DNA from: an uncultured bacterium
GTDB lineage: Bacteria; Krumholzibacteriota; Krumholzibacteriia; Krumholzibacteriales; CAZTHK01
Assembly (NCBI GenBank): GCA_964613215.1
Contig: CAZTHK010000011.1
Span: 61,297 to 125,296, forward strand
Reading direction: 5' to 3'
Length of the DNA stretch: 64,000 nucleotides
Shown here: positions 1 through 64,000 of the stretch, in pieces
How positions within the stretch are numbered: the first letter of the stretch is position 1
How the letters are laid out: every line of letters begins with the position of its first letter
Program-made: the position numbers and the translations under genes
The notes under the pieces: generated by a model
Seen by the model: only the letters and a program-made list of their open reading frames with translations
The model's database searches: none
What the model was told of the DNA's origin: nothing

Positions 1-575
1 AAGCAGGAAGGGACTACCGGGCGCCCACCTGCGCCTCCTGTCACATGTCGGAGGCGGACACCCTGCCCCGCAGCCATGATGTAACCGGCCGGCTCTCCTG
101 GGAACTTCAGGCTCCCCTTACCATCAGGCCCTCCGACTTCGAGCCATTCCCCTCCGGAACCTCCCGGCAAGTGGAACGAAGGAGGATGAAGACTGTCTGC
201 CTGCAGTGCCACTCCCCCCGGTGGGCCGAAGGACACTTCCGGAACCTGGACAGGGTGGTGGAGAACTATAACCGGATTTACTACCGGCCGGTCAGAAAAA
301 AGATGGATGATCTTTACGCCAGCGGTCTTCTCTCCCGGGATAAATATTTCGACGAGTACCTGGAGTGGGAATTCTACGAGTTCTGGCACCATGAGGGCAG
401 AAGGGCACGGATGGGGGCAGCCATGATGGCCCCCGACTACGCCTGGTGGCACGGATTCTATGAATTGAAACACCGCTATCTGCTGCTGATGGAAGAGGCG
501 GAGAAAATCAAATCAGACAATAAAAGCCGTTTCTATGATGATTTCCCCGGAGTGCTTGAGAAGCAGGACCAATAA
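1..575 (+). CDS. multiheme c-type cytochrome, 5'-truncated by the window edge (C-terminal part)
   Basis: The frame continues upstream of the listed ATG to position 3 and contains CASCH (nt ~33-47) and CLQCH CXXCH heme-binding motifs. The Trp/His-rich C-terminus resembles HAO/NrfA-superfamily multiheme cytochromes. Confidence 0.6.
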   Translation, partial: AGRDYRAPTCASCHMSEADTLPRSHDVTGRLSWELQAPLTIRPSDFEPFPSGTSRQVERRRMKTVCLQCHSPRWAEGHFRNLDRVVENYNRIYYRPVRKKMDDLYASGLLSRDKYFDEYLEWEFYEFWHHEGRRARMGAAMMAPDYAWWHGFYELKHRYLLLMEEAEKIKSDNKSRFYDDFPGVLEKQDQ

Positions 576-1535
576 TAACCGCCCTCTTACATACAGCCGG
601 AAAATATCATAACCAGCCTGCGGCCACAACTTAAGCAGGGATGATATGTGTGACTATGATCACAGAAAGCACTCGGAAATATATCGTTATCAGCCTTTTT
701 GCTTTTGATTGGATGGCCGCTTCGCTCCCCCTACATAGACCAGAGATATTTGTGCCCTGCTCCTCTCCCGAGTCTGTAACTAACTGGACGATGCCTCTTG
801 TATCAAGCCATACTTTTGATTGGGCCGGCATGAGGGAACAGATGCGTTTCCAGGTCAGTGGCGCTTTAAGCTCTACGGGTTCATGCCCATGAACCCAGAA
901 CCTCAATAGCTGTTTGGTGCAAGGCACCTCCGCCTGCACTGTAATAAGAAACTAAGCCAGGAGATAATACCTCTGGTAGATAATATAATCGGTTCAAGAA
1001 AACCGATCAGGTAAACCTTTTTGCCTTGAAAGAGGGAGGCCTCATAGCTGTTAGGCAGACTCCCATTCTCTTCTACGAACATCATAAATGTCACGTAGCA
1101 ACACTGCATGACTTTCTGGTAAAATCTTGAGCGCGGCTACTAAGTCACTCGCATCAATGAAACCGGCTGCTGCTTGCGGGTGGAAAGTAGCTGATGGCAA
1201 GAACGCAAGTAGCAATATAGTCACCGAAAGCTGAGTGCTCGACATCATTTTTTCAACAAAGAACGAAAACGATTCCCGCGAAAACCTTGGGAAGTTTGCT
1301 CTGGACAAACCCGTCGCTGACTTAAGATAACCTCTCGCATGGATATACGGGTGAAGATCCGTCAGCACATCCTCCAGACGGTCAGCGATTTTCGTCTCGT
1401 CATTGAATCGACTTGCTATGTCAGAATTTATCAGACCTTGGAGCATTTTCCGCCAATGTGGGGTTCTACAACCCTCGACAGCCCACTGCTCAAGGGTTTG
1501 CGCTTCTTTGCTTGGATTCTGACTCGCGTTAAAAC

Positions 1536-1955
1536 CGGTAGGTACAACAAGGATGTTACCGAGCGGGGCTATTCGGTAAAGGATGTTGCCGGGCGTATCG
1601 GCGTCTCGGAGCATAGCCTGTACAAGTGGGTCAGAGCCGCTAGGCCGACAAGCAAGGAAGCGAGCGAGCTAGAGCAAAGCAGACTCGAGAACCAGAAGCT
1701 CAAGGCAGAGCTGCGGCGTCTGCAGGAAGAGCGTGATATCTTAAAAAAGGCCGCGTACTTTGCAAAAGACCCCGAGTAAAGTACGCGTTTATCAGGGCCC
1801 ATCGGCACGAGCACCGGGTAACGGTGATGTGCAGGGTCCTTTCGGTCTATAGAAGCGGCTATTACGCCTGGCTCAAGAAGCCTCTGTCGGACAGAGCAAT
1901 CGAAGATGAGCGTCTCATCAGCTGCGGGATGGCCTGGCGCGGCTCTAGCCTTTAG
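1536..1955 (+). mobile_element. IS3-family insertion-sequence remnant: orfA HTH and leucine zipper, A6G frameshift site, truncated orfB N-terminus
   Basis: OrfA-like GYSVKDVAGRIGVSEHSLYKWV HTH followed by a leucine-zipper region (LENQKLKAELRRLQEE). Slippery heptamer A_AAA_AAG lies at 1743-1749. The -1 frame then reads YAFIRAHRHEHRVTVMCRVLSVYRSGYYAWLKKPLSDRAIEDERLIS, a typical IS3 orfB N-terminus, which stops at 1953-1955, so the integrase core is missing. Confidence 0.75.
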
Positions 1956-2047
1956 GCCAGAAGCCTGGGCCAGCCTGCCGCAGCCCCCTGCCAGAGCCGT
2001 GACAGGACGTTCCGTCAGCTGCATGCTGCAGTTAGGCATAGACATAC

Positions 2048-2353
2048 CTATTGGTGTGCTTGCCTATAGACTCCTACCTCATTAACAAGCCGCTTCCCAA
2101 GTCGGTCCTTTTCTATTTCAAGATCATAGCCTGTCTGAAGATTAAGCCAAAACCTATCTGTAGTACCAAAATACCTCGACAGCCTCAATGCAGTATCAGC
2201 AGAAATCGATCTCTTCCCATGAACGATCTCGTTTATCCTTCTTGGTGATACACTGATGTCTTTCGCAAGACGGTATTGACTGAGCTCGAGGGGCTTCAGA
2301 AACTCCTCTAAAAGGATTTCTCCTGGATGAATTGGTTCAATCTTTCTAGCCAT
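2048..2353 (-). CDS. higA: HigA antitoxin (XRE-family HTH)
   Basis: 101 aa starting MARKIEPIHPGEILLEEFLKPLELSQYRLAKDISVSPRRINEIVHGKRSISADTALRLSRYFGTT, the canonical HigA antidote HTH, 10 nt downstream of higB. Confidence 0.9.
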   Translation of the reverse strand: MARKIEPIHPGEILLEEFLKPLELSQYRLAKDISVSPRRINEIVHGKRSISADTALRLSRYFGTTDRFWLNLQTGYDLEIEKDRLGKRLVNEVGVYRQAHQ

Positions 2354-2363
2354 ATTTTTACTC

Positions 2364-2645
2364 CTAATGATAATCTACAATCTCGACACCATGGGCATTT
2401 CCATTGCGCCACGAAAAACAAATACGCCACTGGTCATTGATACGAATACTGTATTGCCCCTTCCTGTCTCCAGATAGCTTTTCCAACTTGTTGCCAGGAG
2501 GGACCCTCAAATCAACTACCGATTCAGCAGCGTCGATCATCACCAGCTTTCTCAAAGCAGCGCGTTGAAGTTTGCCCGATAGCTTTTTAACCCTTAAACG
2601 AAGAAATACTTTTTCAGTATCCTTGTCCGCAAATGATCTTATCAT
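2364..2645 (-). CDS. higB: HigB toxin (RelE/ParE superfamily mRNA interferase)
   Basis: 93 aa with ...[64 protein letters not shown], the classic plasmid-maintenance killer protein HigB signature, lying directly upstream of HigA. Confidence 0.85.
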
Positions 2646-2752
2646 GCTTAAGTATTAACGCAACGCATTAATAGTGTCAAGCGTTATTATTTTAAAAGGC
2701 CTAACGATCTCTCGATAAGCGGCGAGTTTTGCTCGTCCGCTTAATCGAGAAG

Positions 2753-3091
2753 TTAGGTTCCAATTATCTCGTTAAGACCTTCAACAATAGTTGCAATCTC
2801 TTCTGGATCAGCCTCAGCCAATTTCTTCCCAATTCTATCAACAGACAGAGTTCTAATTTGGCTGATCTTTACCCAAGATTTCTTGGGCAATTTCTTGGAC
2901 TTAAGCTCAAACGTTAGTGGAAACCCTGCTCTCTGAGACTGGCTCGTCAAAGCTACAGCTATCACTGTTCCGGAGCGTTCATTAAAAATGTTGTGACTCA
3001 ATATCAATACAGGCCTTAGTCCAGCCTGCTCTCTTCCCCGTGTTGGATTCAAATCTGCCCACCGAATCTCTCCCCTTAATATTCTGGCCAT
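2753..3091 (-). CDS. mazF: MazF/PemK-family toxin endoribonuclease
   Basis: 112 aa with [46 protein letters not shown], a MazF/PemK signature. It overlaps the upstream antitoxin by 16 nt. Confidence 0.85.
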
Positions 3092-3318
3092 TCGCTTAAC
3101 TCCTCACTCAACCCTTCCTCTGCCATCGACTTTTCAAATTGCGGATCCAGCTTTGAACATTCATAGGCCAACCTTCTGCGGTTCAACCTGTTCAGTTTCT
3201 CTCCCAATGCTTCCTGGATTGCTTGGCTCCGATTTTTGAACACATTCTTTCTAATCAGGTAGTCTAGTTGCGAAAGCATCCCTTCGTCAACTGTGATCGC
3301 TATTTTTGAACGTGCCAT
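3076..3318 (-). CDS. ribbon-helix-helix (CopG/MazE-like) antitoxin
   Basis: 80 aa whose N-terminus [34 protein letters not shown] is an RHH motif. It is translationally coupled to mazF. Confidence 0.7.
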
Positions 3319-3770
3319 ATTACACCTCCAAGTATGACATTACATCATACTACTGCAGCGTGTCAATATTCTTTAAGGAACCTAACAGGGCTGCGGATCA
3401 GCGGCGGGAGAGACCGCGAGCTAGCTCGCAGGGCCTACCGTCCGCTGCAGCCGCATGATGGCCGGCGCGAAGCGACGGCCAGAATGCGGATGGAAATCCG
3501 TAGCCCTGATGGCGCGGCGCTCCAGCGCCACAAAAACCAATAATAGACCATTTAGATATCCCCATATCATTAACTCTCCCAAGGCCTTACGTCGCAAGCG
3601 GCCGCGCCATCATATAGTATACAGCCCTGTATAACTGAATAATCGCAGTATAATCCCGCTGTATAATACAAATAAATTCACTTGGTTTATCCCATCAAAT
3701 TCCCACAAGTAGATACTACCAAATTAATTCCAAATCATGCAACCATTAATATATATGGTTAACATAATAT

Positions 3771-3790
3771 CAGTTCCGACGTCGGAACTG
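3771..3790. repeat. perfect 20-bp palindrome cagttccgacgtcggaactg
   Basis: Read directly from the sequence. Lies in the AT-rich spacer downstream of the T9SS repeat-protein gene. Confidence 0.9.
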
Positions 3791-3810
3791 GAATTAAGCC
3801 GGTTGATTAA

Positions 3811-3849
3811 AAAAGGCCGGGAGCTATATTCAGCTTCCCGGCCCTTTTA
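3811..3849. terminator. bidirectional rho-independent terminator
   Basis: aaaaGGCCGGGAGC...GCTTCCCGGCCcttttac is a GC-rich hairpin flanked by an A-run and a T-run. It lies 35 nt past the stop of the minus-strand gene that ends at 3884. Confidence 0.7.
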
Positions 3850-3883
3850 CTGAAATCTTCCGGTAGATTCAACAGGGAGACAG

Positions 3884-6325
3884 TCACCGGATCAATACCA
3901 TCTTCCTTCTCTGCATGAACTCCCCCGCCCTGATAGAGTAGAAATATACTCCGCTGGCCACCGCTTTGCCGCCGGTGTCTGTTCCCTTCCAGTCTATGCT
4001 GTAACTGCCCGCATCACGTGTTCCATCCAGGAGAATGCTTACCAGCCGGCCCGATGCGTCATAGACCGCTATGCGTACGCGGCCGGATCTTTCCAGGTCG
4101 AATCTAATGGTGGTAGACGGATTAAAGGGATTGGGGTAATTCTGTTTCAGGCAATTCTTCCACGAGACCTCTGGTGTGTCCCCTCCGGTAATATCCTCCG
4201 GCGCCAGCAATGCGAACCCGCTCTCGTTTCCATGGATGTCCACTGCCGCCACCTTGTAATAGTATATCTCATCCCATCTCCAGCCTGCATCGAAAAGAGC
4301 GGTATCACACGGGGAATCAATGAAATTACCGGGTCCGGGCTGAAATCCCGAGGTGGTCCCCCGGTAGACGTTGTAGCAGGCCAGGTCCGGTTCGTTATTG
4401 GGCTCCCAGCTGAGCTGGAGTCCCTCCGGCTGGTAGCTCTGCTCACCGGCCAGGCCAAGCGGCGGGCAGGGGGATAGATTATCCACCGAGTATCCGCTGT
4501 CCGGATCCGAAGTCCAGAAAAGCGCCGGATCATCGGTGTGAGCTATCACCTGGAAGTAATGATAATCCTGGCAGACTGAGGTGGAGTCGAACAGGGTCTC
4601 CACTATCATGGAGTAATGCTCCAGGCGGTAAGCCTCCTGGGTGGAAACCAGCATCCAGTAGTAGGGCTCACCGTTTAAAAAGCCGTGACGCAGAAGGGGG
4701 ATTTCCTCCCTCCCTGCTTCTTCCCCGGCAACCGCTTCAGAGGGGCTTCGAACCGCGAAACCTCCCTCACGGATAACAGCCTGCGCCTGCTCGGTCTCCA
4801 GCGCCCTCCAGACGGTATAACTGCTCACCTCTCCCCTCTGGTAGTCGAACAGGGTTGCATCCCAGGCCAGGTTAACACAGCCACCTTCGTCTCCCGGTAC
4901 ATCTTCCACCGAATGGATAACCGGCGGGAAAGAACCGGCCTCCCCGTTAATGCCGATCTGCTGACAGTATACATCATCATCGTTGTCCCGTTTATCGAAC
5001 CATGTAATAAATGCTCCACCTGCTCCATCCGTTGATATCTGGACCCGTTTCTGGTCCTGGGCCGCCCTGCATACCGGCAGCCCGTTTACATCCCAGAGAG
5101 CCGTCCCCGAAACATCAAACCGCTGTGCATAAATATCATACTCATAGGTCCGGAAATCATACCAGGTGATAATAGCCCCTTCGTCTCCGTCGGTTGTTAT
5201 CTCAGGCCCATCCTGGTCATAAGTTGCCGCGCAGACCGCTACTCCATCTGCAGTCCACTGCACTGACCCGGAAGCATCCACCCGCTGGGCGAATATATCC
5301 GTGTCGCTCCCCCGGTTATCCTCCCAGGTAATAATCGCGCCCCCGGTACCGTCAGGCACTATCTCCGGGGCGTACTGGTCATCCGGTGCATTGCAGACAG
5401 CCACTCCGCCCACACTCCACTGAACCGTACCAAACACATCGATGCGCTGAGCATATATATCATAGTGAGTGCCCCGTATGCCATACCATGCAACTATCGC
5501 TCCCCCCGCACCATCGGACGCTATGCTGGGCAAAAACTGGTCTCCCGCAACAGAACAGAGGTCCACCCCGTCTGCGGTCCACTGGGTTACTCCCGAAGCA
5601 TCTATCTGCTGAGCATATATGTCATAATCTATCCCACGGTAATCTTCCCAGGTTATTATGGCACCTCCCTCTCCATCCGGGATTATTTCAGGGGAGTACT
5701 GGTCCCCCGCCGCCGCGCAGATTGCCACCCCGTTTGCAGTCCACAGGACCGAACCGGAAGCGTCTACACGCTGGACATATATATCATAGTCACTGCCCCG
5801 GAAATCCTCCCAGACCACGATGGTTCCACCCCCCCCGTCGCTGACCAGACGCGGATTCTCCTGCTGGCCCGTTGCAGTGCAGAGGGCAACCCCGTTGACA
5901 GCCCACAGCGCAGCCCCCGACGCATCTATACGGCCTGTATATATGTCATAGTTGCCGTTGCGCAGATCTTCCCATGCTACTACAGCTCCTCCTGCTCCGT
6001 CGGATGCTACTTCGGGGTAGTACTGGTCTCCCGATGCCGCACATAGAGAGATTCCACCGGTAGCCCAGCGGACTGCTCCGGTAATATCTATACTTTGAGT
6101 ATAGATATCAAAATCACTGCCCCGGCTATCATACCAGGCGATGATTGCTCCATCCTCTCCGTCGTATGCTATTCTGGGCCTGTTCTGAGAACCCGGTTCC
6201 GTGCAGACAGGCACTCCATCCTCGTTCCACCAGGCCCGAAGTGATGGCGAAGCCAGGATGAACAGGCAGATCAGTAGCGGAAGAGACACTTTAGCAAATT
6301 TGTACATAGCTGTTTCTCCTTTCAA
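3884..6325 (-). CDS. secreted repeat protein with a T9SS C-terminal sorting domain
   Basis: N-terminal signal peptide, then 8 tandem ~47-aa repeats (G-DQ-P-I-DG-GGAI-W-D-R-G-DIYAQR-D-SG-W-GV-C), an FN3-like segment, and a C-terminus ...NPSTTIRFDLERSGRVRIAVYDASGRLVSILLDG...GVYFYSIRAGEF.. matching the Por-secretion (TIGR04183-type) sorting tail. Confidence 0.8.
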   Translation of the reverse strand: MKGETAMYKFAKVSLPLLICLFILASPSLRAWWNEDGVPVCTEPGSQNRPRIAYDGEDGAIIAWYDSRGSDFDIYTQSIDITGAVRWATGGISLCAASGDQYYPEVASDGAGGAVVAWEDLRNGNYDIYTGRIDASGAALWAVNGVALCTATGQQENPRLVSDGGGGTIVVWEDFRGSDYDIYVQRVDASGSVLWTANGVAICAAAGDQYSPEIIPDGEGGAIITWEDYRGIDYDIYAQQIDASGVTQWTADGVDLCSVAGDQFLPSIASDGAGGAIVAWYGIRGTHYDIYAQRIDVFGTVQWSVGGVAVCNAPDDQYAPEIVPDGTGGAIITWEDNRGSDTDIFAQRVDASGSVQWTADGVAVCAATYDQDGPEITTDGDEGAIITWYDFRTYEYDIYAQRFDVSGTALWDVNGLPVCRAAQDQKRVQISTDGAGGAFITWFDKRDNDDDVYCQQIGINGEAGSFPPVIHSVEDVPGDEGGCVNLAWDATLFDYQRGEVSSYTVWRALETEQAQAVIREGGFAVRSPSEAVAGEEAGREEIPLLRHGFLNGEPYYWMLVSTQEAYRLEHYSMIVETLFDSTSVCQDYHYFQVIAHTDDPALFWTSDPDSGYSVDNLSPCPPLGLAGEQSYQPEGLQLSWEPNNEPDLACYNVYRGTTSGFQPGPGNFIDSPCDTALFDAGWRWDEIYYYKVAAVDIHGNESGFALLAPEDITGGDTPEVSWKNCLKQNYPNPFNPSTTIRFDLERSGRVRIAVYDASGRLVSILLDGTRDAGSYSIDWKGTDTGGKAVASGVYFYSIRAGEFMQRRKMVLIR
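5035..6190 (-). repeat. tandem ~141-bp (47-codon) coding repeats, 8 copies
   Basis: Periodic DIY(A/V)QR...SG..W...GV..C units in the translation of the 3884..6325 ORF. Confidence 0.7.
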
Positions 6326-6623
6326 AGTTATTCACAGGATCTGATTCGGAATCTATTAAAAAGGGAAGAAGCAAAGTGTGGGAGCATGATGCAGGATATC
6401 AATGTCTCTCCCCGATAATATTTACTTTAAACTTATAAATTGAATTATAGCATAAATTTATAAACTTGTAAAGTTTCTTGGTCTGAACAGGTAAAAAATT
6501 TCTGAGATTATACCCCGGGTAAGCCTGAAAGCAGATGAACAAAAAGGTATTCCCGGTGGCGAAAACTTGTAATCGATCCTGAAAGATTATCAGAACAGGC
6601 ATAAACAGCCATGCCACCTAGGG

Positions 6624-7298
6624 CTATTCGTTCTGTATGATCTTCTCTGAAAGCTCCCTCACCGTTCCGATATGACCCCCCACCCGGTAGAATCCTCCCC
6701 CGCCGTAACTGAATATGAAGGAGCCGAGCTCTTCGCTGTCGGGGTAGCCATTCTCACCCAGAATGGAGGAGTCCGCCTTGACGTCCATTATCTCGGCTAT
6801 GAACATGGTATGAAGCCCCAGCTGGATGGTCTTTACTACCTTGCATTCCACATTCATGGGAAATTCCTTCACATAGGGGGCATTGACCAGCTCGCTTCTG
6901 ACCGGAGTCAGCCCGGTATCCGCGAATTTATCGGTATCCCTTCCCGACACCCTGCCGGTGTATGCCGCCACCGGAGCAAGCTCCTCCGAGGGAATATTTA
7001 CCGTATATGCCCCCTTCTCCATTATGTTCCCGTAGGTGTAGGTCGCCTCCCTCAGGGATATGGTGACACATGGCGGATCGGAACAGCAGATACCCACCCA
7101 TGAGGCGGTCATCATGTTGGGAACGCCATCGCTGTCGTAAGAGCCGATCACCCATACCGGACAGGGGGGAACCACGGTTTTTGCTCCCAGTGATTTCTTT
7201 CCCTCATCCCCCGTGCCGGCAAAAGCCGGGAGAAAACAGAGAAGTATAAAAATCGCTGTGGTTATGGCTGCAGCAGCTTTCTTCTGTCTGTTCTTCAT
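6624..7298 (-). CDS. flavin reductase-like (FMN-binding split-barrel) protein with a hydrophobic N-terminal signal or anchor
   Basis: The core VWVIGSYDSDGVPNMMTASWVGICCSDPPCVTISLR...YTVNIPSEE...TGRVSGRDTDKF matches the flavin reductase domain. The N-terminus MKNRQKKAAAAITTAIFILLCFLPAFAG looks like a signal peptide or TM anchor. Confidence 0.7.
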   Translation of the reverse strand: MKNRQKKAAAAITTAIFILLCFLPAFAGTGDEGKKSLGAKTVVPPCPVWVIGSYDSDGVPNMMTASWVGICCSDPPCVTISLREATYTYGNIMEKGAYTVNIPSEELAPVAAYTGRVSGRDTDKFADTGLTPVRSELVNAPYVKEFPMNVECKVVKTIQLGLHTMFIAEIMDVKADSSILGENGYPDSEELGSFIFSYGGGGFYRVGGHIGTVRELSEKIIQNE

Positions 7299-7559
7299 AC
7301 GTTATCCCCTTTCTTTAAATCTGGACTCAATAAGTTGAGAACTATACAGGTTGCTGACTCCCCGGGTGCTGTTGCCAGCAGTCCGCATTCGGCAGCAGGA
7401 CCTTGATAATTATACCATAGATTGGATCATAAAAGATTGTATAGTATGACTCGCCCGAGTCATGTCACCTTAAGGTGCTTCAGTTACATCATTTACTTTT
7501 AACTCTTTTAATTAATACAAGAACATATAACCTGAATGAACCCTGAAATAAAATATTAA

Positions 7560-8237
7560 TTATTTTTTTAATATAATTCTGGCATCGGCAATGATGCAAT
7601 CATCCCGGGTGCACATCACCGGGTTGAGGTCGATGGACTCCATATATTCCTCCAACCGCAGGCACAGCTCAGAAAATTCGATCATCAGCCCGGTAAGCTC
7701 TTGACGGTTTACCGGTTCATTGCCCCGGAATCCATTGATAATATCTGCGGCTTTCAGCTCGCCTATCATAGCCTCGACATCCTCTTCCCTCAGCGGGGCC
7801 ATCCTCATGGAGGTATCCTTGTAGATCTCCACACCCACTCCTCCAATTCCCAGAAGAATTACCGGTCCGAACTGCTGATCCTCTTTGGCTCCGACGATAA
7901 GCTCTGCTCCCTTCACCATCTCCTCCACCAGCACGCCCGCAAACCCCTCCATCCCGCTGAACTGCTCGAAGACGGCCTTTAGCTTTTTCCCGTCCGGAAT
8001 ACCTACCACTACCCCCCCGGCATCGGTTTTGTGAATTATTCTGGGGGAGACTACCTTTGCCACCACCGGATAACCCTGTTTATCTGCAAAAGTGACCGCC
8101 TCTTCTGCCGTTTCAGCCAGATAATAGGATGGCACCTTAAATCCCTCCTCCCGGAGGATCTTCTTGGCATACGGCTCGAGCACCCAGCCGGTCTTGCGGG
8201 ACCGCTTCAGTATCTCAGTGATATTCTTGCTTAACAA
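7560..8237 (-). CDS. acdB: acetyl-CoA synthetase (ADP-forming) beta subunit, ATP-grasp domain
   Basis: 225-aa ATP-grasp protein (PVVAKVVSPRIIHKTDAGGVVVGI...) overlapping the upstream alpha subunit by 7 nt. Confidence 0.8.
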   Translation of the reverse strand: MLSKNITEILKRSRKTGWVLEPYAKKILREEGFKVPSYYLAETAEEAVTFADKQGYPVVAKVVSPRIIHKTDAGGVVVGIPDGKKLKAVFEQFSGMEGFAGVLVEEMVKGAELIVGAKEDQQFGPVILLGIGGVGVEIYKDTSMRMAPLREEDVEAMIGELKAADIINGFRGNEPVNRQELTGLMIEFSELCLRLEEYMESIDLNPVMCTRDDCIIADARIILKK

Positions 8238-9622
8238 TTATTACACCTCTTCATGGCTTCCACCATAAGTATGGCGCCCTCGATGGAGTGAGCTACCGGC
8301 ACATTGTTCAGCTGGAATCCCTCTATAATCATGCGGTACTTATCCACGTGGGGAACATAGGCAATTATTGGTTTATTCTCCTCCTGATAGAGCTGGCTCA
8401 GCCTGGCGCCAACATCGGAGGTAACTTCAGGAAGGTAGGGGAGCAGAAGTACCAGAATACAGTCTATATTGTCCAGCTTACTCAACTCGCCGGCCGCTAC
8501 CACGAAATCATCGTCTTTGGCACTGCCGGTCAGATCAAGCGGATTACTCAGTGAGGCGATGGATTTGATGCTCCCACTCAGCTTCTCCCGGACACCCTGC
8601 TGGACTCTATCAGCCAGTAAGGGCACCTCCAGCCCGGCCTCTGCACAGGTATCCACTGCTACCGCACCATGCCCTCCGCTGGCAGTTACTATACCAACCC
8701 GCCCCTGGATGAGCCTGGGATAGCAGCTCAGCGATTCACAGAAGGAGACCATCTGGTACTCATCCTCCGCTTCCACCAGCCCGAACTGTCTCATAACCGA
8801 TGAGAATATGTTGTAATCGCCCGCTATGGAGGCGGTGTGGCTGGACACCGCCCTGCTCCCGGCAGAGCTCTTGCCCGCCTTCATAACTATGACCGGTTTG
8901 GGGGACCGGTGGGCCGCCTGAACGAATTCCCTCCCCTCACCCTCACCGAACCCCTCTATGTAGAAGGCAATAACTTCGGTAAGATCATCCCTGGCAAAGA
9001 ACTTGAGCAGGTCCAGTTCATTTACCGCCACCTTGTTCCCGATGCTGACAGCCCTGGAAAGCCCCACTCCCTGGCTGGAGAACTTTACCATCTGATCCAC
9101 CAGGATCCCTCCGCTCTGGCTTACTATGGCCACATTGCCAGCCTCCGGCCTGACCATCCTCTCGCTGGGAAGAAAGAAACAATCGACTTTGGCCGGCGAA
9201 TATATACCCAGGCAGTTGGGACCAATCACCGGGAAATCCGCCTCCCCGGTGATGGATAACATCTCCTGGTGGAGGTCATCACGCCCCGCTTCGGCAAACC
9301 CTCCCGAGATCACCGCCGCTCCGCCCACCCAGCACTGAATACATTCCCGCAGCACCTCCGGAACATACTCCGCCCTCACAGCTATGACAGCCAGATCAAT
9401 CCGCTCGGGGATATCAGATATGCTTTTGTACAGCTTCCCCTTGTAATAGGTGCCTCCCCTGGGATTTACCCCGTATACCTTGACCGGGTAGCGGAGATAG
9501 TTCTTGTTGTATATCACGTTAGCGGGGTGCCGGTCATTGTGGAGCGAGACACCCACCACCGCCATGGTCTCCGGCTCGAAGAGGGTTTTAAAATCCAAGC
9601 AACTCTCCTCCCTGCAATTCAT
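8231..9622 (-). CDS. acdA: acetyl-CoA synthetase (ADP-forming) alpha subunit (CoA-binding plus succinyl-CoA-synthetase-like domain)
   Basis: 463 aa with a CoA-binding N-terminus (MAVVGVS...VYGVNPRGG) and a ligase-CoA domain. Operonic with acdB. Confidence 0.8.
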   Translation of the reverse strand: MNCREESCLDFKTLFEPETMAVVGVSLHNDRHPANVIYNKNYLRYPVKVYGVNPRGGTYYKGKLYKSISDIPERIDLAVIAVRAEYVPEVLRECIQCWVGGAAVISGGFAEAGRDDLHQEMLSITGEADFPVIGPNCLGIYSPAKVDCFFLPSERMVRPEAGNVAIVSQSGGILVDQMVKFSSQGVGLSRAVSIGNKVAVNELDLLKFFARDDLTEVIAFYIEGFGEGEGREFVQAAHRSPKPVIVMKAGKSSAGSRAVSSHTASIAGDYNIFSSVMRQFGLVEAEDEYQMVSFCESLSCYPRLIQGRVGIVTASGGHGAVAVDTCAEAGLEVPLLADRVQQGVREKLSGSIKSIASLSNPLDLTGSAKDDDFVVAAGELSKLDNIDCILVLLLPYLPEVTSDVGARLSQLYQEENKPIIAYVPHVDKYRMIIEGFQLNNVPVAHSIEGAILMVEAMKRCNNC

Positions 9623-9952
9623 TAAACGCTTTCATCTTGCTACAGCGGCAGCCGGGTGTCAAGCAGATACGGATAGTCTTCGAGCAGATCAGCAGTCTTC
9701 AAGTATATAATATTTTAGGAGAGGCAGGCAGGTGGCCGAACCTGAATAATTCATAAATATCGCAGCTCTATCCGCCAACTGAATGTTAATTGATAGCTTA
9801 TCAATTATGCCCTATTGAATATTGGTTGTCTTATCACATTAAAAAATCAGAATCCCGGCTGGCAAATTATCATACCCTTTCCCCCGCTACGGAAGGGCAA
9901 ATTTGTGAGTAGCCGGATGAAAAAGGCGGTGTTTGAGTTACCGGCAAAATAT

Positions 9953-10801
9953 TTATTCCCGGTAATCATATTCTATATCGAATATCTCCCCCCTCCAGTA
10001 GGGATAGGGCCCGCTTTCCAGATGCCACTCCACCTCTCCCCGGGATGGTACCAGCCAGCCATCCGCCTCCATGTAATCTGAGAAACTTCCCTTCCAGGGG
10101 ATCTCCCTGTACCGTTCATTTGCTTTATAGTAGCGTCGGGGAGTAAAAATCGAGACCGCCTCTCCCTCACCGTTGAACTCGAACTCCAGGGATACTGTTA
10201 TCCCCGAATCCGACAGAGTGGCCTTAGCCCTGTTTTCATCCACCGGCTCCCAGGATACTCCCTGAGAGGGGAGCAAAGCGGTAGGGAACCAGACCGCCTC
10301 GGCAAGATATCTCTGCAGGGCTCCCTGACTCAGCTTGAGGTCACCACTCTCGTTGACCACCGGAATCAGATACAGTATCCTCCCTATCATTCCCCCCCTT
10401 CCCCTGATGTACGAATCGCAGACATTTACCGGCACTCCCGGCATCATTGATATTTCCGCACTCCATACGAAGCCGCGAGGCTGCACCGAGAAACGTTGAT
10501 CCGCCTTCATGGCCAGCCAGCCCTTCATCCCCGGGCGGGACCTGAACCCGCCCCTCTGGGATAGAACCGCCCCCGATATTACCGGCCTGCCATCCTGCAG
10601 AACATGCCGGAAGTAGCGTTTCACCGGAGCGGGGAGGTTCTCGATACCGGACAGGTCCACCCTTTCCCCCGGACCATCCGCCCCGGTGGCAACCTCACGG
10701 GAGAGGGCGGATACATACTGTGACCATTTCCGCCGGCCAAATAAAAACGCCAGTGTGAATACAACTGCTACAACAATTATTATAAACACAATACGAATCA
10801 T
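9953..10801 (-). CDS. hypothetical membrane-anchored protein with one N-terminal TM helix
   Basis: 282-aa ORF. The N-terminus MIRIVFIIIVVAVVFTLAFLFG forms a TM helix followed by a soluble domain. No confident family assignment. Confidence 0.5.
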   Translation of the reverse strand: MIRIVFIIIVVAVVFTLAFLFGRRKWSQYVSALSREVATGADGPGERVDLSGIENLPAPVKRYFRHVLQDGRPVISGAVLSQRGGFRSRPGMKGWLAMKADQRFSVQPRGFVWSAEISMMPGVPVNVCDSYIRGRGGMIGRILYLIPVVNESGDLKLSQGALQRYLAEAVWFPTALLPSQGVSWEPVDENRAKATLSDSGITVSLEFEFNGEGEAVSIFTPRRYYKANERYREIPWKGSFSDYMEADGWLVPSRGEVEWHLESGPYPYWRGEIFDIEYDYRE

Positions 10802-11268
10802 GCCTGTATTATAATAATATTTATCTTATAATAACCAGCTTTCTCCTCAAGCTGTTTTTCCCTGCGGTAAGTCTTTCCCCCCCTCGCAACTGTTGTCGCT
10901 ATATGAAAAAACGAGCTCACCGCTGCCTGAATCAAGCCTGCCGATTTCCTCAGAACTTCCGATGAGTCCGGAGGCACGGGCTATATGAAATGTAATTTCA
11001 GGACTAACCTCCGAAATGGTCCACCGCAGTGTAATGCCGCCGCTGGACCCCTCCTCCCGGTGCACGGCCAGAGGGGTGGCAACCTTCTGCCTGCCATCAA
11101 AATTCACACTGTTAGATATCCGTATCAGCTCCCCTGTCATCCTCCTGGACCACTTGGTTAAAAAAATTTAACTATTCCTCTTGCCTCCCGGACCGGATAT
11201 GATTAGTTTAACTGGTTTTGAAATCCTGCAAGGGCTAGAATTTATTAAATTGTCATGGAGATGCGATA

Positions 11269-13413
11269 ATGAAGGTAGCCATAATATACAACCAGGACGT
11301 GTCCGGGGTGATAAACCGCTTCGGCATGCAGAACAAGGAAATCTATAATCCCAACACGGTAAAGATGGTGGCGGAGGCTCTGGAGAAGGGGGGACACAAT
11401 GTAAAGATAATCGACGGCAACATGCATATTATCGAAAACCTTACCGACTTCATGCCCAGGGTGGTGGAGGGAGAGAAGATGGGTATGGTATTCAACATGG
11501 CATACGGGATTCAGGGGGAGAGCAGGTATACCCACCTTCCCGCCATGCTGGAGATGATGGGGATACCCTATGTGGGGTCCGGCCCCACCGGCCATGCCAT
11601 GGCCCTGGACAAGGTAATCACCAAGATCCTGCTTCAGAAGCACAACATCCCCACTCCGGACTTCCGGGTCTTCTCCGGACCCGATGAGGATATCAGCGGG
11701 GTTGAATTTCCGGTTATAGTAAAACCCAAGATGGAGGCGGTCTCCTATGGCATGAAAGTGGTACATAACCAGGAGGATCTGAGGGAAGCGATAGGGCACA
11801 TTGTGGAGGAGTTTCAACAGCAGGCCCTGGTGGAACAGTTTGTCCGGGGGAGGGAATTCTGCGTGGGCCTTCTGGGCAACCATGACCTGCAGGCCTTTCC
11901 CATAGTGGAGATTGATCTGGGCAATGACCCGGATGCCATCCAGAGTGTGGATGACAAGAAGAGCAATCCCAGAAGAAAGATATGTCCCGCCGACCTTAGC
12001 CCGGAAGCGGCCGGATGGATGGTGGAAGCCAGCAGGAAATGCTTCCATGCCCTGGAGATGAAGGACTTCGCCAGGGTAGACCTCCGGATGGATGGTGAAG
12101 GCAATATATACGTGCTGGAGATAAACTCCATGGCCAGCCTGGGCAAGACCGGCTCATATGTATACGCAGCCGGGGAGACGGGACTCGATTATAACGGGCT
12201 GGTCAACTCCATGCTGGATGTGGCGTCGGTACGCTACTTCTCGCGTCATCTGGCCGAAGAGGAGGATTCGGGATCAAGATCCACCTATGTCCGCATTCGA
12301 ACCTTTCTCAGCGGGAGGCAGGGCAGAACCGAAAAGATGCTGGAGAAGATGGTCAACATCAACACCCACACCAGGAATGTGGAGGGGGTCAACAAACTTG
12401 GCAGCATGGTGGCAAGCCGGCTGGCCAGGCTGGGATTCAGCCAGCAGGTATTCCCCAGGGTTGAAACGGGGAACATCCTGTTTTTCAGCAATACCAGGGA
12501 TAAACATTACCATGTGCTGCTGCTCAGCCACCTGGATTCCTCCATCCCCTTCAGAAAACAGCGAAGCTGCCGTATCGCCCAGCACAGGATACACGGAACC
12601 GATGTGTGGGAATACAAGGGAGGGCTGGCAGTTATGATATCCGCACTACAGGCACTCCGGTTTGTCCGGAAGCTGCCCAGGATCAAGATCGGGATTTTAC
12701 TTGCTGCCGACAGCCAGCTGGGGGGAAGGGGAGCAGAGGAATATATCCGCAGGTTTTCCCGGAGAGCTGGGGCGGTGATCGGCCTGAAGGGCGGAGGGCT
12801 GAAAGGCACCGCGGTTACCTCCCGTTCTGGTGCGGCCCGCTACTCCTGCCAGATGAACCTGGAGGACGGGGTGAATGCGGATGATGTAGCCCGGTCGGTG
12901 GGCAAATTCTCCAGGATACTGAACAGATGGGCTAAACTTACCGACGAATCCACCGGGGTAATTGTAACCCCCTGTGATGTTGAGATTAACGCAAATGTTT
13001 CCGACCGGATAGCCCACGGGGAGGCAATCCTCAGTGTCCGGTTCAACGATCCCGGCCTTATAACCGGTATAGACCGAAAGATCAGGAAAATGGTCCAGAA
13101 GGCCAACCGGGCGAAATTCCGCCTCCAGATAGAAGGAGGATTGAAAAGACCGCCCCTGATAAAGAACGAACCCGGCGACCGGTTATGGGAAAAGATAAAG
13201 TCCATAGCCGGCAAAAGGGATATCAGGCTGCTGGAGGAGCATCGCTGGAGTTCAGCGGATATCTGTTTCGTTCAGGAGGCCCGGGGGGTAATCGATGGAA
13301 TGGGGCCGGTCGGAGCGGAACACAAGGAGGGTGGCGAGTATATTCTCGCCCACAGCCTGATAGAACGGGCCACCCTGCTGGCACTTTCCCTTTGTGAACT
13401 GAGCAGGGAGTGA
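11269..13413 (+). CDS. fusion protein: D-alanine--D-alanine ligase-like ATP-grasp domain (N-terminal) plus M20 (ArgE/DapE-like) metallopeptidase/deacylase domain (C-terminal)
   Basis: Residues 1-~320 are Ddl-like (GESRYTHLPAMLEMMGIPYVGSGPTGHAMALDKVITK ... YVLEINSMASLGKTGSY). Residues ~400-714 carry M20 motifs HLD, GTDVWEYKGG and the C-terminal GMGPVGAEHKEGGEYIL, which fits the AH...EY motif. A GGAGA-type RBS precedes the ATG. Confidence 0.75.
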   Translation: MKVAIIYNQDVSGVINRFGMQNKEIYNPNTVKMVAEALEKGGHNVKIIDGNMHIIENLTDFMPRVVEGEKMGMVFNMAYGIQGESRYTHLPAMLEMMGIPYVGSGPTGHAMALDKVITKILLQKHNIPTPDFRVFSGPDEDISGVEFPVIVKPKMEAVSYGMKVVHNQEDLREAIGHIVEEFQQQALVEQFVRGREFCVGLLGNHDLQAFPIVEIDLGNDPDAIQSVDDKKSNPRRKICPADLSPEAAGWMVEASRKCFHALEMKDFARVDLRMDGEGNIYVLEINSMASLGKTGSYVYAAGETGLDYNGLVNSMLDVASVRYFSRHLAEEEDSGSRSTYVRIRTFLSGRQGRTEKMLEKMVNINTHTRNVEGVNKLGSMVASRLARLGFSQQVFPRVETGNILFFSNTRDKHYHVLLLSHLDSSIPFRKQRSCRIAQHRIHGTDVWEYKGGLAVMISALQALRFVRKLPRIKIGILLAADSQLGGRGAEEYIRRFSRRAGAVIGLKGGGLKGTAVTSRSGAARYSCQMNLEDGVNADDVARSVGKFSRILNRWAKLTDESTGVIVTPCDVEINANVSDRIAHGEAILSVRFNDPGLITGIDRKIRKMVQKANRAKFRLQIEGGLKRPPLIKNEPGDRLWEKIKSIAGKRDIRLLEEHRWSSADICFVQEARGVIDGMGPVGAEHKEGGEYILAHSLIERATLLALSLCELSRE

Positions 13414-15095
13414 GCTCTATGGATAACCGGAAAATCGAATCGGCTCTTAAACCGGATCATTCGGGTAAGACAGCCCGGGCTGCCGGTGGAATGGTCTCCA
13501 CCGCCTTTCCACTGGCCACCGGGGCGGGGGTGGAGATTCTGCGCCGGGGCGGAAACAGCATCGACGCAGCCTGTGCGGCAGCACTGGCACTGGCTGTCTG
13601 CGAACCCCAGTCCAGCGGTCTGGGAGGACAGACCATGATGCTGATCGGCAGAAGGAACAAAGTCATCACCATAGACGGCTCCTCCCGGGCACCCTCCCTA
13701 ACCCATGTGGGAGCAATCTACAAACCGGACCGCTCCAGGGGATACCGGGCTACCACAGTCCCCGCCACCCCGGCCACCCTGGGATACGTCCAGAGGAAAT
13801 ACGGCCGGCTCGAGTGGTGGCAGGTGGTGAAACCCTCCATCCGGATCGCCCGGGAGGGTTATACCGTCACTCAGCTGCAGAGCCGCCTTCTGGACAGGGA
13901 GCAGAAGAACTTCAATCTGGTGGAATCAAAATCGGGGCTGCAATATTTCTACAGGGATGGAAAACCCTACAGGCCGGGAGAAACCTTCCGGCAGCCCCAC
14001 CTGGCGGAGCTGCTGGAGACCATCGCAGAGCGGGGAGCGGAAGAATTCTACACCGGCGAGACCGCCCGCAGGATAGATGCGGATATGAGAAAGAACGGGG
14101 GGCTGCTCAGGGAGGATGACCTCGCTCTGATTCCCTGGCCCATCGAAAGAAAACCACTGAGAGGGAAGTTCCGCAGTCTCACCGTCCATACCATGCCTCC
14201 CCCCGGCTCGGGCAGAAGCCTTCTATTCTGCCTGGCCCTGCTGGACCGGCTGTCTCCCCAGGACCTTGCCGGAGATCCCCTGAGGCGGGCCCACCTGCTG
14301 GCAGAGATATTCCGCAATGTCCTGCTGGAGCGTTCGGACAGGCCCTTCGACGCCAACTTCTATCCCCAGGTCAGCGAGAAGGATATGCTCAGCAGTGATT
14401 TCACCGGCAAAACCATAGAAAAGATAATCTCTGCCACGGCTCCCACCCTGCCCATCAAGGAGACCGAGGATGAAAAGAGCGGGGAAACCACCCACCTCTC
14501 GGTAATGGACAGCAGCGGTACCGCGGTAAGCCTGACCCAGTCCATAGAAAGGGTATATGGCAGCAAAGCCGCAGCGGACGGCCTGGGTTTCCTCTACAAC
14601 AACTACATGATGTCCTTTGAATACAATGTGCCCTCCCATCCCTACTACCTCCGGCCAAATGCAGTGCCCTGGGCCACAGTGGCCCCCAGTATCATCTTCG
14701 ACGGGGAGGGTCCATGGATGGCCCTGGGAAGCCCGGGGAGCGAACGGATCATATCCACCCTGGCCCAGTTCCTGATCAATCTGATAGACGAAGGAATGAG
14801 CCTGGAAGAGGCCATGCTCAGACCCAGGCTGCACTGCTCCCTGGGAGGGAGGGTGAGCCTGGAGGCGGAACGATTTTTCCCCGGACTGTCGGAATCACTG
14901 GAGGAGAAGGGTTACCGGATCAACCCCCGAGAAGCATTCTCCTTCTATATGGGGGCAATACACGCGGTAATGAAATGCCGGAGTGATGATGGCTTTCAGG
15001 GGGTAGCGGAGGAGAGAAGGGATGGAACCGCCGGGGGGTTATCGGCAGGGGAAAATCAGGCCGGGGGCGAGGAAAAACCCGGTGATAAAGAGTAG
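13410..15095 (+). CDS. ggt: gamma-glutamyltranspeptidase (Ntn-hydrolase)
   Basis: GGMVSTAFPLATGAGVEIL... and the catalytic-Thr region ETTHLSVMDSSGTAVSLTQSIE. A GTG start overlaps the stop of the preceding gene by 4 nt, indicating translational coupling. Confidence 0.85.
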   Translation: MSSMDNRKIESALKPDHSGKTARAAGGMVSTAFPLATGAGVEILRRGGNSIDAACAAALALAVCEPQSSGLGGQTMMLIGRRNKVITIDGSSRAPSLTHVGAIYKPDRSRGYRATTVPATPATLGYVQRKYGRLEWWQVVKPSIRIAREGYTVTQLQSRLLDREQKNFNLVESKSGLQYFYRDGKPYRPGETFRQPHLAELLETIAERGAEEFYTGETARRIDADMRKNGGLLREDDLALIPWPIERKPLRGKFRSLTVHTMPPPGSGRSLLFCLALLDRLSPQDLAGDPLRRAHLLAEIFRNVLLERSDRPFDANFYPQVSEKDMLSSDFTGKTIEKIISATAPTLPIKETEDEKSGETTHLSVMDSSGTAVSLTQSIERVYGSKAAADGLGFLYNNYMMSFEYNVPSHPYYLRPNAVPWATVAPSIIFDGEGPWMALGSPGSERIISTLAQFLINLIDEGMSLEEAMLRPRLHCSLGGRVSLEAERFFPGLSESLEEKGYRINPREAFSFYMGAIHAVMKCRSDDGFQGVAEERRDGTAGGLSAGENQAGGEEKPGDKE

Positions 15096-15277
15096 ACTGA
15101 ATCAAGTTACAACCGGCAGCCGATGGATAAAGGGGAAGTCAGTTTTGCTCCCTGGAATGGCAGATGGATATTTATCCGGGGGAGCATATTCGGATAAGCT
15201 GACCGGAGCAGAAACATTTTCAGGCAGCTTAATCAGTACCATCTTTTAATGCCATTATTTCTATTATTATGCTATAA

Positions 15278-15757
15278 ATGAGCGGTGGTGATAAAACAAT
15301 GAACCAGCAGGAAAATATACCCCGGGGCGTTACCATCAGGCAAATGCGGATGGATGATTATCCCTCCCTGATTAAACTATGGGAGAAGGCGGGGCTTCCC
15401 TACAAGCCGGAAGGAAGGGACAGGAGGGAGAATATCGAGAAGGAGCTTGAAGGCGAAGCTTCCCTGTTTCTGGTAGCAGAGAAGGAGGGGAGAATAATCG
15501 GTTCGGTTCTGGGCACCCACGACGGGAGAAAGGGCTGGATCAACCGCCTGGCGGTAGCACCGGATTCGCGCCGTAAGGGTGTGGGAAGAGCCCTGGTAGC
15601 AGAGGTGGAGCTGCAACTCTCACGTATGGGAATAGCAATAGTGGCTTGCCTTGTAGAAGACTGGAACGAGGATTCCATCCGGGTATTCAGGAGACTGGGG
15701 TATACCAGCCATCCCGATATTACCTATTTCTCCAAGAGGAAGCATCCGGGGGTGTAG
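15278..15757 (+). CDS. GNAT-family N-acetyltransferase
   Basis: 159 aa with the acetyl-CoA-binding motif RRKGVGRALVAEVE and GNAT topology. An alternative start lies at 15299. Confidence 0.8.
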   Translation: MSGGDKTMNQQENIPRGVTIRQMRMDDYPSLIKLWEKAGLPYKPEGRDRRENIEKELEGEASLFLVAEKEGRIIGSVLGTHDGRKGWINRLAVAPDSRRKGVGRALVAEVELQLSRMGIAIVACLVEDWNEDSIRVFRRLGYTSHPDITYFSKRKHPGV

Positions 15758-16130
15758 AATTATTCATACCTCCCATCATCACCACCTTTTACACTTATCC
15801 ATACTCCGGAGAATCTCCCGGATACAAATAGCAATTACAGTGCTTCTTAAACATTCTCTGGAAATACATCTTAATCTTCTTCATCTGAAGCCGGGCAATA
15901 ATGGTCGAGACAGACCGGACACAGAGTTTGGCTTATAACCGGCTGCCGGCCTCAACCCCGCCATTCTTGGATTATCAAGGGGAGGCCAGGGCTGGTATTA
16001 GTTATCATAATTGAGAACCAATTTGCCGGATCCGAATAAAGATCTGAGATTTTCCACAGATCCTTTACCACTTGACCGGCGGGAAAAATTGGGTATACCA
16101 TGGTCGAAAATCAAGTTGTCTCAATAGAAG

Positions 16131-17714
16131 GTGATAGATATGAAGATAAGTACGGTTGAACAGATGAGAGAGCTGGACAGCGCTGCTATCAGCGATTACG
16201 GGATCGCCCAGGAGCTCCTTATGGAGAACGCCGGGCTGGCCACATTCTTTGTGATAATGGATCAGACAGGAGTGGAGGGAAAGAATTTCGTTATCTTCTG
16301 CGGCCCGGGGAATAACGGCGGGGACGGCCTGGTGGTGGCCAGAAAGGTACATTCACAGGGGGGCCATGCCACCGTCTTTCTTATGACCGGCCAGGAGAAA
16401 TTCAAGGGGGCGGCAAAACAGAATTTCGAGATTGCCTCACGGATGGACCTGGATATCCGTAGTGCGGATGAGAGGGATATGGTGGATGCCTCCCTTGAGC
16501 AGTGCCATGTAGTAGTGGATGCCATATTCGGCACCGGTATCACCAGGGATGTGGAGGGTAGATATAAAGACATAATAGAGCTTATAAACGGAAGCGGCAA
16601 AACCGTGGCGAGTGTGGATATCCCCTCCGGAATAAGCGGGGATAACGGCAGGGTGATGGGGACTGCGGTCAGGGCGGACTTCACTGTAACCTGCGGTCTT
16701 CCCAAGACAGGAAACATCCTCTATCCCGGCTATCAGCGGTGCGGCAGGCTGTATGTTACCCATATCTCTTTTCCCCCGGAACTGTACAACCGGGAGGAGA
16801 TAATGACGGAGACCACCCGTCCATCCATCCTTCCGGAGAGAAAAAGGGATGGGCACAAGGGGACCTTCGGCCAGGTGCTGTTCATAGCCGGTGCCGCCGG
16901 CTACTACGGAGCCCCTCACTACTCCGCCCTCTCCTTTCTCAAAGCGGGAGGAGGATACTCCCGGCTGGCCACTCCCCGCTCGGTGGCTCCATACATAGCC
17001 ACCGGCGGCAAGGAGATCGTATTCATTCCCCTGGAAGAGACCGCAGAGGGAAGCATCTCCGCCGGTAACATGGAGAACATCCTGGATATGGCCAACCGCA
17101 TGGATATGGTGGTTATCGGCCCGGGGCTCTCCCTGCAGGAGGAAACCGGGGAACTGGTCAGGAAGCTGGCGGAGAAGATAGAACCGCCTCTGCTGATCGA
17201 CGGGGACGGAATCACTGCTGTTTCAAAAGACATGGCTGTGGTCCGCTCCAGAAAGAGCCCCACTGTACTCACCCCCCACCCCGGGGAGATGTCCAGGATA
17301 ACTTCCAGAAACATCTCAGAGATACTGGAAGACAGAATCTCCATTCTCAGGGATACCTGCCGGGACCTTGATTCCATTGTTGTTCTGAAAGGGGCCCGTT
17401 CCCTTACCGGTACACCGGACGGAAAGGTGAGAATCAATATGTCCGGCAACCCGGGTATGGGCACAGCCGGCTCGGGGGATGTGCTGACCGGCTCCATCAC
17501 AGCCATGTACGGGCTGGGACTGCCCCTGGAAGAGGCGGTCACCACCGGGGTGTTCCTGCACGGACTGGCCGGCGACCTGGCTGCAGAAGAGAAGGGGGAG
17601 GATGGAATCACCGCCGGGGATATCATGAATTGCCTGCCCGCTGCAGTCAGGAAGTTCAGGGACCATCCGGACAGAATTATAGAGAACTGCTATCACAACA
17701 TCTTCACGGTATAA
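16131..17714 (+). CDS. nnr: bifunctional NAD(P)H-hydrate epimerase / ADP-dependent dehydratase (YjeF N- and C-terminal domains)
   Basis: N-terminal CGPGNNGGDGLVVAR is the YjeF-N signature. The C-terminal carbohydrate-kinase-like part has GPGLS...GSGDVLTG. Confidence 0.9.
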   Translation: MIDMKISTVEQMRELDSAAISDYGIAQELLMENAGLATFFVIMDQTGVEGKNFVIFCGPGNNGGDGLVVARKVHSQGGHATVFLMTGQEKFKGAAKQNFEIASRMDLDIRSADERDMVDASLEQCHVVVDAIFGTGITRDVEGRYKDIIELINGSGKTVASVDIPSGISGDNGRVMGTAVRADFTVTCGLPKTGNILYPGYQRCGRLYVTHISFPPELYNREEIMTETTRPSILPERKRDGHKGTFGQVLFIAGAAGYYGAPHYSALSFLKAGGGYSRLATPRSVAPYIATGGKEIVFIPLEETAEGSISAGNMENILDMANRMDMVVIGPGLSLQEETGELVRKLAEKIEPPLLIDGDGITAVSKDMAVVRSRKSPTVLTPHPGEMSRITSRNISEILEDRISILRDTCRDLDSIVVLKGARSLTGTPDGKVRINMSGNPGMGTAGSGDVLTGSITAMYGLGLPLEEAVTTGVFLHGLAGDLAAEEKGEDGITAGDIMNCLPAAVRKFRDHPDRIIENCYHNIFTV

Positions 17715-18200
17715 CATATCAGCAATCACCGGATCAGAGCACAACATCGAATAAGCCGGAAGGGAGGGTGCAGTACGGGCTGAAAACTCAGCCGTAACAC
17801 CAGCACCGGAGTTGCCGGATGAATCCGTGGTTCTCAATCCCCCCGGCAGGCCGGCGGAACCTGCCCTCTCACAGACAGTGGTGGGGTGAAGGCTTGTACC
17901 GGCCCCGGTGGATATGTCACTGATCCGGATCGAAGGCTACTCCCGGAACCTGTGGGGCAGGGATATCATAACCCTTGATAATGTGAAACCCGGTGCAATC
18001 GGGGGGGAGTTTCTTAAAACTGCTCCCCGCACAGGAATAGAGGTGGATACCGGGATATTCCTGTTGGAACGGCTTCAGGGGGCAATTATAATGCTCGAAC
18101 AGGGAGAGATAGAAGAACCCAGCGCAGTGGTGAAGATATCTTGAAACATAGTCCGGCCCATAACGTATAATTCAAGTAGTAACAGAAACGGGGGTCAGCG

Positions 18201-18464
18201 ATGAAGACACTATTTATTCTCTTTTTACTGGCCGCTCTGTCATTTTTTATTTTCGGGGGCGGCTTTCTGAAGATGATGGGGGCAATCTTCTGCGGGCTTA
18301 TGGGGGTAATGATAGGGGTAGCGGGTGGAATAATCGGAGCATTGACAGGCATATTCGGCAGTCTCCTGGGGATATTCGCCCTGGGAATCATAGTACCACT
18401 GATCATTCTGGCCGTTCTGCTGGGCGGCATTATATTTTTTATCAAAGCCCTCTGCGGTGTTTGA
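18201..18464 (+). CDS. small glycine-zipper membrane protein (hypothetical)
   Basis: 87-aa ORF that is almost entirely G/I/L/A with repeated GxxxG motifs. A GGGGG RBS precedes it and a terminator hairpin follows. Confidence 0.4.
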   Translation: MKTLFILFLLAALSFFIFGGGFLKMMGAIFCGLMGVMIGVAGGIIGALTGIFGSLLGIFALGIIVPLIILAVLLGGIIFFIKALCGV

Positions 18465-18494
18465 CCCATCATCTTCAACAGTACTCACATCTAA

Positions 18495-18530
18495 TAAAAA
18501 AGGTCCCCCCGCTTGCGGGAGGACCCCTTT
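18495..18530. terminator. rho-independent terminator, strong for the minus-strand gdhA and weaker for the plus strand
   Basis: aaaaaaGGTCCCCCCGcttgCGGGAGGACCccttt forms a 9-10 bp GC stem, with a T-run on the minus strand. Confidence 0.7.
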
Positions 18531-18551
18531 CGAACTTATATCACCAGGTGT

Positions 18552-20081
<1,530 letters not shown>

Positions 20082-20327
20082 TTATCCCGTTAAACCTCTC
20101 TGCTAAATGATCCACCCTCTAAGGGAAAATGGAAATATCCGGCCGGGACAGCTGCTTCTACTTCATTATCAATACATTGACGCACTGGTTTTTTTATTAT
20201 TACTAACTACCCCATCCGATTCGAGTTCATGGCAATAAAAATAGTTGAAAAATCAGTATAAAGGTTATATTAATTAAAAGTTACGAGAACTCTATTATAC
20301 AGTCACTTTTCAAGAAGAGGTGAATTC

Positions 20328-21443
20328 ATGATTATCGGCGTACCCAGGGAGATAAAAGACAACGAATACCGGGTTGCTCTGCTTCCGGTCGGAGCTGAGA
20401 TGTTCATCAGGAACGGACACAAGGTGCTGGTCCAGAAGGGCGCCGGGGAGGGAAGTGGTATCTCCGACACGGAATACCGCAGTGCCGGAGCCAGGATAAT
20501 ATCCAGGGCCAGAGATGTTTTCAGCAAATCCGATATGATCATTAAGGTCAAAGAACCTCAGCCCAACGAAATCAAGAATATCAAAAAAGACCAGATAGTA
20601 TTCACTTATTTCCATTTTGCCGCAAGCCGGAAGCTTACCAACGGGATGAAGCGCTCGGGAGCCATAAGTATAGCCTACGAGACCATGGAGCTGGAAGACG
20701 GGGCCCTTCCCCTGCTCACCCCCATGAGTGAAGTGGCCGGACGTATGGCAGTTCAGGAAGGAGCCAAATATCTGGAGCGTCCCATGAAGGGAAGGGGTAT
20801 CCTGCTGGGTGGTGTTCCCGGCGTGGAACCTGCTCATGTGGTTATAATCGGCGGCGGTATCGTGGGAACAAACGCTGCCAAGATGGCTGCCGGGCTGGGA
20901 GCCAGAGTAATCCTGCTGGATATAGATCTGGACCGGCTGAGATACCTCAGCGATGTACTCCCTCCCAACGTAACCCTTATGATGTCCAATCCTGAGAATA
21001 TCAGGCAGCATGTGGCAATAGCCGACCTTCTTATCGGAGCGGTGCTGATAAGCGGGGCCAAGGCCCCCCGTCTGGTCACCAAAAAGATGGTCAGGAAAAT
21101 GAAGAATGGTTCAGTGGTAGTGGATGTGGCGGTGGACCAGGGCGGCTGTATCGAAACAATCAAGCCCACCACTCATACCAGTCCCATCTACAGACTTTAC
21201 GATGTTATTCATTACGGAGTGGCAAATATGCCCGGTGCAGTAGCCAGAACCTCCACCTACGCTCTGACCAACGCCACCCTGCCCTATGCGGTAGACATAG
21301 CCAACAAGGGTTACAGGCAGGCAGCCCTGGACAACAAAACCATAAGAACCGGTATAAATATCATCGACGGAAAGATAACCAATCAGGCAGTAGCCAGTGC
21401 ATTCAGGATGAAGTATGTGCCTGTGGAGGATGTTATCTCCTGA
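20328..21443 (+). CDS. ald: alanine dehydrogenase
   Basis: 371 aa MIIGVPREIKDNEYRVALLPVG...VIIGGGIVGTNAAKMAAGLGARV, a typical Ald. Confidence 0.9.
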   Translation: MIIGVPREIKDNEYRVALLPVGAEMFIRNGHKVLVQKGAGEGSGISDTEYRSAGARIISRARDVFSKSDMIIKVKEPQPNEIKNIKKDQIVFTYFHFAASRKLTNGMKRSGAISIAYETMELEDGALPLLTPMSEVAGRMAVQEGAKYLERPMKGRGILLGGVPGVEPAHVVIIGGGIVGTNAAKMAAGLGARVILLDIDLDRLRYLSDVLPPNVTLMMSNPENIRQHVAIADLLIGAVLISGAKAPRLVTKKMVRKMKNGSVVVDVAVDQGGCIETIKPTTHTSPIYRLYDVIHYGVANMPGAVARTSTYALTNATLPYAVDIANKGYRQAALDNKTIRTGINIIDGKITNQAVASAFRMKYVPVEDVIS

Positions 21444-21517
21444 CAGGATAAATCCACCGGATCATTACAAAGCGGTATATGGTTGCAAATGCCCTGGATA
21501 ACGGCAGAGGTGCGGTA

Positions 21518-22255
21518 TCAGCGCTCCATCAATTCGACCATATCCTTTACCGCCCTCTCAATCCCCACGAAGATGGAGCGGGAAATTATGCTGTGCCCGA
21601 TGTTGAGTTCCTCTACCTCGGGAATCGCCGCCACCGGCCTTACATTATAATAGGTCAGGCCGTGACCCGCATGCACCGCCAGACCATATCGCTTTGCCGT
21701 GCTGGCGGCATCCCTGAGATCACGGAGCCTGCTCTCCGCCTCCTGCCGTGAGGCGTTGGCATACTCGCCGGTATGAAGCTCCACCGCATCAAATTTCAGG
21801 CGGGTACACTCCTTTATCTGGGAAAGATCCGGACCAACGAAGGCGGCTACCTTTATCCCACCCTTCCTGAGCGCCTCTACCACCGAAGCCAGTTTGTTGC
21901 CTACCTTCAAGAGATCGAGTCCTCCCTCGGTGGTAACCTCCTCCCTCCTCTCAGGTACCAGGGTAACCGAATCCGGATGCATGGCCAGTGCTATCTCCTG
22001 CATCTCATCATTGGCTGACATCTCCATGTTTATACTGGTCTGAGCCATCTCGCTGATCAGGCGGGCGTCCCTGTTCTGGATGTGACGCCTGTCTTCCCGC
22101 AGATGAAAGGTTATCTGATCCGCTCCCCCCTGCTCGGCCAGCATGGCTGCAGTCACCGGATCGGGCTCGGTGGTCTTTCTGGCCTCCCTCACCGTAGCCA
22201 CGTGGTCCACATTTACCCCCAGTCTCAATCTCTTCACTATTTTCCTCCTTGCCAT
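21518..22255 (-). CDS. pdxJ: pyridoxine 5'-phosphate synthase
   Basis: LGVNVDHVATVREARKTTEPDPVTAAMLAEQGGADQITFHLREDRRHIQNRD. The listed ORF extends to 22336, but Met28 at 22255 (MARRKIVKRL...) matches the usual PdxJ N-terminus and avoids a 100-nt overlap with the upstream gene. Confidence 0.8.
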   Translation of the reverse strand: MARRKIVKRLRLGVNVDHVATVREARKTTEPDPVTAAMLAEQGGADQITFHLREDRRHIQNRDARLISEMAQTSINMEMSANDEMQEIALAMHPDSVTLVPERREEVTTEGGLDLLKVGNKLASVVEALRKGGIKVAAFVGPDLSQIKECTRLKFDAVELHTGEYANASRQEAESRLRDLRDAASTAKRYGLAVHAGHGLTYYNVRPVAAIPEVEELNIGHSIISRSIFVGIERAVKDMVELMER

Positions 22256-23424
22256 AAGGCTAATTTTTCCTCTTCTACTAATTCGGTTATACTGATTATT
22301 CTCACGCCCTCCCTCTTGGCCTCTGAAATCATCCATTTCAGATGCTCCAGAGAATCCTTCCTGACATGCATTATCCCCAGCACCTCGCCCCTCCTGATTG
22401 CAATGGAAAGAAGCTTGCGCATATTATCACGGGTATTCTCATCCCGGTTATCCAGGAATATATCATTGCTCAGTACTTCCGCTCCCATCTTACCACCTAC
22501 CTCCTCTACCACAGACCGGTTGGTAGTCTTGCTATCCACAAATAATAGCCCCCTTTCAACACATACCTCCAGCACTGCTTTCATCACCCTCCGGTCGGCT
22601 GTGGCCAGAGAGCCCATGTGATTATTCATCCCCACTACTCCCGGTGTGGTCTTCAGGGCATCCCTCACCGCCTCCCCTATCTCTCCGGAATCCATATCCA
22701 CCCTGATCAACGGTATGTCACCCACATCATCGGCTCCCCTGCGGGGCTCCATGGGGAGGTGGCAGATCACCTCCTTGCCACTGTCCAGAGCACTCCTGCA
22801 GATACTGCCGGAGTGTCTGAGACCGGGGATAACGGAAATAGCAACAGGAGCATCCAGAGCAATAAACTCTTTCACCAGCGAATTATTGAAGAAACCGAAA
22901 TCATCCACAATAATGGCCACGCATGGCATATTCCTCTCATCTTTTTTCTGCCCGGCCTTTTCACTCCTGTTGATAATGACCGTATGCGTTTTCACCCGGC
23001 TGGTGCCTATCTTAATGGTAAGGCCCCGTCCGTCGGCCTTTTCCCGGCATGACCTGATGCTTCCTCCCATCTCCTCCACCGCCCTGTCGATGCTGGCATT
23101 TATCTTGACCAGGGGGACACCGGGGGGAGCCAGGGCCTGGATGAACATAGGCTTTCTGCCCCTTCCGCCCCCCGCTGACTCGAATTCTATATCAGCTCTC
23201 TGTATCCCCGAATCGAGGAGAGCCTGATATATCTCAGACTCCAAATCTCTCTGCACCCTCTCGTACCTGTCATCCAATCCCATATCCAGAAGAAATATGC
23301 GGCCCTCCGGAGTCATGAAGTAACGGTAGAGAGCAAACAGCAGGATAAGAGCAACCGAAAGAACAACCGCAATTATCCTGAGATTGAATGTGCCGGTCTT
23401 TTTCTTCTTTTTTTTCGATGCCAT
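22237..23424 (-). CDS. divergent polysaccharide deacetylase (YibQ-like) membrane-anchored protein
   Basis: Poly-Lys N-terminus plus a TM helix. The C-terminal domain VAIIVDDFGFF...ISVIPGLRHS...VVGMNNHMGS matches the YibQ/divergent polysaccharide deacetylase family. Confidence 0.7.
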   Translation of the reverse strand: MASKKKKKKTGTFNLRIIAVVLSVALILLFALYRYFMTPEGRIFLLDMGLDDRYERVQRDLESEIYQALLDSGIQRADIEFESAGGGRGRKPMFIQALAPPGVPLVKINASIDRAVEEMGGSIRSCREKADGRGLTIKIGTSRVKTHTVIINRSEKAGQKKDERNMPCVAIIVDDFGFFNNSLVKEFIALDAPVAISVIPGLRHSGSICRSALDSGKEVICHLPMEPRRGADDVGDIPLIRVDMDSGEIGEAVRDALKTTPGVVGMNNHMGSLATADRRVMKAVLEVCVERGLLFVDSKTTNRSVVEEVGGKMGAEVLSNDIFLDNRDENTRDNMRKLLSIAIRRGEVLGIMHVRKDSLEHLKWMISEAKREGVRIISITELVEEEKLALWQGGK

Positions 23425-23834
23425 CCCTTCAGGTTTCCTTATAATATATATTTAAATTTCTAACCGTATCATCGGGTATACCGCATCCGCCACCGGGCAA
23501 TCCGCTACCGCCGGCCAAACCGGTGACTGATCAATCATCATCCTTTCTCAGGAAGGGAGCTGATCAAATTATCCGGCCCGCCGCCCGGCTATCCGACAGG
23601 GATATGATAAAACTTAAACGCTACAATTGAAATAAAAAATCTTCCGTCCCGGCCGGATACCGGCAAAGGGCGGAATATTTATGCTGGTCAGCGGCAGAAG
23701 AGGCCCTTTAAAAAAGCCCGGCGGATCTGATGCCCGCCGGGCTTAAGAGGGATATTGTTATATAAATTCCGCTTTTCGTTATTTCTTATTAAACTTCTCT
23801 GTCAGCCCTTCCGTATAAGGAGCAGGTTGTCACC

Positions 23835-24455
23835 CTACCGGTTTTCCAGCTCGTAGGCTAACCTCAATTTATACTTCTTCTTACCATCCTCCTGCATGGG
23901 GACTATAATAAACTGGACGTACCTGTTAGGTGTGCTCAAAAACCTGTCCGTCCCGTCTATATTAATCCTGGCCTCCATATAGTATCTTCTCTCGGTCTTC
24001 CAGCAATCATCACACGGTTCGCCTGCCACCGAATCTATGGGAGCCCAGTCATCCTCAGGCACGAGAGGAGGCTCTATGCTGAATTCGAGTCTTTCCGTCA
24101 CTAATCTCTGGCCGAGCTTATTTTCAATTGGATCACCGCTGGCAGACCTGAACATATTATTGGTTACAGCTATCTCTTCATCCCTGTCGTAATAATCTTT
24201 CCCTCCGTCATTATCCTCCGGCATCACAAACATGTATTCTTCATACAGGATCTGCTTGTATCGCTCTATGTTTCTGTCGTCGTATGACTTAACCAGATTT
24301 ATCAGGCAATGTTCCTTCTCTGTCAAATCCTTGTACTCACTCTTATTATTTTCTTCTATCGGCTCTTCTTTGGGGTCGAGGATACAACCGGATGAGAATA
24401 CCACCATCACTGAAAGTGAAACTAAAAACAATTTTTTATATACGGACATTATCAT
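23835..24455 (-). CDS. hypothetical lipoprotein
   Basis: Lipobox VVFSSGC. 206 aa, acidic. The gene is AT-richer than its surroundings. Confidence 0.6.
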   Translation of the reverse strand: MIMSVYKKLFLVSLSVMVVFSSGCILDPKEEPIEENNKSEYKDLTEKEHCLINLVKSYDDRNIERYKQILYEEYMFVMPEDNDGGKDYYDRDEEIAVTNNMFRSASGDPIENKLGQRLVTERLEFSIEPPLVPEDDWAPIDSVAGEPCDDCWKTERRYYMEARINIDGTDRFLSTPNRYVQFIIVPMQEDGKKKYKLRLAYELENR

Positions 24456-24641
24456 CCCTCCTGTTACTGATAAAATATATCATATTTTCATTCTTTTTTC
24501 AATAGTGGAGTTAATATAAATCGTAAATAGATCATAATATTACTGCAAAGTTTCGACAATCTTATCAGACAGGCCCTTGCTCTCCGGCTGGTATTCCGCG
24601 CCGGGTCCATATAAACTGTAAAACGGTTTTGGATTATAGTA

Positions 24642-25214
24642 CTATTCCGCAGCGTATAAGCCCCTCAAGTGTCCCGATGAATTCAGGTTTTCTGTAATAT
24701 CCTCCCATCTGATCATTTGCCAGTACTGACCGCTTGTATTATTGAAATACAGTATCGCATCTCCTTCGTAGGTAACGGTCTCTCCATCTTCGGTTACGGT
24801 TATGGTGTACTCTCCCCGCAGTTCAGCTTCAGTCGCACCTGCATTTTCCTCATCCCAACTCCCCTCTTCCGGAAAGTCGAGAGTCCGGCTGCCGGTTACC
24901 GACTTAAGACTGTTTAGAAAACCCATCTCCCTCTCCCTGCCCCAATCACTGCTGAAAATACCCGAATAGTCACTTATAGCTCTCTGACTGGGTATGAATA
25001 TAAAATTTTCAGCGATAGCCTCATCATAGCCGGTATTTTCGGCAGTACCAAACCCCTTTTCCATGTTGGCAACCACACCATAGGCATCATCGGGCGGTTC
25101 AAAATCTGTTCCTCCGCCGCCGGGTGGCTCCGGTTCCCTGGGATCGAAAAGGCACCCATTCAAACCAAGCGCAGAAATAAGCAGGAAAATCAATATGAAC
25201 TTTTTGCCATTCAT
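24642..25214 (-). CDS. hypothetical lipoprotein, a possible distant paralog of the neighbouring lipoprotein
   Basis: Lipobox LGLNGC followed by FDPREPEPP, compare ILDPKEEP in the neighbour. 190 aa. Confidence 0.6.
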   Translation of the reverse strand: MNGKKFILIFLLISALGLNGCLFDPREPEPPGGGGTDFEPPDDAYGVVANMEKGFGTAENTGYDEAIAENFIFIPSQRAISDYSGIFSSDWGREREMGFLNSLKSVTGSRTLDFPEEGSWDEENAGATEAELRGEYTITVTEDGETVTYEGDAILYFNNTSGQYWQMIRWEDITENLNSSGHLRGLYAAE

Positions 25215-25236
25215 GATAATACTCCGTAATTCCCGT

Positions 25237-27312
25237 TTAAAAGCTGAACTTCAAGCTCGCATTCACATCCCAGTATTCCTTCCTCTTTTCAGAGATATAC
25301 GGCCCGTAATTTTTAATATACGCAATATCCATATCCAGTTCTCCAAGTCCCGATAAATCGCTGTATTTCTTGAATCCCAGCAGCAGAGTCCCCGATTCGT
25401 AATCGGTGGATGATGTTACCACAAAATCGCCCCCGGAAGAACCAATCTGATTTCTCTTCTTTAATCTGAATTTTGATTCCGCCCTTATCTGCGTATCCTT
25501 GCTGAAATTGTAGCTTAAAGCTGCGGCAAGGCCATCCTCCAGATTCTCCTGATAGGGGCTGTAGACCTCTATGCCCCTCTCATTATCAAGATAACTGCCC
25601 TTATCCTTGAGAAGATAGGTATACTTGAAGCTTAAGCCCAGAGGCTTGAAAACCCTCAATGTGGCGGAGGTATTGAGCCCGGTGGTCCGCTGAAGATAGT
25701 TCTTGTCCGCAGTATAGACATAATCGGTATACTCCATCCTTATGGTGTAGTCCTGCTGCAGGGTTATCCAGCTATCAGGCCTGAACTCTATGGTGGGTTC
25801 TATCAGATATAGGTATTCCACCCTGTTATCGCCGGAGAAGGACTCGTCGATATTGATTATCTCATACTTATCCGCAGTGGCTGAAATGAGAGTACTTATG
25901 GACGGAAACGGCTCAGCCTGGAATCTGAGCTGGCCCTTGTAGAAAACCCTGTCTTCATCCCTGGGATTATCCTGCTCCACAATAAAGAATCTCTGTGTTA
26001 TATATGCTGTCCCCCTTAAGCTGATAAAACTCGATTTCGAAATATTCTGATTTATCCCGGCACTGAGCTCCCTGGCCTCCTCCCGGTAGGAGGATTTTGA
26101 TCCTTCACCCTTCAGGTTTACCTCCTCCCGGTTGGTGATAGTGAAGGAAGCCGCTCCGCTGGTGCTGTAATCATACACCGCTTTGGCCCTGAGTTCGGCC
26201 TTCTCGTTGGAGCGGGACATCCTTGCCTCCTCCCGGTATCTCTTGCTGTTAATGGACCGGGAGAACTGTACCTCCAGCGAAACATAGGGAAGTGGCTGAG
26301 TGAAGGAGGTGAGATTTATCTCCTCCACCTCCTTTACTATCTCTTCCTGCACCGCTTTGCTGGGATCATCCAGAATCTGCAGGGATTGACCCCTGGGAGG
26401 CTCCACACTCCTCTCTACTGCATCTGATTGTCTATAACGGAAATCCACCAGCTTTTTTTTGCCCTTCCCGTAGGTTACCCTGGTCCGCATGGTATCTCCC
26501 CAGCTGGGCATCCCTCCGAAGGTAATATCACCCACATCGCTGCTCTCCTTGGTACTGGAATATCCGTAACTGCCGTTGACCATCAGCTGATCGGTAATAT
26601 GGTAACCCATGAAGCTGCTGGCACTTCCTACGTATGTTCTGTCGTACTTGAAGTCATCCCGCCCCTGCTTCAGATCGCCCTTGAAGGAAAACTGCGAGTT
26701 TATAGAGGGGATAAGGCCCTTTTTATAGATCACTTCGGCATCGGCCCTCTGTTTATCCATGACCAGGGCCTTTCCATACCTTGCCAGCCCGGCGGATGTA
26801 CTCTTGTTATAATTTTCCCCCAGGGAAAATTTAACGGAATATTCTCCCCGGCTCGCTCTGGTAACGGTACCGGAGAGGTTCTTGTTTATCCGCTGCATAT
26901 CCCGGCCCCTCTTAACCGTTTTGTTCACATTCACAGAATTCATAAAAGTCCATCCGCTGGAGTGGAGATAACTGGTCTTCATCGAAGTTCCCAGGGATAC
27001 ATCCACCTCTCCCGCTTTCATGGTGGACTCCCAGACCGGCTTAAATCCTGATTGTTCCTTTGCTGCTCCCTTCTCTCCATCGCCAGCGGCAGTGCTATCT
27101 GATACAGAGGTGTCCGGAAACACGATGGAGGTTGAGTCGGATGTTCCGCCCGGAGACTGCTCCCCGGCTGCCACCCCGTCTTCTGCCATCAAGGGGGAGG
27201 AGGACAGAATGGCAACTCCCAGAATCAGGGATACCATCACCACTAAGACTGCCGCAGCAGTAATACTCCCGGATGCAAAAACATCAATGATGGTGTATCC
27301 GGATCTCCTCAA
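25237..27312 (-). CDS. putative outer-membrane beta-barrel protein
   Basis: 691 aa, rich in S/T/Y/N/K, with alternating amphipathic segments and a C-terminus ...NASLKFSF ending in Phe as in OMP beta-signals. N-terminal hydrophobic signal. Confidence 0.55.
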   Translation of the reverse strand: MRRSGYTIIDVFASGSITAAAVLVVMVSLILGVAILSSSPLMAEDGVAAGEQSPGGTSDSTSIVFPDTSVSDSTAAGDGEKGAAKEQSGFKPVWESTMKAGEVDVSLGTSMKTSYLHSSGWTFMNSVNVNKTVKRGRDMQRINKNLSGTVTRASRGEYSVKFSLGENYNKSTSAGLARYGKALVMDKQRADAEVIYKKGLIPSINSQFSFKGDLKQGRDDFKYDRTYVGSASSFMGYHITDQLMVNGSYGYSSTKESSDVGDITFGGMPSWGDTMRTRVTYGKGKKKLVDFRYRQSDAVERSVEPPRGQSLQILDDPSKAVQEEIVKEVEEINLTSFTQPLPYVSLEVQFSRSINSKRYREEARMSRSNEKAELRAKAVYDYSTSGAASFTITNREEVNLKGEGSKSSYREEARELSAGINQNISKSSFISLRGTAYITQRFFIVEQDNPRDEDRVFYKGQLRFQAEPFPSISTLISATADKYEIINIDESFSGDNRVEYLYLIEPTIEFRPDSWITLQQDYTIRMEYTDYVYTADKNYLQRTTGLNTSATLRVFKPLGLSFKYTYLLKDKGSYLDNERGIEVYSPYQENLEDGLAAALSYNFSKDTQIRAESKFRLKKRNQIGSSGGDFVVTSSTDYESGTLLLGFKKYSDLSGLGELDMDIAYIKNYGPYISEKRKEYWDVNASLKFSF

Positions 27313-27313
27313 C

Positions 27314-28213
27314 CTAACGTTTCCTCCTTTCTCCGTCTGAGAATACCCTCTCTGCTTTCAGCACCCGATAAAGCTGAAACCATTCTTCCAGCTTCAGCTC
27401 TTCGGCACGCTTGCCAAGATCGATGCTCTGTGAAACACTCTCCAGCACATCCCTCCCCTGTTCATCCGTGGTGCCGGCAAGAACATTCTTGATCTTCTTT
27501 CTCCTCTGAGAGAAACCCTCCTTGATCAATTCCAGAAAGGCTTTCCTGTCCGGGGGGGCATCATTCCTCCCTGGAGACAGCTTTAATACCTCGCTGTCCA
27601 CCTTTGGGCGGGGACGGAAGGACCCGGCCCTTACCCTGAATCCTTTCTCCATATCAAGATAGGCATGCAGAAAAACCGACAGCACCCCGCAGTTTCTCTC
27701 ACCGGGGGGAGTAAGAACCCTCTCTCCCACCTCCCTCTGCACCATTATCACAGCTGTCCCGCATCCCTTCCACCGGGGGACTGAAATCAGGATACTGCTG
27801 GTTAAATTGTATGGTATATTACCCACCACCTTGTATTTTTCCCGGTTTCGCTCCCGGGCAGCCCGGTCAAAATCAACCTCTCTGATATCCCTTCTTACTA
27901 TTTCAGTATCTTCCCTGTTACGGTACTTATCCCGCAAAAATCGCACCAGTCTCTGATCCAATTCATATCCCACCACCCGGACTCCCCTCCTGCCCAGCAG
28001 CCCGGTCAAGCTGCCCCTCCCCGGACCAATCTCGAATATAAGATCGCCCTCCGAAGGAGAGACCAGTTCAACAATTTTTTCGGCCACTCCCGGAGATATC
28101 AGAAAATTCTGACCCAGGCTCCTCACCGGTCTCCCTGGATAAGAATCGTTCATATCGATGCCGCCGCTATTATCCATATCTCTGTATACCGAATCCTCTT
28201 TATAAAGCACCAT
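27314..28213 (-). CDS. rsmA: 16S rRNA (adenine1518/1519-N6)-dimethyltransferase
   Basis: GQNFLISPGVAEKIVELV...IFEIGPGRGSLT shows KsgA/RsmA hallmarks. Confidence 0.9.
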   Translation of the reverse strand: MVLYKEDSVYRDMDNSGGIDMNDSYPGRPVRSLGQNFLISPGVAEKIVELVSPSEGDLIFEIGPGRGSLTGLLGRRGVRVVGYELDQRLVRFLRDKYRNREDTEIVRRDIREVDFDRAARERNREKYKVVGNIPYNLTSSILISVPRWKGCGTAVIMVQREVGERVLTPPGERNCGVLSVFLHAYLDMEKGFRVRAGSFRPRPKVDSEVLKLSPGRNDAPPDRKAFLELIKEGFSQRRKKIKNVLAGTTDEQGRDVLESVSQSIDLGKRAEELKLEEWFQLYRVLKAERVFSDGERRKR

Positions 28214-28351
28214 ACGGGTAACCGTTACTATCTCAGGGGATTGCTGAAAGAGTGAAGAATTCTGCTGTTTCTAATATTATTATACCAAATCACATGTGAT
28301 TTCACAACATTTCATATCCCTCCATCCCCACCCTAAGTCCACTTGCAGCAG

Positions 28352-28735
28352 CTATTCCTTCCTCCTTCTGCCACCGCACATGGGACATGAAACCTCATTT
28401 TCATGGAACTCGGCCAGGCACTCCGGACAGGTTACCAGCCGGTCGAATATTTCCGCTATCAGCCGGCAGGCCTTCTTCCGGTCCTGATGGGGTACCAGCA
28501 GCCTGAACCCCTCCTCAGGCTCGTTTATCCTCAGTATCAGCACCTTATTCAACTCCCGGAGAATAAAGTTCTTTCTGTGATTTACTATATGCTCCCGGCG
28601 GTAATGGCCTACCGGTTCCCAGTTATGCTCTTCCACTTCCTGTTTGTGCCCGGGGCACACCGGACAGCCCTTGAAAATGAAAAAATCGCCCTCCAGATCT
28701 TCTCCACAGAGGGCACATTTGCGTTCTCCGCTCAT
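28352..28735 (-). CDS. double zinc-ribbon protein (hypothetical)
   Basis: 127 aa with four CxxC pairs (CALCGEDLEGDF...CPVCPGH and CPECLAEF...CPMCGG) flanking a basic middle region. Confidence 0.5.
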   Translation of the reverse strand: MSGERKCALCGEDLEGDFFIFKGCPVCPGHKQEVEEHNWEPVGHYRREHIVNHRKNFILRELNKVLILRINEPEEGFRLLVPHQDRKKACRLIAEIFDRLVTCPECLAEFHENEVSCPMCGGRRRKE

Positions 28736-28753
28736 ATTCTCACCAGCTGAAAG

Positions 28754-30163
28754 TTATCTCTTTGCCCAGGATATCACACTCTCTGACAGGGGATACTTGT
28801 ACTTACGCATCTTGAACTCAGCACCTTCCATACCCTCCACCACTTTCCGGCAGGCCTCTATATCCACATCCCCGTAATCCACCGCCGTAACAGTGCATTC
28901 CATGGAGGAAACAGCCGATTTCCGGATAAAATCCATTACCGATCTGTAGGCTTCCCTTCCCCTGTTCGGCCGGCAAACCCTCACATACTTATCCTCGTTT
29001 TCCGCATTCATGCTTATTGATATCCGGTCGAACACACTTTCCAGCTGTGGAACAATATTTCTGCCGTGAATAAGGTTCCCCTGGCCATTGGTATTCAGCC
29101 TCAACGGAACCCCCAGGCTTTTAAGCTGCACTGCGGTCTCAAGTATCTCTCCTATTCTGGTGCTGGGTTCTCCGTAACCACAGAATACCACCTCTGATAC
29201 ATCCCTCCTTTCGGCCTCCTTCCTGGTCTCAGAGACCATCTCTTCAACAGAGGGCTCCTCTTCCAGCTTGAGATTGTAACCGTAGAGAAACTTGTCTCTC
29301 CTGCCATAGGCACAGAATGAACAGTTGTTCACACAGTAATTGGTGACATTTATATATAGGTTGCCCTTGAGAATGTATGCCACCGCGGGCGGGATGTGCT
29401 GGTCTCCGTAGAACAGGCGCCGGTAATTAACCTCCGAGGCCCTCTCTATATCCTCTGTATCCACTCCCATCAGATCAGCCATCTTCCGGGCCACCAGCCT
29501 TACATAGGATGGTTCATTCCTCTTTCCCCGGTAAGGTTCCGGAGGAAGATAGGGACAGTCCGTCTCCAGCAGGAAGGCATTGGAGGGAAGCCGGGATACA
29601 GCCTCCGGCAGGCGTGAATTCCTGTAGGTGACCGGACCGCCTATTCCCACCAGGAATCCCATATCTATTATTTCCTTCAGCCTCTTCTCCCCCCCGGAGA
29701 AGGCGTGCATCACTCCCCCTATCTCTCTTCCCCCCTCCCTTCTGAGAATATCGATAACATCATCGAAGGCTTCCCTGCTGTGTATAACTATGGGCTTCTT
29801 GAAATATACCGCTATGGCGATCTGTTTCTTGAATACCATCCTCTGATCTTCCCTGCCGGAGAGATCCCGGTAGTAGTCCAGCCCGGTCTCTCCCACTCCC
29901 AGTATCTTCCTGCGCAGGAGCAGTTTCTTTATCTTCTCCTCTATCTCCGGAGTCCAGGTTTTGGCCTCATGGGGATGTATCCCCACCGTCCCCCTTATCA
30001 TTTCATAATTATCGGCAAGAGCTACCGTCTCATCGATGGTTGATGAATCTATGCTGATATTTAATATCTCCCCCACCCCCGCATCTGCAGCCCGCTTCAA
30101 AACCTCTTCCAGATCTCCTTCGAACCGGGGAAGATTAAGATGGGCATGACTGTCAATCAGCAT
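28754..30163 (-). CDS. TatD-family metal-dependent hydrolase fused to a C-terminal radical-SAM domain
   Basis: N-terminal ~260 aa are TatD (MLIDSHAHLNLP...GVGETGLDYY...VIHSREA...). The C-terminal ~200 aa contain CVNNCSFCAY, a CX3CX2C radical-SAM cluster motif, and resemble small TatD-associated rSAM proteins. Confidence 0.8.
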   Translation of the reverse strand: MLIDSHAHLNLPRFEGDLEEVLKRAADAGVGEILNISIDSSTIDETVALADNYEMIRGTVGIHPHEAKTWTPEIEEKIKKLLLRRKILGVGETGLDYYRDLSGREDQRMVFKKQIAIAVYFKKPIVIHSREAFDDVIDILRREGGREIGGVMHAFSGGEKRLKEIIDMGFLVGIGGPVTYRNSRLPEAVSRLPSNAFLLETDCPYLPPEPYRGKRNEPSYVRLVARKMADLMGVDTEDIERASEVNYRRLFYGDQHIPPAVAYILKGNLYINVTNYCVNNCSFCAYGRRDKFLYGYNLKLEEEPSVEEMVSETRKEAERRDVSEVVFCGYGEPSTRIGEILETAVQLKSLGVPLRLNTNGQGNLIHGRNIVPQLESVFDRISISMNAENEDKYVRVCRPNRGREAYRSVMDFIRKSAVSSMECTVTAVDYGDVDIEACRKVVEGMEGAEFKMRKYKYPLSESVISWAKR

Positions 30164-30167
30164 TGGT

Positions 30168-31715
30168 TCATTCCCCCTTCAGTTCTTCCGGGATATCCTT
30201 GATGCGGGGAAACAACGGCTCGGGCCTCTGTAATCCCTCCGCCCCCACCTCCCGGGGAGGCAGCTGATCCATCTCCATCCCCTCCTCCACTCCCAGCCCT
30301 GTGAGCATCGCCTCCATCTTAACCGGCATAAAGGGCATAAGCACATGCCCTGTAATATGCAATACCGCCAGCAATTCGGCGAAAACATCGCTCAGCTGAT
30401 CCCGTCGCCTCTCATCCCCGGCCATTTCCCAGGGTTTATTCTCCTCTATAAATTTATTGGCCCTCTGTATCACTGGCCACCATGAGTTCAGAGCTACGGA
30501 AAATTTCAAATTATCCATATGTTCACGATAATCTTCCAATGCCTTCAGGACCTCGCCGTATAGGACTGATCTTTCTCCGAACACAGCGGTTTCAACATTT
30601 CCTTCAAGATACTTGCCTATCATAGAGGTGGTCCTGCTGAACAGATTGCCCAGTTCATTGGCCAGATCGGAGTTGTACCGGTCCACCAGGCGGTTGATGG
30701 AAATATCGCTGTCCTTATCGAAGGGAACCTCCCTCAACAGAAGATAGCGCAATCCGTCCGGCCCGAAGGTATCCTTCATCACCCCGGGGTCCAGTATGTT
30801 GCCTCTGGTCTTGCTCATCTTTTCTCCCGACAGGGAGATGAATCCATGGGCAAATATGCTCCGGGGCAGCTCCACCCCGCCCGCCATCAGCATGGCCGGC
30901 CATATAATGCAGTGAAACCTGGTAATATCCTTGCCTATTACGTGAACATCAGCCGGCCAGTAGCGGTCAAAAAGATCCGTCTTTTCTCCCCCGTAACCCA
31001 GAGCGGATATGTAATTTATCAGGGCATCGAACCACACGTATATTACATGGGAGTCATCGCCCGGGATGGGTATCCCCCATCTCTTTCCAGCCCGTGACAC
31101 CGAGATATCCTCCAGCCCGCTCTCTATAACATTTACAATTTCGTTTTCCCTTATTACCGGCCGGATGAATCCCGGATTTGCCCTGATATGCCGGAGCAGA
31201 GGTTCTCCGAATTGGGAGAGTTTGAAGAAATAGTTCTCTTCACTCAGCGTCCTGGGCTTCTCCTTATGGCGGGGGCACAATCCCTCCTCCAGATCCTTTT
31301 CGCTGATATACTCCTCGCACGATTCACAGTAGAGCCCTTCATACTTCCCCCGGTATATGTATCCGTTCTCATTTATCTTCCTGAACAGATGCTCCACCGC
31401 TCTGATATGACGCTCTTCGGAAGTATGGATAAAATCATCGCAGGAGATATTCAGGTTTTTCCAGATGGTCCTGAATTCCCCGGACATATCCCGGCAGTAA
31501 TCAAGCGTATCCATGTTCCGGCGGTTGGCTTCCTTCTCCACATTGGTGCTGTGTTCGTCATTTCCCATCAGGAAATAGGTCCGGTATCCGCAAAGCCGCT
31601 TGTACCTGGCCAGGCAATCTGCACCTATCTTCTCATAGGCTGTTCCCAGATGCGGTTTCTGGTTTACATAATCTATGGCAGTAGTTATGTAAAATTTCTC
31701 ATCCTCCATTATCAT
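30168..31715 (-). CDS. metG: methionine--tRNA ligase (short form)
   Basis: KMSKTRGN motif plus Zn-knuckle cysteines (CESCEEY...CPRHK). The HIGH-region reads KPHLGTAY. Confidence 0.9.
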   Translation of the reverse strand: MIMEDEKFYITTAIDYVNQKPHLGTAYEKIGADCLARYKRLCGYRTYFLMGNDEHSTNVEKEANRRNMDTLDYCRDMSGEFRTIWKNLNISCDDFIHTSEERHIRAVEHLFRKINENGYIYRGKYEGLYCESCEEYISEKDLEEGLCPRHKEKPRTLSEENYFFKLSQFGEPLLRHIRANPGFIRPVIRENEIVNVIESGLEDISVSRAGKRWGIPIPGDDSHVIYVWFDALINYISALGYGGEKTDLFDRYWPADVHVIGKDITRFHCIIWPAMLMAGGVELPRSIFAHGFISLSGEKMSKTRGNILDPGVMKDTFGPDGLRYLLLREVPFDKDSDISINRLVDRYNSDLANELGNLFSRTTSMIGKYLEGNVETAVFGERSVLYGEVLKALEDYREHMDNLKFSVALNSWWPVIQRANKFIEENKPWEMAGDERRRDQLSDVFAELLAVLHITGHVLMPFMPVKMEAMLTGLGVEEGMEMDQLPPREVGAEGLQRPEPLFPRIKDIPEELKGE

Positions 31716-31787
31716 TCCTTCCGAATATTTATTGAACTGTCCGGGCGCTTTGAAACCATGCCGTCTCCTGCCCCGCCAGGCGGCAGA

Positions 31788-32633
31788 TCAGCCGGTCTTC
31801 CCGCCATCTCCGGCAATCTCCCGGCTCCCTTTATCGTTTTTCATTCCCTTCTTGAATTCCTTAAGGAGAATCTCCTCCTTTTCACCCGCCTGATCACTCA
31901 GCACCAGCACCTCCCTGAATATATCCAGTTTTGTCACAGTGTAATCATTTCCAAAAAATGTTATTCTGCTTCCTACCTTGGGAACGCCTCTTCTCAGATC
32001 CCTGTAATAATCCAGTTCGTAGGTCAGGCAGCACATTAATCTTCCGCAGGCGCCGGATATCTTGGATGGAGTAAGGGGAAGATTCTGCTCCTTGGCCATC
32101 TTCAGAGTTACCGGTTCAAAATCCTTCAGAAAAGTGGCACAGCACAACCTCCGTCCGCACATTCCCAGTCCGTCGCACCTTTTGGCCTCATCACGGACTC
32201 CTATCTGCCTCATATCTATCCTGGTGCGGAAAACGGCGGCCAGATCCTTGACCAGATCCCGGAAATCCACCCTGCCCTCCGAGGTAAAATAGAAGGTGAT
32301 CTTATTCCCGTCGAACTGATACTCCACATCCACCAGCTTCATGGGAAGCTCATGCTCCTCCACCCTCTCCACACAGAGCTCCAGAGCTTCCTCCTCCTTC
32401 TCCCTGTTGGCCTGATGCTTCTCCATATCCTCCTCGGTGGCGTGCCGGAGGATCTCCTTTATATCCCCTTCTATTTCATCCGGATTCTCTTCGTGTATGG
32501 AAACTATCACACCCATATCCTCGCCCCTGTCCGCCTCCACAATGCAGTAATTGTCCGGTTTGAGATAGAGGGATCTGGCGTTGACAAATACTTCTTTTCT
32601 CTGAGCCTTGAATTCTACCTCGACTACTTCCAT
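31788..32633 (-). CDS. ricT: PSP1-domain protein (YaaT/RicT-like)
   Basis: CDGLGMCGRRLCCATFL...GACGRLMCCLTYE are PSP1/YaaT cysteine motifs. It lies downstream of holB, as in the conserved holB-yaaT arrangement. Confidence 0.8.
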   Translation of the reverse strand: MEVVEVEFKAQRKEVFVNARSLYLKPDNYCIVEADRGEDMGVIVSIHEENPDEIEGDIKEILRHATEEDMEKHQANREKEEEALELCVERVEEHELPMKLVDVEYQFDGNKITFYFTSEGRVDFRDLVKDLAAVFRTRIDMRQIGVRDEAKRCDGLGMCGRRLCCATFLKDFEPVTLKMAKEQNLPLTPSKISGACGRLMCCLTYELDYYRDLRRGVPKVGSRITFFGNDYTVTKLDIFREVLVLSDQAGEKEEILLKEFKKGMKNDKGSREIAGDGGKTG

Positions 32634-32738
32634 TTCCCGGTCTCCCTATTATCAAATAACAGCCGGATATCATTCTAAACCAACCGGCGGCTGTTCAGCC
32701 AGCATTTTCCGGGTGATTCTTACTATAACTATATCAAT

Positions 32739-33878
32739 CTAATACCACTTACCTGTCAAATCAAGGAGTAGCTGTGAAAGAGTGAGTTCCACATCCGCGT
32801 TTCTGCCCAGATTGGCCGCTGCATTCATCACCCTGCGAATGTCTTCCGGCAGGTCCCTGAGTTCACCATTCTCTTCCCGGGGAGTATTGAGCCGGTCCAG
32901 AACATCAGCCTCTTCACTCACCCCTCCCTCCAGATTCTGGCGAGCCCTCATGGCCTCCCTCAGGATGATGATCATCTCAGAGAGAAAAGTCTCCGCCTCC
33001 TCCCGGGTGTAATTCCCGGCCAGCTCCGCCGATTCGCCCAACAGCCCCCTGGCATCACCGCCTGCCACCATATCCAGCACCTTCACCGCCCTGCTCCTTA
33101 TCTCCAGGAAACGCTGATCCATAAACCTGATGGCACGGCGCAGGTTGCCATCCGACCGTTCCGCCAGCTGTTGCATCTTCTGCTCACCCCCCGGGTACAG
33201 GGCGGATATAACCTCTTTTACCACTCCAATGGAGAGGGGATCGAAGCGCATTCTCTGACAGCGGGATATTATGGTATCCAGCAGCCGGTCGGGAAACTCA
33301 GTCACCAGCACTATCACCGTAGACCGGGGTGGCTCTTCCAGCAGTTTCAGAAAGGCATTCTGGGCCTCCAGGGTGGCCGCATGGGCCTCCATTATTAACA
33401 CCACATTCCATCTTCCCTGGAAGGGCTGCTTGGAGGTAGCCTCAATAACGTGCCTGATCAGATTTATCCCTATACTCCTGGCCCTGTTACCGAATTCTCC
33501 CTCCGCAAAGAAATCCTCCCTTCTGCTCTGTATCAGGATGTTCAGGGATTTCTCCCATTTTCCGTAGGGAACCGGATAGATCAGATGCACATCCGGATGC
33601 TCCAGGCTATCCATCCGGGAGCAGGAGGGGCAGAGCTTATCCCCGCATTCACCCCCCCCTTCACAGTTCAGCCTGGCCGCAAGAGATAAAGCAAACAGCT
33701 CCTTGCCCGCCCCTTCGGGACCGGTAAAAAGGATGGTGTGAGGCAACCGTCCGGATTTTATCATTCCCTCGGTGACCCGGAAGGGGCGCTCCTGCCCCTT
33801 TCTTACCATATCTGCAGCTTTCAACACTCCCACAGCTGTGTTCCTTTCTTCTCCGCCTAATCGCGGCGGGCAAACCAC
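32739..33878 (-). CDS. holB: DNA polymerase III delta-prime subunit
   Basis: ILFTGPEGAGKELFA...CGDKLCPSCSRM...HPDVHLI is an AAA+ clamp-loader delta-prime. The probable true start is Met at 33809 (MVRKGQERP...), which removes the overlap with envC. Confidence 0.8.
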   Translation of the reverse strand: MVCPPRLGGEERNTAVGVLKAADMVRKGQERPFRVTEGMIKSGRLPHTILFTGPEGAGKELFALSLAARLNCEGGGECGDKLCPSCSRMDSLEHPDVHLIYPVPYGKWEKSLNILIQSRREDFFAEGEFGNRARSIGINLIRHVIEATSKQPFQGRWNVVLIMEAHAATLEAQNAFLKLLEEPPRSTVIVLVTEFPDRLLDTIISRCQRMRFDPLSIGVVKEVISALYPGGEQKMQQLAERSDGNLRRAIRFMDQRFLEIRSRAVKVLDMVAGGDARGLLGESAELAGNYTREEAETFLSEMIIILREAMRARQNLEGGVSEEADVLDRLNTPREENGELRDLPEDIRRVMNAAANLGRNADVELTLSQLLLDLTGKWY

Positions 33879-35107
33879 TTGTCCGGATCAAGGGACTCCT
33901 TTGATCTTCTGATCTCAAAATGCATTACCCTGGTGTCCGAGTCCCCCTCCCCCATCTCGGCTATGATATCACCTCGCTCCACCTGCTCGTCCCTGTCCAC
34001 CAGCAGCCTCCATATATGTGCATAGATGGTATAATATCCATCTCCGTGATTGATTATGATGCAGTTTCCGTATCCTTTCAGCACGTTGGCGTACTCAATC
34101 CTTCCACGGGCCACCGCAGTCACCGGAACGCCGGGTGCGGTTCTTATATCCATACCGGTATTATAGGTGATGGTACCGTACTCCGGATGCCTTGATTTTC
34201 CGAATCCCCGGACCACTTTGCCCTCCACCGGTCTGGACATCCTGCCCTTCAGGGCGTTGAAATCCCTCTCCCCGAATATTCCCCAATCTTCCGCCTTCTC
34301 CGCCCTTCTCCGCTCCAGCTCCTCTATCAGCCCCCGCACCCTCTTCTCTGCCCTGGCCAGTTCCTCCACTCTCTGTTGATATCCCCTCTTCTCCTTCTCC
34401 ATCTGTGCCAGGGACTCCTTTCTCTTCTTCTCCAGCACCTTCAGCCTTCTAAGCTCCTCCTTCTTCTCTCTCTTACCAATCACCACCTGATGAAGCAGTT
34501 CGGTTATCTTTGCCTCCTGACGCTCGACCTCCCTGCTCTTCTCCAGGGTACTGCTGATCAACGCAGCATCCCTCTCTGCGATGGTAGTCATAAACCTGTA
34601 CCTCTGCAAGAGATCGGCCACTCCCCTGGCCGCCAGAAGCTCCTGCCACATACTCCGGTTTCGTTGTTTATACATCTTCCTGAGTCTGGAGGAGAAAGCC
34701 TTCAGCCTCTTCCGGTATATCTGCTCGTTGACTGACAGCTTTTCCCTCAACTTCTGCACCTGGTTCTGCAGCAGTTCTTCCTTCTCCGAAATTCCCTCCA
34801 GCAATTTCCTGGTCAACCTCTCCTCCCTGGCCAGTTTGCGGAGGTACTCCTCCACCCCCCTTTCCTTTTCTTCCAACTCCCTGATCTTATTCCGCTGTTC
34901 CCTGATCTCTCTTCTGAGCTTCTTGAGTTCAGTCTCCTTGCTATCGATCTTCCGGTCCAGATCCTCCTGTTGAACCCAGCCGGGGGAATAAAAAACCGCC
35001 GATATCAACAGGACTGACAGTGAGGCGGTCAGCAGGCGGGGGATGAACCTCCGCTGCCGGGATTTAATACCTGACCATATCATATTTAGCACTACCACCG
35101 GATTCAT
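33857..35107 (-). CDS. envC: murein hydrolase activator EnvC-like (coiled-coil plus M23 peptidase domain)
   Basis: Long K/E/R-rich coiled coil, then an M23/LytM domain (GMDIRTAPGVPVTAVARGRIEYA...GNCIIINHGDGYYTIYAH). Immediately downstream of ftsEX. Confidence 0.8.
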   Translation of the reverse strand: MNPVVVLNMIWSGIKSRQRRFIPRLLTASLSVLLISAVFYSPGWVQQEDLDRKIDSKETELKKLRREIREQRNKIRELEEKERGVEEYLRKLAREERLTRKLLEGISEKEELLQNQVQKLREKLSVNEQIYRKRLKAFSSRLRKMYKQRNRSMWQELLAARGVADLLQRYRFMTTIAERDAALISSTLEKSREVERQEAKITELLHQVVIGKREKKEELRRLKVLEKKRKESLAQMEKEKRGYQQRVEELARAEKRVRGLIEELERRRAEKAEDWGIFGERDFNALKGRMSRPVEGKVVRGFGKSRHPEYGTITYNTGMDIRTAPGVPVTAVARGRIEYANVLKGYGNCIIINHGDGYYTIYAHIWRLLVDRDEQVERGDIIAEMGEGDSDTRVMHFEIRRSKESLDPDKWFARRD

Positions 35108-35976
35108 TAGATCTTAAGGTGCTTTCTTATGGCGGCGAAACTGCCGATCCCGCCCATAAATGCACAGAATGCTACAAATCCCGCCAGTCCCTCCGGTTCC
35201 ATGAAAACCAGCCCCTCCAGGTACCTGCTCCCCAGGGTATAGATTATGAATAGAAGTAAAATGGCCAGAAGGGATGCTACCACCCCCTGAAACGCTCCCT
35301 CTATGATAAATGGAGTTCTGATGTATGTATTGGTAGCACCTACCAGCTTCATAATTCCGATGGTTTTTCCCCTCTGCAGAACGGTCAGCCGCACGGTGTT
35401 GGATATCACAAATATCACCGAAAGGAACACTATCAGCCCCAGTGCCAGATCGGTCATATAAAAACCGTGCACCAGCCTTTCGCCCTTCTCCAGCCACCTC
35501 TTCCCGTACTCGATATCCTCCACTCCCTCCCACTCCATCACAATATCCGCTACTCTGTCCATGGCTTCACTCCTGAGGTACTCCGGCTTCATCCTCAACC
35601 TGAATGCATCCGGCAGGGGATTGCTGTCCAGATCATCCAGCAGGCTGGCTCCCTCTCCCAGTGACGTTTTGAATTCCTCCATGGCCTCCTCCCGGGAGAT
35701 AAACACCACCTCCTTCACCCCCTTTATCCCCAGAAGCTTATATCTTATCTCCTCCTGGCGCCGCTCCCCCGTCCCATCCCCCAGATAGACATATCCCCTC
35801 ATCTCATCACTCATGCTGGAAATAAAGCTGGATATATTCAGGGTCACCAGTATAAAAACAAGCAGTATCAGCAGGGACAGCCCCATAATAAACACAGCCA
35901 GCAAATTGGAGAGTTTTCTCCTCCTGAGCATAATTACGGCTTCATTTATAATGTACCTGAACTCGTTAAAACTCAT
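35107..35976 (-). CDS. ftsX: cell-division permease FtsX
   Basis: 289 aa with four TM helices and an FtsX extracellular domain, adjacent to ftsE. Confidence 0.85.
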   Translation of the reverse strand: MSFNEFRYIINEAVIMLRRRKLSNLLAVFIMGLSLLILLVFILVTLNISSFISSMSDEMRGYVYLGDGTGERRQEEIRYKLLGIKGVKEVVFISREEAMEEFKTSLGEGASLLDDLDSNPLPDAFRLRMKPEYLRSEAMDRVADIVMEWEGVEDIEYGKRWLEKGERLVHGFYMTDLALGLIVFLSVIFVISNTVRLTVLQRGKTIGIMKLVGATNTYIRTPFIIEGAFQGVVASLLAILLLFIIYTLGSRYLEGLVFMEPEGLAGFVAFCAFMGGIGSFAAIRKHLKI

Positions 35977-36027
35977 ACCCGCTGTCCATCCCGGGAATAA
36001 GACCCGGGTTATTCATTCCGGCCGTAA

Positions 36028-36810
36028 TTACTCCCTGCCATCCTCTTCCTCTATCTTTCTGTCTACGAATGTCTCAGCCCTCCGGCTCACCCTGGATCTC
36101 TCCATTCTATCCCCCAGGTCGCCCACATAAATCATCTCCTGCTCCCTGGCCAGCTTGCCGCTGTCCAGATATATAATCCTCTGCCCGAAGCTCTTCACCA
36201 GCTCGATATCGTGGGTCGCCATCAGAACCGCCGCCCCCCCTGAGTTTATCCTGAACAGAAGCTGGAGGATATCCTTGGTCACGGCGGGGTCAAGATTGCC
36301 GGTAGGCTCATCCACCAGCAGTACGGAGGGCTGATTCGCCACCGCCCGTGCTATGGCCACCCTCTGCTGCTCTCCCCCGGAGAGGGCGGGAGGATATTGA
36401 TAACGCTTGTGATAGAGACCCACCCGGGTCAGAACATCGGTCACCCTCCTCTTTATTTCACCCATACCCCTCCCGGTCACCTTCATCGCCAGAGCTATGT
36501 TCTCGAATACGGTACGGTCCTCCAGAAGCCTGAAATCCTGAAAGACTATCCCCACATTCCTTCTCATATAGGGGATGGTAGACCTCTTCATCCTGGTGGA
36601 TACATAGGGACCCACTATAACCTGCCCGGAGGTGGGGAAGTCCTCCATATATATCAATCTCAACAGGGAACTCTTCCCCGCTCCGCTGGGTCCCACCAGA
36701 AATACAAATTCTCCGTTGGCCACCTGAATGTTTATATCCTTGAGGGCAAAGTGCTTTCCATATCTCTTGGAGAGATGATAAACCCCTACTACCACTCTTC
36801 GTTCGGTCAT
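36028..36810 (-). CDS. ftsE: cell-division ABC ATPase FtsE
   Basis: Walker A GPSGAGKSS, signature LSGGEQQRVAIARA, Walker B LLVDEPTGNLD. Carries a ~40-aa C-terminal extension. Confidence 0.9.
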   Translation of the reverse strand: MTERRVVVGVYHLSKRYGKHFALKDINIQVANGEFVFLVGPSGAGKSSLLRLIYMEDFPTSGQVIVGPYVSTRMKRSTIPYMRRNVGIVFQDFRLLEDRTVFENIALAMKVTGRGMGEIKRRVTDVLTRVGLYHKRYQYPPALSGGEQQRVAIARAVANQPSVLLVDEPTGNLDPAVTKDILQLLFRINSGGAAVLMATHDIELVKSFGQRIIYLDSGKLAREQEMIYVGDLGDRMERSRVSRRAETFVDRKIEEEDGRE

Positions 36811-37865
36811 ACCGTTTGTTCCCCTTCTACTCCGGTTACCTTACCTTCTGCGGTGCCGCCCCCTCCGGCTGCTGCAGCACAATCCCTGGCCAGGCAGACC
36901 GCCGCCTCCAGACTCTTCTCGCTTCCCTCACCCCTGCCGGCTATATCGAATGCAGTTCCGTGGCAGACGGAGGTTCTTATCACCGGCAGCCCTATGGTCA
37001 TGTTAACCCCCCTTTCGAATCCACTCATCTTGAAGGGTATCATACCCTGATCATGGTAGAGTGCAATGAAGGCGTGATATTCCTTAGCCTCCCGATGGCA
37101 GAACAGGGTGTCCGCCGGAACCGGCCCGTCCAGATTATACCCCTCTTCTCTCATCTTATTCAGAACCGGAGATATAACATCTATCTCCTCCCTGCCGGTT
37201 ACCCCCCCGTCCCCCCCGTGGGGATTCAGTGCAGCCACAGCCATATAGGGTGATCCGATATTCCAGAATTTCTGCAGGGCCTGGCAGGTGACCTCTATTC
37301 CCCTTCTCAACCTGGAGGGAGTTACACTGTCCGGTGCCTTCCTCAAGGGTATATCCCGGCTGAGTATGACCACTCTCATCTCTCCATTCACCATCATCAT
37401 CTGACAATCCGGCGATTCAAAGATATCAGCCAGCATTTCGGTATGCCCGGAATACTTATACCCCCCCAGGTTCAGGGCTTCCTTGGATAAAGGTCCGGTT
37501 ACTATACCATGGACCTTCCCCCGGCGGGCCAGTGAAGCGGCAACCTCAACCGATCTGCCGCTTACCCTGCCTCCCTGCGGGGAGGGCCGGCCCGGGGGAA
37601 CATCCTCCCCCCCAGAGGTATCGATCACCACCGGATAACCGGGCAGCTCCTCCAATCGATCCATCTCGCCGGCTGATATCACCGGCAGAGTCTCACCGGT
37701 GTGATCCCCTATAACTCTCCTTAAAGCGGGACCGGAGCCTACTATCACCAGCTCCACCCCCTCCGGCCTGCCGGCTTCCAGCAGCCTGGCCGTTATTTCA
37801 GGACCAATACCGGCGGGATCGCCGGGGGTTAAGGCCAGTCTGATCACTTTCCCCTTATCTCCCAT
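36807..37865 (-). CDS. pdxA: 4-hydroxythreonine-4-phosphate dehydrogenase
   Basis: ALTPGDPAGIGPEI...GHTEMLA...ALNPHGGDGG match PdxA motifs. It overlaps the ftsE start by 4 nt. Confidence 0.85.
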   Translation of the reverse strand: MGDKGKVIRLALTPGDPAGIGPEITARLLEAGRPEGVELVIVGSGPALRRVIGDHTGETLPVISAGEMDRLEELPGYPVVIDTSGGEDVPPGRPSPQGGRVSGRSVEVAASLARRGKVHGIVTGPLSKEALNLGGYKYSGHTEMLADIFESPDCQMMMVNGEMRVVILSRDIPLRKAPDSVTPSRLRRGIEVTCQALQKFWNIGSPYMAVAALNPHGGDGGVTGREEIDVISPVLNKMREEGYNLDGPVPADTLFCHREAKEYHAFIALYHDQGMIPFKMSGFERGVNMTIGLPVIRTSVCHGTAFDIAGRGEGSEKSLEAAVCLARDCAAAAGGGGTAEGKVTGVEGEQTV

Positions 37866-37866
37866 C

Positions 37867-38136
37867 TCAATCCGGTTCCTCTCTTATCGTTCTTATATAC
37901 TGGTCCCTTTCCTTCCGGGAAACCTGCTTGCCGGGTATATCCAGGATTTCTACCACCATATCCTTGCCCGGATAACGAATTTCCAGAATATCCCCCCTCT
38001 TTATATCCCGGCTCGGCTTTATTGCTCTTCCATCCAGCCTGATATTTCCAGCCTGGCAACCTTTCCCGGCCCTGTTTCTGCTCTTGACCAGACAAAGATG
38101 CTTAAGCAGCAGATCTACCCTCACCTGTACCGTCAC
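37867..38136 (-). CDS. RNA-binding S4-domain protein (Hsp15/YlmH-like)
   Basis: 89 aa. VRVDLLLKHLCLVKSRNRAGKGCQAGNIRLDGRAIKPSRDIKRGDIL is an S4 fold signature. Confidence 0.75.
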   Translation of the reverse strand: MTVQVRVDLLLKHLCLVKSRNRAGKGCQAGNIRLDGRAIKPSRDIKRGDILEIRYPGKDMVVEILDIPGKQVSRKERDQYIRTIREEPD

Positions 38137-39503
38137 TCCATTATATCTTCTTTTATATTTACTGTATACTGCTCCTTCAATCCCTCCACATACCCCTTCA
38201 CTCTTGACTGCAGCTTCTGCTGTTTTATCAGATTTCGCAGCTCCTCCCTGGCTTCCTCGTAGCGGTAAGGCCTCTCTCCGGATCGGTCCAGAACCTTGAC
38301 GATCCTGAACCCCTTATCATCCTGGATCACCTCTGAAACGCCCCCTTCCTCCAAATCCTCTATACTCTCCCTGAACTCCCGGGGCAGCCTTCTCAGAGCT
38401 ATCTCTCCGACCAGACCACCCCTCTCCCCGGTGGCGGGATCGTCGGAGTGCTTTCGGGCCATCTCGGCGAAATCGGCTCCTTCCGTCAGTTCCTTCCTGA
38501 TCTCCCCGGCCAGTTCCAGGGTCTTCCGCTCGGCTTCCAGGTCCCTCTCCGCTTGTACCAGAATATGACTCACCAGAACCCTCTGGTCACTGATATCCTC
38601 AAGTTTAATGAGATGATATCCGAATTTGGTCAGTACCGGTCCACTTACCTCCCCAACCTTGAGCTCCCTTACCGCCTCTGCAAATTCCGGATTCCCCAAT
38701 TCCTCCAGCTTAACATATCCCAGGCTTCCCCCGTAATCGGCACTGGGACCTTCCGAATATTCCCTGGCCACCTCCGAAAATTCCTTACCCTCCTCCAGCA
38801 TCTTCTGATACCTTCTTATCTCTTCCAGAGCCTCCTTCTCCTTATCCCGGCTGGCCGCCGGCTCCAGGAGTATCTGGGCCAGTTTAACCGACGCCGGCCT
38901 GGTGGGCAGCTCTTCAGCGTGATTGCGGTAATATTCCTTCACTTCCGCTTCACTTACCCTTGCCTCCCCCATAACCTCGGCAGCCCAGAGCTTTTCCACC
39001 AGCTTTCTGGCTCTGAGCTTTTCTCTCCACATTTTTCTGAGGCCGGACAGGGTTAATCCTTCCCTCTCCAGGCTTCTTTCGAACTGTTCCTCTCCCCCCA
39101 TCTCTCTCATGCTGTTTTGGATGGCCTCTTCCACCTGGTCATCCAGTGCTGTTTCATCGATCTCAATCCCCCTGTTTTCCGCATGTACCGCCATAAGGAG
39201 GTCATTCACCAGGATATCCAGAATCCTGCCGCGAACCTCCTTCTTCTCTTGCCGGGAAAGATCCTCCCTTCCCTCCTGCATCATGTACCTCTTATACTCC
39301 AGTTCCAGTTCGCTCTGCAGTATGGCCCTCCCCTCCACCACGGCAATCACCCTGTCTATCAGTTCTCCCTCCGGCTCTTCCGCTTCCGCCTGATTGCCCG
39401 TCAGAGAGGATAAAATCATCATGGCCAGCATTATCATCACAGCACCCCTGCATATCTCACCTGATATCCGCTTTAATTTTGTCTTGCCAGACATGTAAAT
39501 CAT
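38133..39503 (-). CDS. surA: periplasmic chaperone / peptidyl-prolyl isomerase SurA
   Basis: Signal peptide, a SurA N-terminal domain, and two parvulin domains (GGSLGYVKLEELG..., GGLVGEIALRRL...FGYHLIKL). Confidence 0.8.
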   Translation of the reverse strand: MIYMSGKTKLKRISGEICRGAVMIMLAMMILSSLTGNQAEAEEPEGELIDRVIAVVEGRAILQSELELEYKRYMMQEGREDLSRQEKKEVRGRILDILVNDLLMAVHAENRGIEIDETALDDQVEEAIQNSMREMGGEEQFERSLEREGLTLSGLRKMWREKLRARKLVEKLWAAEVMGEARVSEAEVKEYYRNHAEELPTRPASVKLAQILLEPAASRDKEKEALEEIRRYQKMLEEGKEFSEVAREYSEGPSADYGGSLGYVKLEELGNPEFAEAVRELKVGEVSGPVLTKFGYHLIKLEDISDQRVLVSHILVQAERDLEAERKTLELAGEIRKELTEGADFAEMARKHSDDPATGERGGLVGEIALRRLPREFRESIEDLEEGGVSEVIQDDKGFRIVKVLDRSGERPYRYEEAREELRNLIKQQKLQSRVKGYVEGLKEQYTVNIKEDIME

Positions 39504-39640
39504 CTCCCTTTTAATTGAAACAGCTCAAGCACCTGATTCTGCCGGCATGCCTTCAACCACGCTGCCCGGAAAGCGCCGGCATGCAACAATGATAATCAGT
39601 AAGTTACTCCGGGATGTGGCAATTCCGGATCATTCCGGAA

Positions 39641-40474
39641 TTACTGCCTTTTATAAACGGTGTCGCTGAATACAATCTCCGCTGAAGCCCTCAGCGAATC
39701 TATGAACTCACGGTAAAATTTCTTCCTCTTTTTCATGGTCAGGAAACTCATTATATTCTCCTCCACATCCTCCAGGCTTACCCTGGCCAGAGCTTCCCTC
39801 TTACCCACCATCTTTATGAGATGAAACCCGAAGTCAGATTCAATTATATCACTGACCTCCCCCGGTTTCATATCGAAGACAACCCTTTCAAAGGCGGGAA
39901 TCATATTCCCCTTGGTAAGATAACCGAGATCACCCCCTCTGCCCGCTTCGGGATCGACTGAATACCTGTTGGCCACCCATTCGAAACTGTGCTTATTCAG
40001 CAGTTCCATCACCTGTTCAGTTTCTTCGGCGGTATTTACCAGGATGTGTTTGACCCTGTATTCATTGGTATATTCATCCCGGTGCTGAATGAAATAACTC
40101 TCGATCTCCCCCGGTGTAACGTTGATCTTCTCCCGCATGGCCAGAAACAGCATGTGATTGGAGAGAAATTCGCGCCGGACGTTCTTTATCCTGGCCCGAA
40201 TCCGGGGATCCCGGTGTATCTTCCTGCGGATAGCTTCCTGGCAGAGGAGTTCTGTCTCAATCCAGCGCTCTACAAACTGGCTCTTCCCTTCTGTTTCAAG
40301 TGGCGCCAGCTCACCCTCCGGCATAAGATTAACCAGGTCATCCTCAGTGAATACTGTATCATTCACTCTCACTATCTCACCCGGCTGTTCCGGCACTCCC
40401 TTCTCTACCTCTTCGCATCCGGTCAGGATGAGGATTATATTCAGCAGGATGATTATCGCTGTTAAGTTTTTCAT
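39641..40474 (-). CDS. parvulin-type peptidyl-prolyl isomerase lipoprotein (PrsA/SurA-like)
   Basis: Lipobox LTGC. The parvulin domain has GGDLGYLTKGNMIPAFERVVF...FGFHLIKM. Confidence 0.75.
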   Translation of the reverse strand: MKNLTAIIILLNIILILTGCEEVEKGVPEQPGEIVRVNDTVFTEDDLVNLMPEGELAPLETEGKSQFVERWIETELLCQEAIRRKIHRDPRIRARIKNVRREFLSNHMLFLAMREKINVTPGEIESYFIQHRDEYTNEYRVKHILVNTAEETEQVMELLNKHSFEWVANRYSVDPEAGRGGDLGYLTKGNMIPAFERVVFDMKPGEVSDIIESDFGFHLIKMVGKREALARVSLEDVEENIMSFLTMKKRKKFYREFIDSLRASAEIVFSDTVYKRQ

Positions 40475-40504
40475 CTCCGTTTCATCTCTTAAATGGTACC
40501 GGCT

Positions 40505-42202
40505 CTATACCCTGGTTCGGGTCAATTCAGCCTCTTTGAGGTTCTCCTCATACACTTCTATGATGTAATCTTCTCTCCACTTCTTCAGCTTCTCCTGCAA
40601 TTTCTCCTCAGCCTTCTGCTCCGTCAACATTCTCTTGATCTCGCCGGCTGCTTCCGAAAAGGCAGGCTGTTCAGGCTCCTGTATCTCCAGAAGCTTTATC
40701 ACAGCCCATCCGCGTGAAATCTCAAACGGGCCGGCTATCGTTCCCTCCTTCTTCAGGGAGAAGGCGTACTGGTCATATTCGGGATAATGGCCTCTGTTAA
40801 CCAGGCCGGTCTTTCCCATGTTTTCACTGGCGGTGGGATCTTCAGAGTATACCGTAGCCAGCTTTTCAAAGCTGGCACCCGCTCTGGCCTTGCTGACTAC
40901 CTCCTCGGCAGTGCTCTTATCCCCCACCACGATTATGGCGAAATTTCTCTTCTCCTTCTTGAAAATGCTCTCCTTGTTCTTCTCGTAGAAATCCTTCATC
41001 TCCGCTGAGGTAACATTTACCATCTTCTTTATCTGCTGATTGTAGAGGGTGTGCACCAGAAACTGTTCCTTCCTCTTGGCCAGGGTCCGGGCCACTTCCG
41101 GAATTTCCAGAATCTTCTCCTTCTTCTCCGCATAAGCAGCCAGCACCTTATCAAAGACATACTTGTGTACTGCCTGCACCACGCTTCTCTTTCCATATTC
41201 CCTTCTGGGCCTTTCCGGCAAACCCATGGCGTTATAAATATCCACGAAGTCCTTCAGGGTTACCACCCCATCCTCGTACTGGCAGATGATCTTGTCCTTG
41301 TACTTATCCGGTATATCGGGTGAGGGAGCAGTGCTCCTCTCCACCTTGCGGGTAAATATATCTCCCATGGGAACATCCTCCGGGAGAGAGTTATAGGCAA
41401 TATCTATCGCATCAGGGAAGAAGGTAAGCCCTATCTCTTTCTCGATCTTCTTCTTATAGTTCTCAATTCCCTGCTTCTGTTTAATAGCCCTTACCCTCTT
41501 GCCGGCATAAGCCTTATCCTTCTCCGGTACAATCTTCCTCTTCTTGTGAAGCTTAAGCAGGGCGTAACCTATGGTTGTTTGCAGTGGCTGGGATACCTCC
41601 CCCTCTTCCATTTCGAAAAGAGCCTCTTCCACCCACCACAGGATCTCTCCCACCGGTCTGGATCCTATAAAACCCCCATCTTCCGCTCCGGGGCCGATTG
41701 AATATTTTTCTGCAGCATCCTCAAAGTCCATTCCCGCCATAATCTCTTCCCTTACCTCCACCGCATCCTCCTCATTTGGGACTATGATCTGGCTCAGGGT
41801 GTATTCGTAATGCATCTCGTTCCAGTAATTTTCCACCTCTTCCTCGGTTACCTCCACCTTCCTTCTGATTTTATGTTCCATCAGAGAAGCTACCAGGAAA
41901 GGCTGCTTGAAACCCTCCCAGAAATCTACGAACCAGTCCTCCTTATCATATCCGGCGGCTTTGGCTTTAATAGCCATAACCTCTTTATCAATAATAATAT
42001 CCAACGCTTTCTTCTTGCCTTCAAGATCGCTGGTCTCGGGAAGATATTTATTCTCCAGCTTCTCCACAGTCTCCTCGAAATCTGCAACGGTGATCTCATT
42101 CTGGTCAACCCTGGCAACTACCAGGTCCTTTTCATTCTTCTCGCCGCATCCGAAGGACAGCACCAGGGAAAATACCGTCAGTAATATTATCGTCTTTCTC
42201 AA
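40505..42202 (-). CDS. SurA/PpiD-like peptidyl-prolyl isomerase lipoprotein
   Basis: Lipobox LSFGC. Parvulin domain GGFIGSRPVGEI...IGYALLKL and a second one GLVNRGHYPEYDQYAFSL...RGWAVIKL. Confidence 0.75.
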   Translation of the reverse strand: MRKTIILLTVFSLVLSFGCGEKNEKDLVVARVDQNEITVADFEETVEKLENKYLPETSDLEGKKKALDIIIDKEVMAIKAKAAGYDKEDWFVDFWEGFKQPFLVASLMEHKIRRKVEVTEEEVENYWNEMHYEYTLSQIIVPNEEDAVEVREEIMAGMDFEDAAEKYSIGPGAEDGGFIGSRPVGEILWWVEEALFEMEEGEVSQPLQTTIGYALLKLHKKRKIVPEKDKAYAGKRVRAIKQKQGIENYKKKIEKEIGLTFFPDAIDIAYNSLPEDVPMGDIFTRKVERSTAPSPDIPDKYKDKIICQYEDGVVTLKDFVDIYNAMGLPERPRREYGKRSVVQAVHKYVFDKVLAAYAEKKEKILEIPEVARTLAKRKEQFLVHTLYNQQIKKMVNVTSAEMKDFYEKNKESIFKKEKRNFAIIVVGDKSTAEEVVSKARAGASFEKLATVYSEDPTASENMGKTGLVNRGHYPEYDQYAFSLKKEGTIAGPFEISRGWAVIKLLEIQEPEQPAFSEAAGEIKRMLTEQKAEEKLQEKLKKWREDYIIEVYEENLKEAELTRTRV

Positions 42203-42295
42203 ACCGTTCTCCTTTCCGATTACTTAGTTTTTTCTTTCACTCTTGCCTTATCAGGGTTCAATTTTACTGACTCATCCATTTTATATTAAACTACA

Positions 42296-45200
42296 TTAAT
42301 TAGCATAAGTTTCCAGTATTTTCAACAGGCTTTCGATTTCACTCAGTATCGCCTCTGAACGCAGAAACTCCTCCTCCCTCCCATCCAACCCCTCGCCATC
42401 GAGATTAACCGAGAAGGAAAGATGGTGATCCGATTTGAATGACAAGCCGTTCCGGTACTTTTCCGCCAGGGCACCCAGCACCTTGCTGCCAGGAGCTTTT
42501 CCCTCCGGGAAGCTGCCCCTGATTATACTGTTCCCTTTCAATTCAAGCCTCTCCAGATCATTTCTTCCCGCCATTATCTTGATTTCAACCAGTCTTAATA
42601 TATTCTCCGCCGGAGGGGGCAGCGGGCCGAACCGGTCCCTCAATTCGTCCCTCACATCCTCCACCTCCTCAGTTTTCCTCATTCCGGTCAACCTCCGGTA
42701 GATATTCATCCTCTCCTCGGAATCTGCTATATAATCCTGAGGGAAGTATGAAGCCACCGGAATGGACAGTCTAACCTCCTTTTCCTCCTCCTTCTCCCTG
42801 CCCTGCAACATGTCTATCTCATCCTTGATCATCCTGGCATACAAATCCAGGCCCACTTCGTTGATATGCCCGGACTGCTGGGGGCCCAGAAAGTTGCCCG
42901 CCCCCCTGATCTCCAGATCCCTCATGGCCAGGCGGTATCCCGCACCCAGATAATCGAATTCGCTTATAGCCTGCAGCCTCCTGATGGCAGTTTCAGTCAG
43001 CGCTCTCCCGGGAGGCACCAGCAGGCAGGCGTAGGCTTTCCGGTCGGAACGCCCCACCCTGCCTCTCAGCTGGTACAGCTGGGCCAGCCCGAACTTGTCC
43101 GCCCTGTTTATGATTATGGTGTTGACATTCGGAAAATCAAGACCGGCCTCTATGATCATGGTGCATACCAGCACATCGAACCGCCCCTCCATGAAATCGA
43201 TCATCTTCTGCTCCAGCTTCCTCTCACTCATCTGTCCGTGGGCATGAGATACCTTCACCCTGTCCGGAAGCAGGCGGTTCAGGTATCCCTCCATTACTTC
43301 TATTGATCTAACCCGGTTATGAACGAAGAAGACCTGGCCGCCACGGTTTATCTCCCTCATCACCGATTCCCTGATATCCTGATCGTTGAAGGGAAGTATC
43401 TCCGTATGGATGGGAAAGCGGTTCCGGGGCGGGGTATCGATAACCGACATATCCCTCAGCCCGGAGATAGCCATGGAGAGGGTTCTGGGTATGGGTGTGG
43501 CGGTCATGCTCAGAACATCCACGTTCTCCTTGATCTTCTTGAATCTCTCCTTATGCCGGACTCCGAACCGGTGCTCCTCATCGATTACCAGAAGCCCCAG
43601 GTTGTTGAAGTCGACATCCCGGGACAGCAGCCGGTGGGTTCCCACCACAATATCCACCTTCCCCTGTGACAATTCCCGTAGCACCTCCTTCTGCCGGGCG
43701 GGAGTGAGGAAACGGCTGATGACCGATATATTTACCGGAAAGCCCTTCAGCCTTTCGCTGAGGGTGTGGTAATGCTGCATGGCCAGCACGGTGGTAGGCA
43801 CCAGAAAGGCAGACTGCCTCCCGTCCAGCACGCATTTGAAGGCGGCCCTTATAGCCACCTCCGTCTTTCCGAAACCCACATCCCCGCAGAGCAGCCTGTC
43901 CATGGGCCGCTCCTTCTCCATGTCCCTCTTTACCTCTCCGGTAGCCCTGAGCTGATGAGGAGTCTCCTGATAGGGGAAGGATGCCTCCATCTCCATCTGC
44001 CAGTGGCTGTCGGCACTGAATGAATATCCCTCGGCAATCTGCCTGGCCGCATATACCTTTACCAGATCCCTGGCTATCTTCTCGGCACTCTTCCTGGCCC
44101 GCTTTCTCGCTCTGGCCCATGCAGCCGATCCCAGTTTATCCAGCTTTGGCTTCATCTCCTCGGCGGCTACATACTTCTCCAGCATCCTCACCCTCTCCAC
44201 CGGAATGAACAGCTGATCATCCCCCTGATACTTGATGGACAGACACTCGGTGATGCCGGAGCCGGTTTCGATCAATCTCATCCCCATATACCTTCCGATC
44301 CCATGATCCAGATGTACCACGATATCTCCCGGCTGAAACTGGGAATGATCATAGGCAAGGGACCTCCTCTTTGACCTCCGGGAACGGTAGGGCCGGTGAT
44401 ACCTTCCGAACATCTCTTCGTCACTGAGAAAGAAAGCCTTCACTCCGGGCCAGATGAAACCGCTGGAGAGGGTGCCCACCAGCAGGTCCACTCCCATAGC
44501 CAGGTCTTCAAGGATATCATCCACCCTTCTCCTCTGCTGCTCCCCGTCGCAGAAGATAAAGACCTGCCTGCTCCGCTCCAGCTGTTTCCGGATGTCCTTA
44601 AGCAAACCCTTGATATTTCTCCGGTACTTGGCAGGAGGCCTTACCGAAAATTTTACCCCCTCCTCCCTGTTGATGGAGTAGTAATGCATCCTCCCGCTGG
44701 AATTCATCCAGCGGAGGTATTCCTCCTCCTCCAGGTATACCCGGGCGGGAGAGGGGTACAGATTTCCCTCCTCCCTGGATCTGAGGTGCCGCTGCTCTAT
44801 CTCATCCCTGAAATCCTGAACAGACCTGTCCACCTGTTCACGCTGGTAGAACACCGTGAAGGGAGGATGGGAAAAATAACTGAACAGCGGTTCCAGGGAA
44901 TGAATGTCGGCAGCGTAATGTTCCATCCCAAAGAAGGATATTCCTCTCTCCAGGCGTTCTACAGGTAGCATCAACCTGGCCCTTTCATCTTCCTCCAGCT
45001 CCACGGTCTCCTCCTCCAGCCGGGCACGAAGCTCTTTGAGGTCTCCCTTCCGGGGTGCAATATGGCTTGCCGGATTGATGAAAAAGCCCCCCAGCTCCTC
45101 CCTGGACCGCTGAGTATCCACATCGAATTCCCGGATGGAAACTATCTCATCCCCGTCGAACTCCAGCCTGACGGGGAACTCTCTGCTTACTTCGAAGATG

Positions 45201-45745
45201 TCGATAATTCCACCCCGCTGAGCCATCTGCCCCTTCTCCTCCACAGTAGTCTGTCTTTCATAACCCAGCTCAGCCAGCCTGTCTATCAGGTAATAGGGAT
45301 CGTTTTCCTCCCCCCCGGAGAGGGAAAATATCAACCGGGAAAAGAATGAAGGTGCATAAACCTTCTTCAGCAGGGATCTTATGGTGGTAACCAGAACTCT
45401 GCAATCCCCCCGGATAAGAGAGGCCAGCGTCTCCATCTGTTCTCCGGTAATATCCCTGTCCGGTTCGTGATAGTCGTAAGGGAGTATCTCATCTTCCGGA
45501 TAATTGCATATCCCCTCCACCCCGAAAATTCCAAGATCATCCGAAACATCCCTGGCAGTTACCGGATCGGGAGTTACCACCAGGAAGGGGGCCCTGAAAT
45601 CATCCATCAAAGTTGCCAGCACCAGAGAATGACTGCTTCCATAAAGACCGGTTACGCCGGCCCCCTCCTCCCCCCTCTCCAGAAACTTCAGCAAATCCCG
45701 GTAGGATGCGTCCTCTCTGATCCTGTTCTTCAATTCTCCCCACAT
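42296..45745 (-). CDS. mfd: transcription-repair coupling factor
   Basis: 1149 aa with a UvrB-homology domain, a DEEH helicase box (LVIDEEHRFGV) and a TRCF C-terminal domain. Confidence 0.95.
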   Translation of the reverse strand: MWGELKNRIREDASYRDLLKFLERGEEGAGVTGLYGSSHSLVLATLMDDFRAPFLVVTPDPVTARDVSDDLGIFGVEGICNYPEDEILPYDYHEPDRDITGEQMETLASLIRGDCRVLVTTIRSLLKKVYAPSFFSRLIFSLSGGEENDPYYLIDRLAELGYERQTTVEEKGQMAQRGGIIDIFEVSREFPVRLEFDGDEIVSIREFDVDTQRSREELGGFFINPASHIAPRKGDLKELRARLEEETVELEEDERARLMLPVERLERGISFFGMEHYAADIHSLEPLFSYFSHPPFTVFYQREQVDRSVQDFRDEIEQRHLRSREEGNLYPSPARVYLEEEEYLRWMNSSGRMHYYSINREEGVKFSVRPPAKYRRNIKGLLKDIRKQLERSRQVFIFCDGEQQRRRVDDILEDLAMGVDLLVGTLSSGFIWPGVKAFFLSDEEMFGRYHRPYRSRRSKRRSLAYDHSQFQPGDIVVHLDHGIGRYMGMRLIETGSGITECLSIKYQGDDQLFIPVERVRMLEKYVAAEEMKPKLDKLGSAAWARARKRARKSAEKIARDLVKVYAARQIAEGYSFSADSHWQMEMEASFPYQETPHQLRATGEVKRDMEKERPMDRLLCGDVGFGKTEVAIRAAFKCVLDGRQSAFLVPTTVLAMQHYHTLSERLKGFPVNISVISRFLTPARQKEVLRELSQGKVDIVVGTHRLLSRDVDFNNLGLLVIDEEHRFGVRHKERFKKIKENVDVLSMTATPIPRTLSMAISGLRDMSVIDTPPRNRFPIHTEILPFNDQDIRESVMREINRGGQVFFVHNRVRSIEVMEGYLNRLLPDRVKVSHAHGQMSERKLEQKMIDFMEGRFDVLVCTMIIEAGLDFPNVNTIIINRADKFGLAQLYQLRGRVGRSDRKAYACLLVPPGRALTETAIRRLQAISEFDYLGAGYRLAMRDLEIRGAGNFLGPQQSGHINEVGLDLYARMIKDEIDMLQGREKEEEKEVRLSIPVASYFPQDYIADSEERMNIYRRLTGMRKTEEVEDVRDELRDRFGPLPPPAENILRLVEIKIMAGRNDLERLELKGNSIIRGSFPEGKAPGSKVLGALAEKYRNGLSFKSDHHLSFSVNLDGEGLDGREEEFLRSEAILSEIESLLKILETYAN

Positions 45746-45748
45746 AAC

Positions 45749-47860
45749 CTAATCTGCCACCCCCGTTATCCTCCTCTGAGATAGAAACAGTTCCCCTGCG
45801 AAGAGTATCAGGGCGGCCATTACCAGAATCCCGGACACCTCCTTCCCTCCCCTTGCCTCTCTGATCATCTCTCCGGCCGGCTGGTCTTCACCTATGGTTA
45901 CGAATTGATCTATTCCCAGTGAATCAGCTACTTCCTCAGGTTCCGCCGTATCCAGATCCGATTCCCTGGTGCAATCCGGATTTACCGCTATCTTTCTCTT
46001 CAACTCCCCATCCTCCATCACGGCAAGGTATCCCGGCACCTCCCCGGCATCCACGGTATAATCATCTCCCTGGCTCTCCACACCGCTTTCTCCCGGTGCA
46101 GTGATATCCTCAGCCCGGCCGGGGTCCTGTTCTCCTACTGCCCCCTTCTCCGGTTTGACCTCCGATCCATCGGGGAGGATGCAGGCCAGATCACCCCTCC
46201 CGGTCCCCCTCAACAACAGCTTCTCTCCCACCAGCACCCCCTCTCTTCTGCCCGGCTTCCCGCCCGGAGTAACCACTGACTGATGTACCAGGGGCAGGAA
46301 GTAGGGAGAGAGTACCATCCGCCCGGCTTCCGGAGTGGGTATAATTGATATGAACCGGATATAGCCATCCCCCACCTCCTCTTCCCACATCATGGGAAAA
46401 TCATCGTTGAACCTGATCAGGACATCACTCTCCCGGATCCCGGTTACCAGGGGATATTCCACTATTTTTATCCTGAGAAATTCCTCCATATCCTTATCAC
46501 TGAAGGGGGAAAGCAATGGTACATCCTTAACCGGCTTCTGTGCCGAAACAAAACCCCGGTTCAGTTTCCTGAATTCTACCTCCGGGTTGTTTCCGCTTAT
46601 CTGCTCCACAAAATTCTTCAGGCCCGGCAGTACAAATATCACCATCCTCCCACCCTCCTTTACGAAATCCATGAATATCTCCCGGTCACCGGCCAGGGGG
46701 CCCCCGCCGGGGCCCAGTACCAGAACCTCTGCATCCTCGAGGTCCCGGGAAGTTATATCCTCCCAGTTCACTGTCTTCACACTGATATCCCCTTCGCCCC
46801 CGGCCGGATCCAGGGCCCTCTTAAGATACATCCCCTCCCTTCCCGATACCAGCAGGGTTCTAACCTTCTCCCTGGCATGAAGCACAAAGAATCTGGAATC
46901 ATCGGCGGGAAGCCGGTCTCTTCCCTTGCTCACCTCCCCCTCCAGCCAACCCTCCCGCTCCACCGGAATATAGAAGGTTTCCCTCTTCATCTCCCCCGGG
47001 AGCAACTCCATCTCCTGTTCTATTACCCGTTTTCCGTCCAGAAGAATCCGGAGGGGGAACCTGTCCTTAAACGCCGGCGAGTTATTCTTCAACTCCACCG
47101 TAACGGCAGCCACCTCACCCCGGTGGAGCACCACCCGGGGAGTAAACACCCCCCGGACGGAAACATTACCCCCCTGGCCCGGTTGAACCGGCACCAGATA
47201 AAGCCTGACCGGAGGTTCTTCCTCTCCCTCCTCCTTCACCTGATCCAGCCCGGACCTCTGAAAATCTGAAATGACATAGAGCTCCTTTACCGGACGCCTG
47301 CTACCGGCCAGAAGCTGAAGGGCCTCCCTTACCGACAAGGTCACATCAGTGCTCCTGAAGGAGGAAGTCATAGATTCCAGCTCCCTCTCCAGCACGGTCA
47401 TGTTCAGGTTTCTTCCCGTATACCTCAGCCTGGTTCCGGAGCTAAAGGTGATAAGCTTTATGGCATCCTCGTCCTCCAGGCTGTTCAGAATCTCCATGGC
47501 CTTCTTTCCGGCCCGCTCAAATACCATACCCCTCTCATCCCGAACCCCCATGCTGTAGCTGCGGTCAATCAGAATGCCCGCCTCTCTGGATCCGCCCGCA
47601 GGAAAGAGGGCTGCTACCCCGCCTCTCATCACCGGTCTGGCAAAGGCCAGTACCAGCAGGGCAATCACAGCCATCCTGAGTATCAGCAGAAGGGTTCTCC
47701 TCAGATTCACCCTTTTCATACTCCGCCTGTCCGACCGCTGCAGAAACATCAGGGTGCTGAATGGTATTTCCCTCACCCTCCTTCTGCTGAAAAGGTGAAT
47801 CAGCAGGGGGACCGCCACGGCGGAGAGAGCAGCCAGGAATATGGGATTCAAGAAATTCAT
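45749..47860 (-). CDS. BatA-like protein (N-terminal double-TM aerotolerance domain plus vWA)
   Basis: MNFLNPIFLAALSAVAVPLLIHLFSRRR... matches the BatA/TIGR02226 N-terminal double-TM domain, followed by vWA-like segments. 703 aa. Confidence 0.75.
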   Translation of the reverse strand: MNFLNPIFLAALSAVAVPLLIHLFSRRRVREIPFSTLMFLQRSDRRSMKRVNLRRTLLLILRMAVIALLVLAFARPVMRGGVAALFPAGGSREAGILIDRSYSMGVRDERGMVFERAGKKAMEILNSLEDEDAIKLITFSSGTRLRYTGRNLNMTVLERELESMTSSFRSTDVTLSVREALQLLAGSRRPVKELYVISDFQRSGLDQVKEEGEEEPPVRLYLVPVQPGQGGNVSVRGVFTPRVVLHRGEVAAVTVELKNNSPAFKDRFPLRILLDGKRVIEQEMELLPGEMKRETFYIPVEREGWLEGEVSKGRDRLPADDSRFFVLHAREKVRTLLVSGREGMYLKRALDPAGGEGDISVKTVNWEDITSRDLEDAEVLVLGPGGGPLAGDREIFMDFVKEGGRMVIFVLPGLKNFVEQISGNNPEVEFRKLNRGFVSAQKPVKDVPLLSPFSDKDMEEFLRIKIVEYPLVTGIRESDVLIRFNDDFPMMWEEEVGDGYIRFISIIPTPEAGRMVLSPYFLPLVHQSVVTPGGKPGRREGVLVGEKLLLRGTGRGDLACILPDGSEVKPEKGAVGEQDPGRAEDITAPGESGVESQGDDYTVDAGEVPGYLAVMEDGELKRKIAVNPDCTRESDLDTAEPEEVADSLGIDQFVTIGEDQPAGEMIREARGGKEVSGILVMAALILFAGELFLSQRRITGVAD

Positions 47861-47866
47861 ACCGCT

Positions 47867-48769
47867 TTATCGCAGCCTTCTACGTTTGTTAAGATATGAA
47901 ACCAGTGCCTGGTCGTATGGGGTTCCGGTGGTCAATAGATTGTAGTCTATGGAATCTTCCTTGCACCTCTGTTCCAGACCGGAGGTCCACTCCCGTATGC
48001 TCCGCCGGTACTCCTGCTGAAGAAACCATGGTTGAGCTCTCAACTTTTCTCCGGTCTCCCTGTCCCGGAAGGTCACCTCGCCGTCGAAATCCAGGGACAT
48101 CTCCAGGGGATCCAGCACATGGAAAACCACTATCTCATGCCCCCGGTGCCGGAAATGCTTAAGCCCCCTCATTACCGATCCGGGATCATCCATCAGATCA
48201 CTCACCAGGATGATCAGCCCCCTCCGCTTCAGTCTTTCAGCCATCCGGTGAAGAGCAGAGCTTATCCCTGTGCGGGAACCCGGCTCCACTCCCTGCAGAG
48301 TCTTCAGCAGGTAGTGCAGGTGCTTTTTTACAGACCGGTGGGGGGTAAGGGTATTGATTACCTCATCGAAAACCGCCAGCCCAACCGCATCTCTCTGCTT
48401 CACCATCAGGTATGACAGGGCTGCACACAGCATGGCCGCATAGGTAAGCTTGTTCACCTCACCCGAGCCGAAATCCATGGATGCGCTTCTGTCCAGCAGC
48501 AGGGTAGCCTTGAGGTTGGTCTCATCCTCGAACACCCTGACGTAATACCGGTCTGTCTTTCCGTAGACCTTCCAGTCGATATTCTTGGTGGACTCGCCGG
48601 TGTTGTACTGGCGGTATTCGGCAAACTCAGCGGAAAAGCCGTGATAGGGGCTCCGGTGCATACCGGCTATCACCCCTTCCACTATCAGCCTGGCCCTCAA
48701 CTCCATATTGGCCAGCCGGCTTACCACCTCCGGGCGGATGAACTCACTTCTTTTCGATCCGTTCGCCAT
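47867..48769 (-). CDS. DUF58 (vWA-like) protein, a partner of MoxR
   Basis: SPYHGFSAEFAEYRQY...LLLDRSASMDFGS is the DUF58 signature. Confidence 0.8.
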   Translation of the reverse strand: MANGSKRSEFIRPEVVSRLANMELRARLIVEGVIAGMHRSPYHGFSAEFAEYRQYNTGESTKNIDWKVYGKTDRYYVRVFEDETNLKATLLLDRSASMDFGSGEVNKLTYAAMLCAALSYLMVKQRDAVGLAVFDEVINTLTPHRSVKKHLHYLLKTLQGVEPGSRTGISSALHRMAERLKRRGLIILVSDLMDDPGSVMRGLKHFRHRGHEIVVFHVLDPLEMSLDFDGEVTFRDRETGEKLRAQPWFLQQEYRRSIREWTSGLEQRCKEDSIDYNLLTTGTPYDQALVSYLNKRRRLR

Positions 48770-48811
48770 CTGTTCACCAGTATATCGAAATTACTGAATT
48801 ATCATTCCCTG

Positions 48812-49795
48812 TTATGGCTCCACACTGTCCAGAAGCCTGGAAACGATATCATCTCTGGTCACTCCGTCCGCCTCAGCATGAAAATTGGTCACCAGCCTGT
48901 GCCGCAGTACCGGGAAGGCCACTCCCCGGATGTCCTCTGCATCGGGGGTGGGATTACCCTTCATAACCGCCAGGGCCTTTGCTCCCAGTATGAGGTACTG
49001 ACCTGCCCGGGGTCCGGCTCCCCAGGCCAGATATTCCCCGATCCCCTCCATCCGGCTATCCCTGCTCTTCCTGACCAGTTCCACGGCAAACTTCAGGACC
49101 TTCTCGGAAACGGGAACCCTCCTGATCAGATTCTGTATCTCGATGATATCTTCCCCCTCCAGAACCCTGGCCGGCTCCTCCGGCTCTCTGGAGGTGGTGG
49201 TATTTACTATGGTATATTCCTCTTCCCGGGAGGGATAATCCACCCTGATATTAAACATGAACCGGTCCAGCTGGGCTTCGGGAAGGGGATAGGTTCCCTC
49301 CAGCTCGATGGGGTTCTGGGTAGCCAGTACGAAGAAGGGAAGATCCAGCTGGTAGGTGTTACCTCCCGCGGTCACCCGGTATTCCTGCATGGCCTGGAGG
49401 AGGGCGGATTGAGTTTTGGGGGGAGTCCGGTTTATCTCATCGGCCAGTACGATATTGGCGAATACAGGTCCCCGGATGAACCGGAAAACCCTTTTGCGGG
49501 AGGCGGCTTCTTCCTCCAGAACCTCCGTGCCGGTTATATCACTGGGCATCAGATCGGGGGTGAACTGGATCCGGTTGAACTTGAGATTCATGCAGTGTGC
49601 CACTGTTGACACCAGCAGAGTCTTGGCCAGACCGGGCACCCCTACCAGAAGGCAGTGCCCCCCTGCAAAGAGGGCCATCAGAAGTTCATCGATAACCTTC
49701 TCCTGCCCTACAATTACCTTTCCTATTTCACCTTTCAGTTTATCGCAGGCACTGCTGAATTTAGATACCAGTTCAATATCCCTTTCATGTTCCAT
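48812..49795 (-). CDS. moxR: MoxR-family AAA+ ATPase
   Basis: VIVGQEKVIDELLMALFAGGHCLLVGVPGLAKTLL... is a MoxR signature. Confidence 0.9.
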   Translation of the reverse strand: MEHERDIELVSKFSSACDKLKGEIGKVIVGQEKVIDELLMALFAGGHCLLVGVPGLAKTLLVSTVAHCMNLKFNRIQFTPDLMPSDITGTEVLEEEAASRKRVFRFIRGPVFANIVLADEINRTPPKTQSALLQAMQEYRVTAGGNTYQLDLPFFVLATQNPIELEGTYPLPEAQLDRFMFNIRVDYPSREEEYTIVNTTTSREPEEPARVLEGEDIIEIQNLIRRVPVSEKVLKFAVELVRKSRDSRMEGIGEYLAWGAGPRAGQYLILGAKALAVMKGNPTPDAEDIRGVAFPVLRHRLVTNFHAEADGVTRDDIVSRLLDSVEP

Positions 49796-51695
49796 AATTA
49801 TCTGATTCCCTTTCGCTGACCTGTTTAAGATTCCTGTCCAGAAATTCCAGTATGGCCCTGTAGCCGTCCCGGCGGTTCTTCTTCTTTCTGAATCCGTGTC
49901 CTTCGTCCTTGAACACTATATATTCCACCGGCACTCCGTTGTTTCTGACCGCCTCCACTATATCGTCGGATTCCTCCTTGAGCACCCTGGGGTCATTGGC
50001 TCCCTGCAGAACCATAAGGGGTTTCACTATGTTCTCTGCATGGAAGAGGGGGGATATACTTCTCAGATACTCCCTGTCCTCTTCCGGATTACCCATCTCC
50101 CGGTAGAGAGCCTCCCGGAATGATTCCCACCAGGGGGGTATACTTTCCAGTGTTCTGACCCAGTCGGATATGCCGAACAGATCCACTCCCACCGCAAATT
50201 CCCGGGGCGAAAAGGACAGTGCCGCCAGCACCATATACCCCCCGTAACTTCCTCCTATTATCCCGATCCGTTCTTCATCCACACATCCGGTGGATAACAG
50301 AAAATCCCTGGCTGCAATACAGTCCTTCAGATCATCCTGGCCGTGTCTGCGGTCATCCAGCTTGAAGAAGGTCTTGCCGTAACCGGAACTTCCCCGGTTG
50401 TTTACCGCCAGCAGGGCATATCCGTGATTGACCAGATACTGGATCAGGGAACTGTAACCGACCCTGGACTGACCACCGGGACCGCCGTGAACCCAAACCA
50501 GAGCGGGGATCTCATCACCCTGTTCCACCCCCCGGGGATGGTAATACAGCGCCGGTATCTCCAGCCCATCGAAGGATGAAAACCTCACCACCCTGGCATC
50601 CACCAGATCATCCCGGCCGATCTCCGGATTCATGGAATCGGTGAGCCTGCGGTAACCGCCGGTTTCGAAATTATAAATATAAACATTTCGCGGGGCCCTG
50701 GATCCGTTCACATGAAACCTCATGTACTTCTCACTTCTGGATATCTCCACAGATGTGATTACCGCTTCGGGCATCCGGGGCAACTCCAGATACTTCTCCT
50801 CCCGGGTGTCAAAAACCTTCAGAACGGTACGGGCATCCCGGTTGATTGCGGTAATCCGGTAGCGGCCGCTCCTGGAGAAGTAAGCCCTGGTTATATCCCG
50901 GTCTGCTGTTACCACGGTCTGGCTGGTTCCATCCTCCAGCCGGTACCTGCTGAGATACATGAACTCACTGTCCCGGTCGGTGAGGTAGTAAAGGCTGCCC
51001 GAAGAGGGACTGAAGTCAACCGGTATGTGCTGAACCTCTCCCTGGTGGGGGGTTATATGGGTTATCTCTTTCGAAGTGGTGTCGTATATGTAAATATCCG
51101 AATTGCTGGTGGTAATGGTACGGTAAAGTGCGATGTACCGTCCATCCCCGGAAGCGCATCCGAAATTGTACCCCTCCCGGTTGCGGTATACCAGCCGCGA
51201 GCTGAAATCATCTGTATCCATCCTGTAAATATCCATATATCTGCGATCCCGCCTGTTCGAACCGTAATAGAAGCCGTCCCGCCGGTGGGTCCACTGATAG
51301 AACTCTGCCCGGGCCGAATCAGGGGGGGTAAGATCCCTTACACTTCCATCCAGACCCTTAAGGTATATGTGATTGATTTCATTCCCGCCCCTGTCGCTGA
51401 GATATAGAAACCGGTCATCCCCGGGAAGGTAGGAGATCACAAAGACAGCGTCCCTGTCAGAGCGGGTAAGCATCTCCTGCCGCCCTGTTTCAATATCGAT
51501 ACTGCAGGCGTTATATACACCCGAACGGTCGGAGGAAATAAGAAGCTTATCCTCCCGGTGGGAGAATGATCCCCCTGTTATCGACACCGTATTCAGAAAT
51601 TGATCTATGGTGTACCTCCTGGCCGGATTCTCCCGGCAGGCGGGCAGCAATACCACCACTATGGAGAAGAATATCAACAGCCTGTTCAGTTTCAT
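49785..51695 (-). CDS. S9-family serine peptidase (prolyl oligopeptidase/dipeptidyl-peptidase type) lipoprotein
   Basis: Lipobox LLPAC and an N-terminal beta-propeller. The C-terminal alpha/beta-hydrolase domain carries GGSYGGYM around the nucleophile. Confidence 0.85.
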   Translation of the reverse strand: MKLNRLLIFFSIVVVLLPACRENPARRYTIDQFLNTVSITGGSFSHREDKLLISSDRSGVYNACSIDIETGRQEMLTRSDRDAVFVISYLPGDDRFLYLSDRGGNEINHIYLKGLDGSVRDLTPPDSARAEFYQWTHRRDGFYYGSNRRDRRYMDIYRMDTDDFSSRLVYRNREGYNFGCASGDGRYIALYRTITTSNSDIYIYDTTSKEITHITPHQGEVQHIPVDFSPSSGSLYYLTDRDSEFMYLSRYRLEDGTSQTVVTADRDITRAYFSRSGRYRITAINRDARTVLKVFDTREEKYLELPRMPEAVITSVEISRSEKYMRFHVNGSRAPRNVYIYNFETGGYRRLTDSMNPEIGRDDLVDARVVRFSSFDGLEIPALYYHPRGVEQGDEIPALVWVHGGPGGQSRVGYSSLIQYLVNHGYALLAVNNRGSSGYGKTFFKLDDRRHGQDDLKDCIAARDFLLSTGCVDEERIGIIGGSYGGYMVLAALSFSPREFAVGVDLFGISDWVRTLESIPPWWESFREALYREMGNPEEDREYLRSISPLFHAENIVKPLMVLQGANDPRVLKEESDDIVEAVRNNGVPVEYIVFKDEGHGFRKKKNRRDGYRAILEFLDRNLKQVSERESDNYGT

Positions 51696-52008
51696 TAAAC
51701 CTCCTTAAGGTCACCCGGCAGCCGGGTGTTCTGATATTATCTCCCACTGAATATGTGGAATAATACTTACTTTATTTATACTCAATAAACTATCAATGTT
51801 CCACTGATTTCGAGATTAACCGCTATTCAGCAGGAATATGTTACTTTCGCTCAAGTGCATCTCTGACCTTTCATACCTTATCAAACTCGCTAGAGGTTAT
51901 ATGAAACTGCGCAATTACTTGTAACTTCATTAATTATATTATCATTCGAGTTTTATCTTGCATTTCAACAAACTATATGCAAAATATTGAATTAGAGAGG
52001 GGGATTTA

Positions 52009-52956
52009 ATGAGAGGCGGTGTCGAAATGAAGGATAGAATGATAATTCACGATGAATTCAATTCATCGGCAAAAGTAGTTTTGAGCAATGGTGATTGTCT
52101 TAATTTACTAAAGAAAATCCCGGATGGTTCAATCCAACTAATTATTACTTCACCTCCATATAATATTGGAAAAGAATATGAAAGAAAATTAAAACTTGAA
52201 AAGTATATTGAACAACAAGAGAAAGTTATTGACGAATGCATAAGGGTTTTGTCTGATTCTGGCAGTATTTGCTGGCAGGTAGGGAATTACGTTGATAAAG
52301 GATCAATTATACCATTGGATACAATTCTTTATCCAATATTTGCAAAACGTAATTTAAAAATGAGAAACCGTATTATATGGCATTTTGGTCACGGTCTTCA
52401 TTGTAAAAACCGGTTTTCTGGAAGATATGAAACGGTAATTTGGTTTACAAAGAGTGATAATTACCATTTTAACCTGGATCCAGTACGTGTACCCCAGAAA
52501 TATCCCAAAAAGAAACATTTCAAAGGAGAAAAACGAGGACAATACTCTTGCAATCCTCTTGGCAAGAATCCCAGTGACGTATGGATGATTCCCAATGTAA
52601 AGAGCAATCATGTTGAAAAAACGATACATCCATGTCAATTCCCTGTTGAATTAATTGAACGGTTTGTTCTGTCTATGACAAAGGAAGAAGATTGGGTGTT
52701 TGATCCTTTCGTTGGAACTGGAACTTCGATTATTGCTGCTATTCGCCATAACAGAAGAGGCGCGGGCGCAGAAACTGAAGACAAATATGTCAAATTAGCC
52801 AGGAAAAGGATAAATATGGAGATGGATGGGGTTCTTCGAACACGCCCCATGAATAAACCAATCTATGATCCAAATAGTAGTGAAAACAGCTTGAATAGGC
52901 ACTGCCAGGAAAGAAGAAACGAAAACAAACAATTGCATCTGTTGGAGAGTGAATAG
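52009..52956 (+). CDS. DNA methyltransferase, beta-class (N6-adenine or N4-cytosine)
   Basis: Motif IV SPPY lies near the N-terminus and motif I DPFVGTGTS near the C-terminus, the circular permutation typical of beta-class amino-MTases. The gene is about 38% GC. Confidence 0.85.
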   Translation: MRGGVEMKDRMIIHDEFNSSAKVVLSNGDCLNLLKKIPDGSIQLIITSPPYNIGKEYERKLKLEKYIEQQEKVIDECIRVLSDSGSICWQVGNYVDKGSIIPLDTILYPIFAKRNLKMRNRIIWHFGHGLHCKNRFSGRYETVIWFTKSDNYHFNLDPVRVPQKYPKKKHFKGEKRGQYSCNPLGKNPSDVWMIPNVKSNHVEKTIHPCQFPVELIERFVLSMTKEEDWVFDPFVGTGTSIIAAIRHNRRGAGAETEDKYVKLARKRINMEMDGVLRTRPMNKPIYDPNSSENSLNRHCQERRNENKQLHLLESE

Positions 52957-52974
52957 TTTGGAGATATTCTAAAA

Positions 52975-53586
52975 GTGAAGATTATTGAAACATATTCGCA
53001 TTTAAATGGCCTTGAATATTTGATTGTTCATGAGAAAGAATTATGGAATCAGGTCAGGGAAGTTATAGCATCTGTAGATGCTGAAAAATGTAAGACTAAA
53101 AAATCGAAAGAAAAAACTATGAAGGGCAAAATGTTATACAGCCCAGCAGATATGAACGCAGAATTTAAACGGTTATTACTGAAATCAGAATGGCGTGAAA
53201 GCAGGGTCTCTTACTGGGTAACAAAAGACTCTAAACTTATCAGAAAAACACTTTCTCTTGATACTAACCAGCAAAAGAAAGAAATTGAAGCAAGTGGGCA
53301 AACTCCTATTTATAGTTATAATCAGACGGACTTTATTAGGAACAGAGTAGCGATCGAAGTGCAATTCGGGAAATATGCTTTCGTTGCTTATGATTTATTT
53401 GTGAAACACCTGGCTTTTTATGTAGGAAACAAAATTGATGTTGGAATTGAAATACTACCCATGAAATCTCTTCAATTGGAGATGAGTTCGGGTGTTCCCT
53501 ATTATGAAGGGGAACTTTACAATGTAATTAGGCAGGGCAGAGGTGTACCAGCAGTGCCCTTAGTAATCATTGGAATAGAACCATAA
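52975..53586 (+). CDS. type IIP restriction endonuclease of the BglII/BamHI family
   Basis: 203 aa. The N-terminus MKIIETYSHLNGLEYL and the catalytic region VAIEVQFGKYAF (an E-x-Q arrangement as in BglII) together with GIEILPMKSLQLEMSS (BamHI-like) recall those enzymes. It lies immediately downstream of the MTase. Confidence 0.65.
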   Translation: MKIIETYSHLNGLEYLIVHEKELWNQVREVIASVDAEKCKTKKSKEKTMKGKMLYSPADMNAEFKRLLLKSEWRESRVSYWVTKDSKLIRKTLSLDTNQQKKEIEASGQTPIYSYNQTDFIRNRVAIEVQFGKYAFVAYDLFVKHLAFYVGNKIDVGIEILPMKSLQLEMSSGVPYYEGELYNVIRQGRGVPAVPLVIIGIEP

Positions 53587-53729
53587 CACAGCAGATGCCA
53601 CATAATAGGTTAATAGAGCAATTGGCATATTAGCCGCAAAGGCAAATCAATAGAAGAGTATTCCGGCAATCCTGAAAAGCAGGATATGCAGGCATTTTAT
53701 TCATGGTGAAAAACAGGGATAGAACATAT

Positions 53730-55628
53730 TCAAAAATCAAATGGTGAGATGTAATCCCCCAGTTTTCCCCGGGCTTCGGTCAACCGGTTCTTCTGCTCCT
53801 CTATATGAACGAAGACCTTATCGGGGGTATCGGCAACCCTCTCCCTGAAGATCTTTACCATCCTGTCCATCTTGGCAAGGTTCTCCGGGATCCTGATGGT
53901 GAACTGCCTGATATAGTCCTCTCTGGAGTAATCTCTTTCGAACACCTGTTTCACCAGTTTCCTGAGATCCTGGTAGCGGGGTATATATCCGGTAGGTGTT
54001 TCTATCCCTTCTGCCTCACCGTTCACCTTCAGGTCCATCCACTTAAGCCATACCTTCTTGTCATTCTTGTCATTGAGCCAATTGCCATCCTGGTCCTTCA
54101 GGAAGTAATTAACTGCAAAAATCCGGGGAGGATTATCCACCTGCTTCCCGAAATCGAGATTGTTCTGCACATACTTTCCTATGGGCAGGGAAAGAAAATC
54201 CAGATTGGACATGGGATTGAATTTTCTTACTCCCTCCTCCCCCAGGGTGGCTGCGGTGGTCTCCGATTCCAGGCAGGCACCATACATGACAATCCCGTGT
54301 TCCCAGCCGAACGATTCCTTGACCGGCACGGAGGTATTATAATCCCTCCCCCCGTAAATTACTCCATCCACCACCACCCCTTCAGGGGCATGAAGCTTTG
54401 AATCGGCGTTTTCAAGGATATCCATTCTGAAGGTAAACCTGGCGTTCTTGTGAGATGGATCTATGGTGTTACCATCCCGGTCCTTCTTCCCCCGGTACCA
54501 TTCGCCGGAATGATTTACTCCCTCCTCCGGAACTTCGCCGGGTTTGCCATTCCAGTAATTCTGCCCGTTTTCCACAACCAGCTGATTGGTGAATATAACT
54601 TCGTTGGGGCCGGTTATGGCCTTCCACTGGATGGGGTCCTCCTCGGGATTGATTCCCTGAATAATGCCAAAAACCCCCGCCTCTACATTCACCGCCCGGG
54701 TATCACCCTCTATGTTTTTCAGATAGGCAATATCATCTCCCACTATCTTCTCCCCCTCCAGCATGGCAGTGGATGTCTTGCCACACATGGATGGAAAGGC
54801 TCCGGTAAAGTAGGTAGTCCTGCCGGCGGGCCCGTTAACTCCCATTACCAGCATATGCTCGGTAAGCCACTTCTCCTCCGCCGCTCTGTGTATGGCCAGA
54901 CGCATAGCCAGCTTCTTCAGCCCGATGCTGTTTCCCCCGTACTGATTGTTGGCGCTGTAAACCGTTTCATCCTCCAGATCTATATACACCCTCCTCTCCT
55001 CTATGTTGCTGCTTACCAGCAGCCCCAGCCCGGCCTCCTCCAGCCGTCCCTGGGAATGGACGAATCTGAAGAAATCCATATCAGGACCGCCCCGGAGGAA
55101 TTCCTGATAACCCTGACGGTAGAGGAGATCTTCACTGTGAGCCACATAGGCTGAATCGGTCATCTGTACACATGGTATGGAGAAGGGTGAATTCTGTGGT
55201 CCCAGGCAGTAGAATTTTATGTGAAGCTGGTGTCCCTCCATGATCCCATCCATTATTCCCCGGATCTCCCTCAATCCCTCCTCTTTGACTATGGAATTTA
55301 TTTCCGGGCCCAGGTTCTCGCCCGGCGGCAGAAGGAACCTGGTGTTTTCCTTGTCTCTGGCCTGGTCGAAGTATCCATCGAAATGGATGGTATGGCCGGG
55401 GGTTGCCAGTCTGGCTTCCTCCCTGTTTTTCAGGGCAGCCTCCCGGGTCCTTTCCAGGTCTTCTTCAGTATCGGCATAGACGGTGACTAGCCCGGGTTTG
55501 ACCAGCTCTATGAAATCGTGGATGAATGAGTGAACCTCCGGATTGTCAATCCGGCTTAGCTTCTCGAAATCTTCTTTCCGGAGAATCGACCGAAGATCGC
55601 CGGTAGGGTTGGAACTCATTTTTCTCAT
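53730..55628 (-). CDS. pckG: phosphoenolpyruvate carboxykinase (GTP)
   Basis: 632 aa with GTP-PEPCK motifs YGGNSIGLKKLAMRLA and FPSMCGKTS. Confidence 0.9.
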   Translation of the reverse strand: MRKMSSNPTGDLRSILRKEDFEKLSRIDNPEVHSFIHDFIELVKPGLVTVYADTEEDLERTREAALKNREEARLATPGHTIHFDGYFDQARDKENTRFLLPPGENLGPEINSIVKEEGLREIRGIMDGIMEGHQLHIKFYCLGPQNSPFSIPCVQMTDSAYVAHSEDLLYRQGYQEFLRGGPDMDFFRFVHSQGRLEEAGLGLLVSSNIEERRVYIDLEDETVYSANNQYGGNSIGLKKLAMRLAIHRAAEEKWLTEHMLVMGVNGPAGRTTYFTGAFPSMCGKTSTAMLEGEKIVGDDIAYLKNIEGDTRAVNVEAGVFGIIQGINPEEDPIQWKAITGPNEVIFTNQLVVENGQNYWNGKPGEVPEEGVNHSGEWYRGKKDRDGNTIDPSHKNARFTFRMDILENADSKLHAPEGVVVDGVIYGGRDYNTSVPVKESFGWEHGIVMYGACLESETTAATLGEEGVRKFNPMSNLDFLSLPIGKYVQNNLDFGKQVDNPPRIFAVNYFLKDQDGNWLNDKNDKKVWLKWMDLKVNGEAEGIETPTGYIPRYQDLRKLVKQVFERDYSREDYIRQFTIRIPENLAKMDRMVKIFRERVADTPDKVFVHIEEQKNRLTEARGKLGDYISPFDF

Positions 55629-55898
55629 CTCCCCCAGAGGTTAAGGGAAAATTTTACGCCTGCCTCCGCAGGGCTTCAGATTTATCATCCATAAGTTAAA
55701 CCATCCATGCTGCCGGTCAAGCATAAATCGTTAAAATAAAAAAGATTTTGCCATTTACCTAAAAAAACATCCAATGCAAGATTCATGTAAAACAACTTCG
55801 GAAAGATTAAATAATATATGAAGAAATTTAATAATTTTTATTGCATAAACGGCTATATGAAGAAAGTGCCGGATCTGCCCCCTGCCAGCGAAGGAATT

Positions 55899-55914
55899 CG
55901 ATAATAATTATTGC
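55899..55914. promoter_or_regulatory. candidate Fur/PerR-family operator (ATAAT-n-ATTAT inverted repeat) in the pckG / seleno-prx divergent promoter region
   Basis: cgATAATaATTATtgc resembles the 7-1-7 PerR/Fur box core. It lies ~170 nt upstream of the prx ATG. A direct repeat ttattgca(t/a)aaa is also present at ~55838 and ~55906. Confidence 0.3.
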
Positions 55915-56084
55915 AAAAAATCCAGGGAGGTCTATAATCAGAATCCCTGAGGGAGAAAGGAGGCTCGAATATGCCTGAAGAATTCGATGCCAGTTGCGCC
56001 AGGCCTACCGGAGGCCCGGTGGGTGAGGCGGAGAAACCGGAAAAACAGGAGAAAGAGAAAGCCGAGAAGAAGAAGGAGGCCGCC

Positions 56085-56693
56085 ATGATCAAGGTTGGTC
56101 AGAAAGCCCCTGATTTCATTGCTCCGGCATATCATCAGGGCAAATTCGTAAATGTTAAACTTTCCGAATATCTGGGCAAATGGGTACTGGTCTGTTTCTA
56201 CCCGGGTGATTTTACCTTTGTTTGAGCAACGGAAGTTTCGGCAGTTGCCGAAAAGTATTCCGAATTGCAGGAACTGGGAGTAGAGGTTCTTTCTGTCAGT
56301 GTGGACAGCGTTTTCGTACATAAGATGTGGGATGAAAACGAGCTCTCCAGGATGGTGGAGGGAGGCATTCCATTCCCCATGCTGTCCGACGGCGGCGGAA
56401 AGGTGGGCAGTATCTACGGCATTTATGATGAAAATGCGGGAACGGAAACAAGGGGACGGTTCATTATAGACCCCGACGGATTAATTCAGGGCTTTGAAGT
56501 TCTGACCCCGCCGGTAGGCAGAAATGTCGGCGAAACCCTCAGGCAGATTCAGGCATTTCAACTGGTTAGAAAAAGCAAGGGGAAGGAAGCCACACCTTCC
56601 GGATGGAAACCGGGCAAGAAAACACTCAAGCCCGGGCCCGGCCTGGTGGGCAATGTCTGGAAGGAATGGAAGACAGATATGGCCTTCGATTAA
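56085..56693 (+). CDS. selenocysteine-containing peroxiredoxin (AhpC/Prx1 subfamily, in-frame TGA at 56223-56225 read as Sec, no resolving Cys)
   Basis: A single frame reads [11 protein letters not shown]...[40 protein letters not shown]...[16 protein letters not shown]... This aligns with AhpC FTFVCPTE, with TGA exactly at the peroxidatic Cys. The ORF track splits the gene into 55971..56225 and 56265..56693, both in the same frame. An AGGAGG RBS lies 5 nt before ATG 56085. A SECIS-like hairpin lies 11 nt after the TGA. Confidence 0.75.
56230..56261 (+). promoter_or_regulatory. bacterial SECIS-like hairpin
   Basis: cggaa-g-TTTCGGC-aguu-GCCGAAA-agta-ttccg has a 7-bp upper stem and a 4-nt apical loop containing GU at ~20 nt downstream of the UGA, plus a 5-bp lower stem with an internal loop. 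Confidence 0.55.
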
Positions 56694-56833
56694 ATTTATC
56701 TTAAAAGAAAGAGTGCACTTTCTAATCAGAGTGTTCTTATTCAACAGGTATGCACAAGGACCGTATTGTAACCTTAACCCGGAAAGCTGATGATCCGGAT
56801 TGAATGGGTTCGATCCCTGATTATGAATAAATA

Positions 56834-56867
56834 AAATCTCCCCGGTGTCGTCCCGGGGAGATTTTTC
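56834..56867 (+). terminator. rho-independent terminator downstream of the peroxiredoxin gene
   Basis: aaATCTCCCCGGtgtcgtcCCGGGGAGATttttt forms a 10-12 bp stem followed by a T5 run. Confidence 0.75.
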
Positions 56868-57261
56868 TGAACTTAATCCCTACAGAATCGGCGTGCCTAC
56901 ACTCTGACGGCATGCCTGTGCTCATAACAAGTTAAGAATCCTGCACTCCAATCCGGCCGTGCCGCTGGTTTTTCCGGATAATCCATAAGTGCAGCCGCCA
57001 TCGCTGCTGAGTGCAGGCTGATTGAAGAATCAGCCATAGTACCCATTTCCCTTCCAGCCGCCTGATAACATCCAAACAGTATCAGGCTGTACCGGCAAGA
57101 CATTATCATTGTCTTTCTGCCATGCGGGAACGAGTTTATGAATTAACCGGGTTACCCCGCTTACACTCCTATGCTTTATGTAAGTGCCTGCATTCCGCCA
57201 GTGCCTTACCAGCAGGGAACAGAGGGCTTCTAATACCATTAAGCCACAGATGGATCGAGTC

Positions 57262-57471
57262 TTACTGCTGATACTTGAATGACAGCTTTATCTTGGCCCG
57301 GTACTGGACTATCTTCCCTTCCTCTATATGCATATCCAGTTTTTCCACCTCGGCGATTCTCAGATCCCTGAGATTTTTTCCGGCAGCCTCCACCGCGTTT
57401 GCCGCGGCCTTTTCCCACGAATCAGGACTGGTGCCAACCAGCTCGATTACCTTGTAGGTACTATCTGGCAT
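57262..57471 (-). CDS. dodecin (flavin-binding dodecameric protein)
   Basis: 69 aa MPDSTYKVIELVGTSPDSWEKAAANAVEAAGKNLRDLRIAEVEKLDMHIEEGKIVQYRAKIKLSFKY, a dodecin-family signature. An AAAGGAGAG RBS precedes it. The listed ORF 57262..57600 carries an unsupported N-terminal extension. Confidence 0.75.
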   Translation of the reverse strand: MPDSTYKVIELVGTSPDSWEKAAANAVEAAGKNLRDLRIAEVEKLDMHIEEGKIVQYRAKIKLSFKYQQ

Positions 57472-57633
57472 AATTATCTCTCCTTTCGCTGACTCGGTTA
57501 ACAGAAAACATCTCTCTCTTCGACTCCTGAAACTACAGAGTAAGCCTTTCCGGCCAAAAAGAACAGCAAAAAAGTTCTTCTTATCCGGAGTCCGGAGCAC
57601 GCCGGCAGAGCCAGCTCTGCACCGTACAGGATT

Positions 57634-58425
57634 CTATCTATAGACCACCACCGCAGCCGGCTCAACCACCCGGAAGGTGAATGACTCTACGAAGAACAGC
57701 TTCACCTTCCCGCTGTCGTGGCTCTCATAACCTATGGACAGATCAACTCCCAGAGTCAGGATGAAGTCTTCCCCCCTCTCCGATACGAGGAACATCTCCT
57801 TGACATGGGGTGTAGCTATGATCTCTCCGCCCAGGGTCTCTTCTATCTGCCTGCGGAGTGGATAGCCTTTGTGTTCGGCCAGGACGTTTTGCCACAGGGC
57901 CGTATTCATCACCGCCGTATATGGTCCCTCCACCGAGGCATTCTTCATCATGGTTACTCCGGAGGAGAGAGCTGCCAGTATCTTATCCGATCTCTTGGGG
58001 ATAGCCTGAACCTTATGAGCGGTCCCTTTTTTAAGCCCTTCGATGTTTGCCTTGTTGAGACCATAATATATGCTGTTCTCTTCAAACTGAGCCATTTCCT
58101 CCACCGCATCCTCCATGGGGCCCAGGTCTGCATCCACCGATCCCCGGCTGATACCATCCAGCTCTTCCACGCTCAACCGGAAGGGCATCTTTACCTCAAT
58201 CAGTGGTTGAATCTGATGGATCCTGCTCTCCGGTCCGTTCTTTTTGCTGGTCAGCTTTTCTGTCTTGCCCAGAGTCACAGCCCCGTAGTCCCACCCCTTC
58301 GGCTCGCCCACATCCACAAAGCGCCTGGCGGTCAGGGCCTGTCCAAATAACAACTTCGCCTGCTCGCTTATCTCCGCCCAGGCTTCATCGGAGACAGGAG
58401 CCATAGATTGTCGAAGTATATCCAT
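57634..58425 (-). CDS. family-1 encapsulin nanocompartment shell protein (HK97 fold)
   Basis: 263 aa. MDILRQSMAPVSDEAWAEISEQAKLLFGQALTARRFVDVGEPKGWDYGAV ... GPYTAVMNTALW ... KEMFLVSERGEDFILTLGVDLSIGYESHDSGKVKLFFVESFTFRVVEPAAVVV aligns along its whole length with the Thermotoga-type encapsulin (linocin M18 family). Confidence 0.85.
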   Translation of the reverse strand: MDILRQSMAPVSDEAWAEISEQAKLLFGQALTARRFVDVGEPKGWDYGAVTLGKTEKLTSKKNGPESRIHQIQPLIEVKMPFRLSVEELDGISRGSVDADLGPMEDAVEEMAQFEENSIYYGLNKANIEGLKKGTAHKVQAIPKRSDKILAALSSGVTMMKNASVEGPYTAVMNTALWQNVLAEHKGYPLRRQIEETLGGEIIATPHVKEMFLVSERGEDFILTLGVDLSIGYESHDSGKVKLFFVESFTFRVVEPAAVVVYR

Positions 58426-58448
58426 AGTTTACTCCTTTTCTTTCCTGT

Positions 58449-58802
58449 TTACAGCTTTCCGATGCCCAGATCGGATCCGCGGGAACTGTGATTGTTTCCT
58501 TCTTCCTCCTCTTCACCCTCCTCAATGGATGTAATATCCTGCTGGGTAAAAAGATAATCCCGCAGGTTCTCATCCCAACCGTCCATATTTCTGCGCAGCC
58601 ACTCCAGAAGCATGCTGGCATGCTCCATCTCCTCCTCCATATTATGAAGCAGAATCTTCTTAAGCTCCGCCCTGGCTGTAACATCGGCACGCTGCCTGTA
58701 CCAGTCGATAGCTTCGATCTCCTCCTTGAGGCTGTTGAGGGCCCTGGTGTAATCCTTACATTCCTCGCTCAATTCGTTCTCGGCTTCGTGATAATCCGGC
58801 AT
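58449..58802 (-). CDS. encapsulated ferritin-like cargo protein (EncFtn) with a C-terminal encapsulin targeting peptide
   Basis: IEAIDWYRQRADVT...ELKKILLHNMEEEMEHASMLLEWLRRN is the EncFtn Glu/His ferroxidase motif. An acidic linker precedes the terminal SRGSDLGIGKL, which matches the GSLGIGSL-type cargo-loading peptide. It lies 23 nt upstream of the shell gene. Confidence 0.8.
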   Translation of the reverse strand: MPDYHEAENELSEECKDYTRALNSLKEEIEAIDWYRQRADVTARAELKKILLHNMEEEMEHASMLLEWLRRNMDGWDENLRDYLFTQQDITSIEEGEEEEEGNNHSSRGSDLGIGKL

Positions 58803-59257
58803 GGTCTCACCTCCTCCGGTTTGATATTAATTAAATTTATTTCCTTTATATGGTTAAGCGTCCCGCTCCCCCAGCCCGGCGTCCCACGAAGAGAACCTGG
58901 CCGCAGTTTCTGGATATCCGGGGGCAGCCGGAAACACTTTTTTTCAAAAAAAGTCTCCGTTTGAAGCTTTCCTGACAAATTGTATTCATCCATCTGGAAT
59001 CAAGCTGAACCCGCTTCTCCGGGTACCCTATAAGTCCACCATACTCAGCTGGTTAATCAATCCCTCCCCGGGCCGGTTTTAACCTGGATAAATATAAAGA
59101 CAACCCCCTGGTACCCTGAACCGGGCTATCATCCTCTTCAACCAGCCCGGCTTAATCCGTCAACGACAACTATTGATAACTTATAAATCAAATTCCTGAA
59201 AAACTCAAGACGGATTAAAGTAGAAGTTGATTGAACACAGTAAAATGGAGAAACAGG

Positions 59258-60133
59258 CTACCCCACTGTCACCATGGCAATTCCGAACAGGGCCAGCAGA
59301 ACTGCTGCAGTTTTCCTCCTGGTGAAGGGTTCACCCAGAAACAGGGCGGCAAGTATGACGACATATATGGTGCTGGTCTGATTAAGGATGGCGGCAGTTC
59401 CCGCCCGGGTAAACTTCATCCCCCCCAGCCAGAATATCAGCGCCAGATAGGAACCCAGTATTGTACCGGTCAGGGAAAACTTCCAGTTTCTGGTGGGGCG
59501 GAATAACGCAAAATGCTCTCTCCTGTTCTTCGAAATCAGGGCTGCCGGTATAAGGGCGAACAGGCTTCCCAGCTGCCTGACCGTGGTGGCCCATATCAGG
59601 GGTGAATGGGACAGCACCGTCTTTGCAATAACCACCCCGAAGGCCAGCGTAGCCATTGCCCCCATACCCCATAAAAGCCCCACTGCCAGTTCCCTCCGGC
59701 TCAATTTCCCGGGAGGGGTGGCCCCTGAAGATATCACGATTGCCGTCACTATGAGCATCATCCCCCCTATCTGAATCAGCCCCACCTTCTCTCCCAGCAG
59801 GAGGAAGGCGAAAAATATAACAGATGGCGAGTACATGCAGTCCACCACTGCCATCAGCCCGGCTCCCACCAGATTGAGAGAGTGGTGAAACATGGTGTCG
59901 GATATGGCAATGGCAATAACACCGCTGGCAAACAGGATAAGATAATCCTGCAGTGGAGCCCGGTTCCATATATCCTCACCCATCACTTTCACCGTAATAA
60001 CCAGCAGAATGCTGGTTATCCCCACTCTGAAAAAGGTAAGACCAAAGGGTGGTATAGTCTTTCCCGACTTCTTAAAACATATTACTGCCACCGCCCATAT
60101 GAAAGCGGCAAGAAGGGCGAAAAGTTCTCCCAT
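59258..60133 (-). CDS. EamA/DMT-family transporter
   Basis: 291 aa with ~10 TM helices and duplicated EamA domains. Confidence 0.75.
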   Translation of the reverse strand: MGELFALLAAFIWAVAVICFKKSGKTIPPFGLTFFRVGITSILLVITVKVMGEDIWNRAPLQDYLILFASGVIAIAISDTMFHHSLNLVGAGLMAVVDCMYSPSVIFFAFLLLGEKVGLIQIGGMMLIVTAIVISSGATPPGKLSRRELAVGLLWGMGAMATLAFGVVIAKTVLSHSPLIWATTVRQLGSLFALIPAALISKNRREHFALFRPTRNWKFSLTGTILGSYLALIFWLGGMKFTRAGTAAILNQTSTIYVVILAALFLGEPFTRRKTAAVLLALFGIAMVTVG

Positions 60134-60209
60134 ATCAGTTTCCCCGAAAAACCGGCGGGGGATTATCCCCCGCCGGCCGAAAAATACGAATCTCTGTCGA
60201 TTGTACCGG

Positions 60210-62378
60210 TCAGTGTATGGTCATCTCATCCAGCAGCTTTTTGGCACCACTGAACCTGTCCACCACGAAGAGGATGTACCTGGAATCGACACTTATACAC
60301 CTGGTAAGATCCTCATCGAAGATGTAATCTGCAGATATGCTCTCGTAGTTACCGTCGAAGGCAGCTCCGATAACCTCTCCCCGGGCATTCATGATGGGGC
60401 TTCCCGAGTTTCCCCCGGTAATATCGCAGGTGGAGAGGAAATCCACCGGAACATCCCCCAGATACGCATCCCGGTAATCTCCCAGTTCGTCTTCCTGGTA
60501 GAGATCCAGAACCCTGTCCGGACAGTCGAAGGGGTCCTCTCCGGTATGCTTCTCCACTACCCCGTCCAGAGAGGTGATATAGTCGTAATAGACCGCATCC
60601 CTTGGCCAGTAGCCTTTCACCGTTCCGTAGGTAAGCCGGATGGTTCCGTTAGCGTCCGGATAGAAGGCTCCTCCCTTCCATCTCCGGTAGGCCTCTATCA
60701 GCTCAGGTCTGATGGCGGAGATGGCGCCATTGAATTCCTTGTTGTTCTTCTCCAGTTCCTTTAATTCACTGTCCAGACTCAGGGCCAGCCGGATGAATCT
60801 GTCGTCAAGCCCCACCACCTTCTCACGGGACAGCTCAAAAATACGCAGTCGTTCCTCTTCCGTACCAAGCGAGGTGCCGGAGTAAAGATCATCTACAGCA
60901 TTTTCAATTCTGGACTGTATATCCTCCCCGCCGGCTGCTTCAAGCAGGCTGTCGAAAGCTTCGATCCTCTGCTCTGGGGGCAGCTCCCGGGACATCTCCA
61001 GGAAATATTTGAGCACCTCCCTGTCCACATGCTGGTCATAACTCATCTGCATGGTACTGAGTCCCCTCTTCAGACGGGGTATATCCCTCTCCATATATCC
61101 GGGATCCCTCTCCATATCCTCTTTGGTCTTCTCCTCGCTCCAGCGGACCAGGGTTGTTGCAGCCCTGAGCATCTGGCATCCGAACCTGCTGAATCTGAGC
61201 ACAAAGTTCTTATCCCGGTATTCCTCCTGTTTATCATAAAGATCAGCTATGGAGGGAAGGACATCTCCGTACTTCCTCTTCATTTCAGGATTTTCCTCCA
61301 GCCAGTCTGTGAAATCCTCCTCTTCCGATCTCTTCAGGGCCAGAAGGCCTGCTTTCTCGAATCCCTCCAGCATACCCTGGTAGTTCTTCATTGCATTGTT
61401 GAGCATCTGGTCGTAGGAGGCCACCTTGATGGCCACCGAAGGATTGGCCTCCGCCTCACTCTGGTACAGGTCTATCATCTCCCCGAATACCTTGATTCTC
61501 CTGGGATACATCCAGTTCTGATGATAGGCGATAGAGTAGGATGAGCGGTACCTCATGGTTCTTCCGGGATAGCCTATTATCATGGCAAAATCGTCTCTCT
61601 TCACTCCCCTGGAAGAAATGGCCAGATGTACCTCCGGCTGATAGGGGACATTATCCCCGGAATACTCCGCCGAACTTCCGTCCGGTGCCACGTAGGCGCG
61701 GAAGAAGGAGAAATCTCCGCCGTGCCGGGGCCACATCCAGTTGTCTATATCACCGCCGTAGTTGCCTATCGAACCGGGTGGAGCATATACTATCCTTACA
61801 TCCTTCATGGTAAAATAGGTGAACAGCTTGTACTGCATCCCCCCGTAGAAGCTGGCCACCCTGCACCTGACATCCCTGTCCTTCTCCGCCTCCCTGATAA
61901 TCTCCTTGTTTCGCTTTTCGATGGCCTGGTATCTCTCCGCACCGTCCAATCCCCCTGCCGCTTCCAGCACCCTCTCGGTTACATCCTCTATGGAGATAAG
62001 CACCGATGCCTCATAGCCCCTGGCAGGCACTTCCTTATCATAGCTGTCGGCATAGAAGCCTTCCCTCATGAAATTGCTCTCCACCGAACTGGCTCTCTGG
62101 AGGGCGGTAAAGGCAACATGATGATTGGTAAGTATCAGGCCCTTATCCGATACGAACGAACCGGTCCCTCCGCCCAGATCGACTATGCCGTATGCGATGC
62201 CCTCGCCATCAGGAGTGTATATCTCTTCCCGGGAAAGTTTGAGTCCAAGTTCCTTCATATCCTCTGCCAACCCCCTGTCCAGCTTATCCAGCTGCCACAT
62301 TCCCTCCTCGGCGAAGGTGGCGGCGGAGCCAACCAGGCCCACTACCACCAGCACGGCTAAGATCCTGGCTAAACGCAT
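60210..62378 (-). CDS. S46-family dipeptidyl-peptidase (DPP7/DPP11-like), secreted
   Basis: Signal peptide plus catalytic-triad contexts TNHHV (His), DFSFFRAY and GGNSGSP (Ser). 722 aa. Confidence 0.85.
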   Translation of the reverse strand: MRLARILAVLVVVGLVGSAATFAEEGMWQLDKLDRGLAEDMKELGLKLSREEIYTPDGEGIAYGIVDLGGGTGSFVSDKGLILTNHHVAFTALQRASSVESNFMREGFYADSYDKEVPARGYEASVLISIEDVTERVLEAAGGLDGAERYQAIEKRNKEIIREAEKDRDVRCRVASFYGGMQYKLFTYFTMKDVRIVYAPPGSIGNYGGDIDNWMWPRHGGDFSFFRAYVAPDGSSAEYSGDNVPYQPEVHLAISSRGVKRDDFAMIIGYPGRTMRYRSSYSIAYHQNWMYPRRIKVFGEMIDLYQSEAEANPSVAIKVASYDQMLNNAMKNYQGMLEGFEKAGLLALKRSEEEDFTDWLEENPEMKRKYGDVLPSIADLYDKQEEYRDKNFVLRFSRFGCQMLRAATTLVRWSEEKTKEDMERDPGYMERDIPRLKRGLSTMQMSYDQHVDREVLKYFLEMSRELPPEQRIEAFDSLLEAAGGEDIQSRIENAVDDLYSGTSLGTEEERLRIFELSREKVVGLDDRFIRLALSLDSELKELEKNNKEFNGAISAIRPELIEAYRRWKGGAFYPDANGTIRLTYGTVKGYWPRDAVYYDYITSLDGVVEKHTGEDPFDCPDRVLDLYQEDELGDYRDAYLGDVPVDFLSTCDITGGNSGSPIMNARGEVIGAAFDGNYESISADYIFDEDLTRCISVDSRYILFVVDRFSGAKKLLDEMTIH

Positions 62379-62753
62379 TCAACCAACCTCCTGTCTTTAT
62401 AACTCCCGCTCGCCGGCCGGTGCCGGTTCGAAGAATCCGCCACGGCCGGAATTAACCATCCAGTCTCCATCCTGAGCGGCGGCGTCAGGTTGTATTATCT
62501 CCGGTGTGACTGGTCATACAAATTTAGAGGAAAAATAATAACATTATAAAGGGGGGTGTACAAATATTTCTTTAACCATGATTACTGATAAAAACAGCAG
62601 TACTCCCTGCCAGGCATATGTTGATTTACAAAATAACAATCATACCCCTTTAACTCCAGGCTGCCTCATTGAATTCAAAAAATACAGGGCCGGCCTGCCA
62701 GAATGTTATCATCATAACCCCCCAGCCGGGGACAGGCCTGTAAATCAACAGGC

Positions 62754-63578
62754 TTAATCTTGTGAGGAGGATTGGTCCCGGATCGATTCGAGCTGCGCCT
62801 GTATACCCGGAATCCCGTATCTGCTGTAAAATCCGGTTAATATCTCCCACAGCTCAGGGGTCAGCCTCCTTCGAACCTCCACCATTATATCCCGGGGGAT
62901 CTCCTTGTAGTAGGCTTCTGCAATAGCTCCCGCTATGCAGGCCAGGGTATCGCTGTCACCACCGAGTGAAATGGCATTTCTGACTGCATCTTCATATGAC
63001 ACCGAATCCAGGAAGGAGATGATTGCCTCGGGCACGGTCTTCTGGCAGGAGGCCTCCCATTGATATTCCGGTCTTATATCCAGCACCGTCCTGTCCAGAT
63101 CATATCCGAACTTCCCCTGAATCTCCCCCTCTATTTCCTCCTTGTCCGTCCCCTCTCTGGCCAGGAAAACAGCCAGGGCGGTGGCCTGTGCCCCCTTGAT
63201 GCCTTCGGGATGGTTGTGGGTAATCTCGGCCGTCTTCTCCGCCTCAGCCAGCACCTTCTTGCGGCTGTCGAAGGCAAAGCCCACCGGCGACACTCTCATG
63301 GCCGCCCCGTTACCCCAGCTGTCGTATGGCTCGTCTATAACCCCGAACAGCCATAGAACGAAGTTGCCCCCGTAGCCGGCTTCGGGATACCTGTTGCCAA
63401 TCTCCCGGATAGAATCCCTGTAGGATGTCCCGGTCATGATGGCATGTGCCACCGCCAGGGTGAGCACCGAATCGTCGGTGAACCGGGACTTCTCGCCGAA
63501 CAGGGGAAATTCCTTGGTCTTGATAGGGCTGGCTTCGTAAACCGAACCGATTATATCGCCTGCGATTGCTCCGAGCAC
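62754..63578 (-). CDS. ADP-ribosylglycohydrolase-family protein
   Basis: (V/M)LGAIAGDIIGS...GGDSDTLACIAGAIAEAYY matches ARH/DraG-family motifs. GTG start. Confidence 0.8.
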   Translation of the reverse strand: MLGAIAGDIIGSVYEASPIKTKEFPLFGEKSRFTDDSVLTLAVAHAIMTGTSYRDSIREIGNRYPEAGYGGNFVLWLFGVIDEPYDSWGNGAAMRVSPVGFAFDSRKKVLAEAEKTAEITHNHPEGIKGAQATALAVFLAREGTDKEEIEGEIQGKFGYDLDRTVLDIRPEYQWEASCQKTVPEAIISFLDSVSYEDAVRNAISLGGDSDTLACIAGAIAEAYYKEIPRDIMVEVRRRLTPELWEILTGFYSRYGIPGIQAQLESIRDQSSSQD

Positions 63579-63726
63579 GGGAATACCTTGTTCTGTTTTT
63601 TAGTATAACCTAAATTGAGCGATTTTGTACATGAAAAATCCCACCCGATGAGTTAAACTCTTGGTATAAATTAAAATTCCTCGAATGGCTCCGTTAGCGC
63701 CGTCAACCCATCAGGTGGGAGGAAAC

Positions 63727-64000
63727 ATGAGTAAGAATACCAGAGAAAACAAAAAGGTCAACCCCAAAATTGATAAAATTGGTGTAACCGATGAAAAGAT
63801 CACCGGCCGGGGCGGTCTGTCACTATTTGTGAAGTATCTTGAGGGGATAAAGATATACCCTCACCTGAACAGACTGTTCGGAGCATTGAGAAAGAGCAGG
63901 AAGGGGTTGCCGGTCTGTGAGATATTGGGGCAGCTGATCTGTTTCTTCGTGGACGGCACCAGCCGCCACGTTGTTCATTTCGACCGGCTGAAGGAGGATG
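63727..64000 (+). CDS. DDE transposase (IS4/IS1380-like), 3'-truncated by the window edge
   Basis: ATG at 63727 preceded by a GGGAGG RBS. The open frame runs to the window end: MSKNTRENKKVNPKIDKIGVTDEKITGRGGLSLFVKYLEGIKIY... The ITGRGGLSLF motif resembles the N-termini of IS4/IS1380-family transposases. Confidence 0.55.
   Translation, partial: MSKNTRENKKVNPKIDKIGVTDEKITGRGGLSLFVKYLEGIKIYPHLNRLFGALRKSRKGLPVCEILGQLICFFVDGTSRHVVHFDRLKED

Follow-up and report, generated by a model that had tools for sequence, protein, structure and literature searches.

A widespread ATP-grasp fusion protein with a predicted M20 pseudo-peptidase domain and its gamma-glutamyltransferase-family partner

Enzymes of the glutamine amidotransferase (GATase) family can stand in for gamma-glutamyltransferase (GGT) in the cleavage of gamma-glutamyl peptides, the two routes being interchangeable when yeast DUG (Dug2p-Dug3p) and Cgc1 of Francisella, a bacterial glutathione hydrolase of the GATase type found in the cytoplasm, are compared with GGT. 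Yeast Dug3p is active only if bound to Dug2p, which carries an M20 domain. The NAGGN operon (asnO-ngg-peptidase) is induced by osmotic stress and encodes the class-II GATase AsnO, the GNAT and RimK-like ATP-grasp fusion Ngg and a glutamyl aminopeptidase of family M42. RimK/RimB and RloC/RloA are also linked to osmotic stress tolerance. In RimK/RimB, RloC/RloA(/RloB) and glutathionylspermidine synthetase/amidase, an ATP-grasp ligase is paired or fused with a reversing hydrolase, with (poly)glutamate or gamma-glutamyl-amine products.

The locus described here lies in a window of 64,000 nt, this being the whole stretch of DNA that was analysed, and comprises the following features:

11269..12243, plus strand: ATP-grasp (Ddl-fold) ligase domain, residues 1-325 of the fusion protein (Pfam/NCBIfam matches, Ddl alignment, Foldseek)
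12244..12303, plus strand: interdomain linker of variable length and low conservation, residues 326-345 (residue frequencies, pLDDT)
12304..13413, plus strand: CPG2-like M20 domain, predicted pseudo-peptidase, residues 346-714, with the stop codon (CPG2 alignment, Foldseek)
13404..13409, plus strand: AGGGAG, Shine-Dalgarno-like sequence for the GGT gene, within the 3'-terminal codons of the fusion gene and 9 nt upstream of ATG 13419
13419..15095, plus strand: predicted cytoplasmic, lid-loop-less, non-canonical GGT-family Ntn hydrolase (Pfam, TIGR00066, alignments)
15278..15757, plus strand: GNAT acetyltransferase (Pfam Acetyltransf_1, E 8e-18), outside the conserved module

The module resembles the NAGGN operon in that one operon brings together the same types of activity, namely dipeptide ligation by an ATP-grasp enzyme, glutamine hydrolysis and a protein like a metallopeptidase; the components, however, are not homologous and the fusion module has no conserved GNAT. 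It differs from DUG, as the GATase of that system, Dug3p, is of class II and the GATase partner of the fusion of class I, and as Dug2p bears WD40 repeats but lacks a ligase domain. From RimK/RimB, Rlo and the glutathionylspermidine system it differs in its ATP-grasp subfamily and hydrolase families, and its own hydrolase-like domain appears to be dead.

The ORF at 11269-13413 (plus strand, 714 aa) is a genuine fusion gene which is widespread in prokaryotes. Relatives are encoded by at least 586 species-level genomes of bacteria and archaea, the archaeal carriers including Nitrosopumilaceae and ANME-2c, and homologues bear only the database names 'D-alanine-D-alanine ligase', 'M20/M25/M40 family metallo-hydrolase' and 'ATP-grasp domain-containing protein'. 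The original prediction of a Ddl-like ATP-grasp joined to an M20-type domain was borne out by profiles, an AF2 model and Foldseek. It had also held that this fusion was not a described architecture; a literature search found no published characterisation of the architecture or of its gene neighbourhood, but the architecture proved to be common rather than rare. The fusion and its partner gene are a very widespread yet uncharacterised pair.

The N-terminal domain matched Dala_Dala_lig_C (Pfam, E 7e-31) and an NCBIfam Ddl subfamily model (E 2e-47, yet under the model cutoff), and it shares fold and domain order with Ddl (DdlA/DdlB, VanA), the AF2 model giving a TM of ~0.8 to DdlA/B structures in Foldseek. 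Alignment with Y. pestis DdlB and P. aeruginosa DdlA/B showed that the catalytic and ATP/Mg residues K152, E189, K230, R269, D271, E284 and N286 are intact (Ddl K144, E180, K215, R255, D257, E270 and N272, respectively). As all seven are invariant in 193/193 family members, the domain is predicted to be a competent ligase. Ddl has exactly the same residues for ATP, for Mg2+ and for phosphoryl transfer, and the chemistry is therefore presumably the same, namely attack of an amine on an acyl-phosphate. Differences from Ddl are found at the positions that bind the substrate: the E15 motif is absent from the N-terminal domain in the Ddl alignment and, in the family alignment (n=193), Ddl S150 is replaced by V158, Y216 by K231 (variable in the family) and H63 by Y79. 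Features specific to the family include an N-terminal FGxQNKExYNP motif and a GESRYTH loop. The residues point to a ligase of Ddl descent with a rebuilt substrate pocket which is not itself a Ddl.

The fusion also differs from Ddl by the addition of a 370-aa M20-like domain, which matched PRK07338/PRK06133 (NCBIfam, E 1e-26 to 2e-24) and scored 22.4 against Pfam Peptidase_M20, under the gathering score of 24.6. The full two-subdomain fold of carboxypeptidase G2 (CPG2) and the M20A glutamate carboxypeptidases is shared (TM 0.81 to 1cg2 over 389 columns; AF2 model, Foldseek), the catalytic-like as well as the dimerisation subdomain being present and the structural Asp residues D423 and D481 conserved. 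The metal and general-base positions correspond as H421=H112, E448=D141, S482/Q483=E175/E176, K507=E200 and K686=H385 (CPG2 numbering second), and H685 of 'AEH' is off register by one residue and is not conserved (CPG2 and stand-alone M20 alignments). A full set of the five metal ligands is found in no member of the family (n=193), and the equivalents of E176 and E200 are missing in every one. In contrast to CPG2, every metal-ligand position and the general base are degenerate family-wide, so that no di-zinc site is expected. Stand-alone M20 relatives of 25-28% identity keep HxD, DMKGG, DEE, xE and HSxxEY. The HxD, D..KGG and AH...EY metal motifs were thus not retained as had been thought, the ligand positions being replaced relative to CPG2 and the active stand-alone enzymes. 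The domain is by its residues a pseudo-peptidase which has lost its metal ligands and general base, and with the metal site lost in 193/193 the usual deacylase or peptidase role would be impossible.

The downstream gene matched Pfam G_glu_transpept with E 2e-114 and scored 336.5 against TIGR00066, under the cutoff of 357.85. It had been thought to begin inside the stop codon of the fusion gene, and there is indeed a candidate GTG start at 13410 which shares nucleotides with the TGA at 13411-13413. This overlapping start is unlikely, as the Shine-Dalgarno spacing and the alignment of the product from ATG 13419 (MDNRKIES...) with the N-termini of partner GGTs (MDFKEIES...) favour the latter start, leaving a tight 5-nt gap without overlap. 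Among 42 sequences of the partner-GGT subfamily the Thr nucleophile is invariant, no signal peptide was predicted, and the changes R114 to S, N411 to E, Q430 to Y, D433 to A/D/S and G484 to S were found. Aligned with the GGTs of E. coli and B. licheniformis, the protein proved to lack the lid loop, as Bacillus GGT does. The gamma-glutamyl pocket is remodelled, and since the canonical alpha-amino/alpha-carboxylate ligands R114, Q430 and D433 are lost, the substrate may not be an ordinary gamma-glutamyl compound.

Gene neighbourhoods were compared in the best-scoring 80 of the at least 586 loci, which formed 61 groups after dereplication. The expected linkage of fusion and GGT genes was found to be conserved, about half of the loci (39-48/80), from many phyla, having a GGT homologue directly downstream. 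In dereplicated groups, GGT was present in 30/61, an FGase-family amidohydrolase, the usual third gene beside GGT, in 26/61, and a GATase in 16/61; FGase is absent from the window. GGT and GATase never occurred in one locus among the 61 groups, and about a quarter of loci had neither nearby. Partner-to-fusion gaps were 1-40 nt. The GATase partner is a minimal class I protein of ~190 aa with a Cys-His-Glu triad, nearest to GMP synthase subunit A, TrpG, PabA and CarA. It scored 90 bits against Pfam GATase and 31 bits against Peptidase_C26, and looks like a GuaA/TrpG/CarA-type ammonia supplier more than a PuuD/C26-type hydrolase. No type-specific residues separated GGT-paired from GATase-paired fusions, which fits coupling through a shared metabolite. 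It should also be noted that Nnr (YjeF) and DUF6920 genes were not conserved neighbours in these 80 loci.

Channel genes were located within or beside the operon in at least seven phyla. Of 37 MscS genes, 25 lay ≤1.5 kb from the fusion gene, giving a density of 0.115 per kb within 1.5 kb vs 0.007 per kb at 5.5-8 kb, and Mg2+ transporters were ~5-fold enriched within 5.5 kb, this neighbourhood evidence being correlative. In several phyla the module is closely surrounded by CorA/MgtE/CNNM, K+-related and polyamine genes and MscS channels; other recurrent neighbours were TrkA_C, Ion_trans, MntP, arginine decarboxylase, agmatinase and RimK/RimB/AstE-like genes, the last forming clusters near the module in Nitrospinaceae and Desulfobulbaceae. 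The window itself contains no gene of these channel and transporter families, and nothing informative was found in the way of a riboswitch or other regulatory RNA.

It is tentatively suggested that the module uses ATP to make an amide derived from glutamate or glutamine, turns it over by hydrolysis and in this way takes part in osmotic and ionic homeostasis. The ATP-grasp domain would form an amide bond with ATP, and the dead CPG2-like domain would most likely provide a scaffold, a site for dimerisation or one for ligand binding. The ligase would be partnered by a cleaver of gamma-glutamyl-type amide bonds, namely GGT here and in about half of the lineages, normally with FGase, an amidohydrolase of the N-acyl-glutamate type, alongside; elsewhere GGT would be replaced by a small glutamine amidotransferase of class I. 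The product might be a gamma-glutamyl amine or a gamma-glutamyl peptide (a dipeptide or an oligopeptide). As a solute or counter-ion in the cytoplasm, it may be tuned together with mechanosensitive channels and the systems for Mg2+, K+ and polyamines when osmotic or ionic conditions change. Substrate class, physiological role and the role of the dead domain are what we infer here, a gamma-glutamyl or glutamate-type metabolite being the best guess.

GGT and GATase both work through gamma-glutamyl-enzyme intermediates, and NAGGN, RimK/RimB and RloC/RloA are analogous osmotic-stress ATP-grasp modules with a hydrolase or amidotransferase; both observations favour this proposal. Against it may be set the missing canonical ligands in the partner GGT, the ammonia-supplying type of the GATase, the loci with neither partner and the lack of channels, transporters and FGase in the window. 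Co-expression of synthetase and hydrolase would also need post-translational control.

A less probable reading is that of a glutamine-dependent amidoligase, in which the GATase or the GGT-family Ntn hydrolase is a glutaminase subunit docked on the dead M20 domain. Ammonia would then perhaps be passed to the ATP-grasp site and a carboxylate amidated via an acyl-phosphate, as in CarA/CarB or AsnO (NAGGN). The minimal GATase, whose gene in many loci precedes the fusion gene by 10 nt, and the tight GGT-fusion coupling, which suggests a stoichiometric complex, fit this reading; a dead enzyme domain is plausible as a docking platform, and NAGGN synthesis employs such an amidotransferase step. However, the near-obligate FGase beside GGT is left unexplained, an MscS gene sometimes separates the GATase and fusion genes, and many loci have neither partner. 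Two docking or tunnel interfaces would also predict partner-specific residues, whereas none were found and the C-terminal domain is the less conserved half. No member of the GGT family is known to us as a subunit that donates ammonia.

Rather improbable is (poly)glutamylation, that is, RimK-like addition of glutamate to a peptide or protein C-terminus, or formation of free oligo-glutamate. The dead domain would here grip the C-terminal glutamate, and GGT, FGase or GATase would be deglutamylases. In favour, CPG2 is a C-terminal glutamate carboxypeptidase, and its fold is retained in the dead domain. All three partner families include trimmers of gamma-glutamyl chains or N-acyl-glutamates: B. 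subtilis GGT and CapD act on poly-gamma-glutamate, and C26 includes gamma-glutamyl hydrolase. The shared lack of a lid loop in partner and Bacillus GGT, the nearby RimK/RimB/AstE-like clusters and the tie of polyglutamate to osmotic stress tolerance in RimK/RimB and Rlo systems also agree with it. The ATP-grasp, however, is of the Ddl type with small-molecule substrates rather than the RimK type, the operons contain no candidate substrate-protein or precursor-peptide gene, and the 193 sequences have few conserved polar residues in the dead domain.

The original prediction, in which a bifunctional ligase/deacylase, GGT and GNAT make or remodel an N-acyl or gamma-glutamyl dipeptide-like metabolite, is very improbable in that form. 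It drew on the domain architecture and gene order of the window, and GNAT, ATP-grasp and amidotransferase together follow the logic of NAGGN synthesis. The gamma-glutamyl-type metabolite survives as the best guess, but the M20 domain is dead. The GNAT gene does follow GGT, beginning 182 nt past its stop, yet a homologue was found in 0/80 related loci (the best-scoring 80), and in the nearest relatives its position is occupied by FGase and then a TrkA_C-domain gene.

That the protein is a plain cell-wall D-Ala-D-Ala (or D-Ala-D-X) ligase which happens to bear an extra domain can be set aside almost entirely. Ddl models and structures are its top N-domain database matches, but every NCBIfam Ddl model among the best 25 of 61 hits was missed widely (e.g. 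161 bits vs a cutoff of 243). Together with the replaced D-Ala-binding residues and the occurrence in Nitrosopumilaceae and Methanosarcinales, which to our knowledge have no murein, this argues that the domain is no Ddl; nor were mur or ddl genes neighbours at the loci examined.

Joining of two genes by assembly or sequencing error is practically excluded. Nothing was found in its favour, more than 120 independent full-length homologues (711-751 aa) stand among the matches listed, and hundreds of them, from NCBI, JGI, ENA and Logan assemblies, agree in length and domain order. Nor is the fusion a frameshift artefact, the reading frame being unbroken through the variable linker in all homologues. 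In the 193-member alignment this linker had a mean top-residue frequency of 0.43, vs 0.77 for the N-terminal and 0.57 for the C-terminal domain, and its residues 326-336 had a pLDDT of <50 in the AF2 model.

The fusion gene and the ORFs that follow it were annotated as listed.

11269–13413, forward strand, fusion protein of 714 aa (ORF)
13410/13419–15095, forward strand, gamma-glutamyltranspeptidase (GGT)-family protein, 561-aa ORF (Pfam PF01019, E 2e-114)
15278–15757, forward strand, GNAT acetyltransferase, 159-aa ORF (domain match)
16131–17714, bifunctional NAD(P)HX epimerase/dehydratase (Nnr), 527-aa ORF (domain match)

Searches with Pfam and NCBIfam models placed a Ddl-type ATP-grasp domain at residues ~31–320 of the fusion protein (PF07478, E 7e-31; PRK01372, E 2e-47). 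Residues ~354–713 matched M20 'hydrolase' and glutamate carboxypeptidase models (E 1e-26 and 2e-24), with Pfam Peptidase_M20 (PF01546) scoring 22.4, just under its gathering score of 24.6. An AlphaFold2 model built with 26 homologues (pLDDT 82, with a pTM of only 0.54) gave, in Foldseek, a full-length match to carboxypeptidase G2 (CPG2; 1cg2, E 6e-26, TM 0.81, 389 columns) and a match over the whole length of DdlA/DdlB (TM ~0.8). From the ORF, the domain models and the structural matches, it follows that the described two-domain architecture is real and that the ligase–M20 fusion of the original prediction is present. A frameshift or assembly error joining two genes had been named as what would refute the fusion. 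This was found not to be so, as homologues are full-length and the reading frame is continuous, remaining unbroken across a short, weakly conserved linker in all homologues compared. An assembly artefact is ruled out by more than 120 full-length homologues drawn from NCBI, JGI, ENA and Logan assemblies. The observation itself was real but had been partly misread, and the interpretation attached to it was supported in part.

Out of 8,000 scored candidates, 1,477 protein clusters (90% identity) matched the fusion at E ≤ 1e-5. The best 120 of these are all full-length at 711–751 aa (one is of 691 aa), with 54–83% identity. When one genome was scanned for each species, a fusion relative turned up in at least 586 species, and the architecture is not rare. 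The archaea among the best 80 of these relatives include Methanosarcinales (ANME-2c) and Nitrosopumilaceae. The bacteria among the best 80 include Syntrophomonas, Ignavibacteria/Melioribacteraceae, Bacteroidales (Draconibacterium, Carboxylicivirga and Saccharicrinis), Propionigenium, Ilyobacter, Acidobacteria, KSB1, Binatia, Gemmatimonadota, Nitrospinaceae, Dehalococcoidia, Desulfobulbaceae and Burkholderiales. Between bacteria and archaea the fusion proteins are 40–67% identical, which is strong conservation. Database names for the family are generic only ('D-alanine-D-alanine ligase', 'M20/M25/M40 family metallo-hydrolase' and 'ATP-grasp domain-containing protein'). Literature searches aimed at the fusion or its gene neighbourhood turned up no description, though it may have been predicted earlier, for example in the amidoligase survey of Iyer et al. 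(2009). We regard the family as widespread and uncharacterised, a variation on 'ATP-grasp ligase plus amide hydrolase' that has a fused pseudo-enzyme domain.

To map residues of the ligase half, it was aligned with DdlB of Yersinia and DdlA/B of Pseudomonas, and alignment columns were counted across 193 non-identical members of the family. The N-terminal domain has the Ddl fold and topology, and the residues for ATP, Mg and phosphoryl transfer (K152, E189, K230, R269, D271, E284 and N286, equivalent to Ddl K144, E180, K215, R255, D257, E270 and N272) are invariant in all 193. The D-Ala-binding positions and the curated Ddl cutoffs gave a different result. V158 stands at the position of S150, a variable K/L/R at that of Y216 and Y79 at that of H63, and the N-terminal EREVS motif of Ddl (E15) is missing, with an invariant FGxQNKExYNP in its place. 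The Ddl models score under their NCBIfam cutoffs (PRK01372, 161.5 against 243; TIGR01205, 146.9 against 245.65). The range of the family extends to archaea without murein. An ordinary Ddl is rejected by the replaced D-Ala residues, the sub-cutoff scores and the occurrence in these archaea. The alignments show a predicted competent ATP-grasp ligase with a non-Ddl pocket. The label 'D-alanine–D-alanine ligase' is unsupported by the residue and cutoff tests.

The M20 half was aligned to CPG2 and to stand-alone relatives (25–28% identity) that retain every M20 motif (GHLDTV, GPGxxDMKGG, DEE, xE and HSxxEY). The two-subdomain M20 fold was recovered (Foldseek, 1cg2), with the dimerisation subdomain retained. 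At the five metal-ligand positions (H112, D141, E176, E200 and H385) the window protein has H421, E448, Q483, K507 and K686, and the general-base position E175 is S482. None of the 193 family members keeps all five ligands or has an acidic residue at the equivalent of E176 or E200, and at most one canonical ligand is left in 158 of them. The metal-ligand motifs had been reported as kept, but H685, which was taken for the last ligand, is one residue out of register and unconserved. An active M20 deacylase is ruled out by this mapping against CPG2 and the active relatives; the C-terminal half is a predicted dead CPG2-like pseudo-peptidase with its fold retained. Mean top-residue frequency (n = 193) is 0.57 for the C-domain against 0.77 for the N-domain, and between-lineage identity is 33–48% against 60–72%. 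The active stand-alone M20 relatives lie in unrelated gene contexts. Stand-alone pseudo-M20 proteins were also sought, and the best candidate (P0134) was rejected as a fragment on a 1.2-kb contig.

A GGT homologue (50–72% identity) lies directly 3′ of the fusion gene in about 40 of the 80 best-scoring loci and somewhere in the locus in 48 (tblastn). De novo clustering of all neighbouring ORFs recovered the same fusion–GGT pair together with a third gene of the N-formylglutamate amidohydrolase (FGase) family (~257 aa, 34 loci); no FGase was found anywhere in the 64 kb of the window. The start of the GGT gene had been placed inside the stop codon of the fusion gene. ATG 13419 is the likelier start, with AGGGAG 9 nt upstream and an N-terminus that aligns with homologues, and the genes are therefore separated by a gap of 5 nt with no overlap; the nearest relatives have a gap of 1 nt.

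The window GGT has the GGT fold and the autoprocessing Thr nucleophile (PF01019, E 2e-114), and all 42 partner GGTs share the TT motif that aligns with E. coli T391. The canonical pocket (R114, N411, Q430, D433 and S462/S463) is not retained. The gamma-glutamyl ligands are altered subfamily-wide (R114→S, N411→E, Q430→Y, D433→A/D/S and G484→S), an invariant Arg lies two residues past the R114→S position, and the lid loop is absent, as in Bacillus GGT. Periplasmic export is not indicated, with no signal peptide in any of the 42 partner GGTs, and the window GGT scores 336.5 with TIGR00066, below the equivalog cutoff of 357.85. The altered pocket is a warning that the substrate may be other than a plain gamma-glutamyl compound.

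GGT and FGase are both missing from 17–18 loci, which instead have a class-I glutamine amidotransferase (GATase) of ~190 aa directly upstream of the fusion gene. These loci belong to Bacteroidales, Ignavibacteria, Fusobacteria, Desulfobulbaceae and one MAG labelled Hyphomicrobiales. After dereplication at 80% identity, GGT was present in 30, FGase in 26 and GATase in 16 of 61 groups, and GGT and GATase shared a locus in none of the 61. These two mutually exclusive partners both use gamma-glutamyl-enzyme chemistry. The partner GATase is nearest to GuaA-N, TrpG, PabA and CarA, with its triad intact, and this GuaA/TrpG-like character speaks for the main rival explanation, in which the GATase or GGT would be a glutaminase subunit supplying ammonia to the ligase. 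No residues were found that distinguish GGT-paired from GATase-paired fusion proteins, and hence no docking signature. This lack of partner-specific residues speaks against a glutaminase subunit, which would also leave FGase unexplained and cast GGT in a role without precedent; we know of no GGT that acts as an ammonia-feeding subunit.

The GNAT had been proposed as a component of the module, a role that its distribution does not bear out: tblastn with the window GNAT gave no match across the 80 loci. Queries with Nnr, DUF6920, a 97-aa ORF and a flavin reductase likewise had no counterpart in the 80 loci. The acyl-CoA synthetase alpha query gave a single weak match (29% identity, ~7 kb from the fusion gene, locus L055 of the set). 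With this being the only one of seven neighbour queries to match any locus, GNAT, Nnr, DUF6920 and the acyl-CoA synthetase were rejected as module members. Rfam searches 5′ of the fusion gene detected no regulatory RNA or riboswitch in the window (E ≤ 1) or in 16 loci (gathering score). The Propionigenium maris locus L014 has two c-di-GMP-I riboswitches, at 10494–10579 (reverse strand) and 15168–15252 (forward strand), both downstream of the fusion gene rather than upstream.

The module clusters tightly with turgor and cation-homeostasis genes. MscS-family channel genes lie within or adjoining the operon, with the gene order GATase–MscS–fusion in loci L019, L022 and L023 and fusion–MscS–GGT–FGase in L035. 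Three families of Mg2+ transporter (CorA, MgtE and CNNM/CorC) are represented in or beside it, as in Nitrosopumilus (fusion–CNNM–(CorA)–...–GGT–FGase). An MscS or Mg2+ transporter gene was present in 25 of the 61 dereplicated groups. As an internal control, densities were compared by distance from the fusion gene. Of the 37 MscS genes, 25 lie within 1.5 kb of it (0.115 per kb, against 0.007 per kb at 5.5–8 kb), and Mg2+ transporter density is about five-fold higher inside 5.5 kb than farther out. Genes for a TrkA_C (RCK_C) protein, Ion_trans K+ channels, MntP, arginine decarboxylase, agmatinase, a deoxyhypusine-synthase-like protein and a GNAT–CN_hydrolase recur in these neighbourhoods as well; no context gene of this kind, MscS and the Mg2+ transporters included, is in the window. 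These neighbourhoods point to a clear and testable link of the module to osmotic and ionic homeostasis.

The nearest relatives of the window fusion (65–67% identity) have the gene order fusion–GGT–FGase–TrkA_C–unknown. The last two genes encode a 186-aa TrkA_C protein and a ~215-aa protein without Pfam match (L026, 12746–13950; L081, 12723–13951; L082, 5432–6663) and have no counterpart in the window. Three further genes recur as a trio, with MgtE, near the fusion gene in Nitrospinaceae and Desulfobulbaceae: a RimB-like retropepsin, a RimK-like ATP-grasp ending in a TrkA_C (RCK_C) domain and an AstE/AspA-like hydrolase (L037, 12502–15393; also L045, L050 and L051).

Because a competent ligase with a non-Ddl pocket, a dead CPG2-like domain, mutually exclusive partners with gamma-glutamyl chemistry and clustering with turgor and cation genes occur together, we infer that the module would make and recycle a glutamate- or glutamine-derived amide. 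The amide would serve as a cytoplasmic solute or counter-ion, and candidates would be a gamma-glutamyl peptide (dipeptide or oligopeptide) and a gamma-glutamyl amine. Protein or peptide glutamylation by the module is a third possibility, behind the amide and the glutaminase subunit. A wider form of the amide reading is tentative and rather doubtful. It would take the module as an unrecognised system of bacteria and archaea from marine and sediment habitats (among them Nitrosopumilaceae, Nitrospinaceae, ANME-2c and Bacteroidales). The Ddl-derived ligase, joined to its dead M20 domain, would produce a new cytoplasmic solute or polyanion derived from glutamate or glutamine (e.g. oligo-gamma-glutamate or a gamma-glutamyl amine), recycled by interchangeable GGT/FGase or GATase and coordinated with MscS and Mg2+/K+ transport; in a variant, a new amidoligase would have a GGT-family protein or GATase docked on the pseudo-peptidase. 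Such a solute or counter-ion would, if true, bear on turgor and ion balance in abundant marine nitrifiers, methane-oxidising archaea and sediment Bacteroidota, and would put right the annotation of hundreds of genomes. Of general interest are the permanently fused pseudo-enzyme domain, the predicted cytoplasmic GGT subfamily with a rebuilt pocket and the genomic tie to mechanosensitive channels and Mg2+/K+/polyamine homeostasis.

The proposed module would follow the same logic as three published systems. Dug2p of yeast has an M20 domain. Yeast Dug2p–Dug3p and Francisella Cgc1 show that GATase-family enzymes are able to stand in for GGT by cleaving gamma-glutamyl peptides, with Dug3p activity depending on binding to Dug2p. 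For the fusion module, the features shown that bear on such a complex are gene adjacency and GGT/GATase exclusivity. The NAGGN osmolyte operon brings together an ATP-grasp ligase, a glutamine amidotransferase and a glutamyl aminopeptidase. That operon is osmotically induced and has Ngg, a GNAT–ATP-grasp fusion, and AsnO, a class-II GATase. The fusion module differs in gene content, the partner GATase here being class I and the GNAT unconserved. The best 25 of 61 NCBIfam matches to the fusion were to Ddl and M20-type models only, none at cutoff and TIGR03103 (Ngg) not among them, and the window GNAT matched TIGR03103 weakly (31.9 bits against a cutoff of 569). The ATP-grasp/peptidase pairs RimK/RimB and RloC/RloA tie (poly)glutamate to osmotic stress tolerance.

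It should also be noted that a glutamate dehydrogenase (18552–19916, reverse strand) and an alanine dehydrogenase (20328–21443, forward strand) lie 3–5 kb downstream of fusion/GGT. Their proximity may reflect a local tie to glutamate metabolism or may be coincidental; it is not conserved in other loci. Upstream of the fusion gene and on the opposite strand is an ADP-forming acyl-CoA synthetase (7560–9622, reverse strand), with alpha at 8231–9622 and beta at 7560–8237 overlapping by 7 nt. No tRNAs were found within the window. The reverse strand also encodes an 813-aa protein with FlgD_ig and Por_Secre_tail (T9SS sorting) domains (3884–6325), BatA and a peptidase S46 (45749–47860 and 60210–62378, respectively), and a 691-aa ORF and two ~200-aa ORFs without Pfam match (25237–27312 and 23835–25214). 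The T9SS sorting domain, BatA and peptidase S46 point to a source bacterium of the FCB group (superphylum). One 469-aa ORF (28754–30163, reverse strand) unusually combines a TatD-type DNase with a radical SAM domain. A type II restriction-modification pair was also detected.

52009–52956, forward strand, N6/N4 DNA methylase
52975–53586, forward strand, BglII-type restriction endonuclease

This pair (52009–53586) lies in a low-GC island (0.38 against ~0.52) with neighbours on the opposite strand and was probably acquired horizontally.

Follow-up and report, generated by a model that had tools for sequence, protein, structure and literature searches.

The prxU locus

The prxU gene lies on the forward strand of the window, by which we mean the whole stretch of 64 kb of DNA that was analysed. 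Its frame at 56085-56693 translates into a 202-residue AhpC/Prx-like product with one internal stop, a TGA at 56223-56225, and closes with a TAA at 56691-56693. The TGA is the only interruption of the frame, with no other stop and no frameshift. The initial annotation described a frame from ATG 56085 to the stop at 56693 that contains one TGA. The single TGA and the terminal stop are as described there, but the start is not, as the conserved coding sequence begins at 55971. The frame is open on its 5' side as far as the ATG at that position, the extension is conserved, and the long form of the protein has 240 residues. The features of the locus are the following, in order of position.

55911-55938, forward strand: promoter-like sequence, TTGCAA / 16-nt spacer / TATAAT, with 10/12 consensus matches
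55956-55963, forward strand: Shine-Dalgarno 1, AAAGGAGG, 7 nt before ATG 55971; anti-SD duplex of -11.9 kcal/mol
55971-56084, forward strand: N-terminal extension of 38 aa, a conserved 19-residue tail (Cys9 codon at 55995-55997) followed by a variable Lys/Glu-rich linker
56073-56079, forward strand: Shine-Dalgarno 2 (AAGGAGG), internal, 5 nt before ATG 56085; anti-SD duplex of -12.2 kcal/mol
56085-56693, forward strand: peroxiredoxin domain, equal to the short form of 202 aa; the long form of 240 aa adds 55971-56084
56193-56195, forward strand: Cys75 codon (TGT), ten residues before Sec; an invariant alignment column
56223-56225, forward strand: UGA, predicted selenocysteine codon (U85 of the long form, U47 of the short form), at the peroxidatic position of PxxxTxxU
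56236-56253, forward strand: predicted bacterial SECIS core, a 7-bp stem (56236-56242 with 56247-56253) and the tetraloop AGUU (56243-56246)
56230-56262, forward strand: lower 5-bp extension of the hairpin (56230-56234 with 56258-56262), which folds here and is not a conserved feature
56592-56594, forward strand: Thr codon at the C-terminal resolving-Cys position (EATPSGW versus EVCPAGW)
56833-56865, no strand assigned: hairpin terminator with a 13-bp stem and A and T runs on its flanks, separating prxU from the dodecin/encapsulin genes that converge on it

The promoter-like site at 55911-55938 is a consensus match only, one of 3 such sites found where 2.0 are expected. It lies 5' of ATG 55971, so that both start codons would be on the transcript. 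The GC content of prxU is 51.3%, compared to 51.6% for the whole window, and by this match the gene is native to its genome.

A peroxiredoxin of the PrxU family

For profile scoring, Sec (U) was entered as C. The NCBIfam equivalog NF040737 (peroxi_PrxU), with a cutoff of 270 bits, is matched by both forms of the protein, the long one scoring 417.6 bits and the short one 393.6 bits. The 240-aa form covers positions 2-233 of the PrxU profile; the extension itself matches positions 2-34, adding 24 bits, and the N-terminal Cys tail found here is thus also part of the NCBIfam profile. The AhpC equivalog TIGR03137 is not reached (182 bits versus a cutoff of 272). In Pfam, the protein matches AhpC-TSA (127.8 bits) and 1-cysPrx_C (31.6 bits). 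The nearest database protein (P0001) is about 89% identical, a distance that makes the protein encoded here a distinct PrxU orthologue.

Among solved structures, the nearest are 4fh8, 5zte and 1qmv (E = 1e-45 to 1e-42), all typical 2-Cys peroxiredoxins of Prx1/AhpC type; with 1we0 included, the likeness extends over the whole Prx domain at E = 1e-45 to 1e-41. Common to these proteins and to the one encoded here are the DFTFVxxTE active site and the C-terminal G-W-K-P-G region. The TGA codon aligns with the peroxidatic Cys of the solved wild-type Prx 4fh8, in a PxxxTxxU motif that here reads P-G-D-F-T-F-V-UGA. The heptapeptide EATPSGW aligns with the resolving-Cys motif EVCPAGW of 4fh8 and 5zte with a Thr in place of the Cys, and in the residue-by-residue alignment to these two structures the C-terminal resolving Cys is absent. 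These structural alignments confirm two protein-level observations of the initial annotation, that the TGA occupies the position of the peroxidatic Cys, and that EATPSGW replaces the C-terminal resolving-Cys motif. Unlike typical 2-Cys peroxiredoxins, then, this protein would carry Sec for the peroxidatic Cys, and it has Thr for the C-terminal resolving Cys, an extra N-terminal tail, and a Cys ten residues before the catalytic residue, where 4fh8 and 5zte have Phe.

The predicted selenocysteine peroxiredoxin of this locus is a member of the known and curated PrxU family, described in 2001. It passes the equivalog of the family, has its Sec in PxxxTxxU and is without a C-terminal resolving Cys. 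The PrxU of Eubacterium (Peptoclostridium) acidaminophilum was reportedly characterised biochemically by Sohling and coworkers (Biol Chem 382:979, 2001), the purified protein reportedly having about 203 aa with Sec at position 47. By comparison, the short form here has 202 aa and its predicted Sec at the equivalent position 47. To our knowledge, a PrxU-type Prx is present in every bacterial selenoproteome survey. Two publications, with reference to Sohling et al. 2001, count Prx (TxxU) among the prokaryotic selenoproteins that have been verified by experiment (PMC13188914, PMC9312934), and a PrxU-type selenoprotein is annotated in Desulfococcus and Desulfotignum genomes (PMC5109826, PMC4046663). 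Selenoperoxiredoxins had been called rare in the initial annotation. That view does not hold, given 569 tblastn-confirmed relatives, a curated NCBIfam model, and a 2006 bacterial survey in which the Prx selenoprotein family is the fifth by gene count (PMC1794560).

Conservation of the TGA codon and selection on the frame

Relatives of the gene were collected from the GTDB set with one genome per species. Of 569 loci confirmed by tblastn, we kept the best 80, which are 77-86% identical. All of these best 80 have a TGA at the homologous codon, and none has a further in-frame stop; the comparison of TGA with TGC/TGT in relatives proposed with the initial annotation thus gives TGA in 80/80 of the closest loci. 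The best 80 of the 569 belong to KSB1, Desulfobacterota (many of them), Cloacimonadota, Calditrichota, Spirochaetota, Acidobacteriota, Nitrospirae, Anaerolineae, Halanaerobiaceae and Krumholzibacteriia, at least ten phyla in all.

Protein databases give another picture of the same site. Among the 120 closest database proteins, the residue at this position is W in 107, C in 11, G in one and S in one. The DNA beneath P0001, the best match at 89% identity, reads TGA, and the W in the database proteins is an artefact of gene calling. The Cys entries are genuine, with TGC or TGT in all seven Cys-form loci that we fetched (L082-L088), and these homologues are the Sec/Cys pairing expected of a selenoprotein family.

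In comparison with the 80 relatives, the part of the frame before the TGA has a dN of about 0.10 and the part after it one of about 0.14; dS is saturated, and the resulting dN/dS values are about 0.04 and 0.06. Purifying selection downstream of the TGA is as strong as upstream, which argues that the segment after the TGA is translated.

The practical value of the locus is in annotation. Simple ORF finders cut the gene in two, and in many public gene calls the TGA is read as Trp; with the TGA translated in that way (107 of the 120 closest entries), the enzyme would look catalytically dead. The initial annotation expected that automated annotators split or pseudogenise the gene. The mechanical ORF list does cut prxU in two, at 55971-56225 (84 aa) and 56265-56693 (142 aa, with a TTG start), but the artefact found in public data is the Trp.

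A conserved hairpin downstream of the UGA

A hairpin begins at the 11th nucleotide past the TGA, where UUUCGGC (56236-56242) pairs with GCCGAAA (56247-56253) around the loop AGUU. The 18-nt hairpin has a folding energy of -8.8 kcal/mol (z = -4.3), and a 40-nt stretch that includes the lower stem reaches -14.1 kcal/mol; in both cases 0/200 shuffles are as good. In its position directly 3' of the UGA and within the coding sequence, the hairpin is like bacterial SECIS elements, of which E. coli fdhF is the archetype; compared with those elements, neither a bulged U nor a conserved lower helix is identified in the prxU hairpin.

We assessed its conservation in an alignment (A1) of 48 nt from the TGA onward, for the window and the 80 loci. 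In this alignment, 98.9% of the cells of the 7-bp stem are paired, a figure that drops to 42-70% when the 3' arm is slid. Three of the stem pairs vary on both sides, and the other four of the seven never vary. Pair 18-27 is AU in 45 sequences, GC in 31, GU in two and UA in two, and pair 15-30 is UA in 69, AU in five, CG in two and GC in one. None of 500 shuffles reaches the covariation score of the stem. The varying stem positions are third positions of Ser/Ala codons, so that the changes are synonymous as well as coordinated. In the loop, G22 and U23 (positions 2 and 3) do not vary among the aligned Sec-form loci, and positions 1 and 4 (21 and 24) covary perfectly, as A-U in 63 and G-C in 17. 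The variant loop of those 17 relatives is GGUC, the same sequence as the fdhF loop. For the lower 5-bp stem, 62% of the cells are paired among 80 distinct sequences, with pair 11-37 formed in 12/80, and at that level the conserved element does not include the lower stem. The initial annotation had both stems in the hairpin; the 7-bp stem and the AGUU loop are retained, and the lower stem is not.

Of the 7 stem pairs, the seven Cys-form homologues keep only 4-6; the G-U at loop positions 2-3 is also gone from three of these homologues. Their peptides at the stem (EISAVADR, EVSALAAK and ELSAVASK are examples) are related and not identical to that of the Sec form, EVSAVAEK. That the hairpin is weakened in the Cys forms ties it to the UGA and not to the peptide.

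According to PMC13188914, which follows the model of Zhang and Gladyshev 2005, a bSECIS element has 3-9 nt in its loop and 4-16 bp in its stem, a G within the first two positions of the loop, a UGA-to-loop distance of 16-37 nt and an MFE of -7.5 kcal/mol or lower. The prxU hairpin is within all of these published limits, with a 4-nt loop, 7 bp, a G at loop position 2, 17 nt and -8.8 kcal/mol. Rfam has no SECIS match and no other credible match, either over the whole window at gathering thresholds or in 55900-56900 at E <= 10.

Sec machinery and genomic neighbourhood

Roughly 45 ORFs of the 64-kb window were scanned with Pfam and NCBIfam profiles, and they include no selA, selB or selD. ARAGORN finds no tRNA in the 64-kb window, and hence no tRNA-Sec there. 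A second selenoprotein was not found in the window either: out of 68 long frames interrupted by a single TGA, prxU is the only one that pairs a family annotation with a coding continuation. When window positions 50-64 kb are compared by tblastx with the 80 loci, no common neighbours appear other than one dodecin. Clustering of the flanking ORFs of the 80 loci gives no neighbour family present in more than 9 of them, so that no conserved operon or reductase partner is found. As side observations, the window also encodes a peptidase S46 and a sorting domain of type IX secretion (T9SS), by which the source is probably a bacterium of the FCB group and no relative of Clostridium. The proteins of the window are singletons at 90% identity in the NCBI and Logan assemblies.

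Probable selenocysteine recoding and its alternatives

Judged from its sequence and from those of its relatives, the locus is very probably prxU, the gene of a peroxiredoxin with the thioredoxin fold, from the Prx1/AhpC lineage, whose peroxidatic Cys is replaced by Sec through SECIS-directed recoding of the UGA. The initial annotation had proposed a PrxU-type selenoprotein with site-specific recoding, and this proposal is upheld by the family membership, the 80/80 TGA, the covariation, the weaker hairpin of the Cys forms and the purifying selection. Several other explanations have to be weighed. One nucleotide separates TGA from TGC and TGT, and a Cys codon mutated in this way would leave a pseudogene whose translation ends after 84 (or 46) residues, in line with the fact that no Sec machinery is seen in the 64-kb window. 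Such a mutation does not account for a TGA present in all of the best 80 loci across many phyla, nor for a prxU frame that has no other stop or frameshift, a dN/dS after the TGA (about 0.06) as low as before it (about 0.04), and compensatory changes that keep the hairpin. We rejected the pseudogene on the 80/80 TGA, the low downstream dN/dS and the covariation of the hairpin, and its probability is extremely small. The W in 107 of the 120 closest database proteins, together with the G in one, would be explained if TGA were read organism-wide as Trp or Gly (code 4 or 25) instead of Sec. However, the W comes from gene callers, as the TGA in the DNA of P0001 attests, the related loci belong to phyla with the standard code, and a Trp as the peroxidatic residue would abolish catalysis according to established Prx chemistry. 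Moreover, TGA is the stop codon of 11 of the 37 other family-annotated genes of the window, where the initial annotation had rightly described it as a normal stop. This excludes a code change, which we rejected on that count and to which we assign a probability close to nil.

The two remaining explanations concern the hairpin and the present state of the Sec trait. The amino acids encoded across the stem belong to a conserved stretch, and four of the seven pairs are constant, as they might be if the hairpin were a by-product of the conserved peptide E-V-S-A-V-A-E-K and had no RNA function. A by-product would not be expected to show coordinated synonymous changes at third positions (TCG..GCC versus TCA..GCT, and GCA GTT versus GCG GTC) with a score that 0/500 shuffles reach, and the Cys forms, with a related peptide, have only 4-6 of the 7 pairs. 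The covariation and the loss of pairing in the Cys forms led us to reject this possibility, which is exceedingly improbable. Finally, the UGA and the SECIS could be intact relics of a Sec trait that has been lost, the codon now terminating translation or being weakly read by a near-cognate tRNA for Trp or Cys. There are documented cases of bacteria that lost the Sec trait (PMC1794560), and the Sec machinery was examined here within 64 kb only. Yet the hairpin has 7/7 pairs and a canonical loop, the coding sequence is without relaxation relative to the 80 relatives, and the loss would have to be assumed to be recent. We regard a relic as very unlikely.

With prxU taken as a selenoprotein gene, a mechanism can be proposed from the established bacterial Sec pathway. 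SelB-GTP with Sec-tRNA(Sec) would bind the apical loop of the hairpin and bring Sec to the UGA when this codon is in the A site of the ribosome. In the finished enzyme, the selenolate of U85 would attack the hydroperoxide and be converted to selenenic acid, a thiol would resolve the selenenic acid, and the thioredoxin system would then act as the reductant. As the C-terminal resolving Cys is absent, the resolving partner would be an external thiol or thioredoxin, or C9, or C75. That the family depends on thioredoxin, as its name has it, comes from the NCBIfam annotation.

A conserved N-terminal tail and two start sites

The upstream frame encodes the tail and the linker in 79 of the 80 loci, and in the remaining locus it is cut by the end of the contig. 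Within the tail motif, the first and second codon positions are nearly invariant and the third positions have about 1.8-2.0 bits of entropy. This pattern is that of selection at the protein level, which argues that the tail is translated. The Cys of the tail (C9) is present in 80/80 sequences. A phmmer search with the 38-aa extension against 1.84 billion representative proteins finds no occurrence of the tail motif outside PrxU genes; the matches were all pieces of PrxU genes, apart from one unrelated repeat protein. With the motif confined to PrxU, other families give no clue to the tail.

Both start sites are conserved. The ATG-to-ATG spacing is mostly 36-39 codons among the 80 loci, and the internal ATG (56085) is invariant in 81/81 sequences. 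Against an in-gene background of -3.6 kcal/mol, the anti-SD duplex averages -10.4 kcal/mol for Shine-Dalgarno 1 (79 sequences) and -11.4 kcal/mol for the internal one, the latter being at -7 or better in 80/81. The GGAG/GAGG cores begin at -13 or -12 from the internal ATG (63 and 49 counts in 80 sequences) and are rare elsewhere in the linker. Two conserved initiation sites, each with its Shine-Dalgarno, suggest two isoforms, and the 240-aa and 202-aa forms may both be made.

The protein has only two Cys, both conserved in the family: C9, which lies in the tail, and C75, which precedes Sec by ten residues. In a 95-sequence alignment, the Cys75 column (C76 of the Cys-form protein P0086) is invariant. 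The AlphaFold2 model of P0086, built from the same 95-sequence alignment, is confident in the Prx core (pLDDT above 90), and it places the N-terminal Cys motif (about 52) and the linker (below 50) with low confidence. The initial annotation concluded from the missing C-terminal resolving Cys that this would be a 1-Sec peroxiredoxin. The Cys is indeed missing, but the label is premature because C9 or C75, each conserved across the family, could resolve the selenenic acid.

The conserved Cys tail and the second start are the only part of the system that we did not find described, as no mention of either came up in the open-access literature searched. They bear on how the selenenic acid is recycled in a peroxiredoxin that is without the usual resolving Cys. 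We tentatively suggest, as a possibility that we ourselves think rather unlikely, that two isoforms are made, that C9 of the PrxU-specific tail, on its flexible linker of about 20 residues, resolves the selenenic acid as an Se-S bond, and that the isoform ratio sets the recycling. If true, this would be an N-terminal-arm version of the 2-Cys mechanism. Yeast Ahp1, of the Prx5 subfamily, is a known case of an N-terminally located resolving Cys, which in Ahp1 is within the folded domain. If C9 resolves, the resolving residue would likewise be N-terminal to the catalytic one, but in another Prx subfamily and, unlike in Ahp1, on a disordered tail.

N-terminal extension and start sites of prxU

The PrxU family keeps an N-terminal extension of 36-39 codons with an invariant Cys motif ([12 protein letters not shown]), found in the window gene and across L001-L080, the best 80 of 569 tblastn-confirmed prxU-related loci. 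Its position in the window is:

55971-56084, N-terminal extension of prxU

The initial annotation started prxU at 56085, which is the internal start. At this start of the Prx domain, a second Shine-Dalgarno and ATG are conserved position-specifically in the window and L001-L080, and this sequence arrangement makes it possible that two PrxU isoforms are produced from the two start sites. In one Cys-form relative, P0088 (locus L087, 1001-1594), the N-terminal tail is wholly absent and the frame upstream is closed; another relative, P0114, has a Ser in the catalytic position. What the tail and Sec contribute could be probed with these two proteins as natural controls.

Residue at the Sec position in public entries

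Of the 120 closest PrxU entries in public databases, 107 carry Trp at the Sec position and one carries Gly, because gene callers, working on short contigs, read the TGA by code 4 or 25. The DNA-level check was for P0001, the best match to the window PrxU, and confirmed a TGA under its Trp (locus L081, 69-785). Judged from entries with Trp or Gly, the enzyme would look catalytically inactive.

Other genes in the window

An iron/oxidative-stress cluster (56897-58802, - strand) converges on prxU, and the two share a hairpin terminator (56833-56865):

58449-58802, -, encapsulin-associated ferritin-like cargo
57634-58425, -, family-1 encapsulin shell
57262-57600, -, dodecin
56897-57109, -, small ORF

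Across the 80 related loci the encapsulin/dodecin cluster shows no synteny with prxU, except for a dodecin in L031. The beta-propeller protein with its T9SS sorting domain and the peptidase S46 (both listed below), taken together, suggest that the source belongs to the FCB group. Every window protein that was looked up in a 15-billion-protein collection is a singleton at 90% identity; the source organism therefore has no close sequenced relative.

Elsewhere, a BglII-type restriction-modification pair (52009-53586, +) has the methylase preceding the endonuclease, and a TatD-family nuclease fused to a radical SAM protein (matching TIGR00010 and TIGR04038) comes immediately after the methionine--tRNA ligase gene (30168-31715), both being on the - strand:

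52009-52956, +, N6/N4 DNA methylase
52975-53586, +, BglII-family endonuclease
28754-30163, -, TatD/radical SAM fusion
3884-6325, -, beta-propeller protein with type IX secretion (T9SS) C-terminal sorting domain
60210-62378, -, peptidase S46

Follow-up and report, generated by a model that had tools for sequence, protein, structure and literature searches.

The locus described here lies within 64,000 nucleotides of DNA from an uncultured bacterium; this whole stretch, as analysed, is referred to as the window. At its core are three open reading frames that encode an EncFtn cargo protein, a family-1 encapsulin shell and a small dodecin-family protein. An ORF scan and the sequence itself confirmed all three on the minus strand, where an earlier note on this DNA had placed them (Table 1). 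Genes for an EamA transporter and an S46 peptidase form the upstream flank, while a peroxiredoxin gene in convergent orientation and a gene for GTP-dependent PEPCK are found downstream, beyond a bidirectional terminator-like hairpin. The block is of uniform base composition. In the 397 nt that separate the dodecin gene from this hairpin (56866-57262) we found no similarity to the other sequences compared, and the longest ORF in this interval has no Pfam match. A scan of the whole window against Rfam returned nothing at gathering thresholds, and a permissive scan of positions 55600-59300 yielded a single match at chance level, indicating that the surroundings of the dodecin gene harbour neither an FMN riboswitch nor any other known RNA.

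Neither rRNA nor tRNA genes were found in the window. Affiliation with the FCB group is suggested by a T9SS sorting domain, a BatA aerotolerance protein and the S46 peptidase, and the best named relatives of the MetRS encoded in the window belong to Candidatus Krumholzibacteriota, with 66-75% identity. Judged by these proteins, the host is probably a member of the FCB group, of the Krumholzibacteriota. Its lifestyle is probably anaerobic or microaerophilic.

Table 1. Features of the locus and its flanks, listed in the direction of transcription of the minus strand (positions in the window).
Feature	Position	Strand	Description	Basis
S46 peptidase	60210-62378	-	upstream flank	
EamA transporter	59258-60133	-	upstream flank	
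EncFtn	58449-58802	-	117 aa	PF22277, TIGR04535
EncFtn C-terminal cargo-loading (targeting) peptide	58452-58478	-	GSDLGIGKL	motif kept in homologues
Intercistronic spacer EncFtn/shell	58426-58448	-	23 nt, RBS aaaggag	read from sequence
Family-1 encapsulin shell	57634-58425	-	263 aa	NF041155, PF04454, PDB alignment
Glu87 codon of the shell	58165-58167	-	GAA, at T. maritima Trp87/W90 position	ungapped PDB alignment
Shell/dodecin spacer	57472-57633	-	162 nt; predicted hairpin, RBS aaaggag before dodecin ATG	
Dodecin-family protein, Rv0379-like ('calcium dodecin') subfamily	57262-57471	-	69 aa	PF07311, 3ONR
Bidirectional terminator-like hairpin	56833-56865	both	13 bp, 7 G-C pairs, T-runs on both sides	terminator scan
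Peroxiredoxin	~56085-56693	+	in-frame TGA; downstream flank, convergent	
Fur/PerR-like box	55899-55913		CGATAATAATTATTG; upstream of peroxiredoxin	3 mismatches to Fur consensus
GTP-dependent PEPCK	53730-55628	-	downstream flank	

The EncFtn cargo and the encapsulin shell

The cargo protein matches PF22277 with an E-value of 2.5e-37 and 126.9 bits (cut-off 27) and TIGR04535 with 140.3 bits (cut-off 125), and it contains the HNMEEEMEHASMLLEWLRR motif. Its residues 5-94 align without a gap to residues 9-98 of the R. rubrum EncFtn chain (5DA5). In this alignment the ferroxidase residues are kept, with E28, E58, H61 and Y35 falling on Glu32, Glu62, His65 and Tyr39 of 5DA5, as are those of the entry site, where E27 and E30 correspond to Glu31 and Glu34; the roles of both sets of residues have been defined in R. 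rubrum EncFtn (PMC5012862). The aligned region is followed by an acidic linker (residues 94-101) and, at the C-terminus, by the sequence GSDLGIGKL. Of the 83 EncFtn ORF matches located directly upstream of encapsulins, nearly all carry the C-terminal pattern (S/D)(D/S)L(G/N)IGK(I/L), often extended by one or two K residues, so that the cargo-loading peptide proposed in the earlier note is indeed conserved among homologues.

For a survey from the encapsulin side, we considered the best 80 of at least 564 loci on one-genome-per-species contigs, together with four loci from exact look-up, and inspected flanks of up to 8 kb on each side, or less where contigs end. In 82 of these 84 loci the shell gene is directly preceded by an EncFtn ORF, likewise at short spacing.

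The shell ORF matches NF041155 (encap_f1) over its full length with 246.3 bits (cut-off 100) and PF04454 with an E-value of 1.1e-72. Its residues 1-261 align to residues 1-262 of T. maritima encapsulin (7MU1/3DKT; E 7e-59), in agreement with the end-to-end alignment to HK97-fold encapsulins that had been claimed, and all 23 PDB matches at E<=1e-10 are named by their depositors as encapsulin shells or carry older names for them (Maritimacin, Linocin-M18, Cfp29). With both genes above curated HMM cut-offs, the family-1 encapsulin operon inferred earlier, in which the EncFtn cargo gene precedes the shell gene, is confirmed, and it represents a canonical, ordinary iron-storage operon. At the level of sequence, the identities of the two genes, the catalytic residues and the targeting peptide are clear; assembly state, T number and iron storage would follow the characterised homologues, by analogy with which the shell probably forms a T=1 particle of 60 subunits.

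Among these homologues, the T. maritima system (3DKT, 7MU1, 7K5W) has the same cargo-shell gene order and shell length, and its cargo is likewise an EncFtn/Flp protein with a C-terminal targeting peptide of the ...LGIxK type, so a T=1 iron-storing particle resembling that of T. maritima is the expected product of the window operon, although the host, a probably mesophilic, uncultured FCB-group bacterium, differs from T. maritima. The EncFtn-encapsulins of R. rubrum and H. ochraceum (5DA5, 7OE2/7ODW) have the same ferroxidase and entry-site equivalents as the window EncFtn. They combine a decameric ferroxidase cargo with a C-terminal localisation sequence, and the window system would be of the same kind. 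It departs from these two at the level of sequence only: the linker of the window EncFtn is shorter and more acidic, and its targeting peptide ends in GKL rather than in a GSLK-type sequence.

T. maritima encapsulin binds FMN, which stacks on Trp87 (PMC8086157, PMC8610991). When this residue, W90 in LaFrance numbering, is exchanged in the W90E mutant, the protein purifies colourless and its flavin signal is absent (PMC8610991). In the window shell, the same position is occupied by Glu87. Trp is found at this position in 117 of the 120 closest homologues, Glu in two, namely the window shell and its sister (P0002, 73% identical), and Ser in one. Because Glu87 replaces the flavin-stacking Trp, and thus corresponds to the exchange that abolishes flavin binding in the mutant, the window shell most likely binds no flavin and, in contrast to the T. 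maritima shell, is probably not a flavoprotein. Substitutions at eight further, nearly invariant shell columns set the window lineage apart as well: G41E, R54K, G68R, R79K, N91G, A108V, L171A and T246V, of which R79K and N91G are close to position 87 in the shell sequence.

The dodecin-family protein

The product of the third gene matches PF07311 with an E-value of 4.8e-26 and misses both NCBIfam dodecin equivalogs, bacterial and haloarchaeal (58.9 against a cut-off of 75 and 44.9 against 100, respectively). Its best solved relative is 3ONR, the M. tuberculosis protein Rv0379 ('SecE2'; E 4.7e-15, 48% identity), whereas it is only 32% identical to the flavin dodecin Rv1498A, and flavin dodecins score below 3ONR. 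Flavin dodecins hold two isoalloxazine rings between symmetry-related Trp residues, Trp39 in the case of Rv1498A (PMC7414021, PMC8044443). At the position of this flavin-clamping Trp the window protein has Ile39, and Ile or Val is found there in all 120 of its closest homologues. These homologues also share W19, D46, R58 and S64 without exception, and A40 in 119 cases; all of these residues are common to Rv0379, with which the window protein has S18-W19-E20, R38-(I/V)39-A40, D46-M47, Y57-R58 and S64-F65-K66 in common. Three aligned flavin dodecins, by contrast, have Gly18, Trp39, Phe40, Arg46-Gly47, Gln58 and Gly64 at the corresponding positions, which means that the equivalents of the Trp, the neighbouring Phe and Gln58 of flavin dodecins are Ile, Ala and Arg in the window protein. 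The flavin dodecins of H. halophila (2VXA), Streptomyces (6R1E) and T. thermophilus (2V18), and Rv1498A (3OQT/2YIZ), do belong to the same Pfam family and have the same length as the window protein, for which a dodecameric fold like theirs is expected.

With Ile39 in place of Trp and Arg58 in place of Gln, Rv0379 as its nearest relative and scores below the equivalog cut-offs, the protein does not qualify as the flavin-binding dodecin for which it had been taken. By its residues, it belongs to the Rv0379-like ('calcium dodecin') subfamily, which is of the non-flavin type; it is probably a dodecamer without flavin and possibly binds cations. Rv0379 itself, known as calcium dodecin, was reportedly crystallised by Arockiasamy et al. 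in 2011 as a calcium-binding dodecamer, and to our knowledge its gene is not adjacent to that of the M. tuberculosis encapsulin. The Rv0379-type subfamily is very widespread and highly conserved, and it occurs in unrelated contexts. This calls for some caution in annotation: a match to the Pfam family 'Dodecin' does not imply flavin binding, as a large, highly conserved subfamily that includes Rv0379 lacks the flavin clamp.

We also looked for a targeting peptide in the dodecin-family protein and found none. As the domain covers residues 5-67 of 69 and the C-terminus reads ...SFKYQQ, there is no room for a cryptic peptide, a possibility that had been raised before.

The convergent peroxiredoxin and its Fur/PerR-like box

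The in-frame TGA of the peroxiredoxin gene (56223-56225) is located at the position of the peroxidatic Cys. A hairpin with the apical loop AGUU starts 13 nt downstream of it and is identical in the sister locus. Read together, TGA codon and hairpin are consistent with a selenocysteine peroxiredoxin and a bacterial SECIS element. The Fur/PerR-like box upstream of this gene overlaps a promoter-like site (55911-55938). It is situated ~1.35 kb from the end of the dodecin gene and ~2.9 kb from the start of the EncFtn gene, and not, as had been stated, within 1 kb of the block. A search for the Fur/PerR consensus in the 455 nt upstream of EncFtn found no comparable site, and the upstream spacer of the operon is too diverged from that of the sister locus for footprinting. 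By its position, the box belongs to the convergent selenocysteine peroxiredoxin and not to the encapsulin operon.

These genes had also been combined into a compact oxidative-stress and iron module. A loose clustering is plausible, but a shared unit is not, given that the peroxiredoxin gene is convergent and has a promoter-like site and a box of its own. A peroxiredoxin is found near the operon in only three of the 82 other loci (from the best 80 of at least 564, plus four), all three of them from Marinilabiliaceae/Thermophagus, with the peroxiredoxin 1-3 kb from the shell and of a different subfamily (checked in locus L033). Loose clustering of redox and metal genes thus occurs, but it is not general.

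The dodecin gene as a neighbour of the operon

In the 82 non-sister loci of the encapsulin-side survey (from the best 80 of at least 564, plus four), with shells 42-54% identical to that of the window and flanks of up to 8 kb, no dodecin was found (phmmer E<0.01); as this query also picks up flavin dodecins in the PDB, a far larger set, the sensitivity of this survey was adequate. Likewise, the 85 loci examined around the closest dodecins contain neither an encapsulin nor an EncFtn; among them are those of the three nearest relatives, at 88, 81 and 79% identity, and 80 from metagenomes, at 62-76%; this dodecin-side survey is the weaker one, because about half of its loci are short contigs (median 3.8 kb). 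A full-text search of the literature brought up no report that connects dodecins with encapsulins.

The adjacency was seen in a single syntenic sister lineage only. The sister locus (L001) keeps the dodecin gene at the same 162-nt spacing and in the same gene order, and it is syntenic as a whole, with S46 peptidase, EamA, EncFtn, encapsulin, dodecin, split peroxiredoxin and PEPCK in succession. Since the entire neighbourhood is preserved, conservation of the adjacency carries no specific functional signal. In the loci compared, Glu87 and a dodecin neighbour are both confined to the window and its sister, which amount to one evolutionary lineage. Loss of the Trp as a predictor of a dodecin neighbour was rejected on account of the only other shell without it among the 120 homologues (P0017, Ser87), which has no dodecin nearby and a classical ferritin as its neighbour.

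We are thus fairly confident that the locus is a standard family-1 iron-storage nanocompartment, with the downstream Rv0379-type dodecin most likely an independent neighbour that was kept by synteny and is neither cargo nor flavin buffer. In such a system, cargo and shell would be co-transcribed across the 23-nt gap, as the short spacer with its RBS implies. EncFtn would assemble into decamers, with di-iron ferroxidase centres formed by E28, E58, H61 and Y35 at the dimer interfaces, and would be tethered to the inner face of the shell by the flexible acidic linker and GSDLGIGKL. Fe2+ passing through the shell pores would be oxidised by EncFtn and the ferric mineral kept in the lumen, and the nanocompartment could in this way protect its probably anaerobic or microaerophilic FCB-group host from iron-driven oxidative damage.

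The spacer between shell and dodecin bears on the question of whether the operon ends with the shell gene. It contains a predicted hairpin (57549-57589), which had been described as a probable terminator at ~57554-57583. While the hairpin is there, it hardly resembles a terminator, as its U-run lies inside the stem with no U-tail following, the spacer folds no better than its shuffles (z-score -1.64), and the terminator scan called no minus-strand terminator in it. Transcription of the minus strand would meet its first canonical terminator after the dodecin gene at the strong hairpin 56833-56865, 400 nt past the dodecin stop codon, and the same hairpin comes first for the peroxiredoxin gene on the plus strand. 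A sigma-70-like match at 57501-57473 was discarded as a dodecin promoter, its -10 element being placed between RBS and ATG. The spacer of the sister locus is equally long and agrees with that of the window only in the T-runs and the RBS. As there is no canonical terminator ahead of the dodecin gene and the spacing is kept in the sister, the gene could be co-transcribed with the encapsulin operon by read-through, as its third gene.

If so, the Rv0379-type dodecin of this little-sampled lineage might work with the compartment as a soluble dodecamer that binds metals or cations, for example a divalent-cation buffer at the shell exterior, and its recruitment may have followed the loss of the ancestral flavin site from the shell by W87E. 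The gene has the same orientation as the operon and an RBS of its own, and the coincidence of Glu87 shells with dodecin neighbours, as well as the calcium-binding dodecamer that Rv0379 is said to form, would fit this proposal. We nevertheless regard it as improbable, since all of this concerns a single lineage with a wholly syntenic neighbourhood, the arrangement recurs neither from the encapsulin side nor from the dodecin side, the protein has no targeting peptide, and its subfamily is widespread and conserved where the context is unrelated. Should it prove true, the uncharacterised 'calcium dodecin' subfamily would be placed in a functional context for the first time.

Still less credit can be given to the flavin link suggested in the earlier note, according to which the dodecin would act as a flavin store or buffer for a flavin-binding shell and thereby couple flavin redox chemistry to the storage and release of iron. 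FMN binding by T. maritima encapsulin (PMC8086157, PMC8610991), the match to the Pfam dodecin family and the same-strand adjacency kept in the sister lineage speak for the idea, yet it is largely refuted by what the two genes encode: the shell carries the very substitution that abolishes flavin binding, and the dodecin, with Ile39 and Arg58, groups with the non-flavin Rv0379 and fails both NCBIfam cut-offs. Moreover, the Rfam scans revealed neither an FMN riboswitch nor another RNA family, and the adjacency is absent from the 82 encapsulin and 85 dodecin loci. The earlier interpretation was therefore right with respect to the EncFtn-encapsulin operon and wrong with respect to the flavin/dodecin link. 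That the shell might be a relic prophage capsid or a 'linocin/bacteriocin' instead of a functional nanocompartment is scarcely credible, for although encapsulins share the HK97 fold and older annotations speak of bacteriocins, phage genes are absent around the shell, the gene directly upstream encodes a dedicated cargo whose targeting peptide is conserved, the family-1 shell equivalog is matched over its full length, and the shell ORF, which is uninterrupted, has been retained in the sister lineage.

EncFtn-encapsulin operons are already known from several bacteria, with solved structures, and for discovery the example in the window matters little. Its shell, however, is a natural W87E variant in a clade with Trp in 117 of 120 members, and as such it could act as a control for why the encapsulins of anaerobes bind flavin.

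A peroxiredoxin gene with an in-frame stop codon and its upstream site

The TGA codon in the peroxiredoxin (Prx) gene downstream of the encapsulin operon (Table) occupies the position of the peroxidatic cysteine, in the context DFTFV-U-ATE, and is followed by a hairpin, UUUCGGC-AGUU-GCCGAAA (~56236-56253), which begins 13 nt 3' of the TGA. The sequence of this hairpin is unchanged in the syntenic sister locus L001, where the Prx gene had been called as two fragments. Judged by sequence, TGA codon and hairpin are consistent with a selenocysteine-containing Prx and a bacterial SECIS element. On its 5' side, this gene is preceded by a Fur/PerR-like box, CGATAATAATTATTG, which has a 7-1-7 layout with three mismatches to the Fur consensus and overlaps a sigma-70-like promoter (TTGCAA-16-TATAAT). 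The box at 55899 goes with prx, not with the encapsulin operon.

Features of the window and of compared encapsulin loci (window positions unless a locus is named)
Feature	Position	Strand	Remarks
ATP-grasp protein gene (714 aa) and gamma-glutamyltranspeptidase gene	11269-15095	+	
Single 469-aa ORF, TatD-type DNase and radical-SAM domains	28754-30163	-	
Type II restriction-modification pair	52009-53586	+	N4/N6 DNA methylase, then BglII-like endonuclease
Fur/PerR-like box and promoter-like site	55899-55938	+	Upstream of Sec-peroxiredoxin
2-Cys-type peroxiredoxin (Prx)	56085-56693	+	In-frame TGA 56223-56225
~400-nt stretch without convincing ORF	56866-57262		Between dodecin stop and bidirectional terminator
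Deviating shell residues	41, 54, 68, 79, 87, 91, 108, 171, 246	-	Shell 57634-58425
EncFtn-Enc-aconitase loci	L003 5622-8797; L004 693-3868		

Shell residues and the stretch downstream of the dodecin gene

Among the other 118 homologues, 72 columns show a residue shared by at least 93% of the sequences; the shells of the window and its sister deviate at nine of these columns, and three of the nine (79, 87 and 91) cluster in sequence around the flavin-Trp position. The stretch separating the dodecin gene from the terminator is missing from the sister locus, in which the entire dodecin-to-Prx spacer measures 167 nt, and searches of Rfam, Pfam and BLAST with this stretch returned no match. As minus-strand RNA, together with the terminator, it gave a better predicted fold than 100 of 100 shuffled sequences (z -3.5). 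It could act as a small RNA, or form a 3'UTR with structure of its own.

Neighbours of encapsulin operons in other lineages

The encapsulin lineage that comes next in similarity (53% identity; L003 and L004) carries an aconitase gene 56 nt 3' of EncFtn-Enc on the same strand. Here the genes for an iron-storage compartment are immediately followed by one for an Fe-S enzyme. In Thermophagus sp. (L033, 7505-11800), EncFtn and Enc are followed by genes that, by the look of their translations alone, appear to encode a nitroreductase-like protein, a peroxiredoxin of the 1-Cys type and a ZupT-like metal transporter. Such loose clustering of redox and metal genes with encapsulin recurs in some lineages (L033, also L006 and L009). 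A classical ferritin adjoins EncFtn divergently in locus L085.

Other genes in the window

The 691-aa ORF at 25237-27312 (minus strand) had no Pfam match at E<=1e-5. The 469-aa ORF comprises a full TatD-type DNase domain (residues 3-251) and a radical-SAM domain (271-425); it may encode an uncommon fusion protein, or two separate genes may have been read together. In the 714-aa protein, the D-Ala-D-Ala-ligase-type ATP-grasp domain spans only residues 114-316; since its gene overlaps the start of the gamma-glutamyltranspeptidase gene by 4 nt, the two may form a pair for peptide or gamma-glutamyl metabolism. The restriction-modification pair was probably acquired horizontally, because it resides in a patch of low GC content (0.37 vs ~0.52 for the window).
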